A DNA stretch of 64,000 nt from a virus (IMGVR_UViG_3300005748_000132:20180-84179), one strand, 5' to 3'. Positions 1 to 64,000 are shown, counted from the stretch's first letter. A program made the numbers and translations. Notes: generated by a model not told the origin, from the sequence alone.

Positions 1-1185
1 GGTGAGATATATATAACTTATTCCGGTACACCTGATGCAACAACTTTGGATATAAATTTACCTTTTACTGTAGATACAGCTAAATTAGCTTCTACCGAAA
101 GACCTCTGGGTAAGGTTAGGGTAAATGACGCATCTCAAGGGAACGTTTTTGGGGTCTTAGAACTATCTCCAGTAGATGACGGTAAAGTTAGACCTTTGTT
201 ACCTTCTTTTGATTCAGACGAAAGTAGTAACGTGCTATACACTATCACTAATAACTGGAATGGAGCAGGTACAAATCGAACTATAGTTTCAGGAGACGAA
301 GTTTATATAAGTTTTGAAGATGTACCCATTCAAGGCTGGTCATCAAACGCAGTAAGCTCAGAAGACTTCGGTAGTAGAGAGATAGTAGTAGAAGGTGCAG
401 GTAACGGTGGTACTTCTATCACAGCAAACGTAACTGACATAGACTTCACTGAAACTAGAGACACAACTTCTAGCTGGAATGGTACTCAGTTTACTGCTCC
501 TGAGAGTGGTGATTATTTGGTAAATGGGTCATTGAATATTACAATATCTACAGCCCTTTCAATATATGCCTACATTAACGGGACTCAAGATAAAAGAATA
601 AAGTTGACAAGGTCAGCAGTAATACATGATTTTTCAAATACTATATATTTAGAAAAAGGTGACATGTTATCGTTAAGGTCATCGCAAACAGTAACATTAT
701 CTAATGTCGTAGATTCTCACCACATACACATTGCTAAACTAGCGTCACCGCAGACTATACTTGAGGCTGAGACTGTGGCTTTTAGAGCTACTTCAGATAG
801 TGGTCAGAGCATACCAAATTCTACAGCAACTACAGTTGTATTTGAAGATGTAGAGTTCGACACACATGGAGCCTATGATAATACTACAGGAGAATATGAA
901 GCACCTACATCAGGCTATTACCAAATAAACTCCAACATTACTTATGATAACTTTAGTTCTGATTCAGGATTGTACACATTAAGAATTGTAGTAGACGGTG
1001 TTGAGAATACAAGATTTGCTCAAACAATCCAAAGAGGTACATTACAAGTTGCTACATTATCGTCTGTTGTTTACCTTAGTAAAGGTCAAGTTATCAAGAT
1101 AGATACTTCGCAAAGTAACGGAGGAAGTAGGACTTTTTCTAGTAATAGTAAAGATGTAACATTTTCTTTAGTTAAAATTAAATAG
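1..1185 (+). CDS. tail fibre-like structural protein (5' partial; reading frame open to window start)
   Basis: Track ORF 46..1185; frame 1 has no stop back to nt 1 so the gene likely starts upstream. S/T/N/G-rich, beta-rich composition. Two internally similar ~150-aa halves (…SWNGTQFTAPESGDYLVNGSLNI… and …YDNTTGEYEAPTSGYYQINSNITYD…). Confidence 0.45.
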   Translation, partial: GEIYITYSGTPDATTLDINLPFTVDTAKLASTERPLGKVRVNDASQGNVFGVLELSPVDDGKVRPLLPSFDSDESSNVLYTITNNWNGAGTNRTIVSGDEVYISFEDVPIQGWSSNAVSSEDFGSREIVVEGAGNGGTSITANVTDIDFTETRDTTSSWNGTQFTAPESGDYLVNGSLNITISTALSIYAYINGTQDKRIKLTRSAVIHDFSNTIYLEKGDMLSLRSSQTVTLSNVVDSHHIHIAKLASPQTILEAETVAFRATSDSGQSIPNSTATTVVFEDVEFDTHGAYDNTTGEYEAPTSGYYQINSNITYDNFSSDSGLYTLRIVVDGVENTRFAQTIQRGTLQVATLSSVVYLSKGQVIKIDTSQSNGGSRTFSSNSKDVTFSLVKIK

Positions 1186-1193
1186 GATATAAC

Positions 1194-1658
1194 ATGATAA
1201 AAGTAACTATAACAAACCAATTAACAAACTATTCCTGTGGTAGTAAATTCTCTACCCTAGAAGAAGCTCAGGTTTACATCAACAAGCAAACATCTAAGTT
1301 AAAGCACCCTATGGGTAAACCTGAACGCTACGTAAAAACCGAGGAGCTTCCTGTAGAATTACAAGATAGGGTTCTTAGTGTCCGAAACGTAGATATAACT
1401 GATGATGAAGGAAACGTAGTAGAAACTTACGAAGAGTCACTGGTTAAAGCTGACTACGTAGTTGTAACAGAAGACTTGTCTCAAGATACCGATTACCTTC
1501 TTCAAGAGTGTCTACGAAATCGTCAAAGAGAATATGCTAAACTAGATAACTTACTCAAAGAAGCTTTAGTAGAAAAAGAGCTAGGTGACTCTACTAAGTG
1601 GGATGAGTACGTAGTGTTGAGAAACCAAGTTAAAACTAATTACCCTAAACCAGAATAA
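1194..1658 (+). CDS. hypothetical protein (154 aa)
   Basis: ORF with upstream AGGA-type SD (aaataggatataacATG); no recognisable motifs. Confidence 0.5.
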   Translation: MIKVTITNQLTNYSCGSKFSTLEEAQVYINKQTSKLKHPMGKPERYVKTEELPVELQDRVLSVRNVDITDDEGNVVETYEESLVKADYVVVTEDLSQDTDYLLQECLRNRQREYAKLDNLLKEALVEKELGDSTKWDEYVVLRNQVKTNYPKPE

Positions 1659-1669
1659 GGATATATAAA

Positions 1670-2728
1670 ATGGCAGTAGTAACATTACCTTCAATTGAGA
1701 AAGGAACTCCAGCAACAATAACTATGACTCTAGCTGATTTATTTGCTTTAGTCGGAACTCCTTTTTATACAGACACAGACAACCTTCGAGAAATCAAGGT
1801 ACTATATAAGTCTACTGTAAATAGTCAAAAAGCAGTAGTAAGGTTTACTGATTTATCAGGAGCTACTACTCAGGGAACTTTGCTTCTTGACACTACAGCC
1901 GACGACACATTTCAAGTTCAGAGAGTAATTATTCGCGATAAACAAAATGGTAAATTTAAGGTAGAAAGAGCTGAATTAAATACTGTAGAGTTTGATTTTA
2001 CAGCTAGTGACCCTGTTTCTGGAACACTATCTGTAGACTTCTTAAATACTGACCAATACTTAGCAGGTTTTGACGGAGAGTTCGTTGACGATATAGTTTC
2101 TTTTAACGTATGGATGAAAGTTGATAGTTCTCTAGACTCTACTGACCTTCATAGAGCTTTGATCGCAGTTAATAAAGATGGAGCTAAGACTGTAGGTTTC
2201 ACTAGAGATTCAGGTACATTAAAATTTGTAGTTGACGACGGAGGAGCAGGTAAATTCTATAACTTTGGTAATATTTCTGAAATAGCAGCAGATACTTGGA
2301 GGATGGTGACTCTAGTGTCAAAACAATCGGCAGGAACTACTGATGTTTACCTAGATGGATCTTTATTGTTCCAAGCTTCAGCTCCATTTCACCAAGAATC
2401 TTATGACTTAATATTTACAGACGTTTCTGGACTGGTTCCTGACAATACTTTTATAAATACTCAGAAAGTATCGGATATCGCAGTTTTCAATAAGGAACTT
2501 TTATCAGGTGAAATCACGACACTATACAATTCTAGAAGTTATGTAAACCCTCAAAGTTCAGGTATATCTAATTTGGTTCATCACTACGACTTTAATGGTG
2601 ATAACGGAACCACTACGACTACAGTTCCTGACTTAGTAGGAGCTAAAGACCTTACAGTTTTTGACGGAGGTACAGGATTAGCTACTACAATGACACTAGA
2701 TGCTGAAGGAGTAGACGGAGAATCTTAA
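1670..2728 (+). CDS. virion structural protein, fibre/adhesin-like (352 aa)
   Basis: SD aaggatatataaaATG; T/S/D/G-rich beta-type composition; sits in the structural block. Confidence 0.45.
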   Translation: MAVVTLPSIEKGTPATITMTLADLFALVGTPFYTDTDNLREIKVLYKSTVNSQKAVVRFTDLSGATTQGTLLLDTTADDTFQVQRVIIRDKQNGKFKVERAELNTVEFDFTASDPVSGTLSVDFLNTDQYLAGFDGEFVDDIVSFNVWMKVDSSLDSTDLHRALIAVNKDGAKTVGFTRDSGTLKFVVDDGGAGKFYNFGNISEIAADTWRMVTLVSKQSAGTTDVYLDGSLLFQASAPFHQESYDLIFTDVSGLVPDNTFINTQKVSDIAVFNKELLSGEITTLYNSRSYVNPQSSGISNLVHHYDFNGDNGTTTTTVPDLVGAKDLTVFDGGTGLATTMTLDAEGVDGES

Positions 2729-2910
2729 TGAAGCATTTATTAAACTGTAGAAGAACATTCATATCATTTACTGCTGTAGTAATTCTAGGAGTAGCCTTAC
2801 TTCAAGGTCACGATACAGCAATGGCTTTAGCTGGAGTAGCTGCTTCATTGAGTGGAGCAAATGCTTTTGAAAAATCGAAAAAACCTCTTGACAAAAGTAA
2901 GGAATCGTGA
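2728..2910 (+). CDS. small membrane protein (60 aa)
   Basis: TAATG stop/start overlap with upstream gene; one hydrophobic TM segment (FISFTAVVILGVALLQG). Confidence 0.4.
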   Translation: MKHLLNCRRTFISFTAVVILGVALLQGHDTAMALAGVAASLSGANAFEKSKKPLDKSKES

Positions 2911-2914
2911 TACA

Positions 2915-3178
2915 ATGCAAGATGATATAAAACAAGCTCAAAACGCATTACTTAAAATAGCTCAGTTGAAATACCAACCTGCTATAGAAAAACAAGGTAA
3001 AAAGTTGTTAAATAAAACTGGCATTGACGAAGAAAACGTAGCAAGATTAGCTGCTTTAGCTAGGTTAGCAGCAGAAGGTGAGTTAGAAGTTGGTACTAAT
3101 TTAGGTGGGATAGACGTTGGTGCTAAACTTAGTCCAGAAGAAAAAGCAATTAAATTTGGATATAAAACAGGATTCTAA
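2915..3178 (+). CDS. hypothetical protein (track ORF 2852..3178; probable true start at ATG 2915)
   Basis: Track start 2852 overlaps the previous ORF by 59 nt. The ATG at 2915 follows the stop of 2728..2910 and has AAGGAA 9 nt upstream. TAATG overlap with the downstream gene start at 3178. Confidence 0.45.
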   Translation: MQDDIKQAQNALLKIAQLKYQPAIEKQGKKLLNKTGIDEENVARLAALARLAAEGELEVGTNLGGIDVGAKLSPEEKAIKFGYKTGF

Positions 3179-6100
3179 TGAGTTATAATAAGAAAAACGG
3201 TAAGTTAGATTTTAGAAACGTAAAGATGACTCAGTTTGATAGCTCTCAGACGAACAGAATGGAGTTCTCTGAGCTTCAGTCAGCTAAGAGGACACTACCT
3301 ACCAATACAATACTCAAAGACGCATATACGCATTTTAGACAGACATTAGACGGTGATAACAGACCTACCAAGGTTGACTATTACCAAGCTCTAGATTCTA
3401 CAATAGACAAGCTTACTTTCAGAGCAGATTCAGGAGGAGATTTAGCAGGAACTTATTACATTCTTACTAATAACCTTGACGGTAAAACCTACGCTATATA
3501 TCAAGTAGTGTCGGGGTCGGGTTCAGCTCCCGGAGTTGCTGATGTAGAAATAGCGGCTACTTATAATAATAACGATTCTGCGACACTAGTAGCTTTTGCA
3601 AATAAGCAAGCTCTAGCTAATATCACAGATATACGAATAACTTATTCTGGAATACTTTCAGACTTTGTTGAAATAGAATATTTACAATTTGGCGACACTC
3701 CAGTTATTGATTTAGGTACTACAGGGTTTACTGTATCTAGAACAAAAGAAGGCGAGAGTTACTTAGTTACTAGTGTAGAATTAGAGTACGATTCTGATGG
3801 GAATATTATATGGCAAGAGGAACTTCTTAAAAACGCTGTATATGACCCTTACACAGCTTCATTTAACTTCCCTACAAAAGCTGCAATAACTGATGAGAAT
3901 GGTAATCCTTACGGACCAGACAATCCTTTATCGGTACAACTTAGTGATGGTAGTGTTAATATTGGTACGGTAAACGCTGAGTTAGAAGTACAACTTTCAC
4001 ATTTAGATAACGATCCTGATGCTGGTGATATCCATGATTCAGTTAGAATTGGAGATGGAGTTGAAGAACTTGCTATAAATACAGATAGTGAAGCTTTGGT
4101 TCACGACCAAGATACTCACGATAAGTTAGATATTTTAAATACTTCTGTAAACGATCAATCTGACGAAACTCAAACTATACTTCAGGCTGAGTTTGATGAG
4201 ACTCAGGTAGCAATTATAAACAATACTAATACTCTAGAAAATACACTAGAGCAGATTGATGATAACTTAGATGCTGAATTTCAAACTACAAGAGATTTGT
4301 TACAGTCAGAGTTCGATGAAACTCAAGTAAATCAAGATGAACAATTAGCTGAGACTCAAGGTTTTAGATCGGACATGAATAATCAACATGACGAAACTCA
4401 GAATAAACTAGATCAACTTATCACTAACTTTACTGATGTAGTAGATTTCAATAATACTACCACCACACCTCTCGGAGCAGGAGCTACTTTTACTGGAATA
4501 GGTACTGATATACTCGGATATGCTCAGATTAATATAAATTACTACGCAGATCAAGATGCTGATGCTGATGGCATTGAATTCCAATTCTCACATAACAACG
4601 TAGATTGGTTCAAAGGAACTCCTGAATATAATTACCAAACAGGTCAGTATAGAACTTTTCAACTAGGTATATATGGTAGATATTTTAGAGTAGTTTATAC
4701 TAATGGAGTAACTGCTCAGTCTGAAATTAGTATAGAAACATTACTTTTAACTAAGATATCACATGTATCTGTTCATAGAGTGGATAGTTCTATAACAGAT
4801 GATAGATCGGTACAAGTAGTAAAATCTATTAACACAGCTAGACAACCTGACGGTGATTATATAAACGCTAAAGCAGACGGAATAGCAGTAGATATCGATA
4901 ATAACTCTATAAAGACTAGTTCACCTTTAGGAGTTAGTGGGATTTACGAATCGGGATGGATTGATTCTGATGGATATAAGTCTATTGAAATATCAATACA
5001 GTCAGATGTAGCAAGTGATATAGATGGTATAGTTGTAGAATTCACAGATGATGCAAACGCGACTACTCCTACTGTCATATCTACTCAAACATTTACATTC
5101 TCAGTTAAAGATGTAGAGGCTGGACAACTTACTCTGTATTTACCACCTAGATTAGATGGATATCGAATTAGATACATAAATGGCATAGCTGCTCAGACTA
5201 CTTTTGAACTAGAGTCTACACTTAGAACAGCTTCTGTACAGCCTATATCATTACCTATAGCGAGTCCTATAGTTGATAGTACTAATGCTGAAGTGATTAG
5301 GACAGTATTAGCTGGTAATAAAGTAGACTCTAACCTTGAACCTACTGAGTTTTATGGAAATGCTGAAGTAACCTCTAATAACTCATTAAAAACTCAATCT
5401 GTTCATGAAGTAATTTTTAAATATGCTACCCCGGATGACCCTTCTTTACCAAGCGGAGTTGGTATAACAGTAGATCCTGTACTAAATCCTGAACCAAATG
5501 TAATAGATTCAGGATGGATAGCTGTTAGAGAATTTAAAACTCAGGATTTCCATATATTAAGTAACCAGTCTGTTAAAGTATTTTTATTAAATGCAAGTGA
5601 TTCTTTAGGTAATAATATACAAGGTGGTAATGAACCTAATTTGGTAACTATTTCTGATTCACCAGCCTCTGTAGCTGCTAGATTTTTTGATGACTATTTT
5701 AGAGTAATTATATGCAATGAATCTGGTTCTTCGGTTACTGAAATAACTGCTAGGTCAACAGGTGGTAACGGCACTATACAACCAGTAGATATATCAATAG
5801 ACCAGCCTGTTTTTGGTTTCTTTCCTGCTCCTCTTACTCAAAATGTTTCTAAAGGTAAGAACCCTGATGATGTATACGAAGCTCTTAGAATTCAAGGTCA
5901 ACATAGTCCTAACACAACATCTACACTTCTTAACGGAAACACTGGAGGTACAGATCATATATTTACAGGAGAATGGTTCGAGTGGGAGAAGAATTATATA
6001 AAACTGAGTTTAGCTTTGAAGTCAGATCAATCAGGTACTGTTTACGTAGATTTTTCACAGGAAGATTCCCCTACTAATGGTGACAACTCTTCCGTAGACA

Positions 6101-7833
6101 GTTCTATAATGGTCTCATATTCAACACCTAATCAGTTATTTAGAAGACAATACCCTTTACAATCTAAGTGGGTGAGAGTAAGATATGAAAATGGTTTAGC
6201 TGCTCAATCTACGTTTAATTTGACATCTTCTTTTTTGATAACAGATCCCGGACTAGTTACACAAGAAGTTCAGGTGATTCCAGAAAATAACAATTTGGCA
6301 GGTTTAAACAGGTCTATACAGACCATTAGAAATGCTTCAGGTACAGGCTTTCAAGATGTGCCAGTTAGAACTGATACAGGTAATCCTAAACATTCAATAG
6401 AAGAAATTCATGATGATGTACTACTTAAACCTCTTACCCAACCTAAGTTCACTCAAGTAAGTGTAGGTAATACTCCAGTAAGGTTAGATACATCTCCTCT
6501 ATCAGATAGGAGAGCTACTATAATTAAGAATAGTGGTTCTTTCTCGTGTGCTGTAGGTACGAGTAATACTATAACTTATAACTCAGAAAGTTATAGATTA
6601 CCTCCTGAAAGTCACGTAGTACTTCCTTTTAGTGAAGACGTAGAATATTGGGGAGTTGCTCAAGATACAGGAGGTACTCAAACCCTCTTAACAAGAAGTG
6701 GAGCTTCTACTTCAGGTACAGTAACTACTCCTAATAACGCATTAACTAGTAACGGTTCTAGAGCTATTATGGACGCTACTGGAGAGACTTTAGAAGTATC
6801 AGGTTTTACAGCAGGTACTACTAATGATATATTATCCGTTACCTTAGGTGCTGAAATGCGTAAAGAAGCTGGTCAGTTTGAAACAGCAGCTTGGGTAGAT
6901 ACTGTCGGTCAAGATGTAGGAAACGTAGGAAGTATCACTTCTCCTACAGTCACAGCTAATGAAGATCATTTATATATAGTTTCAGTTTCGACTAACGAAC
7001 CGGGTACTACTGTTACAGGTATTTCTAATACTATGGGATTTGATGAATATACTATAGCCGATATAGGTGATATCTTAGTAGGAGATTCAAATACAGCAGG
7101 TGGGGATAGTGCTGAATCTAGAACTCATATGTTCAGAATGACAGGTACTCCAACTTCAAACGGTACTATTACAGTAACCTTCTCAGAGACAGCAGGTCAC
7201 GCGGTAATCGCAGTTACTAGAATTTCAGGAGCAGATCTAGCAGACCCTATAGATTCGATAGATGTAGATAATGATAACAATCAAACTAACTACTCAGGAA
7301 CTTTAACTTCAGCGACCAACGGAGGATTGTATATCGGTGCTTTCGGTTCGGAGATTGAAACTCATCAAACAGCCACTACTCCTACAGGTGCAATAGAAAG
7401 GTTCCAAGATGGTTCGACTACAAATAACAATCAGACTCAAGCTATTGTAACTGCTAGTATAACAAGCACAGGTTCCTTAGGGTACTCAGGTTCTTATTCA
7501 GGAGGTAATGATATCTCTTATGTCGTAGCAGCAATTAAACCATCAGAGGCAAATAACCCTATAGTTAATCTAAATTACGAACTAAGTGCGATAGCTGGAA
7601 CTACTTCTCAATCTTATGAGCTTACAAATACTTCAGATACTAATTACGAATTAGATATATCATCAGATAGAGCTTGGGTGTTTTCAGACATAGCTAATAT
7701 TACTGTCATTTTAGACGGAAGTTCTATATCAGCCGCAGCAGCAGAGATTGATTATGTATATATTGAAATAATAGATTCTACAGGTAATGTTACAATAGTC
7801 TGTTTAATTCAAGGCGGAGAAGAGTTATTATGA
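3178..7833 (+). CDS. giant fibre/structural protein (1551 aa) with repeated domains
   Basis: Long uninterrupted ORF. Three paralogous ~130-aa segments each end in …Y/R-x-NG-[VIL]-[TA]-AQ-[ST]-x-F-[EN]-L (aa ~470-520, ~600-690, ~960-1020). Repeated AEFDETQV/SEFDETQV/HDETQ motifs. T/S/N/G-rich. Confidence 0.55.
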   Translation: MSYNKKNGKLDFRNVKMTQFDSSQTNRMEFSELQSAKRTLPTNTILKDAYTHFRQTLDGDNRPTKVDYYQALDSTIDKLTFRADSGGDLAGTYYILTNNLDGKTYAIYQVVSGSGSAPGVADVEIAATYNNNDSATLVAFANKQALANITDIRITYSGILSDFVEIEYLQFGDTPVIDLGTTGFTVSRTKEGESYLVTSVELEYDSDGNIIWQEELLKNAVYDPYTASFNFPTKAAITDENGNPYGPDNPLSVQLSDGSVNIGTVNAELEVQLSHLDNDPDAGDIHDSVRIGDGVEELAINTDSEALVHDQDTHDKLDILNTSVNDQSDETQTILQAEFDETQVAIINNTNTLENTLEQIDDNLDAEFQTTRDLLQSEFDETQVNQDEQLAETQGFRSDMNNQHDETQNKLDQLITNFTDVVDFNNTTTTPLGAGATFTGIGTDILGYAQININYYADQDADADGIEFQFSHNNVDWFKGTPEYNYQTGQYRTFQLGIYGRYFRVVYTNGVTAQSEISIETLLLTKISHVSVHRVDSSITDDRSVQVVKSINTARQPDGDYINAKADGIAVDIDNNSIKTSSPLGVSGIYESGWIDSDGYKSIEISIQSDVASDIDGIVVEFTDDANATTPTVISTQTFTFSVKDVEAGQLTLYLPPRLDGYRIRYINGIAAQTTFELESTLRTASVQPISLPIASPIVDSTNAEVIRTVLAGNKVDSNLEPTEFYGNAEVTSNNSLKTQSVHEVIFKYATPDDPSLPSGVGITVDPVLNPEPNVIDSGWIAVREFKTQDFHILSNQSVKVFLLNASDSLGNNIQGGNEPNLVTISDSPASVAARFFDDYFRVIICNESGSSVTEITARSTGGNGTIQPVDISIDQPVFGFFPAPLTQNVSKGKNPDDVYEALRIQGQHSPNTTSTLLNGNTGGTDHIFTGEWFEWEKNYIKLSLALKSDQSGTVYVDFSQEDSPTNGDNSSVDSSIMVSYSTPNQLFRRQYPLQSKWVRVRYENGLAAQSTFNLTSSFLITDPGLVTQEVQVIPENNNLAGLNRSIQTIRNASGTGFQDVPVRTDTGNPKHSIEEIHDDVLLKPLTQPKFTQVSVGNTPVRLDTSPLSDRRATIIKNSGSFSCAVGTSNTITYNSESYRLPPESHVVLPFSEDVEYWGVAQDTGGTQTLLTRSGASTSGTVTTPNNALTSNGSRAIMDATGETLEVSGFTAGTTNDILSVTLGAEMRKEAGQFETAAWVDTVGQDVGNVGSITSPTVTANEDHLYIVSVSTNEPGTTVTGISNTMGFDEYTIADIGDILVGDSNTAGGDSAESRTHMFRMTGTPTSNGTITVTFSETAGHAVIAVTRISGADLADPIDSIDVDNDNNQTNYSGTLTSATNGGLYIGAFGSEIETHQTATTPTGAIERFQDGSTTNNNQTQAIVTASITSTGSLGYSGSYSGGNDISYVVAAIKPSEANNPIVNLNYELSAIAGTTSQSYELTNTSDTNYELDISSDRAWVFSDIANITVILDGSSISAAAAEIDYVYIEIIDSTGNVTIVCLIQGGEELL

Positions 7834-8264
7834 TACGTTACTTCAGTGGAGGACAAGGGGTTGACCCTACTAAATATGTAACTTTAGTTTACGCAGAAGC
7901 TCAAGCTACAGCTAATACGACTACTAGTTCAGGAACTCCTTCTTTGTTGAATGGTATGACTTTGACCCCTTTAGAAGGTGTTTATCAAGTATGGTTTAGT
8001 GCTTCAAATGAAAACACAGGAGCTGGTTTATTTAATACTCCAGAGGAGACTATATTTCAAGTGTATGTAGATGGAGTAGCTGTAGGGCACAGTAGAAGGG
8101 AAAATACAGCAGGTGATGGAGGTAGAAGTAGAGGAGTAGCTATTAATTGTAGAGTTGAAGTAGATGGAACTCAAGATGTAGAAGTTAGATGGTCAGTGAC
8201 AGGTGGTACAGCTACTTGTTTTGAAAGAACTTTATCAGTATTCAAACTAGCGGATTCAACATGA
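7830..8264 (+). CDS. hypothetical virion protein (144 aa)
   Basis: ATGA stop/start overlap with the upstream giant gene; beta-rich. Confidence 0.45.
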   Translation: MIRYFSGGQGVDPTKYVTLVYAEAQATANTTTSSGTPSLLNGMTLTPLEGVYQVWFSASNENTGAGLFNTPEETIFQVYVDGVAVGHSRRENTAGDGGRSRGVAINCRVEVDGTQDVEVRWSVTGGTATCFERTLSVFKLADST

Positions 8265-8605
8265 TATTACAATGGAAAGAGTATGTTATAAACTTAAGTC
8301 TTTTTGATGAATGGTTACGAGAAAACCAACCAAAAACAGATGGGTTAGTAGCTACAAAAGACGAACTTACTGTGGTGGAAATCGAAGCATTAACTCCAGA
8401 AGAAGTGCAACAAATACAAGCTTATTATGATCAGTTGGATGAGCATGTTACAACTTACACAGAAAATGAACTGAGATTAGCAGTTACTGAAAAAAAACAA
8501 GAAATATTAATTAAAGATATTACAACACTAACTCAAGTAGAAAAAAAGATACTACTTAATATGGAATTAACAGAACAAGAGAAACACGACTTAGTAAATG
8601 AATAA
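8261..8605 (+). CDS. hypothetical protein (114 aa)
   Basis: ATGA overlap coupling; acidic helical protein. Confidence 0.4.
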   Translation: MILQWKEYVINLSLFDEWLRENQPKTDGLVATKDELTVVEIEALTPEEVQQIQAYYDQLDEHVTTYTENELRLAVTEKKQEILIKDITTLTQVEKKILLNMELTEQEKHDLVNE

Positions 8606-8613
8606 GGGATAAC

Positions 8614-9108
8614 ATGAGTGATTTAATGAAAAAAAGAAAAGAAGAACGTATAAGAAAAGAACTTGAGAGAAGAGCTGCTGGAGACAAATCCGTAAATCTA
8701 GCTAAAGGAGTATTGGACAAAGATATGTTAAAGGTTACTAATTTAAACAATACTCCAGATCCGAACGAGATTGTATATAAAGATAAAATACCTAATAAGA
8801 TCAACACTAAAGTACCTACAACAAAAGTACAAAGTGGTTCAGAGTGGGCTGAAAAAATAGCTAAGAAATTAGGTAGAGGTGCTAAAATGCTTCCTGTAGT
8901 AGGAGCTTTAGCTTCATTAGCTATGAATCCTGACGATGCTGCGGCAGCTATACCAGTTCTAGATAGTGCTGATAGTGTCGGAATGTCACCTTCAGATGAA
9001 GATCAAATGCTTGCCGAAACCGACGCTAGAATGAATTATGAAGATTCTCAAGCAGCTAAGGATAGATTAGCAGCATTGGCTAAGTTATCGAAATTAAAAG
9101 GTCAGTAG
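8614..9108 (+). CDS. hypothetical protein, basic N-terminus (164 aa)
   Basis: SD aagggataacATG; K/R-rich N-terminus and Ala-rich C-terminus. Confidence 0.45.
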   Translation: MSDLMKKRKEERIRKELERRAAGDKSVNLAKGVLDKDMLKVTNLNNTPDPNEIVYKDKIPNKINTKVPTTKVQSGSEWAEKIAKKLGRGAKMLPVVGALASLAMNPDDAAAAIPVLDSADSVGMSPSDEDQMLAETDARMNYEDSQAAKDRLAALAKLSKLKGQ

Positions 9109-9132
9109 TAAATAATACCAATATAGAACCTT

Positions 9133-9151
9133 TATATTGACAACTATATAT
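9133..9151 (+). promoter_or_regulatory. conserved 19-bp element TATATTGACAACTATATAT (copy 1), putative promoter
   Basis: Identical 19-mer recurs at 15032..15050. It contains a TTGACA -35 consensus. A TAAAAT lies 15 bp downstream. It sits 23 nt upstream of the ATG at 9175 in a 66-nt intergenic gap. Confidence 0.4.
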
Positions 9152-9174
9152 AGGAACTAAAATAGAGGTGTATA

Positions 9175-9387
9175 ATGAAAGATAAACTCAAAAGTAAACT
9201 AAGAGCTTTAAAAATGCTTGCAGAAGACGCTGAAGGGTGTATGGCTTCACCAGAAGAGATGGTAGGAGCAGAAGCTCCGGTTAAAGCTACTATTATGGCT
9301 GACTCGGAAGAAGGCTTGAAAGAAGCTGCTGAGAAACTTCCTGAAATTCTCAAAAAGAGTAAAAAATTACGTAAAAATCTTAAATAA
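9175..9387 (+). CDS. small hypothetical protein (70 aa)
   Basis: Strong SD GAGGTG 6 nt upstream; helical, K/E-rich. Confidence 0.45.
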   Translation: MKDKLKSKLRALKMLAEDAEGCMASPEEMVGAEAPVKATIMADSEEGLKEAAEKLPEILKKSKKLRKNLK

Positions 9388-9401
9388 TATTTGGAGGAAC
9401 A

Positions 9402-10370
9402 ATGCCTAGAGTATTAACTGGCGATCAACTTATTAAATCCGTCAGGAAGCGTACTACTGTACCTGATGACACTAGTTCCTTCACTGATACAGATATTTTA
9501 GAAACAATTGACGAGGAGCTTAATGTACAGGTTTTACCAACCCTATTGAAGCTTCACGCTGAACACTTAGTAGTTACTGTAGATGTCCCTAGAAACGCAT
9601 CTGGAACTTATGAGATACCTTATAGAGCCGTTGGTAATACTGTTAGAGACGTGTCGTTAATAAATGGTTCAAATACCTATGAATTAGCTCAGGTTAGTGT
9701 CGGAGCTTTACCTGATTATTCTAATCAAGTCAATACATCACAAGAACTTGACCTGTTTTATGTTGAGAGTAATAAAATTAAACTAGTTACTCCTAGCGTA
9801 GACTATAATTCTATTAGAATAAAATATCATCTAAGACCTAATTTTTTAACTAAAGTTGATAAAGCTGGTATTATTGACAGTATTGTCGCTGATACTGACG
9901 CTGATACACTAACTTTAACGCTATCTCAAGTAGGTAAAAACTTTAATGAGAATTGTTGTTACGACCTTGTTGGTGCTAGAACTCCTAATAAAATAAAAAA
10001 CTTTGATCTTACTCCAGATTCTTTGACAATTAGTAGCGTCGGAGGGACGGGTACAATAGTTTTCACCTTGTCTGACGTAGAAGATTACGCAGATCTTATA
10101 GTTGGAGATTATGTGACTATTGCTGAAGAAACTCCAGTACCAAACATACCTACAGAAATGCACCCTGTTTTAGCTCAGGGGGCAGCTATACAAGTTTTAG
10201 ATAGTTTGGGTGATTTTGAAGCCTTAGCTAGAGCAGAAAAAAGAATGATGGAAATGTCAGCAGCAACTCAAGGCTTAGTAGACGATAGAGTGGAACTTGC
10301 TCCAAAGAAGATACGACCTAGAAATGGTACGTTACAATCTAGGAGAGGAAGATATAGAGGAAATCGCTAA
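9402..10370 (+). CDS. virion structural protein (322 aa)
   Basis: SD GGAGGAACAATG; sits directly ahead of the 1403-aa structural gene with an ATGG/TAATG junction. Confidence 0.45.
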   Translation: MPRVLTGDQLIKSVRKRTTVPDDTSSFTDTDILETIDEELNVQVLPTLLKLHAEHLVVTVDVPRNASGTYEIPYRAVGNTVRDVSLINGSNTYELAQVSVGALPDYSNQVNTSQELDLFYVESNKIKLVTPSVDYNSIRIKYHLRPNFLTKVDKAGIIDSIVADTDADTLTLTLSQVGKNFNENCCYDLVGARTPNKIKNFDLTPDSLTISSVGGTGTIVFTLSDVEDYADLIVGDYVTIAEETPVPNIPTEMHPVLAQGAAIQVLDSLGDFEALARAEKRMMEMSAATQGLVDDRVELAPKKIRPRNGTLQSRRGRYRGNR

Positions 10371-13300
10371 TGGCTAGTAATATAATAAAGTGCCAAGGAC
10401 TTGTAACTTATGGAAATGAGTTATCCAGACCATCTGGTTCACTAAAACAAGGAACTAATATAAATGTTGACGAAGACGGAGTTATCTCTCCTCGTAGAGG
10501 TTTTAATGATTATAACAATCCTACTAACAATGTAGAAAGTTCTGCTACTAATTTTGTATCTCAGATCATGGAATACAAAGAAGCTATTATCAGACAATAC
10601 ATGAGTAGTTTAGAATATGAAGATGTTAACGGAACTTTTCAAGCTGTTAACGGAACTTTTGAACAAGTAGAAAGTGGTTTTAGAACAAAGTGGCAAGAAG
10701 CTAATTCTAACTTATACTTTACTTCAGCAGACGGTATTAAAAAGATATCCGAAAAAGCTAGAGCTAACCTTAGTGCAAATATGGTAAGTAATGCAGGTGG
10801 TTTAAAAGCTGGTTATGCTGATGGAGTAGTTGTCCCTACTGTCGGAGGATTTTTACCTCCTAGTTCTAAAGTAGGTTATAGAGTTTTGTACGGAACTAAA
10901 GACAATAATAATAACCTTATTTACGGCTCTCCTAGTGCTAGATTTGTAGTAACTAACTTTTCTGAAGACGTACAAACTTATGAAATATCCACAATTACTT
11001 TTTCTACTACGTTTAGTACTGATGAAGTATCTAACGGTGACCATTTTGTTTATGAAAATAATACTGCAAAATATACGATTTACTTCGATGTAGATGGTTC
11101 TTCTACAGAACCTAAGACAGCTCAGACTATCGGATCAACTTATGTTAAAGTTGAAATACCTACTTCAGTAGCTAGTGCAAACCCTGCTGAAAATGACACT
11201 ATAGCTGCTATTACAGCTAACGTACTTGCTAACTCTTTAGGTGACACTACAGTTACTTTAGATGGTTCCGATACTGTGGTATTAACAAGCACTCAAGAAG
11301 ATGATATTGTTGGACTTTCTAACCCTGCTTACGCTGCTGACGGAACTACAGACATATCAACAAGAATATCTACAACTAATACTGTCGATGGTGACACTAC
11401 GATAGGTTCTAGTGCTACAGTTTCTGTTACAGGGGTTGTACCTGCTGAAGCTACTGTTGATTACTTTTACCAAGTATATAGAACTGGTGTTATTTCAACT
11501 TCTACAGGACTTACTTTGAATGATATTGACCCCGGTGACGAAATGAACATCGTCTACGAAGCAGGTCTAACTCAAGCTGAAATTGACGCAGGTGAGTTCA
11601 CATTTACCGACACTACTCCAGAATCTTTCAGAGCTGAAGGACTTCCTTTATATACTAACGCTGTTACAGGAGAAGGTATCTTGCAATCAAACGAGACTCC
11701 TCCTATAGCTTTAGACATTGAACTATTTAGAAACTACATGTTCTACGCTAATACTAAGCAACGTCATAAGCTAGAGTTTACAATTGTTTCTGTTGACGAC
11801 TTTATTTCAGACTCTACTAGAATCATAGTTGGAAATTCTGACATTACAAGATTTTATACTTTTGTAGGAGAAGCTGAAGTCACTGACCTTACTATTGATA
11901 GTATACCTACTGCTGGTGATTATATTAACTTATATTCCGCTAACGACTCTAGGCAATATTATATATATTTCGGAGATACTGGAAATGACCCCGAAGTAGC
12001 TGGAGCTATAGGCTATAGAGTTTCTTTAACTGGCTATACTCCCGATGACGCTACTCTTTCAGAACTACAAGCAATATCTTTGGATATAGAGTCAGCTCTA
12101 GTTGACAACGTAGACTTTGACTTATCAGTTTCTTCCAACACTATAACTTTTACAAATACAAATAACGGAACCTCTACAGACATGAATATTGGAGCTGACA
12201 CAGGAGCTTCCTCATTTACGATATTGGTAACTACTCAAGGAGACGGAGAAGAGTTCGCTACAGACGAAGGTGGAGACGTACTTCTCTCAGGGTTAGTTTC
12301 AGTAGGTCAATCTATTGACGAAACAGCTAGAAGTTTAGTTAAAGTTATTTCTAAAGACCCTTTATCTCCAGTTAACGCTTACTATTTAAGTACTGGTGAA
12401 GATCTTCCCGGTAACATATTACTAGAAGCTAGAAGTTTAGAAGATGAAACATTTTACATAGCTGTTGAGTCTGGTTATGATGAATATGACAATGGGACAG
12501 CTTATGTGAAAGGTGATTACGTGAGCTATTTAGGACTTGATTATGTAGCGAAAACAAGTACTACAGGCAATCTCCCGACAGATACTAACTTTTGGACTCA
12601 GTTTTCTATAGGAGGAGAATTTACTCCAGAGTTACCTGTTTCTAATACTATTATAAGTTATACAGGAACTGGGGCTTTAACTCAAATTGAAAGAACTTCT
12701 CACGGTTATATCACAGGCGATCAAGTATTTGTTGGAGTTGTTGAAAATGATTACGACGGAACAGTAACTTATTTAGCAGCTACTCCTGATAAGGTAGCTT
12801 TTAATGGTAATGTGTACGAGTGTATTCTTGACACTACAGGAATAGATAATGGCTCAGAAGACCCTAGTGGCGATACCTCTGATAACACTTATTGGCAATA
12901 TATTTCTCCTGAGTTTTCTGGAGTATACGAAATAACGTATATTGACGATGATAACTTTAGTATCGAGGTTGTTAGTCCTTCTAGTACAGTAGCTTTTGAA
13001 CCTACTTTCTCGACAATATTTAGTCCTGATGTAGAATCTGATAACGAAGAACTTGGTAATAGAATATATTTTTCTAAAAGAAATGAACCTGAAGCTGTTC
13101 CAGTTATAAACTTTATTGACGTCGGTACTAGAGACGATGAAATAAGAAGAATACTTGCTCTAAGAGATGAGCTTTATATCTTTAAAGAAGACGGTATTTT
13201 TGTACTATCTGGTACTTCAGCTCCTGACCAATTTGGTAACGGAGGCTTTTCTGTAAGACTTATTGATAACACTAGGATATTAGCTGCTGACTCTGCTGTA

Positions 13301-14581
13301 GTTCTTAATAACCAAATATACTGCTTGACAGAACAAGGTGTAGCTAGAATCTCAGGAAGTAGTGTCGCGATTATATCTAGAGGTATTGAAGACTCTATTG
13401 ACAAAATCACTAATCAAGGGTTTAATTTTAGACCTAACACTTTTGGAATATCTTACGAGAATGATAGAGCTTATCTTCTATTTGCTCCTACTGACTCAGG
13501 TGATTCTAGTGCTACCCAAGTTTACAGGTATAACATATTTGAACAAACTTGGTCAAGGTGGGAATACGAAGCTACTTGTGGACATGTACTTTCTCGCGAC
13601 AATAAATTATACGTAGGTAACGGAGATAGAAACTATATTTCTCAAGAAAGAAAGAATAACGATAGAACTGACTTCTCTGATAGAAACTTCACAAGAGCTA
13701 TCGGTTCAGATTCGGTGCAAAGTACTAGAATACAAATATCTAGTGTATCAAATGTAAAAGCTAATGACGTTATAGTTCAACAGCAAGATGTTACGATAAA
13801 TTATATAAACAATAGAATCTTAAAAAAGATGGATTTCTTTGATACAGGTGTAACACCTCCTGTAGGCTCGACAATGTTAGAGTCTTTTGGAGTTAGTGCT
13901 GGTGACAATTTAGCTACAGCAATGCAAGCTTTAAATGATTACTTAAGAACTTTAGATGCTGTGAATATTACAGCTAAATCGTTCACTTTGAGTAATATCA
14001 AAACTGAAACTCAGACACTAATAGACGAGCTTAATTCATCAGGTTCTTTAACTTCTTTGAAAAGCTACAAGAGCCCTTACACTTATTACTACGAAGCTTA
14101 TATAATTGAAGTTGACACACTACGAAATATAATAACTGTTCACACAGAAAGACCTTTCATTGAAGGTGATATCGAAGTTTATAAAGGTTACACTTGTACA
14201 GTAGAATGGAACCCTCAACACTTTGGAGATCCTTCTGCTTTAAAACAAATACGCTTTATAACTATCATGTTTGACCAAAACAACTTCTACGCTGCTACAG
14301 CCAAGTTTGCTTCTGACGCTTCTGCTGCTGTAAATGTAGTAGATTTTAACGGTAAAGGGATAGGTTACTGGGGAGATTTACCTTGGAGTGATCCTAATGA
14401 TTACTGGGGTGGAGACGGTAACGATATACCTTTTAGAAACCCTGTACCTCGTGGTAAACAAAAGTGTAGATACTTGTCACTAACTTTCGAGCATAAAATA
14501 GCTAGAGAAGAGTTTAAGATAGTAGGTATTTCAGGAGAAGTTAGAAACATTAGCAATAGAGCTTATAGGAACTTAGGATGA
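10370..14581 (+). CDS. large virion structural protein (1403 aa)
   Basis: Long ORF with T/S/D/G-rich beta composition and an internal duplicated segment (KYTIYFDVDGSSTEPKTAQTIG vs YYIYFGDTGNDPEVAGAIG). Confidence 0.5.
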   Translation: MASNIIKCQGLVTYGNELSRPSGSLKQGTNINVDEDGVISPRRGFNDYNNPTNNVESSATNFVSQIMEYKEAIIRQYMSSLEYEDVNGTFQAVNGTFEQVESGFRTKWQEANSNLYFTSADGIKKISEKARANLSANMVSNAGGLKAGYADGVVVPTVGGFLPPSSKVGYRVLYGTKDNNNNLIYGSPSARFVVTNFSEDVQTYEISTITFSTTFSTDEVSNGDHFVYENNTAKYTIYFDVDGSSTEPKTAQTIGSTYVKVEIPTSVASANPAENDTIAAITANVLANSLGDTTVTLDGSDTVVLTSTQEDDIVGLSNPAYAADGTTDISTRISTTNTVDGDTTIGSSATVSVTGVVPAEATVDYFYQVYRTGVISTSTGLTLNDIDPGDEMNIVYEAGLTQAEIDAGEFTFTDTTPESFRAEGLPLYTNAVTGEGILQSNETPPIALDIELFRNYMFYANTKQRHKLEFTIVSVDDFISDSTRIIVGNSDITRFYTFVGEAEVTDLTIDSIPTAGDYINLYSANDSRQYYIYFGDTGNDPEVAGAIGYRVSLTGYTPDDATLSELQAISLDIESALVDNVDFDLSVSSNTITFTNTNNGTSTDMNIGADTGASSFTILVTTQGDGEEFATDEGGDVLLSGLVSVGQSIDETARSLVKVISKDPLSPVNAYYLSTGEDLPGNILLEARSLEDETFYIAVESGYDEYDNGTAYVKGDYVSYLGLDYVAKTSTTGNLPTDTNFWTQFSIGGEFTPELPVSNTIISYTGTGALTQIERTSHGYITGDQVFVGVVENDYDGTVTYLAATPDKVAFNGNVYECILDTTGIDNGSEDPSGDTSDNTYWQYISPEFSGVYEITYIDDDNFSIEVVSPSSTVAFEPTFSTIFSPDVESDNEELGNRIYFSKRNEPEAVPVINFIDVGTRDDEIRRILALRDELYIFKEDGIFVLSGTSAPDQFGNGGFSVRLIDNTRILAADSAVVLNNQIYCLTEQGVARISGSSVAIISRGIEDSIDKITNQGFNFRPNTFGISYENDRAYLLFAPTDSGDSSATQVYRYNIFEQTWSRWEYEATCGHVLSRDNKLYVGNGDRNYISQERKNNDRTDFSDRNFTRAIGSDSVQSTRIQISSVSNVKANDVIVQQQDVTINYINNRILKKMDFFDTGVTPPVGSTMLESFGVSAGDNLATAMQALNDYLRTLDAVNITAKSFTLSNIKTETQTLIDELNSSGSLTSLKSYKSPYTYYYEAYIIEVDTLRNIITVHTERPFIEGDIEVYKGYTCTVEWNPQHFGDPSALKQIRFITIMFDQNNFYAATAKFASDASAAVNVVDFNGKGIGYWGDLPWSDPNDYWGGDGNDIPFRNPVPRGKQKCRYLSLTFEHKIAREEFKIVGISGEVRNISNRAYRNLG

Positions 14582-14982
14582 AAATAAACAACACTACACA
14601 AATTAGAGCAGACGACTTTGCTGACGATGATAAAAGAGTAGCTGCTAGATTAGGTGAGATATTAAACCCTTTTATGCAACAAGTAGTTGAATTAAGCGAC
14701 GGAAGAGTAGATTTTGAGAATAGGGTTGAGAATATAGTACAAGTTACTTTTACAGTAGATAGTAGTGGAATACCTGTTTTAAACAATAAACTTAATACAG
14801 GAAAAGCTAGTGTTCGAGGCTTTCAGGTAATTGACGCTAGAAGTACTCAGAATACAGCTATTACTGCTGATTCTCAACCTTTCATAAGTTATACTCCCAT
14901 AGGTACAGGAGTAGTACAGGTTAATAAAATCAGCGGTTTACCTGCTAGTAGTGAAATGTTACTTACTATTATAGTTTACTAA
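14578..14982 (+). CDS. hypothetical virion protein (134 aa)
   Basis: ATGA overlap with the upstream gene. Confidence 0.4.
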   Translation: MKINNTTQIRADDFADDDKRVAARLGEILNPFMQQVVELSDGRVDFENRVENIVQVTFTVDSSGIPVLNNKLNTGKASVRGFQVIDARSTQNTAITADSQPFISYTPIGTGVVQVNKISGLPASSEMLLTIIVY

Positions 14983-15031
14983 ACTGCTGTAATTACTAAG
15001 AATAAGGAAATAGTACTTAAATAGTACCCTA

Positions 15032-15050
15032 TATATTGACAACTATATAT
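15032..15050 (+). promoter_or_regulatory. conserved 19-bp element TATATTGACAACTATATAT (copy 2), putative promoter
   Basis: Exact repeat of the element at 9133..9151; lies in a 126-nt intergenic gap, 58 nt upstream of the ATG at 15109. Confidence 0.4.
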
Positions 15051-15108
15051 TAGACTCGTGAACTGCGCAAATACTCACGTTTCTAAATAAACCTTAAGGA
15101 ATTTATAA

Positions 15109-16743
15109 ATGGCATTTGTTGATGACCCTACTAAAAATTCACAAGAAACTCCTGTATCAGGACCAGCTCCTCTAAGTAATGAAGCTCCAATGGCTGACAC
15201 TTCAGGACAGTCTGCTACACCGGGTTCTAACGCTCCTACAAGCTCTACAGGAGCTTCTATCAACCAAGCTACTAGTAAGGGCGGTTCTACTAACAAAAAG
15301 GCTCCTAGAGCCAGTTCTGGAGCTTACACGAACATTCAGAAGTACGTGGAGAAGAATCAACCTCAAGCTCAGAAAATGGCAGGAGCTGTAAGTAAGGACA
15401 TAGGTAAACAAGCTGAGTCTATAAGAAACGCTGTAGAGTCGCAAAAAGCTCAAAAAGAGAACATTTTACAAACTAATGCTCAATCTATTCAAGGAGCTAC
15501 TGACTGGGCTAAAGATCTAGTTGGTAATATCTCAGGAACTCAACAACCTACTACTCAAGTTACTCCGTCTGACCAAGAAGTAGCTACTACTCCAGAACCA
15601 TTTCAACCTTCAGAAGAAGACATAACTAGATTTCAGTCCTTAATGCAAGGAAATGTACAAGGAGTTCAAGCTCCTCAAGACTTAAATATACGCAAAGACC
15701 AAGCTCAAGCTAATGCTTTACAGCAATTAGCAGGTACAGCAGATACAGAAGCTGGTAGAAGAAACTTATTACAACAGACTTTCCAGAAACAAGGTGACTA
15801 TACTCGCGGTATGTCAGGTTTAGACCAGCTTATTACTTCTGGTGATCAAGCAGCTAGAGAGCAGTTGGTTACTGGTACTCAAGGACAAGCTCAGACACTA
15901 CAAGACCAGCTAAGGTCAGCTTTACAAGGTTACCAAGCTCAACAGAGAGAACAGCAAGTTCAGTTAGGTGGACTAGGTGAACGAATAGAAGGGTTTGGCA
16001 CAGAAGCTGTGAGTGGTATTCAAACGGCAACAGAACAAGAGCTGGTTAATAGAATGGGAGATTTCGGAACAGATCAACAGGAGTTTGAACAAGCTTTAGC
16101 TAGAGGAGAAGTTACTCAGGAACAACTTCAAAATTACTTAGGAGAAGGTTCTGTCCAAAATATGTTATCAGAAGCTCGTAGAAGACAGGATGAATTATCT
16201 GATTATTTACAGAATACTAAAGATTTTGCAACAGTAGACGAGGATTCTAGGTATTTAGACTTAGTTGGTTTAAATGCAGATCAAGTACGTAAGGACTACG
16301 GAGATTTTATAAATCAGAGAATGTCAGAGTATGATGAACAAAACCCTGTATATGACCCTAATAAGTACTATGGTAATGTTTCAGGGTCTGATAAATATGG
16401 AGATTCTACAGAGAGATCACAAGTTTACGCTAAAGCAAAACAAGATTTTAAAGATTCGTTGGCTAATCAAGTAAGATCTCAGAAAGTAGATGAGCAATTA
16501 ATATTAGACAACCTATTACAGGCTGCTAATCAAGGTAGTTTACAACTTAGTGGACCTAGTGCTTTAAATCTTTCAGCAGAAGACGTAGCTACTCCAGAGC
16601 AAGTAAAAAGATATAATGCGTTACAACAGTTGATAGGAAGCTCTCAAGAATGGACTCCTGAAATGATTACAGAAGCTCCTGAAGAAAAAGGTGCGTTGAA
16701 AACTGAAGATTATAATATATATAAGAATTTACTAGGGTTATAA
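15109..16743 (+). CDS. Q/A/T-rich virion protein, scaffold- or internal-protein-like (544 aa)
   Basis: Low-complexity Gln/Ala/Thr/Ser-rich sequence with coiled-coil character; SD aaggaatttataaATG. Confidence 0.45.
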   Translation: MAFVDDPTKNSQETPVSGPAPLSNEAPMADTSGQSATPGSNAPTSSTGASINQATSKGGSTNKKAPRASSGAYTNIQKYVEKNQPQAQKMAGAVSKDIGKQAESIRNAVESQKAQKENILQTNAQSIQGATDWAKDLVGNISGTQQPTTQVTPSDQEVATTPEPFQPSEEDITRFQSLMQGNVQGVQAPQDLNIRKDQAQANALQQLAGTADTEAGRRNLLQQTFQKQGDYTRGMSGLDQLITSGDQAAREQLVTGTQGQAQTLQDQLRSALQGYQAQQREQQVQLGGLGERIEGFGTEAVSGIQTATEQELVNRMGDFGTDQQEFEQALARGEVTQEQLQNYLGEGSVQNMLSEARRRQDELSDYLQNTKDFATVDEDSRYLDLVGLNADQVRKDYGDFINQRMSEYDEQNPVYDPNKYYGNVSGSDKYGDSTERSQVYAKAKQDFKDSLANQVRSQKVDEQLILDNLLQAANQGSLQLSGPSALNLSAEDVATPEQVKRYNALQQLIGSSQEWTPEMITEAPEEKGALKTEDYNIYKNLLGL

Positions 16744-17084
16744 TGAGATTATACGCTGACTACATAAAAGAAAGAGAGGACAAAGAGTGTGTTTATAACG
16801 AACATTGTTTTATAACATATAATTTATACGATGATAGTGTTTCGATTATAGACATATACTCTTCTCTAGAAGTTAGAGGTAGTAAAATAATGCTTAACTT
16901 TTGTAAAGACTTTTTCGAGAAGATGTGGAAACAAGGTATTAAAACCGCTTATGGTTATACTGACGAAAGTACAAATGGTTGGGAAAATAGTGAAAGACTT
17001 ATGTTAAAGTTCGGTTTTAAAAAGCTAGACAAAATAGAAGAAAATTATAATAATTATATACTTAATATCGAGGAGATTTTATAA
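16743..17084 (+). CDS. small protein, weak GNAT-acetyltransferase-like (113 aa)
   Basis: ATGA overlap; segment …LEVRGSKIMLNFCKDFFEKMWKQGIKTAYGYTD… loosely resembles the GNAT acetyl-CoA motif; weak. Confidence 0.3.
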   Translation: MRLYADYIKEREDKECVYNEHCFITYNLYDDSVSIIDIYSSLEVRGSKIMLNFCKDFFEKMWKQGIKTAYGYTDESTNGWENSERLMLKFGFKKLDKIEENYNNYILNIEEIL

Positions 17085-18850
17085 TGGGTGGAAAATCACA
17101 AGACCCTAACAAAGCGGCAATGAAGTTTCAAAAAGAGCAAATGAAGAGGTTAGAAGGTATAGACCTTCCTGAGCTTCAAGAGTATATTCTACAAAATCCT
17201 GAGTTAGTTGGTTTATTAGAAGCTGAACAACTTGGAGACTCAGCTTTAGAAGAAATCTCACTAGACCCTCAACTTAGAGAGCAGCAGTTAGCAGCTTTAG
17301 AAAACTTAAAAGAATACGCTGATACAGGTCTTACCGAAACTGATAAATACGCTATGGAGCAGATGTTAGGTGATGTAGCATCTCAAGAACAAGCTAGTCA
17401 AGCAGCTATTGAAGATAAGATGGCTCGTCAAGGAATGGACTCTTCTGGAGCAGCTTTAATGGCTAAAATGCAAGCTCGTCAAGAAGGAGCTAATAGAGGT
17501 AGAGAACAAGCTATGCAAATGGCTTCTCAGGGTCAACAAAATAGAATGGCAGCTTTGAACCAATTAGCAGGTCAGTCAGGTCAGATGCAACAAGCTGATT
17601 ACTCAAGACAGGCTCAGACAGCTTCCGCTAGGGATGCTATCGCTAGAGCTAATGCGGCTAATAGACAAAATGTAAATGCTCAGAATTTAGCAGCAAGACA
17701 AGCTATAGAAAACCAAAGAGCTAATATTTCTAATCTACAAGCTCAAGTGGGTAATCAAATAAATCAACAAAACTTTCAAAATCAATTATCTAGAGCTACT
17801 GGACAAGGTAGTACTGCGAACGCTATGAGTAATATAGCAGGTAATGCTCAACAAGGACCATCGGGTTTACAAACTATAGGTACTATCGGTGGAGGTATTG
17901 TAGGAGGTATTTATGGTGGACCAGCAGGAGCAGCAGCAGGTGCTTCAGCAGGAGGAGCTATAGGAGGAGCCTTATCAGCAGAGGACGGTGGAGTGATTAA
18001 AAAATATGCCGACCCTAAATCAGTTCATTATAATAATAAAAATACACCGATTTTCAACGAAAATTACTATAAAATGATATCTGGTGAAAATGATGTAGAT
18101 CAAACTATTGAAGCTTCTGGAGGTAAAAGATTAGGTATAGATAACGATATGACTTCAGCAGAAGTTCAAACCAATCAGGACGCTAAACAAGCTTTAGGTA
18201 ATCAGGATCAAGGAATGTCAGCTCAGGATATGACAAAAGCTCTAGGGGCTTTGAACTCTATAATGGGTAAAAAAGAAGGTGAATCTAAACCTAGGTTAAA
18301 ATTAGGTCAGTTTTCAATGTCACAACCTGAGAATGTTATGAATCCTGTCGGACCTCAAAACTTCGCTAATCCTTACGCTGCTGCTGATGGAGGTATACCA
18401 AAAGAGTTACAATCTCCTGATAGAGAAGCTGAAGTAAATAGAATGTTAGGTAAACCAGAAGATAATAAACTTATGATGACTGACTCTTATGAAAATGGAG
18501 GGGTTCCTGAGTATGCTTGCGGTGGTACTCATAATAAGCCTGAGTTTGCTTCAGGTGGGATCGGAGAAATAGTTGATAGTGGTATGGACTCTTACGCTGG
18601 CGACCGCATAGACGCTAAAATAAACGATGGAGAGATGATATTAAATGTACCTCAACAACAGAGACTTATGGACGTTCTTAGAGGCGAAGAATCGCTTGAC
18701 AATCTAGGAGATTCTGATATAATAGAAGGAGTTCCTAGTGACTATAGAGACGAGCTTCATGAAATGTCAGAAGAATCAGATGAAGAAAACGAAAGTAGTA
18801 AAAGAGTTAAGGGACTTAAAGCTCTCTTAGAAGCTTTAGGAGACGAATAA
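17084..18850 (+). CDS. internal virion/ejection-like protein with Q-rich and Gly-zipper regions (588 aa)
   Basis: Gln/Ala-rich helical region; glycine-rich stretch GGGIVGGIYGGPAGAAAGASAGGAIGGAL; ATGG start overlapping the upstream stop. Confidence 0.45.
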   Translation: MGGKSQDPNKAAMKFQKEQMKRLEGIDLPELQEYILQNPELVGLLEAEQLGDSALEEISLDPQLREQQLAALENLKEYADTGLTETDKYAMEQMLGDVASQEQASQAAIEDKMARQGMDSSGAALMAKMQARQEGANRGREQAMQMASQGQQNRMAALNQLAGQSGQMQQADYSRQAQTASARDAIARANAANRQNVNAQNLAARQAIENQRANISNLQAQVGNQINQQNFQNQLSRATGQGSTANAMSNIAGNAQQGPSGLQTIGTIGGGIVGGIYGGPAGAAAGASAGGAIGGALSAEDGGVIKKYADPKSVHYNNKNTPIFNENYYKMISGENDVDQTIEASGGKRLGIDNDMTSAEVQTNQDAKQALGNQDQGMSAQDMTKALGALNSIMGKKEGESKPRLKLGQFSMSQPENVMNPVGPQNFANPYAAADGGIPKELQSPDREAEVNRMLGKPEDNKLMMTDSYENGGVPEYACGGTHNKPEFASGGIGEIVDSGMDSYAGDRIDAKINDGEMILNVPQQQRLMDVLRGEESLDNLGDSDIIEGVPSDYRDELHEMSEESDEENESSKRVKGLKALLEALGDE

Positions 18851-20073
18851 TGGCTAATAACAACCTAATGGAAACATTGATGAAAGCTCTACAAGGTCAA
18901 GACACTCAGGAGATACAACCTCCGATGGCTGCTGTAGAAGAGGCTCAATTGGCTGAACTAAATCAAGAAGCTAAGTCACCTTATCAAAAAACTAATGAGG
19001 AACTAGTTCAAGATAAACTTCAACAAGAAGCTCAAAGAACTGTAGCTGGTAATATGCAACAGGAAGTTCCTGTAAATAACCCAGTTTCTAATGTAGCAAA
19101 AGCTGAGGATGTAGCAGGTAAACAAGAAGCTGTGAAAGATGAATTTGACCCTGTGAAAAAACTAAGAGAAAATATATTAGCTTATGAGAAAAAGGTTAAT
19201 GAAAAAAAAGAACCTAATAGTGATGAAAAAGTAATAGATTGGTTAACAGGCATAGGTAAAGCTGCTAATGTATTAGCTAAAGCTAAAGGTAATTCTTTAG
19301 GTGAAGTTCAATATTCTGGAGATTTGAGACAATCGAAACAAGCTCAACAAAAACAGCAAAAACTGAACCAGCTTCAAAAATTACAAGGTCTATATAAAGA
19401 CTATTTAGCGACTCAGAAGAAACCTGCTGAAATGACCCCTTACCAAAAAGCTAAACTTGGTCTAAAAGAAAAAGAGCTTGAGTTAAAAGGTCAGAAGAAA
19501 AGTACAGCAGCTCCTACTGAAGGAGAAAAGGTAGTAGATAAAGAATTTGCTAAAGAGTACACTAAGTGGAATACTGGTGGTAGAGCTGACTACGAAGTTA
19601 ATAGTAAAATCTTTCGTGACGCTATAAAGGCTTTGGAAGAAGGTAAAGTTGACACAGGTTCATTAGCTGGTTTAGGTACAGACATACCCGGTCAAAGAAC
19701 TAAGACTAGAGAGTTACAAGCTACGGTTAGAAAAGCTATCAATGGTATGTTGAGAGCTACGTTAGGTGCGCAGTTTACTGAGAAAGAAGGGGAGAGAATC
19801 TTCCAACAAACATTTGACCCCTATGCATCAAAAGAAGCTAATATTAGAAATATGCAATTAGAGCTAAAAAAATTAGATAAACGCAAGGCTTCTATAGATG
19901 ACATGACTAATTATTACAAAGAAAATAAAACACTAGCTGGTTATGATGCTCCTCAGACTACTCCTGAAATAAAACAACAACCTGAAGCTAATGAAGTCCG
20001 TAGAAAAACAAAAGATGGTAAGATTGCTATTTTTGACGCTGACACTAAAAAGTTTTTAAGATATGAAGATTAG
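18850..20073 (+). CDS. Lys-rich virion protein (407 aa)
   Basis: TAATG overlap coupling; K/E/Q-rich helical protein. Confidence 0.45.
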   Translation: MANNNLMETLMKALQGQDTQEIQPPMAAVEEAQLAELNQEAKSPYQKTNEELVQDKLQQEAQRTVAGNMQQEVPVNNPVSNVAKAEDVAGKQEAVKDEFDPVKKLRENILAYEKKVNEKKEPNSDEKVIDWLTGIGKAANVLAKAKGNSLGEVQYSGDLRQSKQAQQKQQKLNQLQKLQGLYKDYLATQKKPAEMTPYQKAKLGLKEKELELKGQKKSTAAPTEGEKVVDKEFAKEYTKWNTGGRADYEVNSKIFRDAIKALEEGKVDTGSLAGLGTDIPGQRTKTRELQATVRKAINGMLRATLGAQFTEKEGERIFQQTFDPYASKEANIRNMQLELKKLDKRKASIDDMTNYYKENKTLAGYDAPQTTPEIKQQPEANEVRRKTKDGKIAIFDADTKKFLRYED

Positions 20074-20773
20074 TAGAAAAAATTTAATTTATGTTCTCAG
20101 AGATTGTAATGACAATGTTAGATATGTTGGTCAAACTATTAGAGGTAAGTTTAGATTTAAAGATCACGTGAGAAAAAGAAACAGGAAACAACCTGTTTCC
20201 TGTTTTTTAAAAAAATGTATAGATCAAAAAATAAAGTATCGATTTGAAATAATAGAATACTGTCCAAAATCTATACTAGACGATAGAGAAATATTTTATA
20301 TAAAATACTATAGAAACTTGGGATGTAACTTATTGAACCTAACCGACGGAGGGAGTACCACTAAAGGATATAAGCACACTAAGGAAGCTTTGAAGGTTAT
20401 GTCTGACAATCAAAAAGGTACACCATCTAATTTCAAAGGTAGGAAACATACCGAAGAAACTAAAAGAATTTTTTCCTATAAAGCTAGTCTGAGAACAGGA
20501 AATTTAAACAACTTTTATGGAAAGAAACATTCAGAAGAATCGAAAAATAAAATGTCTGAGACTAAAAAAAGAATGTTCAAAGATAAAACACTAATTCCTC
20601 ATAATTTAAGACCTATACTATGTCTATATAATATGAAAACGTACAATAATTCTAGAGAAGCTGCCGAAGACCTTAATGTACCATCTAGTTCTATAAGATC
20701 GGTACTTCAAGGAAAATCTAGAGTATTATACGGAAAATATAAATTTATATATAAGGAAGATTACGATGGCTGA
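20063..20773 (+). CDS. GIY-YIG homing endonuclease (free-standing, I-TevI-like)
   Basis: N-terminal GIY-YIG motif (IYVLRDCNDNVRYVGQT…RFKDH). Two NUMOD3-like repeats (GRKHTEETKRIFS, GKKHSEESKNKMSE). Inserted between two structural genes and overlaps both. Confidence 0.75.
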   Translation: MKISRKNLIYVLRDCNDNVRYVGQTIRGKFRFKDHVRKRNRKQPVSCFLKKCIDQKIKYRFEIIEYCPKSILDDREIFYIKYYRNLGCNLLNLTDGGSTTKGYKHTKEALKVMSDNQKGTPSNFKGRKHTEETKRIFSYKASLRTGNLNNFYGKKHSEESKNKMSETKKRMFKDKTLIPHNLRPILCLYNMKTYNNSREAAEDLNVPSSSIRSVLQGKSRVLYGKYKFIYKEDYDG

Positions 20774-23700
20774 TCCTAAATGGGAAGAAACAAAAGAATT
20801 AGATTCAGATATTCCTAAGTTTGAGGACACTGAAGACATTATTGATGAACCTGTATCTAAAATAGAATCTTCTGTTAGAGGATTGGTTAGCGGTGCATCC
20901 TTGGGTTTTGCTGACGAGCTACAAGCAGCTTTATCTGCTATTGGTGAAGACGTACTAGGTGGATATCAAGAAGGTCAACCTAAAGTAACTTTCGATGAAG
21001 AAGGTCGTCCAGTAGTTCCAGAAGGTACTGGAGCAGGTTATGAAGAGAACTTAGAAGAAACTAGAGCAGCTTATAAAAAAGCTCAAGAAGACAATCCTAT
21101 AACTTACGGAGCTTCAGAATTAGCTGGAGGTATCCTTCCCGGTTTAGCTACAGGTGGAGGAGCAGCAGTAGGTAAAGTAGGAGCAGGCTTAGTAAAAGAA
21201 GGAGCTGAACAAGCTATAAAAACTGCTATAGTAGAAGGTGGTAAGTTAGGAGCTAAATATGGAGCAGTATCTGGACTAGGTTACTCAGAAGGTGAAACTC
21301 CGTTAGAAGTAGCTGGTGATGTAGCAGCAGGAACAGCAGCAGGGGCTTTAGGCGGAGCTTTGATACCAGCAGCAGCTAAAGGAGCTAAGACTATAACTAA
21401 AGGTTCCACAGACGCTGTTAAAAGCTTATTAAGAAAACTTCCGGGAGCTGAAACTATAGAAGCTGGTTATAAATATGGTAGACTAGGTAGAGCTTTGAGT
21501 CAAGAGAATTTAGACGAAGATTTAGCTAATACTGCAAAAACTATTCTTGGTAATATTCAACAAAAGAAAAAAGATAATGACTTAATAGGACTCAAGCAAC
21601 AACTTGACGACTTGGGTTTCAAGGTCGATACAAAAGAAGCTATAAATGAAGCGATTGACGACCTTCAAAAAATAGAGTCGAAAGATTTCCTAAAACTTAA
21701 TAATAAGGAGATTCTTCCTAAGTTACAAGAGTTCTCAGGTATAAATCCTAGTGAAGAAAAACTCATGGAAAGAGCTTTACGCGACTCTCTAAAAAAGAAG
21801 CTACAATCTCAGTCAGCTCAAGAACAAGCTATTATAAAAGGTGAGAAATCACTAGCTAAAGAAGCTTTAAAAAGCGGAGAAGAGCTTCAGCAAATAAATG
21901 ATATAAAGAAGTCTATGGACGACTTAGGACTTCCTCTAGACACTACACAGGGTCAAATAGGCGGTGTAAAAGGTAAGTTTAGAACTCCAGAAGGTGAAGA
22001 AAGACTTAAGACGGTACTTTCTGACACTACAGAGTTTCAGCCTGAGATATCTAAATTGGTAGGACCAGATGGTAGACCTATTGTAACGACTAAGGATTTA
22101 GGTACTGGTAAAGTACAAGCTTTAGTTGGAGATGTACAAAAGAAGTTAGATGTTGACTTAGAGAATATGTCATTGGAGGATGTAGACTATCTTCGTAACC
22201 AATTAAACGAAGTAGTCAATTTAGAAAAAATGAAAGGTTCTGTTAAAGATCCTGTTATAAAAAGAGCTATGAACTTAGCTTCTAGACTTAAAGAGCTTTC
22301 TGATCAAGTTGTTGAGGGTTCAGGACAAACTGGACTTATCGACCGTAGAAAGACTTTCTCTGAACTATTTGGAGCAGAAGAACTCCTTGGAATCAAGGGT
22401 AGATTAGCTCCTACAAAAGAAGCTGACGAGTTTGCTAAGATTACTAACTTGATGGAAAAGCTAGGTGTAGAAGGTGGTATAAAAAAGAGAATGGAAAGAA
22501 GTAGAGCTTTGGAGCTTCTAGGTGAAGACGTAGTTCCTCAGAAACAAAGAGATCTTCTTGAAACTATTAGAACCTTAAATGCTAGGCAAGGATATGGGGA
22601 TGAGAATATCTCTAGATCAGGTATATACCAAAGAGTTGTAGGTACTGTTCCTAATATCGCAGGATTAGCTCAATCTAAAGCTAGTAAAATAATAAGTCCA
22701 GCTACGCGAGCTACAGAAGGCATTAAGAGAATGTCAGCTCAAGAACTAGGTGACTTTGGTAATAAGTTAGCTAACTCTAATAATCAAGGAGCTAAAGTTC
22801 TAGGTAATAGACTTTTAGAAGCTATGTCTCAAGACGGTGCTGCTCAGAACCAAATATTATGGTCACTATCTCAGTCTCCAGCTTTTAGAGAGCTAGTTAA
22901 AAGAAATGCAAATGTTGGACTAGAGGCTGAAGTTGCTGAATTAGAGCAGATGTCACCTTCTTTTGATGAAACTAATCCACAAGAGCAAGTAGATGTAGGA
23001 ACTGAAGTAGAGAACTCTGTATTAGCTCCTGAAGTAGAAACTTCGACAATAGAAGAACCTTCTAGAGAACCTAGTAGTGTCGCAAATATCGACGAAGCTC
23101 TAGATTTCATAACTAGTGACGTAATAGAAGGTGGATATCAAAACCAAGAAACCGACCAAGGTAATTTTTTAAATGGTAAAAACTTAGGTACTAACCACGG
23201 AATAACTCCACAGGCTTATTTGAATTACTATGGAGTTGAACCTAGTGAAGAAGATATGAGGAATCTTACAAAAGAACAAGCTAAAGAAATATACAAATCT
23301 GACTATTTACAAAAACCTAAGATTGATCAAATCCAAGACCCTAATCTTCAGACTGCTGTTATGGATTTTGGTATAAACTCAGGTTCTGACAGAGCTATAA
23401 AATATCTTCAAAACTTAGTGGGAGTACAAGCTGATGGAGTAATAGGACCAAAAACACTAGAAGCTATAAATAATTATCAAGGTGATATAGTGTCGGACTA
23501 TCTACAAACAAGAAGAGATTTCATTACCGAAATATCTAAAAATCCTAAATACAGTATGTATGAAAAAGGTTGGAATAATCGTATTGATACACTGGGAGAA
23601 ATGTTAAAGTCTGAAACTCCGACACTACAAGAACCTGTAGAAGAAGTAGAAGCTCCTTCAGAAGAACAAGTTCAAGACTTAGAAGACGTTATTGACAGAG

Positions 23701-23891
23701 TTAATCAGCAGCAGAGTTCTGGTGAAAACACACCTATGAGTCAACTTGATGAATTACTTGGTAAAATAGACCAGTTAAAGATCTCAGAAGCTGATAAAGA
23801 CGAGCTGGAAGTAGAAGCTACTAACATGGTAGGATACAGCGACGGACAGATACTGAAGGATAAAATAAGAAGACTACAAGGGTTGTCGTGA
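20766..23891 (+). CDS. large internal virion protein with C-terminal peptidoglycan-binding domain (1041 aa)
   Basis: Gly/Ala-rich N-terminal region; coiled-coil middle. C-terminal …GITPQAYLNYYGVEPSEEDMRNLTKEQAKEIYKSDYL…VDGVIGPKTLEAINNYQ… resembles predicted PG-binding domains (PF09374/PF01471 type). Confidence 0.55.
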   Translation: MADPKWEETKELDSDIPKFEDTEDIIDEPVSKIESSVRGLVSGASLGFADELQAALSAIGEDVLGGYQEGQPKVTFDEEGRPVVPEGTGAGYEENLEETRAAYKKAQEDNPITYGASELAGGILPGLATGGGAAVGKVGAGLVKEGAEQAIKTAIVEGGKLGAKYGAVSGLGYSEGETPLEVAGDVAAGTAAGALGGALIPAAAKGAKTITKGSTDAVKSLLRKLPGAETIEAGYKYGRLGRALSQENLDEDLANTAKTILGNIQQKKKDNDLIGLKQQLDDLGFKVDTKEAINEAIDDLQKIESKDFLKLNNKEILPKLQEFSGINPSEEKLMERALRDSLKKKLQSQSAQEQAIIKGEKSLAKEALKSGEELQQINDIKKSMDDLGLPLDTTQGQIGGVKGKFRTPEGEERLKTVLSDTTEFQPEISKLVGPDGRPIVTTKDLGTGKVQALVGDVQKKLDVDLENMSLEDVDYLRNQLNEVVNLEKMKGSVKDPVIKRAMNLASRLKELSDQVVEGSGQTGLIDRRKTFSELFGAEELLGIKGRLAPTKEADEFAKITNLMEKLGVEGGIKKRMERSRALELLGEDVVPQKQRDLLETIRTLNARQGYGDENISRSGIYQRVVGTVPNIAGLAQSKASKIISPATRATEGIKRMSAQELGDFGNKLANSNNQGAKVLGNRLLEAMSQDGAAQNQILWSLSQSPAFRELVKRNANVGLEAEVAELEQMSPSFDETNPQEQVDVGTEVENSVLAPEVETSTIEEPSREPSSVANIDEALDFITSDVIEGGYQNQETDQGNFLNGKNLGTNHGITPQAYLNYYGVEPSEEDMRNLTKEQAKEIYKSDYLQKPKIDQIQDPNLQTAVMDFGINSGSDRAIKYLQNLVGVQADGVIGPKTLEAINNYQGDIVSDYLQTRRDFITEISKNPKYSMYEKGWNNRIDTLGEMLKSETPTLQEPVEEVEAPSEEQVQDLEDVIDRVNQQQSSGENTPMSQLDELLGKIDQLKISEADKDELEVEATNMVGYSDGQILKDKIRRLQGLS

Positions 23892-24241
23892 TGAGAAATG
23901 AGGATTTGGTAGTAGAGCTAGTAAAGAAAAGTAGCGAGGATATTTCTGATATAAAGTCGGATATATCTGTAATGAAAGTAGAAGTTAAGAGAAATCGCGA
24001 AGACCTAGAAGAGCATATGGCTCAAACTAGAGCTGTTAAAAGCTTAGCTTTAGATGTCAGACAAGAAGCTGAAGATAAAATAGAAGCTATTAGAAGTCAG
24101 TTTAATACGGACATTGCTGAGATAAATAAGAAGCTTTCTATTGGATACTTGTTCAAACTTATATTGACTGTAGCTGCTGGAATCTCGACACTATCAGGAG
24201 CAATTTACGGAGCCATTAAGCTGATCGACCTTCTGAAATAG
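23888..24241 (+). CDS. XhlA-like/holin-like membrane protein (117 aa)
   Basis: N-terminal coiled coil plus a single C-terminal TM helix (LFKLILTVAAGISTLSGAIYGAI); last + strand gene before the convergent junction. Confidence 0.4.
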   Translation: MMRNEDLVVELVKKSSEDISDIKSDISVMKVEVKRNREDLEEHMAQTRAVKSLALDVRQEAEDKIEAIRSQFNTDIAEINKKLSIGYLFKLILTVAAGISTLSGAIYGAIKLIDLLK

Positions 24242-24781
24242 TTAGTCTTCATCCTCCCAGTCTGTGACATTGTTTAACTCATCTTCTCGCAAGTCATCCC
24301 ACGAAGTTACTTTAAACTCATTAGATACTCTAGCGTGGTTAGTTATATCCGTTCTTCTTCTGTAATTAGCTTGTTCCAACTCTCGTCTAGGGTGAACTTC
24401 ATTTAAGAAACCTTCCATGTCCTCAATCTGCTCTCTAAGTCTCCTAGCTTCCTCTCTATCGTCTTCTGTAGTAGTGTTGGGACTCTTACTATATATCTTG
24501 TTGAAAGCCTTTGTATGGGCTTTTATTTGCTTCTTAACGTCCTCTACGGTTTCCTTGTCGATTCGTATTTGGTGAACTTCGTCGTATTCCCAAGAGTTGT
24601 CAAAAGAAGCTCCGTAGTACTCTCCGTTAAACTTCTCTAGAAACTTCTTAGCTTCGTTAGTTAGTTTGGATACGTAGTGATAGTTGTCCATGTAAATCTG
24701 TCTGATTTTAGTGTTGTCACTAGGTTTTAAGTTGGAGCGTTTTTTCTTCTTTTTAGTCATTTTCTCCTTTAGAATACCCAT
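24242..24781 (-). CDS. hypothetical protein, K/E-rich (179 aa)
   Basis: ORF; no motif. Confidence 0.4.
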   Translation of the reverse strand: MGILKEKMTKKKKKRSNLKPSDNTKIRQIYMDNYHYVSKLTNEAKKFLEKFNGEYYGASFDNSWEYDEVHQIRIDKETVEDVKKQIKAHTKAFNKIYSKSPNTTTEDDREEARRLREQIEDMEGFLNEVHPRRELEQANYRRRTDITNHARVSNEFKVTSWDDLREDELNNVTDWEDED

Positions 24782-25442
24782 AAGCTCTAAGTTCGACTAG
24801 CTTACTAAGGTTTTTTCTTCGTATCATACTACCTCCGTCTGGAGGTGTAAATGTATAACTAGTACAACCTTTTGACTCCATTTCTTCTTTAATTTCTGTA
24901 AAAAATCTTCCAGAGTATCTAGGGTTTGATATAATTTTTAGTGTGTCTAAATCTAGTAAAACTCTAAGTACAGTTTCATGAGGTCTAAACTCAGCTTTTT
25001 TAGGGTCTTCTAGAGAAAACAAACTACCTTCGCTTGAATAAGTAACAGCAGAACCTTCTAATCCGAACATAGATAATCTAGTCACCTCTAGGTTGTTTTT
25101 GTTTACCTCTTCAAACTTTTTTACAGCCTTATCTAACTCCTCTAAGTACTTCTTATGACCAGTATCTTCTCTATTAGATTTGTCGACTTTTACGAATTTA
25201 CCTTCTTCAGAACTAGCGTTTAAGGCTTGTATAGATAATGTTATATAATTGTCAAAAATAGGAGACTTGTCTACGATTTTATAATACTCTAAAATCTCCG
25301 ATGAAACCTCGCGGTTAGTTTCTATAGCAATTCCATTATGTGACTCCATCATTTCATAGTTACCACTAAGTTCTATAAGATGATCTCCTATTTCTAAATC
25401 GTGTGTTTTTAATAATTCTTCTAGTTCTTCACCTTTTAACAT
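24753..25442 (-). CDS. hypothetical protein (229 aa)
   Basis: ORF in an operon-like array. Confidence 0.4.
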   Translation of the reverse strand: MLKGEELEELLKTHDLEIGDHLIELSGNYEMMESHNGIAIETNREVSSEILEYYKIVDKSPIFDNYITLSIQALNASSEEGKFVKVDKSNREDTGHKKYLEELDKAVKKFEEVNKNNLEVTRLSMFGLEGSAVTYSSEGSLFSLEDPKKAEFRPHETVLRVLLDLDTLKIISNPRYSGRFFTEIKEEMESKGCTSYTFTPPDGGSMIRRKNLSKLVELRAYGYSKGEND

Positions 25443-25771
25443 TACTTCTCCTTATTAAAATACTTAGCTCTTGTCTTACCTTCGTAACTTAAATCAAAGT
25501 TACCTGATATGTTGTAGTACTTCTGCTTACCTGTTCTTGACTTCTCGAAATACTTACTTAGTGTCCGAAAGAAACCTATTTTACTCATGTCTCCTTTGAA
25601 CTTGTCTTTATACGTATACCATATCACATAGTTGGGAGTTCTGTCAAGACTTTTTTTAAGGTTATACTCGTGAATAAACTTCTCTATTTCGTTGTTAAAT
25701 ACAGGTTTGGGTTCCGAAGAACCCTCGCCTAGTATTGAAAGGAGTTTATCAACCTCGTTCGACTCTGACAT
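25442..25771 (-). CDS. hypothetical protein (109 aa)
   Basis: ORF; ATGA overlap. Confidence 0.4.
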   Translation of the reverse strand: MSESNEVDKLLSILGEGSSEPKPVFNNEIEKFIHEYNLKKSLDRTPNYVIWYTYKDKFKGDMSKIGFFRTLSKYFEKSRTGKQKYYNISGNFDLSYEGKTRAKYFNKEK

Positions 25772-26532
25772 TACAGGGTCGCCTCGATTCTTTTAGTGAT
25801 ATTTGTGAAGTAACTTGTAAATTTCATAACATCTTCATAATTAGAACCTCTCACACTTATAGGTGCTGTAATAATAGGACAATTGGAAAACTCGACTTGG
25901 AAATTACCAAAAAAGGTTCTAACCGTTTCCATATGACTACCCATTAGGTTCTCATTACATCTTACATTGACTATTTCGTCAGCATGATTAGCTTTCACAG
26001 CTTCTCTAGCCGTTAACCAAAGTTCATCTTTAATTTGATTCCTATAGTTCTCTAAAGAAATGCCTATTCTATTTGCCGCAACTTCTTCGAGTTCAGTAAC
26101 ATTATCATGAAGCATCTTTATAACTTGGTCTAAGTCACCACCTAGTTCTCCCCCTAAGCCACTAATTTGCGCTCTGTGTGACATTAGTAATCCTGAAGAA
26201 ATGATGTACCTTTTACCTAAATTTTGAACTGTTTGATATCCCATACTTGCTGCCGTTATAGTAATTGTGTGAAACTTACACGGTAAAGCTTTCAGAGTAT
26301 CGAAGAATAATTGACCTGCTGAAATACTTCCTCCGGGACTATATAAAACTATATAAATGTCTTTCCCTTGGTTTTTTCCACATAAGTTCATAGCTTCGAT
26401 TTGTTTCTTTGCTACAAACATACCGTCAAAAGCTTGGTTGAAGTTAATAGTGTTGCTTGAATTTAATTCAATTGTCTTTGCTCCAAAAGTTAGAGCTGGT
26501 AAAAGTAGCATGATTGCTAATAGTTTTTTCAT
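25771..26532 (-). CDS. exported ClpP-like (S14-type) serine protease
   Basis: N-terminal signal peptide (MKKLLAIMLLLPALTFG). ClpP motifs: IYIVLYSPGGSISAG; Ser in TAASMG; His in MSHRAQ; Asp in …ANHADEIV. Confidence 0.65.
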   Translation of the reverse strand: MKKLLAIMLLLPALTFGAKTIELNSSNTINFNQAFDGMFVAKKQIEAMNLCGKNQGKDIYIVLYSPGGSISAGQLFFDTLKALPCKFHTITITAASMGYQTVQNLGKRYIISSGLLMSHRAQISGLGGELGGDLDQVIKMLHDNVTELEEVAANRIGISLENYRNQIKDELWLTAREAVKANHADEIVNVRCNENLMGSHMETVRTFFGNFQVEFSNCPIITAPISVRGSNYEDVMKFTSYFTNITKRIEATL

Positions 26533-26536
26533 TGTT

Positions 26537-26923
26537 CTATTCTCCTTGATATTTTTCCATAAGTTTTTTTACAGCTTTTTTTGCTCGATCGCATCTCTTA
26601 TCTACTTCAAAGAATCCAATTTCTTCAGTGATGGGTACATCAAAATTAATATGCTCTAGTGATTCCAAATGTAGTGGGTCAATAGGACCTCTGTCTATTT
26701 GTACTATTGTCATGAGATGAATGTAACCATCTTCGTCTTCTATCATAACTACACCTGATTCTTCTACTTTATCATAAGCTACAATCTTTTTAAAATCAAT
26801 TGTGACAGGTTGTATTAAATCACTAAGGTTTCCATTCTCGATAACTTCTTTTATATCTTTTTTATAAAATACGTTATCTTCATTAACAGGATAACCACTT
26901 CCTAACTTTTCACCAATTAACAT
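26537..26923 (-). CDS. hypothetical protein (128 aa)
   Basis: ORF with SD. Confidence 0.4.
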   Translation of the reverse strand: MLIGEKLGSGYPVNEDNVFYKKDIKEVIENGNLSDLIQPVTIDFKKIVAYDKVEESGVVMIEDEDGYIHLMTIVQIDRGPIDPLHLESLEHINFDVPITEEIGFFEVDKRCDRAKKAVKKLMEKYQGE

Positions 26924-26983
26924 TGTTCCTCCAATGGTTCTATATATCTTAACATGGTTTTAAACTCAGGTCAAGAGTTTTTA

Positions 26984-28747
26984 TTATCCTTCACAACTAG
27001 CACACCCTTCTTCGTTATTAATATTATCTGCTTTTATACCACTTGTACTTCGACAATAATATAGAGTCTTAACACCAAGTTCCCAAGCTTTTATGTGAAC
27101 CTTATTGAAGTATTTAGGGTCAACGTCAAAAGGAAAGAACAAATTTAAACTTTGCGATTGACATATGTACTTTTGTCTCTGAGCAGCTTGTTGTATTATA
27201 GAGTTTTGATCAAGTTCATAAGCTGTTTTATAAACATTTTTTTGGTCATCCGTCAAAAACTCTAAATGTTGAACGCTTCCTGAGTTCTTAATTATAGATT
27301 TCCAAACTTCATCAGTATCTTTATCTATTTCTGAAAGTAACTTTTTTAAGTTCTTATTTCTTCTTTGAAAGGTTCCTTTAGCTGTAATGTCATTATAAGC
27401 ATTTGAAACTATAGGCTCTATACTGGCACTAACATCTCCACAGATGATAGAGTTTGATCTAGTTGGAGCTAAAGCAAGAAGATGGCTATTATATAAGTCA
27501 GTACCCTTACACCAATCAGGTTCTCCCCTATCTTCTGCTAATTTTTTACTAGCCTTTACAGACTCTTCTTTTATAAACTTGTGAATTTCATTGTTCAATT
27601 GCATTGCTCTAAAACTCTCAAAAGCTATATTATTCTTCTGAAGGTAACTATGCCATCCCATAACTCCAACACCTATAGCTCTACCCTTTTTAGCACTAGC
27701 TACCGTTCTTTCCATGTAAGGTATGTTGGATGCTTTGTTGATAAACTCGTCTAAGACACCGTTTAGGAACATTGTAGCGATTTCAGGGACACTATATCCT
27801 GTTCTAGGAGATTTGTAGTCTTTCCATTCATCGTAACTATCTAAGTTTAAGCTAGATAAACAACAAATAAAACTGTGATCTCCGTCAGCAAATAAAGTTA
27901 TCTCTGAGCAAATATTGGTCATATTAACTTTAAGACCATTGTTCTTGTAAGCTTGAGGATTGTTATTATTCACTGTATCATTAAACATTATGTAAGGCTC
28001 ACCTGTTTCTAATCTAGTTTTAAGGAGTTCTGTCCATTTTAACCTAGCTTCTAAATCTCCGTTCTTAACTTTATGCATAAACTCATCGTTTATCATAGTA
28101 CAATGGTGCATGTTCAAAGCTTGTCTGTTCACATCACCTTCTGGTCTTCTCATTCTTACGAACTCTCCCCAGTCTTTATGCTCTATATTGAGGTTAGCCG
28201 AACTATTCCCTCTTCTGACTCTCCCTTGTTTTGAAGCTAACGTGGCTGAGTCGTAGACTTTAATGAAAGGGATTACTCCATCACTGGTTCCATTCTTACC
28301 ACCTTTTATGAAACTACCAGAGGGTCTTAAATTATTCATACCTATTCCGACACCACCTGAGTTCTTACTCATCATAGCAAGTTCACCCGGTCCTCTACCC
28401 ATAATATCTTCCATTCTGTCTTCTAAGTTAAAACCGAAACAACTAATAGGTAAACCTCTGTCTGTACCTAAGTTCATTAGTATCGGAGAGGCTGGTCCTA
28501 AGAAGCTTCTGTATATAATTTCAAAGAAGTCGTCTTTAAGGTCATCTGAATACTTACCAGATTTAGCAGCAGCTCTCGAAACTCTACGATACATTGCTTT
28601 AGGAGTTTCATCTTCTAAAAGATAACCTCCTTTTAAAGTAGTATATCCTTCTAGTGTCAACCACTCAGGAGACTCTTTATCTTTTTTTAGTTGTTCAAGT
28701 TCTTTTTCTAAGTTACCCATCATACCCCTCAAATAAATTGTCAACAC
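26984..28747 (-). CDS. nrdA: ribonucleoside-diphosphate reductase large subunit (class I, no ATP-cone)
   Basis: Active-site NMTNICSEITL (N-x-C-S-E-I); C-terminal CxxC tail (GCASCEG); 587 aa. The track start overlaps nrdB by 35 nt; the true start may be the internal Met-Met. Confidence 0.85.
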   Translation of the reverse strand: MLTIYLRGMMGNLEKELEQLKKDKESPEWLTLEGYTTLKGGYLLEDETPKAMYRRVSRAAAKSGKYSDDLKDDFFEIIYRSFLGPASPILMNLGTDRGLPISCFGFNLEDRMEDIMGRGPGELAMMSKNSGGVGIGMNNLRPSGSFIKGGKNGTSDGVIPFIKVYDSATLASKQGRVRRGNSSANLNIEHKDWGEFVRMRRPEGDVNRQALNMHHCTMINDEFMHKVKNGDLEARLKWTELLKTRLETGEPYIMFNDTVNNNNPQAYKNNGLKVNMTNICSEITLFADGDHSFICCLSSLNLDSYDEWKDYKSPRTGYSVPEIATMFLNGVLDEFINKASNIPYMERTVASAKKGRAIGVGVMGWHSYLQKNNIAFESFRAMQLNNEIHKFIKEESVKASKKLAEDRGEPDWCKGTDLYNSHLLALAPTRSNSIICGDVSASIEPIVSNAYNDITAKGTFQRRNKNLKKLLSEIDKDTDEVWKSIIKNSGSVQHLEFLTDDQKNVYKTAYELDQNSIIQQAAQRQKYICQSQSLNLFFPFDVDPKYFNKVHIKAWELGVKTLYYCRSTSGIKADNINNEEGCASCEG

Positions 28748-29684
28748 TTATTGTACTTTTGCTATATTCTGTATTTCTTGCGTGAAAAAAATCAGATAAA
28801 TTCTGACCAAATACCATTTCTTCAAACCAATCCATCTTCTTAAGGGAGTCAAGGTCTATATTTTTCCAGTTTGTTTTCAAACCCATTGCTAGTAACTTTT
28901 CGTTAGCTCTATTTCTGATGTAATTCTTAACATCTCTATGGTCTAGACCTCTGATAGTACCTAGAGAAAAAGCCTTGTCAATAAAGTCATCTTCTAATTG
29001 AACCGCTAATCTAGCAGCTTCGTAAATTTCACCCTTGAGTTCTTTATCCCATATCTCAGGGTTTTCTGACACTAAAGTATTAAATAACCATATTCCTGCT
29101 CTCGAATGTAAGTCCTCATCTAAAGCTGACCACTCTATAATATTTTTCATACCACTCATCATGTTGTATCTAGACAAGCTAATTAAGATGGCAAAAGAGC
29201 TAAATAAGTTAACCCCTTCTGTAAAACCTGAGAATATAGCTAGTCTTCTTGCGATATCTCGTTTAGTTTTACCTTTTACGTTTTTAATCTTATCTAGTTT
29301 AGCTACTGCTGTTTCGTCTTGCATGAAAGCTTCATAATCGTCTAAACCTAAGGAGTCATTAAGATAACTATAAGCTTGAGTATGGATAGTTTCCATGTTT
29401 GAGAAAGCTGCACACATCATTTGCACTTCTGGTTTTCTAATAAGATTTCCCAAGTGTCTCCAGTAATCATTACCTACAACAAGCTCGACCTGAGTGAATG
29501 ACTTTAGAATTTGACCGTATACATCTCTTTCGCTTTGAACAAGATCTTCTTTCCAGTTTTTTATATCTGAAGCTAAAGATACTTCAGAAGGTAACCAGTG
29601 TGCATTTTGTTGTTTTTCCCAGAAATCATAGGCTTTTGGATATTCAAATGGTTTATAAACTTCACGAGGTTTCAACAGACTCAA
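28713..29684 (-). CDS. nrdB: ribonucleotide reductase small subunit (ferritin-like di-iron)
   Basis: Di-iron ligand motifs (…METIHTQAY…, …EDLHS…); directly upstream of nrdA. Confidence 0.8.
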   Translation of the reverse strand: MSLLKPREVYKPFEYPKAYDFWEKQQNAHWLPSEVSLASDIKNWKEDLVQSERDVYGQILKSFTQVELVVGNDYWRHLGNLIRKPEVQMMCAAFSNMETIHTQAYSYLNDSLGLDDYEAFMQDETAVAKLDKIKNVKGKTKRDIARRLAIFSGFTEGVNLFSSFAILISLSRYNMMSGMKNIIEWSALDEDLHSRAGIWLFNTLVSENPEIWDKELKGEIYEAARLAVQLEDDFIDKAFSLGTIRGLDHRDVKNYIRNRANEKLLAMGLKTNWKNIDLDSLKKMDWFEEMVFGQNLSDFFHARNTEYSKSTISVDNLFEGYDG

Positions 29685-29696
29685 CTACAACTCCTT

Positions 29697-29954
29697 TTAT
29701 AATAGTTTATCACAAGCTTTCTTAACTTTACTCAATTCCTTAACAATTTTCTCTTGACTAGTATACACCGACTTACTAGCTTTGTCAATACTCTCCCTAA
29801 CCTTTCTCACTTCTTTCAAAGCTTCGTCCCTAGTCTTCTCTATTTCAGAAACATAGTGACTTCCCCCTAGTGTCACACCAGTTACAAATACTAAATGGTA
29901 AGCTATTTGAACTAGTTTACAAAGGTTATTTTCAATCCATTGTTTCATGCTCAA
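29697..29954 (-). CDS. small membrane protein (85 aa)
   Basis: One TM (VQIAYHLVFVTGVTLGG) followed by a charged helix. Confidence 0.4.
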   Translation of the reverse strand: MSMKQWIENNLCKLVQIAYHLVFVTGVTLGGSHYVSEIEKTRDEALKEVRKVRESIDKASKSVYTSQEKIVKELSKVKKACDKLL

Positions 29955-30492
29955 ACTCCTTCACCCCTTCTCCTCGCAAATAACCCTCACACACTCCCAG
30001 AGCGTCGAAATAGTCGCTAGGAACCGTCCTAAGATTACCTGTTATGTTACTCTCAATCTTCTCTGGAATGTCCATTTTAGCCCTGAAATAAGCTTCTGTA
30101 GGCTGTTTATAATCCCTCTTTCCCTTAGCATTTTTTACAGCCTTTATACCGCAGTTTTTTCGCCAAGTCTGAGGAGTTATCTGATTAAGTTTCAAACCTA
30201 GTTCTTCGCAAACTGACATAACAGCCCCTTGAAGATGGGGACAAACTAGCGAACCCATGACTCTGCTAGTGTTGAAAACGTAACTCTCGAACACTACTTT
30301 TTCTAGCTTCTCATCAGAGTTTATGAACATTCTCTTAACAAATCTAGCTATCTCATAGCACTTTTTCTCGACACTATCGTCTTTATGAAACCAAATAGCT
30401 CCTACTTCTTGTATGATAGCTTTGTTTTTAGTTGACTCTGCTATTACGTAGCCTGTGCATGTTGATGATATGTCAAGGAATAAGGTTTTCAT
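29932..30492 (-). CDS. RuvC-like Holliday-junction resolvase
   Basis: N-terminal FLDISSTCTGYVIAE (catalytic Asp); acidic VVFESY and DYFDALGV positions consistent with the RuvC fold. Confidence 0.6.
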   Translation of the reverse strand: MKTLFLDISSTCTGYVIAESTKNKAIIQEVGAIWFHKDDSVEKKCYEIARFVKRMFINSDEKLEKVVFESYVFNTSRVMGSLVCPHLQGAVMSVCEELGLKLNQITPQTWRKNCGIKAVKNAKGKRDYKQPTEAYFRAKMDIPEKIESNITGNLRTVPSDYFDALGVCEGYLRGEGVKEFEHETMD

Positions 30493-30872
30493 TTCTTCTT
30501 AACTCCTCTGTATTCACATTTGCTACAAACTATGATTGTACCAGCTCTGGAAGGTATTTGCTTAACTTCATGGTCACCACACTCAGGACAAACCGTCTTA
30601 GCTGCCTTTCGCTTCTTTTCTTGCTTCTTGTAATTTACCAGTCTTTCTGCTCTTTCTAAAGCTTGGTCTAAACTAGTTTCTCCGTCAAGTTCTACGATAA
30701 GCTTCTTTGATTCTTCAAAAGCTGCTTCTAGTGTCGCAATTTCTGACAGTAGTTTGTTGTTCTTTTTTGTAAGCTCTTTATTTTCTTCTAGTAGTCTGTG
30801 AACTCTTCTTTTAAGCTTCTGAGTCTCACCATCTTTTGCTGTTTTCACTATCGAACCTTTTTTAGCTTTCAC
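30489..30872 (-). CDS. coiled-coil protein with C-terminal zinc ribbon (127 aa)
   Basis: CPECG…CSKCEY pair of CxxC motifs. Confidence 0.45.
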   Translation of the reverse strand: MKAKKGSIVKTAKDGETQKLKRRVHRLLEENKELTKKNNKLLSEIATLEAAFEESKKLIVELDGETSLDQALERAERLVNYKKQEKKRKAAKTVCPECGDHEVKQIPSRAGTIIVCSKCEYRGVKKK

Positions 30873-30915
30873 CTTCCTCCATTATTGTAGCACGAACTTT
30901 ATTCTGAGTCAACTA

Positions 30916-31326
30916 TTAGTTACCACTACTTCCGTAAGAACCTTCACCTCTTTCAGTTTCAGAAAGCTCATCAACTTCTTCAAACTCTACCTTTGGAAAT
31001 GGTAATATGATAAGCTGTCCGATTCTGTCACCTACTTTGTAAGGATACTTACCTCTTAGAAACTTAAACGTAACTTCTCCACGAAATCCAGCATCGAGAA
31101 CACCTACTGAGTTACGGAGGGTTAGACCAGTTTTTGCGATACTACTCCTAGGGAAGATGAGTCCTACATGTCCCTCAGGTATTTCAAATGCAAGTCCTGT
31201 TCCGTAGACTATGTTCATACCTTCTATTTTCATACTGGTCGCTGTAAGGTCTAGTCCAGCGTCAAGGTCTTTTGCGTAACTTGGGATAACGACTTCTTCT
31301 ACTAGTTTTTTAATTTTTACTTTCAT
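30916..31326 (-). CDS. dut: dUTP diphosphatase (trimeric dUTPase)
   Basis: Motifs AGLDL, PRSS, VGVLDAGFRGEV. Confidence 0.85.
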   Translation of the reverse strand: MKVKIKKLVEEVVIPSYAKDLDAGLDLTATSMKIEGMNIVYGTGLAFEIPEGHVGLIFPRSSIAKTGLTLRNSVGVLDAGFRGEVTFKFLRGKYPYKVGDRIGQLIILPFPKVEFEEVDELSETERGEGSYGSSGN

Positions 31327-31873
31327 TTTTCTCCTCTAAAATATCAACTATGTGTTTTTCTACCATTTCTCCACATTCTATTATTTTGTAATTAATATTT
31401 ATAGAATCCATAAAGTCTTTTATCTCTATATCAAACTGTTTAGCTTCTTCCTCTGTTTGTAACCTACCAGAAGGGTTATATTCTTTCTGTCTAACTAAAA
31501 ATATATGTTCAACTTTATAATTATTATCTTTACAAAATTGATGATGTTGTTTTAATAAAACTCTACAAGCTCCAAATCCTTTTTCATATTTATCATACTT
31601 ATCTCCGTAGTATATTGATAATGCCATAGGTGAATCCGATATTATGAAATCCAATCCTTCTTTTATGTATTGTCTTTCTTTTCTAGCTTGTTTTGAAAAT
31701 ATATAAGATTGATCACCTTCTTTTATCTCTCTACCTTCCCACACCCATTCTTTTACATACTCTCTATTCATTTCACAATTATAACCTTTCTTTTTTAATA
31801 AGTTGAATATTCCAGCACAGGTTGTAGATTTTCCTGTTCCCGGTCCTCCCCATAGACATACAATTTTTCTCAT
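31310..31873 (-). CDS. P-loop nucleotide kinase-like protein (dNMP/thymidylate-kinase-like)
   Basis: Walker A GGPGTGKST near the N-terminus; overlaps dUTPase in a nucleotide-metabolism cluster. Confidence 0.45.
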   Translation of the reverse strand: MRKIVCLWGGPGTGKSTTCAGIFNLLKKKGYNCEMNREYVKEWVWEGREIKEGDQSYIFSKQARKERQYIKEGLDFIISDSPMALSIYYGDKYDKYEKGFGACRVLLKQHHQFCKDNNYKVEHIFLVRQKEYNPSGRLQTEEEAKQFDIEIKDFMDSININYKIIECGEMVEKHIVDILEEKNESKN

Positions 31874-32349
31874 TTCTCTAACTCCTCTATTTGTCTTATT
31901 CTTTCATTACACACATGAATTATTTTTTCATAATCCATTTTCCTACTTTGACTTTTTTTATTTCTCAGCACCCTTTTCACTATATCTGCATCCCAAGGGT
32001 TTAAATCATATTCCAACCAAATATCCCAAGGTTGTATTTTAAAATCAGCATAGTTAGAATCACCTACGTTATAACTTCTTATATCACCAGTCTGTTTATC
32101 AAAAGCTGAGTTACTATCTGGTTTTGTAGTGTCCGAACTCTCCGACACTAGTTCTAGTTCATCCTCATCTAAAGAAAAACAATACCCATTTTTTCCTAAC
32201 CCTTTAGCATCGTGTCCTAACTCTATAGGTTCATTAAATTCTACATAAGGAATATTGCTGTCATCTAATACAGTTCCTATCTTGTTTTTTAAATCTGAAT
32301 AGTAATCACTTATATACCTAACCTTATCACCTACTCTAAACTTACTCAT
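31870..32349 (-). CDS. hypothetical protein (159 aa), N-terminal domain paralogous to 56357..56683
   Basis: N-terminus MSKFRVGDKVRYI matches MMSKFKVGDRVKFI of the other gene. Confidence 0.45.
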   Translation of the reverse strand: MSKFRVGDKVRYISDYYSDLKNKIGTVLDDSNIPYVEFNEPIELGHDAKGLGKNGYCFSLDEDELELVSESSDTTKPDSNSAFDKQTGDIRSYNVGDSNYADFKIQPWDIWLEYDLNPWDADIVKRVLRNKKSQSRKMDYEKIIHVCNERIRQIEELEK

Positions 32350-32743
32350 CTCTATACTCCTTTCTTAAAAACTTGTCAATGCTATTACTTTTCAAGTCAC
32401 CCACCTTCTCCCCTTTGATCCTGTCAGCTACAAAATAGTAAGCTTTCCAGAACCACTTTTGAAAGAAGAATCCGTGGTACATTCTGAGTCTCGGATACCC
32501 TTTGACCATCTGCTTATCGAAGTCGTAAATAGCCTTAATTCGTCTGAACCATGACCTGATACGAACGTCTGTCTCTTTTACTACCATAGGTTTATCGTTA
32601 ACTTTAACAATAAGTTGGCTATTTTCTAGGTCGTTACTAACTACTTTTACGAAGGTCACTTTTGAGCCTTTTTCGAGGAAGTTAGGACTGTCTTTTCTAC
32701 CTAGGTCTTGGGTTGTTATAAGTGTTTCGTTATCTTTGTACAT
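32342..32743 (-). CDS. hypothetical protein (133 aa)
   Basis: ORF. Confidence 0.4.
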   Translation of the reverse strand: MYKDNETLITTQDLGRKDSPNFLEKGSKVTFVKVVSNDLENSQLIVKVNDKPMVVKETDVRIRSWFRRIKAIYDFDKQMVKGYPRLRMYHGFFFQKWFWKAYYFVADRIKGEKVGDLKSNSIDKFLRKEYRDE

Positions 32744-32745
32744 AA

Positions 32746-33108
32746 CTACTCCTTATCAAGTTCTTTTATCTTCTTAACAATAAAGTCCATAAACTTTATG
32801 TTGTCTCTAAGTATAGCAAAAACCCTAGGACTTGTCAAGCGAATCAGGTTCTCTTCTCGTTTATTCAAACTCTCTGTATCATGGTTAAATATAGCGTCGG
32901 ATAGCTCGAACATTACGACATGCTCTAATTCATGTATAAGAGTCTCAATTACATTCTGATTAGACCTATTTTTGTAGTAGATTCTAACCTCTTTTAAATC
33001 CCTGTCAGTCTCTCCGAAATCAGAAGCTTCTATATCTATAAACTTAATAGTCCAGTCAAAACCTAAGTATCTGAAAGTAAGCTGTTCTGGATATCTTTTT
33101 TTACTCAT
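32746..33108 (-). CDS. HExxH zinc-metallopeptidase-like protein (SprT/ImmA-like, 120 aa)
   Basis: LIHELEHVVMFE motif. Confidence 0.4.
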   Translation of the reverse strand: MSKKRYPEQLTFRYLGFDWTIKFIDIEASDFGETDRDLKEVRIYYKNRSNQNVIETLIHELEHVVMFELSDAIFNHDTESLNKREENLIRLTSPRVFAILRDNIKFMDFIVKKIKELDKE

Positions 33109-34349
33109 TAAAATTTACCTTTGAATGGTTCAATAAGCTTATCAAGTTCTTCTTCTTTATCAGCAGATATAACTTGCACACTTCTCAAATCACCTACCAC
33201 ATGATCTTCGGTTACTTCGAATACCTGCTGAGTAGGGTTATTAGAGGTTATTCCGATAGATAAAGCAAACTCGTCAACACCTGACAAACTACCGTTAGTT
33301 AACATAACTACTCCGTTAGGTAATATCTGCTTAGTGTCAACATGAACATGTCCGACAGCTACAGCGTCTATGTGACCAATGCCTTCTTTTAGGTCATTGA
33401 TCTTATTCTTAGCATTTTGTACGTTTATAGACTTACCCGGATATCCCACATTAAGTACAGTATCGCTGTGAGTAAATAAGAATTTGTGTCCTAAAATATC
33501 TACATAAGCATAAGGAGCTACTGGAATCTCAAACTCTACGTTTTTATGCTGCTTTAAAGCGTATTTTAAACCTACATGAAGTATTGTCGCAAAAGAGTCC
33601 CATTTCTCTCTGGTCTGTCTAGCTTTATTACCTTTGTGCATCATCCTAGCGTGGTTTCCAGTTGTACATACCACTTTAACCTTTTTAAACTCAGAAGCTA
33701 AATAAGATATTGACTGAGTTAGTAAGTGCATGGCAGCAGCCATTTGGGTAGTTATTGCTGGAGTAGACTCTTGATCATGAATAACTCCCTGAATAAGATC
33801 TCCATTCAAAGCAATCACAAGTTCTGTCTCAGCTCTATGTTGTTTCTTATAATTAGCTACTTCTCTAGTAAAGAAAGCTAACCTTCTAGCTTCTTCGACA
33901 GGTCCGTACTTATTGATTCCACCCATCTCTTCTTCGTCGATATCTGCATGGAAATGAGTATCTGATAAGTGCATTACAGTAACTCTTTTTGTAGGTTTTT
34001 TAGACTTAATCTTAACCGGTTCGTAAATTACAGGAGGGTTTTCTTTGAGAATAGTTTCAAAATCTTCTAAGAATTTCTCTCTCTGTACGATGTTATCCAA
34101 TATTACCTTATTTTCTTTAGCAACTTTACTCTTAGCTTTTCTAGTACTATGTAACCTTTTCAAACTATCGATATGAGCTTCCTCTGATAAGTTGTAGTCA
34201 CTATACGTATCTATACAATGTTTTATACTATTAGTACTTCTATTAGTGTCAAACTTTTGATTATACTTCTCAGTAATTTCGTGTCTAGAACCACCTTTTT
34301 CATAAAGATCTATTACAAAATTAATCTCTTTCTCAGTCCACTTACTCAT
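33108..34349 (-). CDS. calcineurin-like metallophosphoesterase (Mre11/SbcD-like) with extra N-terminal domain
   Basis: Motifs LSDTHFHAD (DxH), NGDL, TGNHARM, AVGHVHVD (GHxH). Confidence 0.55.
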   Translation of the reverse strand: MSKWTEKEINFVIDLYEKGGSRHEITEKYNQKFDTNRSTNSIKHCIDTYSDYNLSEEAHIDSLKRLHSTRKAKSKVAKENKVILDNIVQREKFLEDFETILKENPPVIYEPVKIKSKKPTKRVTVMHLSDTHFHADIDEEEMGGINKYGPVEEARRLAFFTREVANYKKQHRAETELVIALNGDLIQGVIHDQESTPAITTQMAAAMHLLTQSISYLASEFKKVKVVCTTGNHARMMHKGNKARQTREKWDSFATILHVGLKYALKQHKNVEFEIPVAPYAYVDILGHKFLFTHSDTVLNVGYPGKSINVQNAKNKINDLKEGIGHIDAVAVGHVHVDTKQILPNGVVMLTNGSLSGVDEFALSIGITSNNPTQQVFEVTEDHVVGDLRSVQVISADKEEELDKLIEPFKGKF

Positions 34350-34596
34350 CTTCGCTCCTAATATTAATTTCCAGCCCTAAACCAAAACCTAGAACCATTC
34401 CTTCTATTTTAACATATAAACTATTTCGTGTCAAGCGGAAACCTGTAGGTAACAGAAGCTTCTTCTCAACATGCTCTTTTCCGACAATATTTACAGTAGT
34501 GTCGCTACTTATCTCAGGTAGTACAAAAAATAAACTATATTGGTAACCCTTCTTTACCCAGTGACCACCTTGTACCATATCGAGCCTACTCTTCAT
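34342..34596 (-). CDS. hypothetical protein (84 aa)
   Basis: ORF. Confidence 0.35.
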   Translation of the reverse strand: MKSRLDMVQGGHWVKKGYQYSLFFVLPEISSDTTVNIVGKEHVEKKLLLPTGFRLTRNSLYVKIEGMVLGFGLGLEINIRSEDE

Positions 34597-34792
34597 CTTC
34601 CCACTCGTTTGCTACTATATTTACATAAGCTCCGAAAGCGCTCTCACTTCTCTCTACGATTCTTTTAGGAGGTTGCATACCTAATCTCTCAGCTCTACTC
34701 AGTAACATGTCAATTCTGTGATAGTCACTAGCTTCTTTTGGTATAGTTCTTTCAAAACTCAAAAGCTCATCTATCATTTTACTTCTTTTCAT
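34586..34792 (-). CDS. hypothetical protein (68 aa)
   Basis: ORF. Confidence 0.35.
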   Translation of the reverse strand: MKRSKMIDELLSFERTIPKEASDYHRIDMLLSRAERLGMQPPKRIVERSESAFGAYVNIVANEWEDEE

Positions 34793-35414
34793 TTTTTACC
34801 TCGTTCATTTTATACCTACTTATCCAACTTTCTACAGCAGATAAGCTCACTGGTCTATAATCGTTACCTACTACAGATATATCCCACTGTTTACCAGATT
34901 TCATACCTTCTTTATCTGAATGTAAATGTCCGTGAAGATGATATTGTCCTTCGTTTTCTACTGAAAATTTAGTGTGGCGAAATTCACCGTGCCAATTTTC
35001 ACCTTCTTCACTGTTTCTCATTTTAGAAGTGTCTTCTCTGAAAACTCCTCGCAATGGGCAGTGTGACAAGGTCACTCTTTCACCTGCTATATATAAAGTA
35101 GCTGAATATAAAACTACATCAAAACCTATATTGTACATCCTATTTACGTTACCGTCATGGTTTCCTAGTATACAAACCTTAGTACCATTAAGTTTTCCTA
35201 TGAACTCTTTTAAGATCTCGATATTAGTCATACCTACATCTCCCAGAAAGTAACAAACTCCGTTTTCTGGAACAATAGCGTTATAATTGTTAGTGAGTAC
35301 TTTGTGCATATGTTCCAAGTCTCTAAAAGGTCTGCTGTCGAAACCTATACAGTTCTTGTGACCTATGTGTAAGTCGCTTGTAAAAAAGACAGGTTTCCTG
35401 TTTTGATCCATCAA
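34779..35414 (-). CDS. metallophosphoesterase (Ser/Thr-phosphatase/ApaH-like, 211 aa)
   Basis: Motifs TSDLHIGH, LGDVGMT, LGNHDGN, HGHLHS. Confidence 0.6.
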   Translation of the reverse strand: MMDQNRKPVFFTSDLHIGHKNCIGFDSRPFRDLEHMHKVLTNNYNAIVPENGVCYFLGDVGMTNIEILKEFIGKLNGTKVCILGNHDGNVNRMYNIGFDVVLYSATLYIAGERVTLSHCPLRGVFREDTSKMRNSEEGENWHGEFRHTKFSVENEGQYHLHGHLHSDKEGMKSGKQWDISVVGNDYRPVSLSAVESWISRYKMNEVKNEKK

Positions 35415-35653
35415 AACGTCCTTTGATTCTTTCTAGCTTCCGTAAGTTCTCCGTAAAGTTTTCTAGCTTTTTTATGTGCGTGGATTATCGACAATAATAA
35501 GTTTATAGTGTTGCGATTTTGTCTAATAAGTTCTTGCACATATCTTTGTATATCAGGTCTTTTACTCTTTTGTAGAAGCTTCTTTTGAACTTTTATAACG
35601 GATTCGTTTAGTTTGAGCTTTTTCAAAGCTTCCTCGTAACTTAGGTTATTCAT
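35411..35653 (-). CDS. hypothetical basic helical protein (80 aa)
   Basis: ORF. Confidence 0.35.
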   Translation of the reverse strand: MNNLSYEEALKKLKLNESVIKVQKKLLQKSKRPDIQRYVQELIRQNRNTINLLLSIIHAHKKARKLYGELTEARKNQRTF

Positions 35654-35880
35654 TGTAAAAACCCTCCTCCAAAATCATCGTCATCTTCATCTTCCAGTAT
35701 GATACCTTCTCCAGATTCCAACTCTACTTCAACTCCGATAACATCAGCCATTTCTTGAATTTTCTCTAAGCTGCTTATTATGATGGACTCTCCTGTGTAA
35801 ATGAAGCAATCAAGCTCTGGTGTAAGCTCTTGAATGTCCATGATAAGCTCCATTAACCTTTCTTTGTCGTCTAAGTTCAT
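35650..35880 (-). CDS. small acidic protein with EDEDDDDFGGGF tail (76 aa)
   Basis: The C-terminal acidic run plus a Phe resembles SSB-type C-terminal tail peptides. Confidence 0.35.
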   Translation of the reverse strand: MNLDDKERLMELIMDIQELTPELDCFIYTGESIIISSLEKIQEMADVIGVEVELESGEGIILEDEDDDDFGGGFLQ

Positions 35881-36248
35881 TTTTTACCTTTGTTTTTATT
35901 AAAGTGGTAAGTATATTGGAAATCTTCTTCGTAAATAGAGTGACCTAGTATTTCGTCTTCTGTGTAGTCTGATATAAAATCTACGAACTTTTTTATTTCA
36001 TTATCGTAGTTTTTCATATCTGTTTTTATAATAAGTATTCTTGTATTTTCAGGAGAAGAGTAATATCCCCACTCTTCCTCCTCTAATTTACACCCAGATA
36101 TCAAATGAGTGTATCTTTTACATTTGAAAAATTCGTGGTCAGAAAAAGGAACCTCGTATTCTTGCAAGTTAATATAATTAAGTAAGTCTCTAGTTTTATC
36201 GTTAATTGGTATTTTTATAGTAGCTTCATACTCTGTGTACATTCCCAT
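35877..36248 (-). CDS. hypothetical protein (123 aa)
   Basis: ORF. Confidence 0.4.
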   Translation of the reverse strand: MGMYTEYEATIKIPINDKTRDLLNYINLQEYEVPFSDHEFFKCKRYTHLISGCKLEEEEWGYYSSPENTRILIIKTDMKNYDNEIKKFVDFISDYTEDEILGHSIYEEDFQYTYHFNKNKGKK

Positions 36249-36571
36249 TATAACTCTCCTAAGTCAACTAACTCTTTATACTCAACTATTTTGTTCAATC
36301 TCGGTACATAGTAAACCGTCCTAGTTCTTTTAGTAGCTTCATCTACCATTTTACCTAGGAAGTCGTCGTGTTTTTCATAAAGTTGTGTGTATGAAATATT
36401 CAAATCTGTAAAACCTCGGCTGAGATTATCCACCTTATATTCCAGTGTTTCTACGTCCTGCTCTAACACTCTATTTTGTTCCTTGAGTTCGGAATTAGCT
36501 ATCATTTCCCTTATAAAAAAGTATACTGTAAAGCCTGTTATTGCTAGTAGTGTCGGTAAATGTATTGTCAT
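36248..36571 (-). CDS. membrane-anchored protein, tandem paralog A (107 aa)
   Basis: N-terminal TM; C-terminus …YYVPRLNKIVEYKELVDLGEL matches the neighbouring gene. Confidence 0.45.
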   Translation of the reverse strand: MTIHLPTLLAITGFTVYFFIREMIANSELKEQNRVLEQDVETLEYKVDNLSRGFTDLNISYTQLYEKHDDFLGKMVDEATKRTRTVYYVPRLNKIVEYKELVDLGEL

Positions 36572-36822
36572 TAAATCTCTCCTAAAAGCCGTAGTTCCTC
36601 GTAAGTAACTATCTCGTTAATCCTAGGTACGTAGTAAACTGAGTTCATTCTTTGTATCTCTATATCTATCATACTGAATTGATAGTCTGAAAATTTCTGA
36701 GAAACTGCTTCAGTATTCAATTTATGAAGATTTATGCCTTCTTGTAAATCTGACAATACCTTCCTGTGATATAGGATACCACCTATTAAGGTTAAAGTCA
36801 ATACTATTGTTAAAATTGTCAT
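36571..36822 (-). CDS. membrane-anchored protein, tandem paralog B (83 aa)
   Basis: N-terminal TM; C-terminus …YYVPRINEIVTYEELRLLGEI. Confidence 0.45.
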   Translation of the reverse strand: MTILTIVLTLTLIGGILYHRKVLSDLQEGINLHKLNTEAVSQKFSDYQFSMIDIEIQRMNSVYYVPRINEIVTYEELRLLGEI

Positions 36823-37100
36823 TTATTAATCTCCTTTACTTCGGGTTTGTTTAGAAACTCTTCATACTGGTTTCCTGTCCAACTAACATCGTCCTCAGCT
36901 CTCTCAATAAGCGCACAAGCCTCCTTCAAAAGCTCTTTTAGTCGCTGGTTTTCTTGTTGTGAATTATCAGAGCCACGATCGTAAAAATACTCACACATAT
37001 TTCTCAATACAAACTCATCAAATGAATCAGGAGCATCATTGTCAGATTCTTCCTTGTAGCCAGTTAACACATCTTTATATATATTTAAAAAATCACTCAT
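36819..37100 (-). CDS. hypothetical acidic protein (93 aa)
   Basis: ORF. Confidence 0.35.
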   Translation of the reverse strand: MSDFLNIYKDVLTGYKEESDNDAPDSFDEFVLRNMCEYFYDRGSDNSQQENQRLKELLKEACALIERAEDDVSWTGNQYEEFLNKPEVKEINK

Positions 37101-37327
37101 CTCAACTCCTTTGCTTTTTGTAGTACTTGCCTAGCGTAAGCACCACATGACAACTCTTCTTCCAAAATTGGCAAATAATACCCCAAAGCCGCCTCAAGTA
37201 TCTCGACTTTCTTTTGAAGTTTTTCAATATATTCAACAATGTTTAAGTTATCGGAGCAATCAGCACAAGTAGCAATTTGTCCGTAGTAAGTAAACACTCT
37301 ACTGTCGTTACATGTTTTACACTTCAC
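37097..37327 (-). CDS. zinc-ribbon protein (76 aa)
   Basis: CKTCND…CADCSD. Confidence 0.4.
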   Translation of the reverse strand: MKCKTCNDSRVFTYYGQIATCADCSDNLNIVEYIEKLQKKVEILEAALGYYLPILEEELSCGAYARQVLQKAKELR

Positions 37328-37671
37328 CTCATAACCTCCTTATTTACCCTAATCGCGACACTAGTAGCTAAAACCCCTATAAAGAAAGCCCCTAATACGT
37401 TCATATAGCTATCATATTTCGCTTCTGTGAGCTTCCGTCTAGTAACCCTAGCTTGGTCTTTATGGAACTCTATAAGCTGTTCCTGAGTGATTCTGAGGTC
37501 TTCTAGGACTATTACCTTCTTCTCTGCTTTAATTAGTTTGTCAACCCTCTCGTTTGTGACTAATGTCCCAGTAAAAGGAGCTGGTTCACCTTGTTCTAGT
37601 AGTGTCGCAGTTTGAGCAAAACTACTTGTTGAGATAATCGACGTTATCAGAAGGAGTGTTAATACTCTCAT
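37324..37671 (-). CDS. exported/membrane protein (115 aa)
   Basis: Signal peptide MRVLTLLLITSIISTSSFAQ; C-terminal hydrophobic segment; SD GGAGG 6 nt upstream. Confidence 0.5.
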   Translation of the reverse strand: MRVLTLLLITSIISTSSFAQTATLLEQGEPAPFTGTLVTNERVDKLIKAEKKVIVLEDLRITQEQLIEFHKDQARVTRRKLTEAKYDSYMNVLGAFFIGVLATSVAIRVNKEVMR

Positions 37672-37779
37672 CTATATCCTCCAGTTTATTTTCTAAGTCC
37701 TCTATCTTATCTTCAAGTTCTTTCTGCTTTCTAGGCTTTTTTCTAAATAGCTCTATTAGCCACGATATTAGTTTCTTAA

Positions 37780-38583
37780 TCATTTTTTATCCACGTTTAG
37801 TAGTATATTAGAACCACTAGATTTAGTTAGATCGCTAAGTACCTCGTTTCTCTCTTGTTGAATTTGGTAATCCATGAGTTCTTTAATTGTAACTCCTACT
37901 TTATTAGCTATCTGATTAAGTCTTTCCATTTCTTTCTGCTTAACTTCAAGCTCTTTTAACATGAGTTCTTCTTTACTTTTTACTAATGATAGTTTTTGAG
38001 CAACCAATGACCTATTTTGAAAAGATTTTTCTATTTCAGGCATTAAATTAATAGTCTTAGTGTCAACATCCACAATGTCATAAGCACCGTACATTAATTT
38101 AGAAACACCGTTCACAATCTTCTCTTCTATTCTTTTTTCAAGTAGAGACCTCTCGTCAACAAATTCCTGATAAGTAAACTCTTGAAATGCTTTAATTGTA
38201 GCAGAATTTACTATCTGTTCCAATTTATTATACCCTAATACATAGCTTTCATTTTCTTCAATATAGTTAATTTCTTTAGTTTCTTTATATAACTCTACCA
38301 CTTTTTCTCGGATTAACCTGACTGTGACTGTAAGATCTACGTCCTCAAACTTCATACCTTTCTTATCTTTAGGTTGTAGGTTATTTACTTCAACTCTGAT
38401 ATCTGTAGCATCTACTTCATTAAAGCTAGTAAAGGGTTTAAAAGTTAAACCACTAGTAGCTAATTCGTTATGGACATTCTTTGAAAAGGTGTCTACTACA
38501 ATCGCAACACTACCGTTATCTACAGAATGGAATCCACAACTTACAAACCCTGTTAGTAACATTAAAAATAAAGTAATTTTCAT
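37780..38583 (-). CDS. SPFH/band-7 (stomatin/HflKC-like) lipoprotein
   Basis: Lipobox LTGFVSCG. SPFH-like segments VDNGSVAIVVDTFSK, SGLTFKPFTSF, KFEDVDLTVTVRLI. C-terminal coiled coil. Confidence 0.55.
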   Translation of the reverse strand: MKITLFLMLLTGFVSCGFHSVDNGSVAIVVDTFSKNVHNELATSGLTFKPFTSFNEVDATDIRVEVNNLQPKDKKGMKFEDVDLTVTVRLIREKVVELYKETKEINYIEENESYVLGYNKLEQIVNSATIKAFQEFTYQEFVDERSLLEKRIEEKIVNGVSKLMYGAYDIVDVDTKTINLMPEIEKSFQNRSLVAQKLSLVKSKEELMLKELEVKQKEMERLNQIANKVGVTIKELMDYQIQQERNEVLSDLTKSSGSNILLNVDKK

Positions 38584-39011
38584 AATTTTTCTCCTACGTA
38601 TTTATCTAGTTTTTTCTTAAGCTCTAAAGCTTCTTGAGGACTCAAGTAAACACCATCGTCATCCTTAAATAAGTATACACCATCATCGTCAAAATTGCAA
38701 GTAGTTTCTCCAATAATTTCTATAGTGTCGAGGTTTTTGACCATTTCTTCAATAAGTTGTTCTTCTGTAACTTTTGAAGGATTTGTTATTACCATATCTC
38801 CAAAACTGAAAATATTGACATCTTCTTCATATAGATGAAGCTCTTCACGATCAAGTAAATGTTTTCTCCCTAACAAAGGTTTTAATACATAACAATATCC
38901 TCCTCGAAGGAATGAGAAATTTTTATTAATAAACTCAAAAGATTCGACACTACAAATAGTATTGTGATAATATATAAGTTCTCCTATTTCAAACATTTCT
39001 TCAAATTTCAT
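38580..39011 (-). CDS. hypothetical protein (143 aa)
   Basis: ORF. Confidence 0.4.
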   Translation of the reverse strand: MKFEEMFEIGELIYYHNTICSVESFEFINKNFSFLRGGYCYVLKPLLGRKHLLDREELHLYEEDVNIFSFGDMVITNPSKVTEEQLIEEMVKNLDTIEIIGETTCNFDDDGVYLFKDDDGVYLSPQEALELKKKLDKYVGEKL

Positions 39012-39018
39012 AACTCTC

Positions 39019-39390
39019 CTAATCCAAGTCGTAGTATTCTTCTAAGAAATCTAACATTGCTCTGATATTTTCTTTTTTCATATAGAAGATATAGCCGTTG
39101 TCTGCAAAGTAAGTATGTCTACATTCCCTTAAGGAGCTATCTTTACCTCCCGGTCCAGAAACTCTACACAATTCTTTGTAAAAGACACCCTCGTCCGACT
39201 CACTTTCCCATTCCAAGAATACAAAGTCGTACCAGTTATCGCTCTCATTGTAAGCTACTATAAAAGAGTCGTCACGAAGTTTTTTAACTATCTCGAAAAC
39301 ACCTAATAACTTTCCTATATTATACATAAACTCATCAGTGTTACTATAACAAGGTTCTTTGATTGTTTCTAATTTTCTATCAAGGTTCAT
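39019..39390 (-). CDS. hypothetical protein (123 aa)
   Basis: ORF. Confidence 0.4.
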   Translation of the reverse strand: MNLDRKLETIKEPCYSNTDEFMYNIGKLLGVFEIVKKLRDDSFIVAYNESDNWYDFVFLEWESESDEGVFYKELCRVSGPGGKDSSLRECRHTYFADNGYIFYMKKENIRAMLDFLEEYYDLD

Positions 39391-39611
39391 AACTCTCCTA
39401 AGTATTCAAACTCTAAAGTCTTATTTAGTATATCAAGAGTTTCTTTAGTTGTCAATACATGATTCCATTCTTCAGGTCTGTCATTACACATCTTCTTGTA
39501 TATCTCGTAAAAGTACATATCAGGATGGTACTCATTTTCTCCTAAACCGTAGTAAATTATTAAGTTACCTAGTTCTGAAAGGTAGTATCCTTGTTTACCC
39601 AGTTGGTTCAT
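39387..39611 (-). CDS. hypothetical protein (74 aa)
   Basis: ORF. Confidence 0.35.
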   Translation of the reverse strand: MNQLGKQGYYLSELGNLIIYYGLGENEYHPDMYFYEIYKKMCNDRPEEWNHVLTTKETLDILNKTLEFEYLGEL

Positions 39612-39831
39612 ATGGTATCCAGTTTTTCACGACACTATAAATCAAAGTTAGGTTCTTACTTCCTTTCGGTGTAATCCAGTGACAAACCTCGTTGTTACTT
39701 TTGTAAAATACAGAAGCTCGTAACTTGATTTTACCAGTTCGCTCACTTATATGGTGAACTTTGTCAACTCGTATAAATAAGCTGCTGTCGTGAGTTGCTG
39801 TGTAGTATCCTTGTTTCATTCTTCCTTCCAT
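39595..39831 (-). CDS. hypothetical protein (78 aa)
   Basis: ORF. Confidence 0.35.
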   Translation of the reverse strand: MEGRMKQGYYTATHDSSLFIRVDKVHHISERTGKIKLRASVFYKSNNEVCHWITPKGSKNLTLIYSVVKNWIPYEPTG

Positions 39832-40019
39832 TTGAAAAAACCTACGGTCATACCAGTGGTTTTATCTACATAAGAAGTCCCTTTTTCTCTTTCTAAGTTA
39901 GGTGGTAACATTCCACACCTCTCAAAAATCTTAATGGCATTTTCAACCTGTTCTTCGGTAGTAAACACAGTATTACTTTGACTCTTTAATACTTTCTTAA
40001 TAAACTCAGATTTCTTCAT
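39816..40019 (-). CDS. hypothetical protein (67 aa)
   Basis: ORF. Confidence 0.35.
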   Translation of the reverse strand: MKKSEFIKKVLKSQSNTVFTTEEQVENAIKIFERCGMLPPNLEREKGTSYVDKTTGMTVGFFKWKEE

Positions 40020-40317
40020 CTTTACCTTTTTTTATAGAATCGAATAAATCGTCTACACACTCTTCTGCGGTACCATAAGGACTTCCTTTACTGAGAACAG
40101 ATTTTAAGTTTCTACGAAGCATTTCTAACTCTTCTTGTAGCTTTTGATACTCTTTTTCTGACACTACTCTAACTTGTTCTATACCACATTCTTTCACACA
40201 CTCTCTATGAGCTTTTATTGACTTTTTTGAGAAGTATATGTCTACTCCGTTCCAATCATCAGGAAAGTGATATAGCCAATCTGTTCTACATACATACGCT
40301 TTATAGCTCATAATCAA
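40006..40317 (-). CDS. hypothetical protein (103 aa)
   Basis: ORF. Confidence 0.4.
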   Translation of the reverse strand: MIMSYKAYVCRTDWLYHFPDDWNGVDIYFSKKSIKAHRECVKECGIEQVRVVSEKEYQKLQEELEMLRRNLKSVLSKGSPYGTAEECVDDLFDSIKKGKDEEI

Positions 40318-40769
40318 TCCCAGAAGCTAGGTACTTTTTCTCTAAGTAAGTACCAGTATCTATCTTCTATCCCTTTTCTCACCATCCTGTCTTTTTTACG
40401 AGCTATATTAAGCTCTTTTCTAAACTCAGGGTTATTAAATCTATCGAATATACTAATCTTTTTACCTGAACTTCTAACTTCTTCAAAAACCTTATTTACA
40501 TAAAACCCGACACTATAGTCTTTTCGTTTTCTATCAGCTAGTTCTAGAAGCTCCTTTAAACGTCTCATATCCTTGTTATTTGGGTCCGAGTTCCATTCTA
40601 AGTGGGTAAGGTTAGGGTCGTGCATAAAGTCGCTCACACGCTTAATATGAGCGTATATGAGGTCGTGTATTCCTTCTGCATCATAGTCTGTTGTGAACTT
40701 TGCTCCGTGGTATCCGTAGTATAGGAATCTTTTAACAAAAGTTAAGAAGTTAGTTATTTTACTTATCAT
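40314..40769 (-). CDS. hypothetical protein (151 aa)
   Basis: ORF. Confidence 0.4.
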   Translation of the reverse strand: MISKITNFLTFVKRFLYYGYHGAKFTTDYDAEGIHDLIYAHIKRVSDFMHDPNLTHLEWNSDPNNKDMRRLKELLELADRKRKDYSVGFYVNKVFEEVRSSGKKISIFDRFNNPEFRKELNIARKKDRMVRKGIEDRYWYLLREKVPSFWD

Positions 40770-41076
40770 CTAAATATCCTGTGTCCTTTAAAGCTCTAAA
40801 AATAGCAGAGAGTTTACCTAGGTTATTTCTTCCAGTTTCGTCACACCATTCTAGAGCTTCCTTACAAGCTTCATACACTTCGTCATCTAGTGAGACAGAT
40901 AGTTCTTCGTAATCTGACATGTTACCGACTCTTCTCAGGTACTCCATTCCTCCGTCTACCCCTATGTTACCGCAAGAGCATTTTTTGTAGTCATGTCTAT
41001 GAGCTGAGTATATAACATCTCCGCACTTTAGACACTTTACTCTGTTACTCAGAATCTTCATAGAACTCCTCTTCAA
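40759..41076 (-). CDS. zinc-ribbon protein (105 aa; probable ATG start at 41061)
   Basis: CLKCGD…CSCGN motifs. The track uses a TTG start at 41076; an ATG (MKILSNRV…) lies at 41059-41061. Confidence 0.45.
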   Translation of the reverse strand: MKRSSMKILSNRVKCLKCGDVIYSAHRHDYKKCSCGNIGVDGGMEYLRRVGNMSDYEELSVSLDDEVYEACKEALEWCDETGRNNLGKLSAIFRALKDTGYLDDK

Positions 41077-41184
41077 ATACTTCTTCGTAACAGTCTAAGC
41101 AGTAGGAACCTAGGTCTTTGTTACTGTTGTAAGGACCTTTTCCATATAGTTCGTCGAATTGTTGTTTACATTTATCGCAGATCA
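41045..41184 (-). CDS. unlisted small zinc-ribbon ORF (46 aa: MICDKCKQQFDELYGKGPYNSNKDLGSYCLDCYEEVFEEEFYEDSE)
   Basis: Found by hand translation of the 133-nt gap. AGAGGT SD 5-6 nt upstream of the ATG; two CxxC pairs; below the 60-aa track cutoff. Confidence 0.4.
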
Positions 41185-41209
41185 TAATTACCTCTATTAT
41201 ATTCTAACA

Positions 41210-43270
41210 CTACTTTTTAAATATGTCAACAAGCTTATTAGCTTCTTCTATGTAGTAATCGTAGTCTATATCTCCAGCAAAGTCCTCTATCCTGTTACAA
41301 ACTACGCACTTTCGTCCTACTTGTAAGTTGTTCCTTCTAGGTTCATCCTTACCTTTTAATGACGGCATTATCTTAATCAAGGTCTTAGCTTTTTCAGAAG
41401 TTGAAACATAGTACCTAGATACATTCTGCTCTTTAGTCTCGTTACCTTCGTCATCTACACTAACTAAATCGTAAGCTTTTGGTATCTTAGCTCGGAGCAT
41501 GAAGTCGTATTTATCCTCGTGGTTTCTCACAGCTTCCTCAATAGAAACACCTTCTAATAAATGTCTTTGTACAGCTTTTTGCACAACTTTCATTGACTGG
41601 TTTTTATGATGCTCGTCAGTAATTTCGTAAGCTCCTTTAGCTTTAAATTTTCCAGAACTTTCGTAAATAGCAATGTAAGAATTTACGTCCCTTATATACA
41701 TCTTAGAGTAGTCATTTCGCTCCATCTCAAGCTTTGTAGTATTTTCCCACTCTTTTATAAACTCATCTACTTTATCAGAATCCTTTCTCTTTACTCGAAC
41801 CGTTATACCGTCAGTATTTGACTGTACTGAAGTAGCTCCTTCTAGCTTCAGAATTTGCTCTAGTAACATGCACAAAGAAAGCTGTCCGTTAACCGTAATT
41901 GCCATTGTATATTGAGGGTCGTAAAAAGGAGAGTACTGGTTATTAGAGTTACCGTAAGTAGCGTTCAAGGCTAGTTTTATACTCGCGTTTTCTGGAGTAC
42001 CTTTTGGATGAGTTTTACGCTCCTCGTACAAAGCTTCGTAAGTCTTGCAAAACTGCTCACTTAAATGTTTAGGGTATAGCGTATTCTTAATAGCTAAGTT
42101 CGGGTAGTAAGAAGCTACGTCAAGGTCGATGATAACGTACTCGTCATCGGACTCTACAAGCTGAGGTTCTACTGAGCTATGGATACCCCCAACTCCAAAG
42201 ACGTATTTATGGTCGTTAATAACTACGTTCAAAGCTTCTGCGATATTCCAAGTGTAGTAATAAGATTTTTTACCACTTTTAAGCTCCTTTTCTAAAACTT
42301 GAGCTAAAGGTTTTTCCTTTCTGAATAAAGCTAAATCTTGTTCAGTAGGTTCTCCGTCCAACTTCTTAGACTTCTTCTCTACTAACTTGGCGTATTTCGC
42401 GACACTATATAAGTCAGATTCTAGAATGTCAGAAAAGACCCCTTTAGTTTCCGAAATACTTTGCAGCTTAAACCATTCCAGAATAGCTTGAAACTCTGGT
42501 CGCTCAAACTCTATATAGGGTAGGATGATACTTCTTAAGTGAATACTTTTACGCTTAGTTTGCCTCTTGATTCTTTTACCATTTTTCCAAGTATAGCAAG
42601 ACCCTTTCTTAGCTTGTTCTAACTCTTGTATGAAGATTTCTCCTCCGATCTTAGAGTCTGAAGCATTTGTAAAGTCCATTGAGTACTTTTCTGATAGTGA
42701 CTTTCTAAGTTCTAAAGCTCCTATATTCTCGTAATAGAACTTTAGTGTCGCGACTACATCATTAGTGTTGTACTCGATTATATGCTGCATTTGTTCTTCG
42801 GTTAGTTCTGTGTCAAAAGGGTAGGGTAACTCTTGAAGGTTATCCATCTTCATGTTAAACTGCAATACTTTTAGTGAGGTCATTTTGGCAGCGTTATCGA
42901 AATGGTTAAGCTTGAACAAGTCCACCTGAGCTAGTTTAACGTCTTTAGGTTTTATAAAGCTTCCGAACCTCTCATTTCTCATTTGGTTAATAAGTCTCTG
43001 AGCTTCTTTGAAGATATCCGCGACACTACAATCCTTATTGTTAAGTATGAAATGTAGTATAGGGTAGTCAAAAGCTAAGTTGTTGAAACCTACCAGTCTA
43101 CCGTCTTTTATACGCTCTAGGAACTCGAACATAAGCTCTCTGTTGTCTTTACGGTCAGATATCTCGAATACATGTCCTTCTTTACCGTCACTAGAAATAA
43201 CACACATAGAAAACAAGTTCTTATAAGTTTCTAAATCGTAAATCCAGTCGTTGTTGAAGTATTTAATCAT
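41210..43270 (-). CDS. family-B DNA polymerase (compact, phi29-like exonuclease motifs)
   Basis: Exo I YDLET, Exo II GFNNLAFDYP, Exo III YNTNDVVAT. Pol motif A DLDVASYYPN, motif B KLALNATYGNSNN, motif C SNTDGITV. 686 aa. Confidence 0.65.
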   Translation of the reverse strand: MIKYFNNDWIYDLETYKNLFSMCVISSDGKEGHVFEISDRKDNRELMFEFLERIKDGRLVGFNNLAFDYPILHFILNNKDCSVADIFKEAQRLINQMRNERFGSFIKPKDVKLAQVDLFKLNHFDNAAKMTSLKVLQFNMKMDNLQELPYPFDTELTEEQMQHIIEYNTNDVVATLKFYYENIGALELRKSLSEKYSMDFTNASDSKIGGEIFIQELEQAKKGSCYTWKNGKRIKRQTKRKSIHLRSIILPYIEFERPEFQAILEWFKLQSISETKGVFSDILESDLYSVAKYAKLVEKKSKKLDGEPTEQDLALFRKEKPLAQVLEKELKSGKKSYYYTWNIAEALNVVINDHKYVFGVGGIHSSVEPQLVESDDEYVIIDLDVASYYPNLAIKNTLYPKHLSEQFCKTYEALYEERKTHPKGTPENASIKLALNATYGNSNNQYSPFYDPQYTMAITVNGQLSLCMLLEQILKLEGATSVQSNTDGITVRVKRKDSDKVDEFIKEWENTTKLEMERNDYSKMYIRDVNSYIAIYESSGKFKAKGAYEITDEHHKNQSMKVVQKAVQRHLLEGVSIEEAVRNHEDKYDFMLRAKIPKAYDLVSVDDEGNETKEQNVSRYYVSTSEKAKTLIKIMPSLKGKDEPRRNNLQVGRKCVVCNRIEDFAGDIDYDYYIEEANKLVDIFKK

Positions 43271-43502
43271 TCTCAGGTTCCCATTGTAGAGCTGATACTA
43301 TAGTATATTCATCTTGATTACCTATCCAAGAATCTTCATCACCTTCGTACTCAGGAGTCATTACAACCTGTTCGATGACTGGAGGTAGTATTCCAAAACC
43401 CTCCATTGTTTTTAATATATAGTCAGCTAGACCTTTTACATCTTTAGACCTATTCAGATTTATTGCCATTTCTATAACATCAACCATTTCGCTTCTTTTC
43501 AT
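43263..43502 (-). CDS. hypothetical protein (79 aa)
   Basis: ORF overlapping the polymerase start. Confidence 0.35.
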   Translation of the reverse strand: MKRSEMVDVIEMAINLNRSKDVKGLADYILKTMEGFGILPPVIEQVVMTPEYEGDEDSWIGNQDEYTIVSALQWEPEND

Positions 43503-43888
43503 AACTCTCCTTCGCTTTCTTTTTCAGTCTTGTTTATGACTACTTCATAAATAGCTTTTCCTAACTTTTGCATCTCTTTTTTCATGTTAGCAGAACCTCT
43601 ACTCTTACCGTCCCAAATAAGTAATAAAGCGTCTGCATATTCAGCCATCTGTCTATTTCTGATCGGTCCAGCAGCTTTACCGTGAGTTTCCCAGTCGGCA
43701 GAAAATCTCTTAGTTGGAAACCCATAAACCTTTTCTGCAAAGTAACAAGCTGAAGCATCTACTCCTTTAGCTCCTCCTTCTACGATTTCTGTTACTATTT
43801 CAAATAATCCGTAAATATCCAAAATATCTTTAATCATACCTGACATTCGATTAGGGAATGTTCTTTTACCTGCTATAATTAACCTCAT
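43499..43888 (-). CDS. SLOG-superfamily protein (DUF2493-like)
   Basis: GGAKGVDASACYFAE glycine-rich loop and …FSADWETHGKAAGPIRNRQM… closely resemble the phage DUF2493/SLOG (DprA/LOG-like Rossmann) family. Confidence 0.5.
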   Translation of the reverse strand: MRLIIAGKRTFPNRMSGMIKDILDIYGLFEIVTEIVEGGAKGVDASACYFAEKVYGFPTKRFSADWETHGKAAGPIRNRQMAEYADALLLIWDGKSRGSANMKKEMQKLGKAIYEVVINKTEKESEGEL

Positions 43889-43895
43889 AACTCTC

Positions 43896-44258
43896 CTAAT
43901 AAGTTTTAAACTTGTAACCTGCGTTTTCTATAACACCTTCTGTAGTGTCTGAATTTCCCAACATGCTAATCAAACCTTCCTTTATATCTCCAACAAGGTC
44001 TTCATGTAAAACTTTAAACTTTTCTGACATAGTTTCCGAAACCTTTTTGTTACCTTTTTCTATCATATCTTGAAGCTCTGTTGCTGTAATTGGCTTTAGT
44101 AAAATAACTTCATTCAATAACTTCTCATAAGGTTCCAAAACCTCGACACTAAAGTCCTCTGTAGTTATCACGTTACCTTTTACTGATAATATCTTAGGGT
44201 TTTCTTGAAGGTAGTCTTTGAAGTCTTTGTAAGCTGTTTCGTCGTCTATAAGGTACAT
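43896..44258 (-). CDS. hypothetical protein (120 aa)
   Basis: ORF. Confidence 0.4.
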   Translation of the reverse strand: MYLIDDETAYKDFKDYLQENPKILSVKGNVITTEDFSVEVLEPYEKLLNEVILLKPITATELQDMIEKGNKKVSETMSEKFKVLHEDLVGDIKEGLISMLGNSDTTEGVIENAGYKFKTY

Positions 44259-44259
44259 A

Positions 44260-44565
44260 TTATCGCTCTATTCTCTCTATTTGTATCATCAATTTTCTCC
44301 AATCTTCATCAGAAACTTCCAAGTCATAGTTTTTTATTCTGTCATAAGTAGCATAAGGACTTGCCTTAGACCAAAAATCTATATTTTCCTCGTATTTTAC
44401 GCCAGTATATTCTTCAGGTTCGTAAGTGTATATTGTTTCAGCGGTTTGTTTTTTACTAAAAAGAGCTACGCCTTCTTCGTTAAATTTATAGGCTTTTTGA
44501 CCTTTTCTTACGTACCTACGTGATCTCTTCCATTCTTTAAATGTTTTAAATTCTTCATCGTCCAT
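44260..44565 (-). CDS. hypothetical protein (101 aa)
   Basis: ORF. Confidence 0.4.
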   Translation of the reverse strand: MDDEEFKTFKEWKRSRRYVRKGQKAYKFNEEGVALFSKKQTAETIYTYEPEEYTGVKYEENIDFWSKASPYATYDRIKNYDLEVSDEDWRKLMIQIERIER

Positions 44566-44567
44566 AA

Positions 44568-44801
44568 TTACTCCTCTAAAAACTCTTCAACCACGTTCAA
44601 AACGTAGAAGTTCTCTAAATACGTTCTTTCTTCTTCTGTTAAGTCAACCCAGTCTCCGTCGTAAAAACGCTCTACTATCTCGTCAACTCTTTTATCAGTA
44701 TAGCACAAGTTTATTATTTCGTCAATAAGCTCTAAGTCTTCTAAACAAGTAGCGTGTTCAGTCCAGAAGTCTAGTTGGTAAAACCAGTCTAGGTTAGTCA
44801 T
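44568..44801 (-). CDS. hypothetical acidic protein (77 aa)
   Basis: ORF. Confidence 0.35.
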   Translation of the reverse strand: MTNLDWFYQLDFWTEHATCLEDLELIDEIINLCYTDKRVDEIVERFYDGDWVDLTEEERTYLENFYVLNVVEEFLEE

Positions 44802-45180
44802 TATCTCTAAGTTTCCTAGTCAACTCTTTATTCTTCTGAACTAGTTCTTTAACTTGCTCGTTTAGTAGTTCACAAGCTTCTGATTCTATTCTAAGTTGCT
44901 TTGTTAGGTCTTCGTTATCAGCTAATACAGCTATTAGACTGGATTGGTTGTCTTTGAGCTTTTGTTTTAGTGTCGTGATTTCGGACTCTAAAGATTCTAC
45001 CTGAGTTTGGTAAAGTTTGTCCAAGGTGTCTTTTGTTATTACATGGAATATACCTTCTTCGTCTTGATATAAAGGTACGCATCTTATATCAGCTTCTGGG
45101 TCATATGTAGCTTTGACTATTCCGACACTATCTAATTTTTTCATAAGTTTCCTTTTATATATTTGTAGTAGTCTGAGCAA
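44794..45180 (-). CDS. coiled-coil protein (128 aa)
   Basis: Heptad-rich C-terminal half. Confidence 0.4.
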   Translation of the reverse strand: MLRLLQIYKRKLMKKLDSVGIVKATYDPEADIRCVPLYQDEEGIFHVITKDTLDKLYQTQVESLESEITTLKQKLKDNQSSLIAVLADNEDLTKQLRIESEACELLNEQVKELVQKNKELTRKLRDND

Positions 45181-45701
45181 TACTTTATTTGAAACTTACA
45201 GTCATCTATAGCATTATGACGCTCTCCTATAAATTCGTTATCTTTTTTATAGTTCGGAGAACCTAGTCTAGAAGCTAAGTCTACAATAGTTCTAACGTCT
45301 CTGTGTTGAAAAAACTTCCACTGTGGTAATATGTTACAGTTTTCATATGTAGTTTCTAACCACACATTGTCAGCCATTATTCCATTACCCCAAACCGACT
45401 CAGTATTGTTGTTTTTTAAAAACAGGTTCAATTCTTGTAAACCTTGTTGAATCTCTTTTCCAGTTAAGAAACTTTCTAATACGACTTTTCTAAATACTTC
45501 CTTATCCTGTTCTGACCAGAACTCCATGGTACTTTGACTTATCTTATTTCCTATTTTTATGCAGCTCATAGGGTCTATCAGTATATTAAAAGTTTCTCCT
45601 ATTTTTCCCGACACTAAATCGAATTGTACTGCTGAAATTTGAGTAATAACAGGGTTTGTGTTATTACCTAATGTTTCTATGTCTAACATGCAATCTTTCA
45701 T
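45141..45701 (-). CDS. DnaQ-like DEDDh 3'-5' exonuclease
   Basis: Exo I LDIETLG; Exo III HNAIDD. Confidence 0.6.
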   Translation of the reverse strand: MKDCMLDIETLGNNTNPVITQISAVQFDLVSGKIGETFNILIDPMSCIKIGNKISQSTMEFWSEQDKEVFRKVVLESFLTGKEIQQGLQELNLFLKNNNTESVWGNGIMADNVWLETTYENCNILPQWKFFQHRDVRTIVDLASRLGSPNYKKDNEFIGERHNAIDDCKFQIKYCSDYYKYIKGNL

Positions 45702-46549
45702 AACTCCTCCTCTCTTTCATTATAACCGTCTTCTATCATTTTTGCAACCTTTTTCTCAGTAAGTTCTTCATATGGGTATAAACTAAAGAATACTTGTTTA
45801 ATTCTTTCACGGTCTAAACCTGACAATCCACAAGTGAAGAGAAACGCATTAGAACTACGAAACCACTCTCCAGATAAATTATCCGGTGCATTTTCCAAGA
45901 AGTAAGCTATAGACTCTGGTATCTTCTCCCTAGGTTCACCGTATAGTGCTTTTACAAGCTCCTCTAAGCTCTCCCCTACCTCGACCCTTTCTCTGGTATC
46001 GTAATCCATTTTAGGGCTGTTTTTGGGCTTCTGAGGAGGTACTGGTTCTAGTAAGTCAGATTCGTAATAAAAGCCATCTACAAGAGTTGAACCGAAGTAA
46101 AATCTAGCCAAGTCCTTACAAGATGGGTCTACGTTAAAGTATTCTGCATATTTAGCATAAGTAGCTCTATATACGCCTTTATCAGTTATTGTCTTAGCTA
46201 GAGGGAAGATCAATCTAAATCTATGTTCGTCTTCTGTAAAGCTGGTACTAGGTAAACAAATACAGGTAACATTTAGTTTATGAACTATTTCCTCAGCTTC
46301 TTCTATTCTCATACCTGAATCTATATCGAAAGCTAAAACATCTACTGATATAAAGTTATCTTCATGACGATATTCCCTGAATACAAACGGTGACCAAGTA
46401 AAATTAGTAACTATTTCAATAAGATCATCTTCTGTTGTAAATTCCTTAGTAACAGCTTTATTAGGTCTAGAAACGTTTAAGCTTTCTATGCTTTTTTCCT
46501 CCTTACTGATGGGAAGTACTTTAGCTCTTGGAAAAACACTTAACTTCAT
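45698..46549 (-). CDS. archaeo-eukaryotic primase (AEP/PrimPol)-like protein
   Basis: Motif I VLAFDIDSG (DxD); motif II …EDEHRF (His); motif III ARFYFGST (R…GS). Confidence 0.5.
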   Translation of the reverse strand: MKLSVFPRAKVLPISKEEKSIESLNVSRPNKAVTKEFTTEDDLIEIVTNFTWSPFVFREYRHEDNFISVDVLAFDIDSGMRIEEAEEIVHKLNVTCICLPSTSFTEDEHRFRLIFPLAKTITDKGVYRATYAKYAEYFNVDPSCKDLARFYFGSTLVDGFYYESDLLEPVPPQKPKNSPKMDYDTRERVEVGESLEELVKALYGEPREKIPESIAYFLENAPDNLSGEWFRSSNAFLFTCGLSGLDRERIKQVFFSLYPYEELTEKKVAKMIEDGYNEREEEL

Positions 46550-46550
46550 A

Positions 46551-46868
46551 TTACCAAACGTGTAGATCAGATATTATTTTAAAACTATCAATATCGACTT
46601 CGATTTTCATAGAACTTAACTTCTTTATTAACTTTTTTACATTTTTATTAACTTCAGTTAAAGTATCGCCATCTACCATAATGTAAAATATATTATCGTC
46701 TCCTGAGTAACTACCGTCACCAGCTTCTTCATAGTTAAATTCTAGATCCGATAATAGACTATTCATGTCTCCGTCAAAATCTCCTTTGTTAGCTACAACA
46801 AGCTTCTTTCTGATCTCGTCAGTAACTTCTAAGCCAATACCTCCAACAGGACTGTAATCTATACTCAT
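46551..46868 (-). CDS. hypothetical protein (105 aa)
   Basis: ORF. Confidence 0.4.
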   Translation of the reverse strand: MSIDYSPVGGIGLEVTDEIRKKLVVANKGDFDGDMNSLLSDLEFNYEEAGDGSYSGDDNIFYIMVDGDTLTEVNKNVKKLIKKLSSMKIEVDIDSFKIISDLHVW

Positions 46869-46879
46869 TTAATTCTCCT

Positions 46880-47104
46880 TTATATTCTAGTGTCCCAAAT
46901 AACGACACACTTCTTTTGTCCACCTCTTCTTGTCATGTAGTAAGCTGTACAATGAGCGTATTGTTTTAATAACTGATTAGATTCATCGTAAGGTTCCCAT
47001 CTTGTATAGAAATCTTTAACTATTTCACGAACTTGGTTTTCTGACACTACCATACGCTTTGGGTACAGTCCGTTTTTAATAGCTTGTTGTAGTGGGTTCA
47101 TCAA
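46880..47104 (-). CDS. hypothetical protein (74 aa)
   Basis: ORF. Confidence 0.35.
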   Translation of the reverse strand: MMNPLQQAIKNGLYPKRMVVSENQVREIVKDFYTRWEPYDESNQLLKQYAHCTAYYMTRRGGQKKCVVIWDTRI

Positions 47105-47283
47105 TTATACCACTCCTCTTTTAAATCCTCCACAGAAAACCCTGACCCTGCTAGAAACTCTATAAAAGCATTTATAACTTCTTGTCTGCACGCTGTTTCT
47201 ACTTCTAGTGTGACTTTTGTAGTGTCAAATTCGTTGGTCAAATCTCTGTCTTTTGTAAAGGTTATTTTCATATTAACACTCAC
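47101..47283 (-). CDS. hypothetical protein (60 aa)
   Basis: ORF. Confidence 0.3.
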   Translation of the reverse strand: MSVNMKITFTKDRDLTNEFDTTKVTLEVETACRQEVINAFIEFLAGSGFSVEDLKEEWYN

Positions 47284-48001
47284 AAACGCTATATGTTTTT
47301 ACTGTTTGGGTCACTTTAGCTGGTCTATAATTGTATTTCACAGAAGCTTCTAGGATATGGTCAGGGTTTATGACTACTCCTTTTTGTTTCTCGTAAAAGT
47401 ATATTGCTCCTTGAATACCTTCTTTGTATAAGTCGGGAGTGTCATTGTATATAGCGTAGTCAAGTTGAATACTTTCTCTAGATGTTATAAATTCCGTCAA
47501 AATACCTTCTTCTAATTCAGCTCTACTACTTTTGTTATGGTAAGTTTGTAAATCTAGCTCGTAGGTAAACTTAATAGCTGATTTTTTATAGTTGGTTTTT
47601 ATGTAAACATCTACTGACTTAGGAATATCTTCAGCATCATTTTCAATATCCTTTGTCTCTTTTGTTAGTTTTTTAGGATTACCTAGTTTTTTATGCTTTC
47701 CATTAATCAGTCTTTCAGCATCATAACTCGTATCGTAGCTATTATCAAGGAACCTATATCTTAAAAGATTACCTTTTTTGTCATACTCCACATACCAAAC
47801 CTCCATAATTTTTTCATAATATTCGTCAAGAACTTTGTCACCTTTTTTTAAAGTGATTTCTTTAGTGTCAGTTTTTTCTGGTTCACTGGATTCTGACACT
47901 ATTCCACCTTCGGAGAAGTTTTGATCAACTTTTTCAAATAACTCATGTAGTGTGAAAACTACAGTTAAAAAAACTATTACTCCTATTACCCATATTATCA
48001 T
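47273..48001 (-). CDS. membrane-anchored protein (242 aa)
   Basis: N-terminal TM MIIWVIGVIVFLTVVFTL. Confidence 0.45.
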   Translation of the reverse strand: MIIWVIGVIVFLTVVFTLHELFEKVDQNFSEGGIVSESSEPEKTDTKEITLKKGDKVLDEYYEKIMEVWYVEYDKKGNLLRYRFLDNSYDTSYDAERLINGKHKKLGNPKKLTKETKDIENDAEDIPKSVDVYIKTNYKKSAIKFTYELDLQTYHNKSSRAELEEGILTEFITSRESIQLDYAIYNDTPDLYKEGIQGAIYFYEKQKGVVINPDHILEASVKYNYRPAKVTQTVKTYSVCEC

Positions 48002-48158
48002 TTCACATCTCCTATCAGTTTTTCAAGATTCTTCTTTTGTTCTATTGTCATTGCTGATATTAGAAAACCATTTACATAAGTGTAAACTATTCCGTTTATC
48101 TCAACCTCTTCTACCTCACCTTGAGGTATTATAGCTTTTGTTTCATCTTTTTCTGACA

Positions 48159-48560
48159 CTATATCTCCTTCATTTGCTCTACATACTTTTCATAGTACTT
48201 GTTGACACAGTCATCAGAAGTTGAGTAACTGCTCATAAAATTATTATAGCACACTCCTTCCTTTGTGTCAATATGGTCTGCTGATTTTACGCAATGGGCT
48301 ATTTCATGGGCTATAAGTATTATCTTATCCTTTTCAGAAAGCTTGTACCAGAACTTCAGGTTAATCCCAACTCTACCTAGTCCTTCAAAGCAGAAACCTA
48401 GTTCTTGGTTGTCAAGTCTGTAAAAGTTGTAGTCAAGGTTTTTACCGTCTAAGTTACCTTCAGATATCTCGTAGACTTCTTTTACATAAGGTTCGATATC
48501 TTTCGGTATGAAGGAGGTTAGCAAGGGTAGGAATAGTAGTGTCACGATTAGTGGTATCAT
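48159..48560 (-). CDS. exported/membrane HExxH zinc-metallopeptidase-like protein (133 aa)
   Basis: N-terminal hydrophobic signal/anchor; LIAHEIAHCV motif. Confidence 0.45.
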   Translation of the reverse strand: MIPLIVTLLFLPLLTSFIPKDIEPYVKEVYEISEGNLDGKNLDYNFYRLDNQELGFCFEGLGRVGINLKFWYKLSEKDKIILIAHEIAHCVKSADHIDTKEGVCYNNFMSSYSTSDDCVNKYYEKYVEQMKEI

Positions 48561-48562
48561 AG

Positions 48563-49285
48563 TTATTTAACACCTTTGCATATTTTAACAAGCTCTGACA
48601 TCTGAGAAACCTCTACTTCTATGAAATTATCCTTATCTTTTAGTTCATTCCACATTTTAACTTGAAGGTTATCATAAACTTTTTTAGATAGTCTTTTAGT
48701 TTTCAAACCTAAAGATTTCAATTGATTCTTAACGATTGTAAAATCTAGTTTAGACTCTTTTACAGCTATTTTAAAATCATACTTTATATCTTCTTTTGAC
48801 AATAAACCTTCACTTATAGCTTTAAATATTTCATTAGGTGATAGATATTTTCCAAATTTAAACATGTAAACTTTAAACTCTATTGAAGATTTACCTAAGT
48901 TTCTGATATGTAGTAATCTTTCTTTTGAAGTTTTTGCTATTCTACTACAGTGGTTAAAAAACTCCTCAGGTTCCATTGACTTCTTCATGTAATTACAAGT
49001 GGAGCAACAACTCACAACATTATCATCAGTATACCCTTTAGAATTATCCATCCTATCTATACCATTTCTAACTAAACCCTTAGAGTCTTCTTTTGGTGGA
49101 TTTCCGCAATAAAAACAGTTACTATAAATAAGATGTCTAAATCTGTTCTTGCTTATATTATGATCAAAGTCTTTTTCATAAATACGCTTTAATAGAACCT
49201 TATATTCAGCAGCTTCTTTTTTGTTTAATTCATAATCTTCGTTTCTATTCAAAGTTTGTTTTTTAAAAAAGTTATTTCTTTTCAT
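48563..49285 (-). CDS. HNH endonuclease-like protein (possible homing/nicking endonuclease)
   Basis: Cys-rich HNH-like core: CFYCGNPP…NGIDRMDNSKGYTDDNVVSCCSTCNYMK. Confidence 0.5.
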   Translation of the reverse strand: MKRNNFFKKQTLNRNEDYELNKKEAAEYKVLLKRIYEKDFDHNISKNRFRHLIYSNCFYCGNPPKEDSKGLVRNGIDRMDNSKGYTDDNVVSCCSTCNYMKKSMEPEEFFNHCSRIAKTSKERLLHIRNLGKSSIEFKVYMFKFGKYLSPNEIFKAISEGLLSKEDIKYDFKIAVKESKLDFTIVKNQLKSLGLKTKRLSKKVYDNLQVKMWNELKDKDNFIEVEVSQMSELVKICKGVK

Positions 49286-49333
49286 TTAAACCTCCTCTGA
49301 ATATTGTACCATCTTACTATGAAAAAGTCAACA

Positions 49334-50347
49334 CTACAACTCTCCTTCTTCAGGTTTACCACCTCCGTATACATCATCAAGCTCTACTTCTTTACCATCT
49401 TTACCTTTTATAGTTCTGGACAGGTCGAACTGAAAGCTCTTATATTTCTCTTCGTTCTGTCTAAGTTGTAAAACCTTCTCATAATACATCTTGAATATAG
49501 CTACTTCTTCTGTGTTCAGATCAATAAGATCTTCTGTGTCAAAGTCATACCTCATTAGGTAGTTCATTCCTTCTTTGACTTTATCTCCTTTGTTTTTATA
49601 GCGAATCTTTGCATATTGCCATCCCATTACAGGAAGTTTACACTCTTTCTCAACTCTTCTCAAAGGCTGAAAGATGGTTATTATGTTAGTCATTAAGTTT
49701 TCAAATCTAGAACAACCAAAACACCCATTCTTTGGTACTGGTAAATCACCGACACCTTTATCTTTTGTAGTTTGTGACAAGATAAAACCATGAGTATCTA
49801 ACTCTACTGTCATATTTTTTACTTGTCTTGCTACAGGATTATAGTCCGCACTATTACCAATATGAATTTCGTGAAAATGGTCAAGTACATAAGCATGAAT
49901 TGTTGTATTCAAGGTATTTTTAATATTAGTCAACTCTATCTTTATATCTTCTACTGTCATATCTTTAGACCTACCTTCTTCGTCATAATTCTCGACGATG
50001 AAAAGTCTATCTGCTAATTCTGGCTCATCTTCCGTAGCTTTGAACCATTTCTCAGCTATCTCAGAAGCTGTCATTTCCAGTGAAACGAATACTACTATAC
50101 CTTCAGAATTATTTCTAAGAATATGTTTAAGTATCCACAAAGAAAAAGTTGTCTTTCCTACCCCCGGTCCGGCTAAACCTCCTGTACAATCTCCTCTCTG
50201 CAATTTCCTTACTAGAGCATCTATTTTCTCAGGTCCGTGAATAAACTTACTAGGGTCTATCTTGCCGCTAACAGCTCCACTTCTCTTCAAGTCACCCAAG
50301 CTTCTTATACCTGCTTGCTTCTTCCTCTTCTGTTCAAAATCAGTCAT
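49334..50347 (-). CDS. DnaB-like replicative helicase (C-terminal RecA-fold domain only)
   Basis: GGLAGPGVGKTTFSLWIL…VVFVSLEMTASEIAEKW matches the DnaB Walker A / H1a region. Confidence 0.6.
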   Translation of the reverse strand: MTDFEQKRKKQAGIRSLGDLKRSGAVSGKIDPSKFIHGPEKIDALVRKLQRGDCTGGLAGPGVGKTTFSLWILKHILRNNSEGIVVFVSLEMTASEIAEKWFKATEDEPELADRLFIVENYDEEGRSKDMTVEDIKIELTNIKNTLNTTIHAYVLDHFHEIHIGNSADYNPVARQVKNMTVELDTHGFILSQTTKDKGVGDLPVPKNGCFGCSRFENLMTNIITIFQPLRRVEKECKLPVMGWQYAKIRYKNKGDKVKEGMNYLMRYDFDTEDLIDLNTEEVAIFKMYYEKVLQLRQNEEKYKSFQFDLSRTIKGKDGKEVELDDVYGGGKPEEGEL

Positions 50348-50522
50348 TACCTAACTCCTCTATCATCTTACTAACAGCTATGTCAATAGCCTCATTAACA
50401 AGCTTCTTCCTAATTCGCCACTTCCTACTATGTGAACCTCGTCTACCTTTTAGAATAGTCCTCGAAGCTTCTACTAGTTTTTGGTACTGGTCTTCTGTGA
50501 AGTATACCAATTTACCTTTCAT
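50340..50522 (-). CDS. small basic protein (60 aa)
   Basis: Sits in the operon between the helicase and Macro genes, with overlapping junctions. Confidence 0.35.
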   Translation of the reverse strand: MKGKLVYFTEDQYQKLVEASRTILKGRRGSHSRKWRIRKKLVNEAIDIAVSKMIEELGND

Positions 50523-50992
50523 TCATCCTCCATATCAGGGTCATACACGTAAACATCTAAATCGTCACCTGTAGCGTCGTCGATAATTCGCGACACTATT
50601 TCCCAGTTACCACCAGCTAGTCCACAACCTATTTTAGGTATTGCTACTTCTTTTTTACCTAAGTTTTTAAGTTCTTCAAATACATTGTATATAGCATCGT
50701 AACTTACATATTTCTCACCGTCGTAACCGTATTTTTCTTGAGTATAGCAATTTAATACAACCTTTCCATTTTCTTGAGGTGACTGGGTACAATAACCTAA
50801 GCGGTCAGACTTTCTTGGAAAAAACTCACTATCCTGTACATACCAATAATGGTAGTCTTCTTTTACTTTCGGATACTTAGTAAACAAAACCTTAGCTACT
50901 CCGCTACCCATTCTATTCTGACAATTCACACCGTGAGCTATGTATTTTTGTTCAGCGTTTAGTATAGAGTCTTTTATATACTTAACTATCAC
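50519..50992 (-). CDS. Macro-domain protein (ADP-ribose-binding/processing)
   Basis: YIAHGVNCQNRMGSGVAKVL and VAIPKIGCGLAGGNWEIVSRII match macro-domain binding loops; overlaps the Nampt-like gene by 11 nt. Confidence 0.6.
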   Translation of the reverse strand: MIVKYIKDSILNAEQKYIAHGVNCQNRMGSGVAKVLFTKYPKVKEDYHYWYVQDSEFFPRKSDRLGYCTQSPQENGKVVLNCYTQEKYGYDGEKYVSYDAIYNVFEELKNLGKKEVAIPKIGCGLAGGNWEIVSRIIDDATGDDLDVYVYDPDMEDE

Positions 50993-52472
50993 TTAATCTT
51001 CCTCTGATTTCACTTAACGAAGTTTCTTTTAAAAATTTACCATCTTTGTAAATAGTTTGTAGAAGGTCTGGAGCATGAGACCTTCTAGGATTATTATCAT
51101 CAAAAACTTCTAGTTCATCTCCGACCAATGACCTAACTACCTGTACTCTACCTTTAGCTGACTTCTTAGTTCCGTCGTCAGTAATGGGGTCTTTGAAGAT
51201 GGCTCTCTCTTGTCCGTTTACCGTAACACTTGTAGCTTTCATTGCAAAACCTAAACTATCTCTTGTGATCATTTGGTAAGTGTAGCTTCCAATCCCTAAC
51301 ACTACGTTAGTTGAAGCAAATCCTTTAGCTTTAAGTCTTTCAACAATTTCCTTAGTTCTTCCAATAGTTATAGAGTCACCATAAATAGCTCCTACTTTTG
51401 GATTTAACACCTTGTAACCTTTTTCTGTTACCGTACCTCCGAAAGTATCATAGAGCATTTCTACGACCCCTTTTTGTGCTCTAGGGTCACTATTATTTGG
51501 GTCACCACATAGAATATCTACAGGGTTTCCAGAATCAGGTCGAATAACTACCTTATCAGGAGCTTCAGGGACTCCTCCATCTCTAGCTAAGATAGAGTCT
51601 TTTAAGCTAGGGATAATATTTTCCATTACGTTCCATAAGTCCCAAGTATCCGACACTATAGAAACAATTCCTGTAGGATATAAGTCTTCAATAAACCTTC
51701 TATATGTTTCTCGTTCACTTTCTTTTTCTCCAGCACACATTACCGAATGTTCAGAAGCTGGTACAGAACAAGCCACTAACTCTTTAGTGACATCAGCGTT
51801 ATAATATTGTTCAGCATATTGTACAGCAGGTAGAGTATCACTTCCTACAAAGCTTAAAATATGACCTAATCCACTCCTAGCTGCATCTTCTGGACCGCTC
51901 ATTCCGCGCATTGAAAAGTCGTGCCCTTGGAACTCTACTCCCATTATCGAACCAGTAGTCTCGATAGCAGCTTCATCTAGTATCTTTCTATATTCTCTAG
52001 CAATACTAGCAGTAGTACAAGGTTTCCATAATAGAGCTGACATAATTGTTTCTAAGTAGTTTGTTAGCCAGAAGAACTCATCTTTAGTATTTTCTACTGT
52101 AAACATTGGTACTCTGAAAGGGACTAAAGTACCTTCTTCTAAAGCTTTAACTTCAATCGGAAGATGACCTAAATCATGTAAATCTTCTAAATGTTTTGTG
52201 TAGACGTTAGGATTGAATAAATAAGCAGCTACTTGTCTCTTATACTCCGACACTATTTCTTCTTTAGGTCTTGAGAAAAACTGTTTATCAAAAAGCTCAG
52301 TGATTTCTTTTAAAGCTCCTTGAAAACCAAAAGCTACTACTTCTTTTACTTGAGGAAGATGTTTTCCTGATCTTGGGGTCCATGTAGAGTACACCTTTTC
52401 AGTACCTTCAGGGTATTGTACTCTGTGACTCAGCTTATAACCGTCTGCTGCCAATGTTGCTAATAAGTTCAT
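50982..52472 (-). CDS. nicotinamide phosphoribosyltransferase-like protein (NadV/Nampt family; candidate Namat of NARP1)
   Basis: N-terminus NLLATLAADGYKLSHRVQYPEGTEKVYS matches the Nampt/NadV signature; 496 aa; start overlaps the Prs-like stop (ATGA). Confidence 0.85.
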   Translation of the reverse strand: MNLLATLAADGYKLSHRVQYPEGTEKVYSTWTPRSGKHLPQVKEVVAFGFQGALKEITELFDKQFFSRPKEEIVSEYKRQVAAYLFNPNVYTKHLEDLHDLGHLPIEVKALEEGTLVPFRVPMFTVENTKDEFFWLTNYLETIMSALLWKPCTTASIAREYRKILDEAAIETTGSIMGVEFQGHDFSMRGMSGPEDAARSGLGHILSFVGSDTLPAVQYAEQYYNADVTKELVACSVPASEHSVMCAGEKESERETYRRFIEDLYPTGIVSIVSDTWDLWNVMENIIPSLKDSILARDGGVPEAPDKVVIRPDSGNPVDILCGDPNNSDPRAQKGVVEMLYDTFGGTVTEKGYKVLNPKVGAIYGDSITIGRTKEIVERLKAKGFASTNVVLGIGSYTYQMITRDSLGFAMKATSVTVNGQERAIFKDPITDDGTKKSAKGRVQVVRSLVGDELEVFDDNNPRRSHAPDLLQTIYKDGKFLKETSLSEIRGRLSDS

Positions 52473-53242
52473 ACTTCTCCTTTTCTATTAAATATTCTAT
52501 TAATTCCCGATTCTCTTAATGTGTCTACTCCCTTTGAGTATATTCCGTGAGTTGTGTATAGATTAACCTCTTTTGCTCCCAAAGTCAAGAGTTTTTCTGC
52601 TGCTAATTTAAAAGTCATACCTCCGTCACATAAGTCATCTACAATAAGAATAACCTCTCCTTCGATACTAATAAGTTCGTTCAGAAATAAGTTTTTTATA
52701 TAACCTGTACTTTGATCTCTATCTTTTGATAAGCTACAACTAGGAAGACTGTTCAGAAAAGGATAACTCTTATATCTTTTCTCAGCACCTTTGTCTGGGT
52801 AGCATATTAGTGTAGGATTTGTTTCTAAAGCACCGAGTATCGCACTTGCTGGAAATATCGAACTTATAATACCCTGACTAAATTCCTTACTATGTTCATC
52901 ATAAGTAGCTATACTTTTTATAGAAGGTAGAGTCTTTAAAAGTTTCATAAAAGTATATTTTGCAAAAGTTGTTTGGTTAGAAACTCTCTTATCTTGTCTT
53001 GCATAAGGTAGTGTGTCTATGAACAAACAATCTACCATCAATCCTCTACTTTGTAATAAGTCACATAGTTGAGCTAAATGAATAAACTCTGATTCATTTT
53101 CAAAGTCCCAAATTATATCCTGCTCCAAAACTTCCCTTCTTGTGAAAACTTCTTCTGGTATCTTCCAAACCTGACTTGTCCCATCAGGGAAAATAGTTGG
53201 TTTTATCTCGTAACCGTTTAACTTAATCATCTTATCTCCCAT
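52469..53242 (-). CDS. ribose-phosphate pyrophosphokinase-like protein (Prs family; candidate ADPR pyrophosphokinase Adps of NARP1)
   Basis: FIDTLPYARQDKR (PRPP-synthetase P-Y-x-R-Q-D-R) and ILIVDDLCDGGMT (PRPP-binding loop). The probable start is the second ATG at 53230, which has a GGGAGAT SD. Confidence 0.8.
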   Translation of the reverse strand: MGDKMIKLNGYEIKPTIFPDGTSQVWKIPEEVFTRREVLEQDIIWDFENESEFIHLAQLCDLLQSRGLMVDCLFIDTLPYARQDKRVSNQTTFAKYTFMKLLKTLPSIKSIATYDEHSKEFSQGIISSIFPASAILGALETNPTLICYPDKGAEKRYKSYPFLNSLPSCSLSKDRDQSTGYIKNLFLNELISIEGEVILIVDDLCDGGMTFKLAAEKLLTLGAKEVNLYTTHGIYSKGVDTLRESGINRIFNRKGEV

Positions 53243-53248
53243 CTCACA

Positions 53249-53257
53249 TTATACCAC
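53249..53257 (-). promoter_or_regulatory. extended -10 promoter (TGGTATAAT) for the Prs/Nampt/Macro operon
   Basis: The minus strand reads …TTTGGTGGTATAATGTGAGATGGGAGATAAGATG. TGnTATAAT lies ~20 nt upstream of the start codon. Direct repeats GTTACAA-N4-GTTACAA (top strand 53274..53291) sit in the -35 region. Confidence 0.5.
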
Positions 53258-53367
53258 CAAAGTCCCAACACTATTGTAACACGTTTGTAACCTTTACACA
53301 ACCTTAAACCTAGTTCAGCGTCGTACTCACCTCGTTTTTGTATTGTCGGAAGTTTCAACACTACTCC

Positions 53368-53694
53368 TTATACACACTCAGGGTTAGTACAAGGTTCTTC
53401 GCAAAAAGGACATTTCTTGACACTAACTCCTACAAACTCGTTCACATCTTGTATCTTCCTGTTACAAAGCTCTTTATGCTCAGGAAACTCGTCTCGTATA
53501 AACTCATAAACCACGGTCAAAGGTATCATACAAAGTGTACAGTATTCTGACACAGTCTTCTCAGTCACACCTTTCTTTTTAAAGTAGGTTATAACTTCTG
53601 GTTTTCTACTTAGGAAGTCTTTAGCTTTGAACATGTTTATCCTTTTATAAATGGTCAGCGACCAACTCACAACTTTACTTTTATCCGAAGTCAC
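53368..53694 (-). CDS. Cys-rich zinc-binding protein (108 aa)
   Basis: CTLC … CPFCEEPCTNPEC. Confidence 0.4.
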   Translation of the reverse strand: MTSDKSKVVSWSLTIYKRINMFKAKDFLSRKPEVITYFKKKGVTEKTVSEYCTLCMIPLTVVYEFIRDEFPEHKELCNRKIQDVNEFVGVSVKKCPFCEEPCTNPECV

Positions 53695-53751
53695 TTAATT
53701 ACGTTCCAGTCTGAACTCGATAGTGTCGGAAGGTATGTGACACCTTATTTC

Positions 53752-54114
53752 TTAATCCAACTTAGCTGTCAATCCAAAACGCATATAATCCAAATCTCCA
53801 CCTTTTTCAAACCTAGCTTTAGTAGTCTCATACTTCTCTATCTTCTCTTCGTCGTCAGTTCTAGCAATCATCTCTTCAAACTTAGTAACCATGTTCTTAG
53901 CACTAATTGTTTTTTCAAAAGGTACTCCGTTAATCGTAATCTCTACTTCCTTATCCAGACTTATATAATACTGAGACTTACCTTGACTGTCTTTGTCCTT
54001 AGCTAAGATCAATACCCCTATGTCTACGTACCCACTTGTTTTTTTCTTACTCATTTGTTTCTCCTTCTTTAATGTCAGATTTCTCGACGTTATCTTGTTT
54101 ATATTGTAACTCAC
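53752..54114 (-). CDS. hypothetical protein (probable start at internal MSKKK, ~54054)
   Basis: The track start overlaps the upstream ORF by 68 nt; the internal ATG removes the overlap. Confidence 0.4.
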   Translation of the reverse strand: MSYNINKITSRNLTLKKEKQMSKKKTSGYVDIGVLILAKDKDSQGKSQYYISLDKEVEITINGVPFEKTISAKNMVTKFEEMIARTDDEEKIEKYETTKARFEKGGDLDYMRFGLTAKLD

Positions 54115-54385
54115 CTATCACATTAATAGCATATTGCACACTTGTCTCAATAGCAGCGAACATACCTCCTAGGAACTCTCGCTCACTCTCAGGTAAAGCT
54201 CTAGCGTCAGTATCGTCTGTCCTAGTTGTAATATAGTTCACAGAAGCCTTTAAAGCCCTTCTAAGCTGTTTTGTACTAAGTCCGTCTACTTGGTCATGTA
54301 GTCTACCTTGAAGCTCATTTAGGGTCATTTGAAGCCCTTTAACGTATGCTTGTGATTTCTCTTCTCTAGTTAGTTCTTTAATCAT
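54047..54385 (-). CDS. hypothetical protein (112 aa)
   Basis: ORF; ATGA coupling to the upstream gene. Confidence 0.4.
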   Translation of the reverse strand: MIKELTREEKSQAYVKGLQMTLNELQGRLHDQVDGLSTKQLRRALKASVNYITTRTDDTDARALPESEREFLGGMFAAIETSVQYAINVIGELQYKQDNVEKSDIKEGETNE

Positions 54386-54969
54386 TATAACTCCTCGTCT
54401 TCAGTAACTTCTTGCTCAGGTTTTACACTCTTTCTAAAGCTGTTACCTGACTTCTTCTCGTCTTTCTTTTTTACTGGTGACTTAACTTCTTTTTTAGCTT
54501 TAGTGTCCGACTTTTCCTGACCTTCTGGTAGGTCTTCTCCTGCGTAGATATATAAACCTAGTCCATGAAGCCCTAAACCTTTTACAATAGCCCTTTGAAT
54601 AGTTTTGTTGATATCCATCATCGTAGCAGCTTTGACCTCTTTTTCACCGTATTTAGTTTTAAAGGTGTAATCTACAGTTTTCATAGCATTATTGGCTCCG
54701 TCCATTACAGGAAGGTATACAGTATGATTAATTCCTTCGATCTCTACTCCGACTTTCACCATGATTCCTTCGTCACTTGTAAAATAAGGAAGTCCTTGCT
54801 CATTTTCTGCGACACTAACTTGAACGTCAGGGTAAAGTTTCTTAGCTTCAGCCCAAGCCCAAGCCCAAGATAGATATGAAAGCTTGACTCTTCCTGTGTC
54901 CTTAATCTCTACTTTGTCGCTAACGTCTAGTTTATTTAGCTTATCGAATGTTGATTCTTGTTTGCTCAT
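54385..54969 (-). CDS. possible Rad52/Sak-like single-strand annealing protein with K-rich tail
   Basis: Segments LSYLSWAWAWAEA and RAIVKGLGLHGLGLYIYAGEDLP are reminiscent of the Erf/Sak/Rad52 recombinase core; lysine-rich C-terminus. Weak, recalled from memory only. Confidence 0.3.
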   Translation of the reverse strand: MSKQESTFDKLNKLDVSDKVEIKDTGRVKLSYLSWAWAWAEAKKLYPDVQVSVAENEQGLPYFTSDEGIMVKVGVEIEGINHTVYLPVMDGANNAMKTVDYTFKTKYGEKEVKAATMMDINKTIQRAIVKGLGLHGLGLYIYAGEDLPEGQEKSDTKAKKEVKSPVKKKDEKKSGNSFRKSVKPEQEVTEDEEL

Positions 54970-55126
54970 GAGTCTCTCCTTACAGTTTCAAAATTAAAAA
55001 CATTCAATAACCCTAATCCTAAATTTAAAACACCTAATTCGACTTTACCTACACTAATTAAGTAAACTCCTGTTGATGTACAAAACATTGCCGCAAATCC
55101 AGCAATTCCTAAAGCTACGTTTCTCA

Positions 55127-55501
55127 TTACTCGTCTCCTTCTAAGTAAAGTTCGTCTACTTCTAGATTATACAACAAAGCTATCTTTTCCGCAAGCTCTT
55201 TCTCAGCTTTTTTTAGCGTGTCCAAAATCTCGACACTAAGTTCTGATTTCTCAGCAGATTCTCTAGCATTTGCAATGTTAATAAACGAACTTACTTGCAA
55301 GTTAATCTTCTTGAATGGAGCTTCAAACTCAGCATTAAGTAAGCTGTCTTCGTTTAAACCTAGTATCTTCTTAGCGTCGCTAATTAGCACCTCGTTTGTA
55401 TATCCGTCTTGTTCTCTTTTCTCAGCAGCCTTACCTTCTCTTACAATACCGTCGATCTTGTTTAGATGTTGAGTTACTAATGTTCTGTCTACTTTACTCA
55501 T
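55127..55501 (-). CDS. hypothetical protein (124 aa)
   Basis: ORF. Confidence 0.4.
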   Translation of the reverse strand: MSKVDRTLVTQHLNKIDGIVREGKAAEKREQDGYTNEVLISDAKKILGLNEDSLLNAEFEAPFKKINLQVSSFINIANARESAEKSELSVEILDTLKKAEKELAEKIALLYNLEVDELYLEGDE

Positions 55502-55842
55502 TACTTTTGCTCCTTAGCTAATTTCTTTACCGTATTAATTGCCATAAGTCCTATAACTGGTTTTCTGTCGTCAGTTTCTACACCAGTCACCCTAGCTTCT
55601 TTTGACTCTAGATCAAACTTCAGAGTGACTAACTTGTTACCTACTACAGAAACTCCTGTATAAGGTAAGTTCTTCTTAGCTTCCTCGTCTGTTTTGATCT
55701 CTACTTTGTCACCTAGTTTGATCAAAGCTTTCAACCTTGTTAGTAGCTTAGTCTTATCAGGACTTTTTAGTGTCGTGATATCTACATCTAATAGGTCTTC
55801 AATCTTCTCTAATTTTAAACTCATGTTATTTTCTCCCTTCAT
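55501..55842 (-). CDS. hypothetical protein (113 aa)
   Basis: ORF. Confidence 0.4.
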   Translation of the reverse strand: MKGENNMSLKLEKIEDLLDVDITTLKSPDKTKLLTRLKALIKLGDKVEIKTDEEAKKNLPYTGVSVVGNKLVTLKFDLESKEARVTGVETDDRKPVIGLMAINTVKKLAKEQK

Positions 55843-56056
55843 TGTAAGCTTTTCCTGACTTTCTTCTGTATTTAGAAGCTTGTCTTATAGTAGGTTGAAC
55901 TCCTGCTTTTTCACAAGCATTTTTAAAGTCTTGATTTGTTTTAGAAAATTCTAAATTAGATTGTCCTCTAAACATCATTTTTGCAAACTCAGCATTGATT
56001 CTTCTGTTTCTGATAGTTTCAGGTGAGTCTTTGTACTTAATTTCTTTATTACTCAT
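55826..56056 (-). CDS. hypothetical basic protein (76 aa)
   Basis: ORF. Confidence 0.35.
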   Translation of the reverse strand: MSNKEIKYKDSPETIRNRRINAEFAKMMFRGQSNLEFSKTNQDFKNACEKAGVQPTIRQASKYRRKSGKAYNEGRK

Positions 56057-56057
56057 G

Positions 56058-56360
56058 TTATTCCTCCATTCCGATTGCTTTCAATTTCTTTTCTCGAAGC
56101 TCTTTTGTTAAATGCTTCAACTCGTTCATTATAGCAGCTTTTTCTACAATGTCAATAACTTTTCTATCAAACATCTCTTTGTTGGTGCACTCTACTCTGT
56201 AAACACCTTGCTCTCTTTTTTGGAAGGTCTTTATACAACCGTTGTCGTACCTTTCTTCGCACACTACTTGCGCTCTTGTTATAGCGTCGTAGTCTTGTTG
56301 GTTAAATGGTATCGTGCTGATATTTAGTAACCCTATCGCTACACAAGCTAGTTTCATCAT
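56058..56360 (-). CDS. exported protein (100 aa)
   Basis: Signal-peptide-like N-terminus MMKLACVAIGLLNISTIPF; 4 Cys. Confidence 0.4.
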   Translation of the reverse strand: MMKLACVAIGLLNISTIPFNQQDYDAITRAQVVCEERYDNGCIKTFQKREQGVYRVECTNKEMFDRKVIDIVEKAAIMNELKHLTKELREKKLKAIGMEE

Positions 56361-56683
56361 AGCATTTCTCCTAGTTCTTTATAAAGCTGTTCTGCTTTTT
56401 CTCTTGTTATTATTATATTGTCGTGTCCGTATATACCTAGGTCTATTTTGAACTCTTCTAGTTTGGTTACTATAGGTGGTTCTTTAGTGTCGTGTTTTTC
56501 ACTGATTTCTGACACTAATTCAAATCTATAGTCGAACCACCAATCATTGATAGGTTTACCTTTTAACTCCACACCCTTTTCTCTTAAGCCTGAAACGGTA
56601 TAAACTTCGTTTTCTAACAAGTCTGAATATTCTACATCATCAATGAATTTAACCCTATCACCTACTTTAAACTTACTCATCAC
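56357..56683 (-). CDS. hypothetical protein (108 aa), paralogous N-terminus to 31870..32349
   Basis: MMSKFKVGDRVKFI. Confidence 0.4.
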   Translation of the reverse strand: MMSKFKVGDRVKFIDDVEYSDLLENEVYTVSGLREKGVELKGKPINDWWFDYRFELVSEISEKHDTKEPPIVTKLEEFKIDLGIYGHDNIIITREKAEQLYKELGEML

Positions 56684-56833
56684 TCCTCCAAGTTACAAAC
56701 GCTATAAAGTTCAAAGGTAACAAAAGTATCGCTAGTAACCTAGCTGTTTCGTCACCTCGTACTATAGTATAGCATATAATTATTAATTGTGCAAGTAGTA
56801 AAACTAGTCTAGTGTAGCTATTTTTGTAGTTTT

Positions 56834-57826
56834 TCACAGCTTGACCAAGCCCTTCATACTCCCACTTTTACAGAAACCTCTATAGATGCATCCTCCAAAC
56901 TTGTCGCAACTATCTAGGTTCTTCTCGAAAGCTCCCTTACCTTCTTGTAGCTTCTCTTTTATTTCCACAGTAACCTGCTCTATCTCGTCGAACACCTCAT
57001 CAAGATGCTCCTCTGTAATAACCCCTTCTATAAAGCTAAGTCGCACCCTCGGAACCCTTTTGCGAATCTTCTTGTCACCTACCAGATAAGCTACCTCAGG
57101 AATACCCTCTTCTTGGCTGTAAATACCTAGCTGACGACTCTTTGAAGCTGAGTCACTAGGGTAGTATAGCTTAGGGTTAGAGCTTGTTTTCAGGTCAATT
57201 AAGACCGTCCTACCGTCTTTTAACTTCACAATAAAGTCTAAGTAGCCTATGAACTTGTCACCTAGCTCGTTCTCGATCTCTATCTTCTTCTGACAAGCTA
57301 TAGTCTCAGCTACATTCTCGTCAATCCATTCTACCAAAGCTTCTAGTAGTAATAAACCTTTTTCCTTTAGTGTCAAAAACGCACAGTAATTAAAAAGCTT
57401 CTGTTCAATTTCCGAGTATACCTTACGCTTTTTTCTAAGCTGTTTGCAGTATTCTAGAAACTCGTCTGCTTTTACAGCTTCTATCTCAAGGTCGTCACAA
57501 AACTTATCTAACTCACTCTGGTCTATTAAGTCTGCGTCACAGTCTCCTGCTCCAAACCTTAGTGAGAGTAAGTCTTCAGGAAGCTTCTTGACTTCGTTGT
57601 TAACTTCAAAGCTCATTATCTGGTTCAAATACTCTTGTTTATAGTCGCTAACTTCACCTAGTAGGTATTTCTCAATCGTGGAATCAAGGTTTTTACCAAA
57701 GTACAAAGGTGAACTAAGAAAGTCAGGTCGTATCTTCATGACTTTATCTAAATACCATTTACGAGGACAATCTGTGTAGGTGTCTATTTGACTGTTGGAA
57801 AGGTATAGTTTTTTAGAAGTAGACAT
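56834..57826 (-). CDS. Cas4/RecB-like PD-(D/E)xK exonuclease with 4-Cys cluster
   Basis: N-terminal YTDCPRKW Cys; core GYLDFIV…LIDLKTS (D…D-x-K); C-terminal CDKFGGCIYRGFC (three Cys). Confidence 0.6.
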   Translation of the reverse strand: MSTSKKLYLSNSQIDTYTDCPRKWYLDKVMKIRPDFLSSPLYFGKNLDSTIEKYLLGEVSDYKQEYLNQIMSFEVNNEVKKLPEDLLSLRFGAGDCDADLIDQSELDKFCDDLEIEAVKADEFLEYCKQLRKKRKVYSEIEQKLFNYCAFLTLKEKGLLLLEALVEWIDENVAETIACQKKIEIENELGDKFIGYLDFIVKLKDGRTVLIDLKTSSNPKLYYPSDSASKSRQLGIYSQEEGIPEVAYLVGDKKIRKRVPRVRLSFIEGVITEEHLDEVFDEIEQVTVEIKEKLQEGKGAFEKNLDSCDKFGGCIYRGFCKSGSMKGLVKL

Positions 57827-58265
57827 ACCAATCCAATCCGTCCTCTACCTCATCTAAATAAGGATTAGACTTATAGTGTCCGAGTTTCAGTAAATTGAAC
57901 ATAATTTTTATTAATTCCTTTTTATCATCGTCTCTTACGTTCTTAACAGCCCATTTCATATAGTCAGAATCTACATCATGTAACCTTTTACCTTTGAATT
58001 TTCCAAAAGTAACTTCCGTGTCCAACATTTTATCAATCTTATCTTGCTTTACTTTTTTAGCCCTTTCTTCTAAATTCAGAAAATCAGGTTCGTACTGTTT
58101 AATTACTTCATCTAACAAACTTATTAACTCACTATTCGGAGAAGTACCAAATTGAGGTCCATATGCTTCATAATCTATGTAGTCTTCAATTTCTTCCAAT
58201 TCTGCCAACCTTTCGTATTCTTCTTTTAATAAAGTTAACAATAAACTTTCTTTTTTCTTCGACAT
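57813..58265 (-). CDS. hypothetical protein (150 aa)
   Basis: ORF. Confidence 0.4.
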   Translation of the reverse strand: MSKKKESLLLTLLKEEYERLAELEEIEDYIDYEAYGPQFGTSPNSELISLLDEVIKQYEPDFLNLEERAKKVKQDKIDKMLDTEVTFGKFKGKRLHDVDSDYMKWAVKNVRDDDKKELIKIMFNLLKLGHYKSNPYLDEVEDGLDWYVYF

Positions 58266-58519
58266 TAAAATTCTCCATTTAGTTTAAAGTCACAAGTCTT
58301 GCTGCACCACAAACCTCTTTGTCTTAAATAAGTTTCTTTCTGCTTAAGAGTCGGTTTCATTGCACTTTTCCAAGCGTTGTACCTAACTCGTTCCTTATTT
58401 AAAGTTCTGTACATAGTTTCATACTTTCTGCGATACTTTTTATACTTCTCACTTTTTTGGTACTTATTTATTGCAGATGTCATACCCTTGTAGTATTTGT
58501 TATCACTATAGTCTTTCAC
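58265..58519 (-). CDS. hypothetical basic protein (84 aa)
   Basis: ORF. Confidence 0.35.
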   Translation of the reverse strand: MKDYSDNKYYKGMTSAINKYQKSEKYKKYRRKYETMYRTLNKERVRYNAWKSAMKPTLKQKETYLRQRGLWCSKTCDFKLNGEF

Positions 58520-58658
58520 ATTTTCTCCTTAAAATAAGCTGTTAAACTAAATCCTATACCTAAAACCGCGACACTACTCCCTAGTATTGTACCAGTCCCA
58601 AGCATATAAGCTAGTATAGCACATAAAAAAGCTAAGATCAAGTAAGTTACAGGTTCTT

Positions 58659-58910
58659 TCACATCACACTCAACATTTCCGAGTTGTAGACCCTACTAGC
58701 TAAAGTACTTAGTCCTTTAAATAAAGCGTTCTCTAGGTTCTCACCAGTAGTTTTAATCAAGCTTCTTCCTGTAAGTTCGTCAATAATTTCCACAGTAGTA
58801 CCCACTTCTTCTAAACTTTCTTGTATGAAAGTTACCTCGTAGTTTAATCCACAGTCGTGAAGATGCTTTGTTAAGTCTGTTAACAGGTTTACGTTAGTGT
58901 CAAAGTTCAT
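58659..58910 (-). CDS. hypothetical protein (83 aa)
   Basis: ORF. Confidence 0.35.
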   Translation of the reverse strand: MNFDTNVNLLTDLTKHLHDCGLNYEVTFIQESLEEVGTTVEIIDELTGRSLIKTTGENLENALFKGLSTLASRVYNSEMLSVM

Positions 58911-58911
58911 A

Positions 58912-59367
58912 CTATTCTCCTTTATACTCTATCATAGGACATACTTTATTTTTAACAGCGTAGAACATTCCTTTCATAACTCCGTTCTCTTTAGTGTCAC
59001 GGTTTTCGTAACTTTTTCTAATCCTATACGCTGAATACTTCTTATGTAGATAATATCCTAACCCTATGACAAATAAAGCTGTTTGGAGGAGAATCAATGA
59101 CTGAGTATCTTCATCAAAGTTTTCCATAAAAAATAGTAATATGGGAGATATCACTACACTAATCAGACCACCGATGACCATCGTCATAAAAAACCCAAAT
59201 AGTAAACAAACTAAATTGGCGAATAAGAAACCCCAAAAATAATTACATATGGCTTTAGGTTCTTCAAAGTATCCAGTCATAACATTTTCTACAAGATACT
59301 TATACCATCTGTAATGCCACGAATTTCTATTAATTGTTACTTTCATACTATTCTCCTTTATATCCAT
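58912..59367 (-). CDS. integral membrane protein (151 aa)
   Basis: Two or three hydrophobic helices (FWGFLFANLVCLLFGFFMTMVIGGLISVVISPILLFF). Confidence 0.45.
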   Translation of the reverse strand: MDIKENSMKVTINRNSWHYRWYKYLVENVMTGYFEEPKAICNYFWGFLFANLVCLLFGFFMTMVIGGLISVVISPILLFFMENFDEDTQSLILLQTALFVIGLGYYLHKKYSAYRIRKSYENRDTKENGVMKGMFYAVKNKVCPMIEYKGE

Positions 59368-59545
59368 GTTCTCTAGCTACCTTGTAAATCTCTAGTAACT
59401 CGGCTTCATAAACAGTTTTTAACCTGACAATTTCTTCTCTAAGTTTCATCGTCTCGTCTTTTTCAGAAAGGTATTTTTCCCTGTACTTAGCTGAAAACCC
59501 GACACTACAAGTATATATTAAGATTAGACCTATGAATATTGTCAT
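59348..59545 (-). CDS. small membrane protein (65 aa)
   Basis: N-terminal TM. Confidence 0.35.
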   Translation of the reverse strand: MTIFIGLILIYTCSVGFSAKYREKYLSEKDETMKLREEIVRLKTVYEAELLEIYKVAREHGYKGE

Positions 59546-59769
59546 TATTTAACACCTCGTATCAGCTTTTGCATAGTGTCCAAACTCATCGGAAGCTCCA
59601 TTAAGCTAGTCTTAACCGTCTTGCTGGTTATGTCCTTGCCGTTAGAATTGTCTATAACCTTGAACTTCTGCTTAGTTCGCACTAAGTCAAGTACGTAGTT
59701 TATTGTAACATGCTTTGATAAAGTTGTCGAGTAAAGTTTTCTGTTGTTGTATCTTTTTATAATTTCCAT
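59545..59769 (-). CDS. hypothetical protein (74 aa)
   Basis: ORF. Confidence 0.35.
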   Translation of the reverse strand: MEIIKRYNNRKLYSTTLSKHVTINYVLDLVRTKQKFKVIDNSNGKDITSKTVKTSLMELPMSLDTMQKLIRGVK

Positions 59770-59770
59770 G

Positions 59771-60046
59771 CTAACTCCTTTTATTAAAGTTTCCTTCCGA
59801 CCTCACATACTTACCTAACTTCCTTGACCAAACTAGTTCAGCGTCAGGTAAAAACGATCTTATAACCTCAGTCTTACCATTTTGATACGTTATCAGAAGC
59901 TCCCTAAGACCCCCTATGAGCATTTCACCTACTTGTATGGTAGTACCTATAGGGTAAGTTAAGTCCTTCATAAAAAGCTGGTTAAAAGCTTCTACAGAAT
60001 TATCTAGTTGTGCGTCAAATTGGTTTATTTTTTCACCTATGTTCAT
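59771..60046 (-). CDS. hypothetical protein (91 aa)
   Basis: ORF. Confidence 0.35.
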   Translation of the reverse strand: MNIGEKINQFDAQLDNSVEAFNQLFMKDLTYPIGTTIQVGEMLIGGLRELLITYQNGKTEVIRSFLPDAELVWSRKLGKYVRSEGNFNKRS

Positions 60047-60054
60047 ACCTTCTC

Positions 60055-60297
60055 CTAATGTAGTGTCGCATTTTCTGTTGTTAACCTAATCTCTTTTTCA
60101 AAGCTACTAAAAGCTTGTAGCTTCAACATTTCCACCTCAATAAGCTCCGCAGCCTCATAAGCCTCCTGATTGTACCTAGCTTCCGAAGTAGGGTTCTTAG
60201 TTTTCTTAGCTTTTCTAATAGCCTCGTCGTAGGTATCTAGTAATCCGTTGATACTCTCTTCAATTTCTTCAATAGTTTCTTTTGTAGTTTGCTGCAT
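60055..60297 (-). CDS. hypothetical protein (80 aa)
   Basis: ORF. Confidence 0.35.
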   Translation of the reverse strand: MQQTTKETIEEIEESINGLLDTYDEAIRKAKKTKNPTSEARYNQEAYEAAELIEVEMLKLQAFSSFEKEIRLTTENATLH

Positions 60298-60299
60298 AT

Positions 60300-60719
60300 T
60301 TACTCCTTTGTTTTTATAGCATTTTTAAAATACTCAACTAAATAAACTCTAGGTGCTTTGTAAGCTTTATAAGCGTTCATTAGATGCTCTGTTTTAAATA
60401 CGCTAATAGTTAACGGAGTTAAGAGTATGATACCGACAAAGGTACTAATAACCATAACTTCAGTAAGACCCTCTTTTTCAAAATCCCTCTTCCCGTCTTT
60501 GTCTTTTTTTATAAACAAGAAGTATATAAATGCTAAAAATAAAACCGCTATAGGAATAGTTATAAAAAAGTCATTAAAATATTCCACTAAATGTTCTATT
60601 GTTTTAAAATGTAATAGTTCTTGTACGTAAATAGGTACTTCTTTACCTAGAAAAGCTTCGGCACTATTTACATAACTTAAAGACTTTTGTATAAGTTTAT
60701 TTAAAATTTCTTCTTTCAT
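60300..60719 (-). CDS. membrane protein (139 aa)
   Basis: Two TM helices. Confidence 0.4.
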   Translation of the reverse strand: MKEEILNKLIQKSLSYVNSAEAFLGKEVPIYVQELLHFKTIEHLVEYFNDFFITIPIAVLFLAFIYFLFIKKDKDGKRDFEKEGLTEVMVISTFVGIILLTPLTISVFKTEHLMNAYKAYKAPRVYLVEYFKNAIKTKE

Positions 60720-60758
60720 ATCTGCTCCTTTGTTACTTATATTATACCAGTTCTAACG

Positions 60759-61052
60759 CTATGTGTCAAGCTCTTTTTTGCCAAAACAATTTAAAAACTT
60801 TTTATGTTCGTCGTCAAGTTTCACACCTAAGTCACTTATCTTTAAATTGTAGTTAGTCTCGAAGTCAAGAAAGCTTTGTAGATGCTCCTCAAAGTCTTTA
60901 ACAGCTTCTTCTTTTTCTACAGGAAGATAGTTTTTACCTTCGATTATATCTAGCAAGTCTTGAGTTTCCTTGTAACCGTAGAACTTTTCCATGTCTATAA
61001 ATGGGTAGTCGTATAGTGTCGATAAAACGTCGTCTAATTCATTAATCGTCAT
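60759..61052 (-). CDS. hypothetical acidic protein (97 aa)
   Basis: ORF. Confidence 0.35.
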   Translation of the reverse strand: MTINELDDVLSTLYDYPFIDMEKFYGYKETQDLLDIIEGKNYLPVEKEEAVKDFEEHLQSFLDFETNYNLKISDLGVKLDDEHKKFLNCFGKKELDT

Positions 61053-61389
61053 TTAGTAACCTCTCTTGTTTATCAGATTCATATCTACATTCTTCTGCGT
61101 ATTCTTTTGCGCTTCTCTCGTACTCTTCGTAAGCTTCGATAGCGTAAATTTCCGAACTATATAAACCTAACTCATCAGCTAAGTTTTCAGCACAATCTTC
61201 TAAATATTCTTCTCTAGTTTCGTAGTCGCTAGGTGTTTCGGAAGCTTCGTACTCTTGCATCTTAGTGTCAAATTCCTCGACACTACTTTCTACTAGTGAG
61301 TAAAATTCATAGTTCTCAGCTTTGAAAACTTCTACTTCGTTGTCGTAAGGTGAAGCTAGTCTCCATTGGTCGTATTTATCCCAGTTCAT
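61042..61389 (-). CDS. hypothetical very acidic protein (115 aa)
   Basis: E/D/Y-rich. Confidence 0.35.
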   Translation of the reverse strand: MNWDKYDQWRLASPYDNEVEVFKAENYEFYSLVESSVEEFDTKMQEYEASETPSDYETREEYLEDCAENLADELGLYSSEIYAIEAYEEYERSAKEYAEECRYESDKQERLLNDD

Positions 61390-61437
61390 ATTTACCTCCT
61401 AATTTATTATGCCAGTTTTAGTGCTTTGTGTCAATAG

Positions 61438-62052
61438 TTAATTATAATAACCAATCCCTAGACCATTTTCTATAGCATCTTGAAAAATCTCTTTGTACCT
61501 AGTTTTTCTTTCTTCATGAGTTATGAAAAAAACTCGAAAGTTACTACTCAAAACTATAGCTAAACTTAGTATTTCTTTTTGATGCGTTTCGTTAACGTGT
61601 TTAAAGTCGAAGAATATTTTCTTATCTATTTTAGAAGCTTCTATTTCAAAAAGCAAGTCTCTTAGCAAGTCAAGTCCTAAATCGTAACTATTATTTTTAG
61701 AAACTACTTTTCCTTTGTAGGTTTTGTCATGGTTTAAGACTATATCGTCTTTTGCCGACACTATATCAAATTCTACTATCTTGAAACACTCATGGTTTTC
61801 GTAGTCTAATATTCCTAAGAAACCTTTTATTGTATTGTCTTCAAACTCTCTTAAGTCTCCGCCTATTCTATGACCTATGTTAACTATGCAATTACCATTT
61901 TCATCAAGCAAGTTATCTTTTATAGATGGTTGGTACTCTTCTACTGGTTTACCACAACTTATTAAAATTAGCAATAATAAAAATTTCATATTGTCCTTTA
62001 TGCATTGTGTCAACTTGTTTAAAAAAGAGGCGAACTTAATCGCCTCAAACAC
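61438..62052 (-). CDS. glycerophosphodiester phosphodiesterase (GDPD)-like lipoprotein
   Basis: Lipobox LILISCGK; NIGHRIGG (H-R-G catalytic motif); EFDIVSAKDDIVLNHD (E-x-D…HD). Confidence 0.5.
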   Translation of the reverse strand: MFEAIKFASFLNKLTQCIKDNMKFLLLLILISCGKPVEEYQPSIKDNLLDENGNCIVNIGHRIGGDLREFEDNTIKGFLGILDYENHECFKIVEFDIVSAKDDIVLNHDKTYKGKVVSKNNSYDLGLDLLRDLLFEIEASKIDKKIFFDFKHVNETHQKEILSLAIVLSSNFRVFFITHEERKTRYKEIFQDAIENGLGIGYYN

Positions 62053-62061
62053 AAGGAGTAA

Positions 62062-62694
62062 TTAGTCAACTTCGCAAGAAGTCGCTACACTTAGTCTATG
62101 TAAGATGTGACCTAATAATCTACTCTCACAAACTATTTCTAAATCTTCGACACTATTAGTCAGGTCTATAATATCATTTTCAAGTTGGTTAATTTGTACA
62201 ATAGTTTCATTGATCGAAACAGTGTTAGCGTTGTCACCTTCCTCAATCATTTGCTCCAACCTAGCTACTTCAATAGCTAACTCGGTATGGGCTTTCTGTA
62301 CAGCATTGTTAATAGCTTGTGAAAGCTCCGTATTTACCCTAGAAAGCTCTCTAGAAAGCTCTCCTATACTCAGAGTAGTGCTATTAAAAGAAGCTCTCAT
62401 TTCGTCTCTTAGAGCGTCAATTTGAGCTTGTAAATCAGCTAAGTCTGTCTCTAACTCGTCTACCCTTTCATCAGTGTCTTCTTTTGTACCTAAGATATCG
62501 TTACCAATGTGCCTAGGAAGCTGTCCGAACCCTTCAATAACTTGACCTATGTTTTCTACTCCGTTGTGGAGTTCTCTATCTACAGTTTGTTTAGCGTTTG
62601 TTAACTCTCTGTCAACGTCTTGCTTGATTTGAGTAAGTTCCTTACCGCAGGATACTAGAGTTAATAGTGTTGTAATTGTTAATAATTTTTTCAT
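62062..62694 (-). CDS. coiled-coil lipoprotein (210 aa)
   Basis: Lipobox LTLVSCGK; long heptad-repeat helices. Confidence 0.5.
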   Translation of the reverse strand: MKKLLTITTLLTLVSCGKELTQIKQDVDRELTNAKQTVDRELHNGVENIGQVIEGFGQLPRHIGNDILGTKEDTDERVDELETDLADLQAQIDALRDEMRASFNSTTLSIGELSRELSRVNTELSQAINNAVQKAHTELAIEVARLEQMIEEGDNANTVSINETIVQINQLENDIIDLTNSVEDLEIVCESRLLGHILHRLSVATSCEVD

Positions 62695-62707
62695 GTTCGT
62701 TTTCTCC

Positions 62708-63340
62708 TTAGTTGTTAAATTGTGCTTTGAAAGCTTCGTAACTTTCTTTACTTATTTCTATTTCTTTACCGTCAATTATGATGGTCTTAGTTTGCTTAAA
62801 AACTATTCCAGTAGTTTCCTCTAGTATCTTAGCGTCGAAATTAGGTACACTTTCTAAAAACTCTCTGTCTTCTTTTGTAACTTCCTTACCGTTATAAGTT
62901 GACTTGTTTACTTTTAAATAACCTCCTGTAGTTTTGTAAGTAGGGTTATCAATTTTCTCTTGTTCTGTCATTTTATTTTCATATACCCATTCACATAATA
63001 GTTTTTGATATTTGTATATAATACTTCTAAATTTATTGTGATTTTCTCCATGAAACTCCCAACCACTGTCTTTATTAAATAGTCTAACAGTAGGTATATT
63101 AGTGTTACAGTCACCTGTGTTATAGTCACCTGTGTTACGGCTACCTGTGTTATAGTGACCTGTGTTAAAGTCACCTGTGTTATAGTTACCTGTGTTATAG
63201 TGACCTGTGTTACAGTGACCTGTGTTGGAGCTACCTGTGTTACGGTTACCTGTGTTATAGTCACCTGTGTTACAGTAACCTGTGTTATAGTAACCTGTGT
63301 TAAAGTCACCTGTGTTATAGTAACCTGTGTTAGTTGACAT
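62708..63340 (-). CDS. pentapeptide-like tandem-repeat protein (NTG-x-x)x16 plus C-terminal globular domain
   Basis: N-terminal 80 aa is (N-T-G-[YDHNS]-[YFCRS]) x ~16, encoded by the 15-nt tandem repeat at ~63102..63333; C-terminal ~130 aa is non-repetitive. Confidence 0.55.
   Translation of the reverse strand: MSTNTGYYNTGDFNTGYYNTGYCNTGDYNTGNRNTGSSNTGHCNTGHYNTGNYNTGDFNTGHYNTGSRNTGDYNTGDCNTNIPTVRLFNKDSGWEFHGENHNKFRSIIYKYQKLLCEWVYENKMTEQEKIDNPTYKTTGGYLKVNKSTYNGKEVTKEDREFLESVPNFDAKILEETTGIVFKQTKTIIIDGKEIEISKESYEAFKAQFNN
63102..63333 (-). repeat. 15-nt tandem DNA repeat (~15 units, consensus on top strand N-ACCTGTGTTA-N-AG-N) inside CDS
   Basis: Read directly from the sequence. Confidence 0.9.
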
Positions 63341-63350
63341 ATTTACTCCT

Positions 63351-63611
63351 TTATTGAATAACGCTTTCTACCATATTAGTAAGCATGAATTTATCTTTAT
63401 CGTGCATATTTACTGACTCTATAGCTTTTAACAAGTCCTCTTTATTATAACCTGTTTCAACTTCGTTGTCAACTTCTTTTAGTTCAAGCTTCCAATTATA
63501 TTCGTCTAAAACTCCGATTCTAGTACAGCTTATAACCTTGAAAACTTCACTTGTCTCGTTGTCTTTTATTATTGTTCCAGTTTTGTAAAATTGTTTTGAT
63601 TTAGTTTGCAT
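63351..63611 (-). CDS. hypothetical protein (86 aa)
   Basis: ORF. Confidence 0.35.
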   Translation of the reverse strand: MQTKSKQFYKTGTIIKDNETSEVFKVISCTRIGVLDEYNWKLELKEVDNEVETGYNKEDLLKAIESVNMHDKDKFMLTNMVESVIQ

Positions 63612-63618
63612 ATTACTC

Positions 63619-64000
63619 CTATAAGTCTCTTAATATTTTTTCTAAAGCTATTTCTATCATACTTTTTATTAACGGTATATCTTCGTTGTTGTTATACTCA
63701 CTGTCACTAAAAACAGTATCTAATTGATCAATAGTATAGTCTCTACAACCTATATGAATACTAGAGTAGGTTACAGTAATAGGGTATTGAAAACCTAGTA
63801 TGTTAAAATAGTGACTAGTTTTTGAAATTTCGTCAAAATCTCGCACCCTAGCATTACCATACACCCTAGCATTATCATACACCCTAGCATTATCATACAC
63901 CTCAGCATTACCATACACCCTAGCATTACCAGACACCTCAGCATTACCATACACCCAAGCATTACCAGACACCCAAGCATTACCAGACACCCAAGCATTA
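63619..64000 (-). CDS. hexapeptide-repeat (G/D-N-A-x-V-x) protein, 5' partial at window edge
   Basis: N-terminal GNAWVSGNAWVYGNAEVSGNARVYGNAEVYDNARVYDNARVYGNARV encoded by an 18-nt tandem repeat (~63847..64000+). The repeat reaches the window end, so the true N-terminus is probably outside the window. Confidence 0.5.
   Translation of the reverse strand, partial: NAWVSGNAWVSGNAWVYGNAEVSGNARVYGNAEVYDNARVYDNARVYGNARVRDFDEISKTSHYFNILGFQYPITVTYSSIHIGCRDYTIDQLDTVFSDSEYNNNEDIPLIKSMIEIALEKILRDL
63847..64000 (-). repeat. 18-nt tandem DNA repeat (top-strand unit CCTAGCATTACCATACAC and variants), >=8 units, continues past window end
   Basis: Read directly. Confidence 0.9.

Follow-up and report, generated by a model that had tools for sequence, protein, structure and literature searches.

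The locus encodes a tandem-repeat protein with a non-repetitive C-terminal domain

The window is the whole stretch of viral DNA that was analyzed, 64,000 nt in length (IMGVR_UViG_3300005748_000132:20180-84179). On its minus strand, a complete gene with an ATG start (62708..63340) encodes a protein of 210 aa, here called the NTGxx gene product, which was recognized in the ORF listing and by its match to a phage orthologous group (PHROG 14105). Its translation consists of M-S-T, 15 perfect N-T-G-x-x units, a degenerate 16th unit (NTNIP), and then a non-repetitive part of 130 aa. The perfect units (residues 4-78, 63107..63331) were evident from Tandem Repeats Finder, the unit table and the match to Pfam family PF01469, and they are encoded by 15-nt repeats of the form AAC ACA GGT NRC YNT. 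Tandem Repeats Finder placed the array at 63102-63332 (15.4 copies, 84% matches, score 301) and detected no indels. The initial annotation had described a repeat protein with a five-residue period followed by a non-repetitive domain, which is confirmed by the ORF, the repeat analysis and the translation; it had also counted 16 units, of which 15 are perfect but the last is degenerate. That last unit (63092..63106), seen in the translation, opens the junction NT-x-x-P-T-V-R-L-F-N-K, which is conserved in alignments A1, A2, and A3, and T80 and F88 are invariant in A1. Residues 84-210 (62711..63091) make up a non-repetitive domain that is predicted to be of the alpha/beta type.

The start codon is preceded by a ribosome-binding region (63341..63352, minus strand) with the Shine-Dalgarno-like AAAGGAG 5 nt before the ATG, as read from the sequence and the ORF coordinates, and about 100 nt upstream of the start codon lies a perfect sigma-70 consensus, TTGACA-17-TATAAT (63444..63472, minus strand, 12/12 positions). 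Gaps to the adjoining genes are 10 nt and 13 nt, the former extending to the stop codon of an upstream ORF of 86 aa. The NTGxx gene product has no signal peptide or hydrophobic segment, and its GRAVY value is -1.10. Two off-frame ORFs overlie the array (62968..63309 on the minus strand and 63155..63337 on the plus strand), and their VTQ… and VTCV… repeats are by-products of the tandem repeat.

A second repeat gene lies two positions upstream (63619-64000, minus strand) and runs off the end of the window. It contains an 18-nt array (63844-64000) that encodes GNAxVx hexapeptide repeats matching the YdcK beta-solenoid repeat (PF18836) and PHROGs 7964 and 5070, neither of which has an assigned function. 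Its codons follow the pattern GGT AAT GCT nnn GTG nnn, which resembles that of the NTG array in that variation falls mainly at codon positions 1-2 of the x residues; the exceptions are two units with G/D at their first residue and a last unit that diverges. Genes with GNAxVx repeats were present upstream of family members at 2 of 59 other loci. A likeness of its C-terminal part to that of a canonical pentapeptide-repeat (PF00805) protein of the Rheinheimera barba phages was considered and rejected (BLASTP E = 32).

Lipoprotein-like signals (…LVSCG and …LISCG) open the products of the two genes directly downstream (62062-62694 and 61438-62052, minus strand), of which the first is a long coiled coil with only weak, non-specific family matches. 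The two genes may encode envelope lipoproteins, for example for superinfection exclusion. Farther along the same strand, a nicotinamide phosphoribosyltransferase gene (NAMPT, PHROG 448, E = 5e-199; 50982-52472) overlaps by 4 nt the gene for a 257-aa protein (52469-53242) with a phosphoribosyltransferase/PRPP-synthetase-like motif (…LIVDDLCDGGMTF…). By these matches the two are assigned as a phage NAD-salvage pair, which is of interest with regard to NAD-depleting defenses.

The protein belongs to a widespread phage and prophage family

The NTGxx reading frame is real, since the non-repetitive part alone retrieved 83 homologues from 5.8 billion proteins and the protein matches PHROG 14105 ('unknown function', E = 1.8e-42) over residues 9-185, a span that takes in both the array and the C-terminal domain. 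Most of the 83 homologues are fused to PF01469 arrays, some are stand-alone, and three are fused to DUF7666 (PF24703). Among 1.84 billion cluster representatives, each standing for a cluster at 50% identity, at least 1,342 were matched at E <= 1e-3 by a repeat-free profile built from the family (A3), which recovers the window ORF with E = 2.9e-58 in hmmsearch. In most of the 150 best of these 1,342, the match falls at the C-terminus or close to it, while a few have C-terminal extensions or tandem duplications. Among the best 142 of the 1,342, Pentapeptide_2 was found in 89, DUF7666 in 34, YopX in one, and no other Pfam family was detected.

Domain content thus compiled points to a full family architecture of DUF7666, a Pentapeptide_2 array, and a conserved 'KTTGGYLK / LPNFD' domain, of which the window copy has the latter two. 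DUF7666 is absent from the window protein and from all six frames of the window, and no second copy of the family was found there. All family motifs are present in the window protein (M-T-x-x-E-K, K-T-T-G-G-Y-L-K, L-P-N-F-D, and T-G-I), which is a short, DUF7666-less member. Cultured examples with all three parts include a 315-aa protein of Clostridioides phage AR1086-1 and, in the Rheinheimera barba phages, proteins of 325-330 aa that are annotated 'pentapeptide'. A nucleotide search with the 61-64 kb portion of the window against 50,697 phage records gave no match, so relatives are reachable at the protein level only.

A relative was found on at least 485 viral contigs. Some phages have 2-5 paralogues and several contigs carry two; in one case (L103, IMGVR_UViG_3300045988_170967, 5269-12315), five paralogues with Pentapeptide_2 and the C-terminal domain stand in tandem. 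In bacterial genomes the family occurs mainly in prophages of Firmicutes. The best match to the C-terminal domain in the genome collection, with 44% identity, was on a 12.5-kb contig of a Promethearchaeota MAG (L008, JABXKB010000114.1, 6020-6391); this contig, although binned to an Asgard archaeal genome, is probably a mis-binned viral contig. Our literature search found nothing on the phage family and no paper mentioning DUF7666, and the barba phage genomics paper is silent on the gene. The NTGxx gene product can therefore be classed, by homology, as an additional member of a known, uncharacterized phage and prophage family, which ranges from prophages of gut Firmicutes to marine gammaproteobacterial myoviruses and is among the larger phage early protein families so far without a function.

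The C-terminal domain is modeled with confidence and the array is not

AlphaFold2 with a 46-sequence alignment gave pLDDT values of 31-40 for residues 1-80, 74 for the junction, and mostly 81-97 for the remainder, and the C-terminal domain modeled alone reached a mean pLDDT of 91.7. The models thus indicate that the latter is a compact alpha/beta domain without a recognizable structural or sequence relative of known function. No structural neighbor of the model was found, no Pfam or NCBIfam model matched the domain, and nothing meaningful came from searching the PDB by sequence with the full protein or the C-terminal profile. Its conserved motifs are W-x5-M-T-x-x-E-K-x-x-N-P-T-Y-K-T-T-G-G-Y-L-K and L-P-N-F-D-A-x-I-x-x-E-x-T-G-I, which in the window protein are followed by an optional tail of a beta-hairpin and a helix (IIIDGKEIEISKESYEAFK). 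Being confidently modeled and without a structural neighbor, the domain is a good target for structure determination.

Structure prediction had been proposed as a check of whether the repeat forms a solenoid, and its outcome was mixed: beta strands were hinted at, but no confident fold was obtained. In the low-confidence model, DSSP assigned strands of three residues (x2-N-T) every five residues, a pattern that hints at a beta-rich repeat. Coil size could not be read from the units, as the xx residues showed no period of 3 or 4 units and unit numbers favored no modulus; the sole periodicity detected in xx had a lag of 2 and involved the second residue (z = 9).

These observations bear on the possibility that the array is a disordered, low-complexity region of the sticker-and-spacer kind, in which an aromatic residue or arginine every five residues in a matrix of N, T, and G would give a flexible linker or promote self-association, condensate formation, or amyloid-like assembly, leaving the C-terminal domain as the sole folded part. 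The low pLDDT over residues 1-80 would fit such a region, as would a composition rich in N, G, T, and Y with Y/R/W/F dominating at x2, and unit numbers that vary freely with no coil-size periodicity. However, low pLDDT is weak evidence for disorder, because AlphaFold2 often fails on short perfect repeats with a shallow or mis-registered alignment. N, T, and G are also strictly conserved despite codon change between lineages, which is rare for disordered spacers, and the junction between the array and the C-terminal domain is itself conserved. We therefore regard a disordered array as unlikely, if worth keeping in mind.

The array matches Pentapeptide_2 rather than the Qnr/MfpA family

In hmmscan the array matched PF01469 (Pentapeptide_2) in two stretches, with E = 8.7e-23 and a score of 80.4 bits, well over the curated gathering cutoff of 26.4. 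The unit of this family, x-N-x-G-x in long tandem runs, is what the 15 perfect N-T-G-x-x units display. No match to PF00805, the family of Qnr and MfpA, was obtained for the window protein in the Pfam hmmscan at E <= 1. The assignment to pentapeptide-repeat proteins in the initial annotation thus stands as far as the five-residue period and PF01469 are concerned, but not in its extension to Qnr/MfpA. A PPE domain was likewise not found in the Pfam scan of the window protein, and the surrounding genome is that of a tailed phage.

If the protein were Qnr/MfpA-like, its repeat would be a right-handed quadrilateral beta-helix mimicking B-DNA, and it would inhibit restriction, defense, or DNA-binding enzymes. 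Besides the period of five, a shifted register of the array, G-[D/N]-[Y/W/F/C/R]-N-T, may loosely parallel the canonical A-[D/N]-[L/F]-X-X, where a small residue (i-2) and D/N (i-1) precede a bulky residue (i). The gene is early and in one relative adjoins a gene with a weak S-AdoMet lyase match, and in the Barba phages a canonical PF00805 gene lies about 700 nt downstream of the family member. These canonical genes, with ADLRG/ANLSG units, are Barba30A gp043 (L007, 2815-3327) and Barba18A gp043 (L104, 3312-3929). Against such a relationship, comparison of family alignment A1 with Barba30A gp043 in hhalign gave a probability of 0.1%, a negative outcome for the profile comparison with pentapeptide-repeat families that had been suggested as a check. 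The would-be core position is arginine in 18% of units. The charge pattern expected of a DNA mimic is likewise not supported, as the array is only mildly acidic, with a net charge of -3.3 over 80 residues and a pI of 5.1 (whole protein, pI 5.8). With PF00805 unmatched, an hhalign probability this low, and such mild acidity, the DNA-mimic reading is unsupported. On these comparisons we do not consider the NTGxx gene product a Qnr/MfpA-type DNA mimic and give that alternative little credence; 'pentapeptide' labels on such phage genes should not be taken to imply Qnr/MfpA-like DNA mimicry.

The gene lies at the promoter-proximal end of an early block

The tailed-phage genome in the window carries a gene for a virion structural protein at 0-1.2 kb of the plus strand, followed by large uncharacterized ORFs to 24 kb. 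Genes for RNR, an exonuclease, DNA polymerase, NAMPT, and recombination functions occupy the minus strand, and the NTGxx gene sits at the 5' (promoter-proximal) end of this long block. The closest relatives of the DNA polymerase, at 46-48% identity, are those of Vibrio phage 1.084.O, Nitrincola phage 1M3-16, and the barba phages. Five perfect TTGACA-N16-18-TATAAT sites were found in the window (18696-18723 on the plus strand; 48243-48271, 56128-56155, 60741-60769, and 63444-63472 on the minus strand), compared with 0.05 expected from shuffled sequences, and the four on the minus strand lie inside the early/replication block. This excess suggests transcription by the host RNA polymerase in a host with canonical sigma-70 promoters, and we infer that the site at 63444-63472 works as the promoter of the NTGxx gene.

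A comparable position was seen at other members of the family. In 19 of 59 non-redundant family loci, an S24/CI-type repressor gene is located upstream, and SNF2 helicase, VRR-NUC, and HD-domain genes are located downstream in 16-17 of the 59, so that in those prophages the family gene lies at the start of the early operon. Gene order thus indicates that the family gene occupies the promoter-proximal end of early or replication operons. Across the 59 loci, no conserved partner gene pointing to a specific pathway emerged.

Expression data are available for a distant homologue, Barba18A gp041, which was verified as a family member and has in common with the window family DUF7666, the array, and only the distal half of the C-terminal domain. 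In the first two of the three parts of Table S2 of the barba transcriptome study (PMC9305737), its average log cpm at the first time point was 15.0 in high-nutrient and 15.7 in low-nutrient medium, which placed it 4th-5th of the 128 phage genes in these parts; later it fell to about 12.5 and 12.1, respectively. In the same parts of the table, the canonical PF00805 gene of this phage was early too, but far lower (log cpm 11.0 vs 15.0), and structural genes peaked last (PMC9305737).

This timing weighs against a virion, surface, or receptor-binding module in which a solenoid fiber would contact the host surface through its variable residues. Those residues are of the exposed, binding type, as would be required of such a module, but the barba homologue peaks when structural genes do not, and the gene in the window belongs to the early minus-strand block, separated by about 39 kb from where the plus-strand block with the window's one recognized virion structural protein ends. 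Prophage copies sit between the CI/Cro switch and the replication genes, and the protein is small and lacks a signal peptide. A role in the virion is accordingly very improbable.

The array evolves in concert while two residues per unit vary

The nine bases encoding N-T-G are identical in all units of the window array (AACACAGGT in 15/15), and variation is confined to bases 10, 11, 13, and 14, plus one change at base 15. Other lineages use other 9-mers: AACACTGGT in L003, AATACTGGT in Barba19A (25/25 units), and mostly AATACAGGA in the C. difficile phage. Across 54 distinct arrays, the dominant 9-mer of an array accounted for a median of 94% of its units, and diversity at the synonymous third base of the N, T, and G codons was 0.10-0.18 within arrays compared with 0.44-0.74 between them. 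Within arrays, diversity peaked at the first base of each xx codon (0.55 at base 10 and 0.51 at base 13). Uniformity within arrays and difference between lineages indicate that the array evolves in concert, through gain and loss of units together with homogenization, while diversity persists almost exclusively in the first two codon positions of the xx residues.

The number and order of units also change between closely related genes. Barba isolates whose flanking domains are essentially identical, apart from a single N-terminal domain substitution, differ at several xx positions and in unit number (26 or 27). P0002, the relative closest to the window protein, is 87% identical in the C-terminal domain and has 18 units in a different order, compared with 15 in the window; members of alignment A1 have 8-19 units, with one outlier of 3. 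Such differences between isolates and close relatives bear out the early suspicion that the repeat is a hotspot for copy-number variation.

Family-wide, the first residue of the unit is N in 76% or S in 23%, the second is T in 80%, and the third is G in 95%. At x1, D (31%), N (29%), Y (11%), H (11%), and S (5%) predominate, and at x2, Y (26%), R (18%), C (15%), W (15%), F (7%), and H (5%). Because N/S, T, and G are conserved across lineages that use different codons, a structural role for these residues is likely. The pattern is that of purifying selection on N, T, and G with amino-acid diversity maintained at xx; the non-synonymous excess in a single array is statistically indecisive alone, and this reading rests on the family-wide pattern. 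Instead of a binding surface, the restricted sets at x1 and x2 could reflect structural constraint, with turn-formers favored at x1 and stacking residues at x2. A diversity-generating retroelement as the source of variation was rejected by inspection, since the adenines of the invariant AAC and ACA codons are never varied.

It is hardly credible that the array acts mainly at the DNA level, as iterons, an origin, or a protein-binding array with an incidental reading frame: its near-identical direct repeats with a perfectly conserved 9-mer lie close to replication and recombination genes, but that 9-mer changes between lineages while the N-T-G peptide stays, the array is in frame with the conserved C-terminal domain in every array-bearing homologue examined, and variation avoids stop codons and is restricted to two codons.

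A probably cytoplasmic protein that may act early on a host component

The NTGxx gene product is most likely a cytoplasmic early host-interaction protein, as suggested by the lack of export signals, the position of the gene, and the pattern of variation. In the specific form that we favor, with moderate confidence, it is a cytoplasmic, early-expressed phage protein, a short-form member of its family, that would act on a host component. The array would fold as a beta-rich, solenoid-like rod in which N, T, and G are structural, forming Asn/Thr ladders and Gly turns, and the xx pair (x1 mostly D/N/H/Y/S, x2 mostly Y/R/C/W/F/H) would present a rapidly changing surface of the binding type. The conserved C-terminal domain may then be a constant effector or docking module. 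The host component would be acted on early in infection, in host take-over or counter-defense, and such early action would account for the arms-race-like evolution of the array.

An anti-restriction or anti-defense role had been raised from the sequence at the outset, and the context of the gene is compatible with an early or anti-defense role in the phage. At E <= 0.01, neither the window protein nor any of three homologues matched a PADLOC model, which tells little about counter-defense because PADLOC contains models of defense systems and not of anti-defense systems. What marks the protein as a candidate host-interaction or counter-defense factor is an array that is uniform in its DNA and variable at exactly two residues per unit, along with the change in copy number between isolates, the tandem paralogues, and the very high early transcript of a distant homologue.

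A more specific possibility, which we consider improbable, takes the array as a miniature modular binder. By analogy with the repeat-variable diresidues of TALE proteins or with PUF repeats, a narrow beta-solenoid would carry a two-residue code per five-residue unit, recognize a repetitive or polymeric host target such as a nucleic acid, a filament, or a defense sensor, and be reprogrammed quickly by the shuffling of units. In that case a widespread counter-defense or take-over system would have the C-terminal domain and DUF7666 as its constant effector modules.

Comparison with known systems

The nearest known relatives are the PHROG 14105 proteins of AR1086-1 (WMU95219.1) and Barba18A (gp041, QCQ61745.1), which have the type of array, the junction after it, and the C-terminal domain in common with the window protein, as well as the location in an early region. 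The protein of the C. difficile phage AR1086-1 matched the C-terminal profile with E = 1.2e-31, and the barba homologue matched in its distal LPNFD...GI half only (E = 1.9e-8). Compared with these long-form relatives, the window protein lacks the N-terminal DUF7666 of about 95 aa, and it has the C-terminal hairpin-helix tail that is missing from many members.

Pentapeptide-repeat proteins of the PF00805 type, such as Qnr, MfpA, and AlbG, are DNA mimics that fold as an Rfr quadrilateral beta-helix with four pentapeptides per coil. They have the five-residue periodicity in common with the NTGxx gene product and possibly a loose likeness of register (G-[DN]-[aromatic]-N-T vs A-[DN]-L-X-X). In contrast, the NTGxx array is without HMM or profile similarity to them, its central position is not hydrophobic, its acidity is weak, and its models include no confident Rfr-like fold.

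Among PF01469 proteins, the MPTR repeats of mycobacterial PPE proteins have the x-N-x-G-x period of five in common with the NTGxx array. In the MPTR motif NxGxGNxG the fifth residue is mostly Gly, whereas in the phage array it is Y/R/C/W/F/H. The NTGxx gene product also lacks the PPE N-terminal domain, its context is neither mycobacterial nor ESX-related, and the phage proteins bring their own C-terminal domain and often DUF7666. Our search of the PDB and the literature found no solved structure for phage Pentapeptide_2 proteins or for PPE-MPTR. Length variation through repeat number has been reported for PPE-MPTR genes (PMC10591178).

Short-period triangular beta-helices are formed by the beta-helical antifreeze proteins of insects and bacteria and by bactofilin. 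The NTGxx array has no sequence relation to these proteins and its model is of low confidence, and the biology of its gene product would be cytoplasmic and phage-early.

The closest likeness in evolutionary pattern is to the TAL effectors, whose near-identical tandem units of 33-36 residues differ at a hypervariable residue pair. NTGxx units are likewise identical in DNA save for the codons of two adjacent residues, as is also the case when they are set beside PUF/PPR repeats, and the array evolves in concert with a varying number of units. The NTGxx unit is only five residues long and shows no homology to the TALE repeat; a reading of one unit per monomer of a target would go beyond the likeness, which is an analogy in mode of evolution, with a uniform repeat carrying a changing pair of residues.
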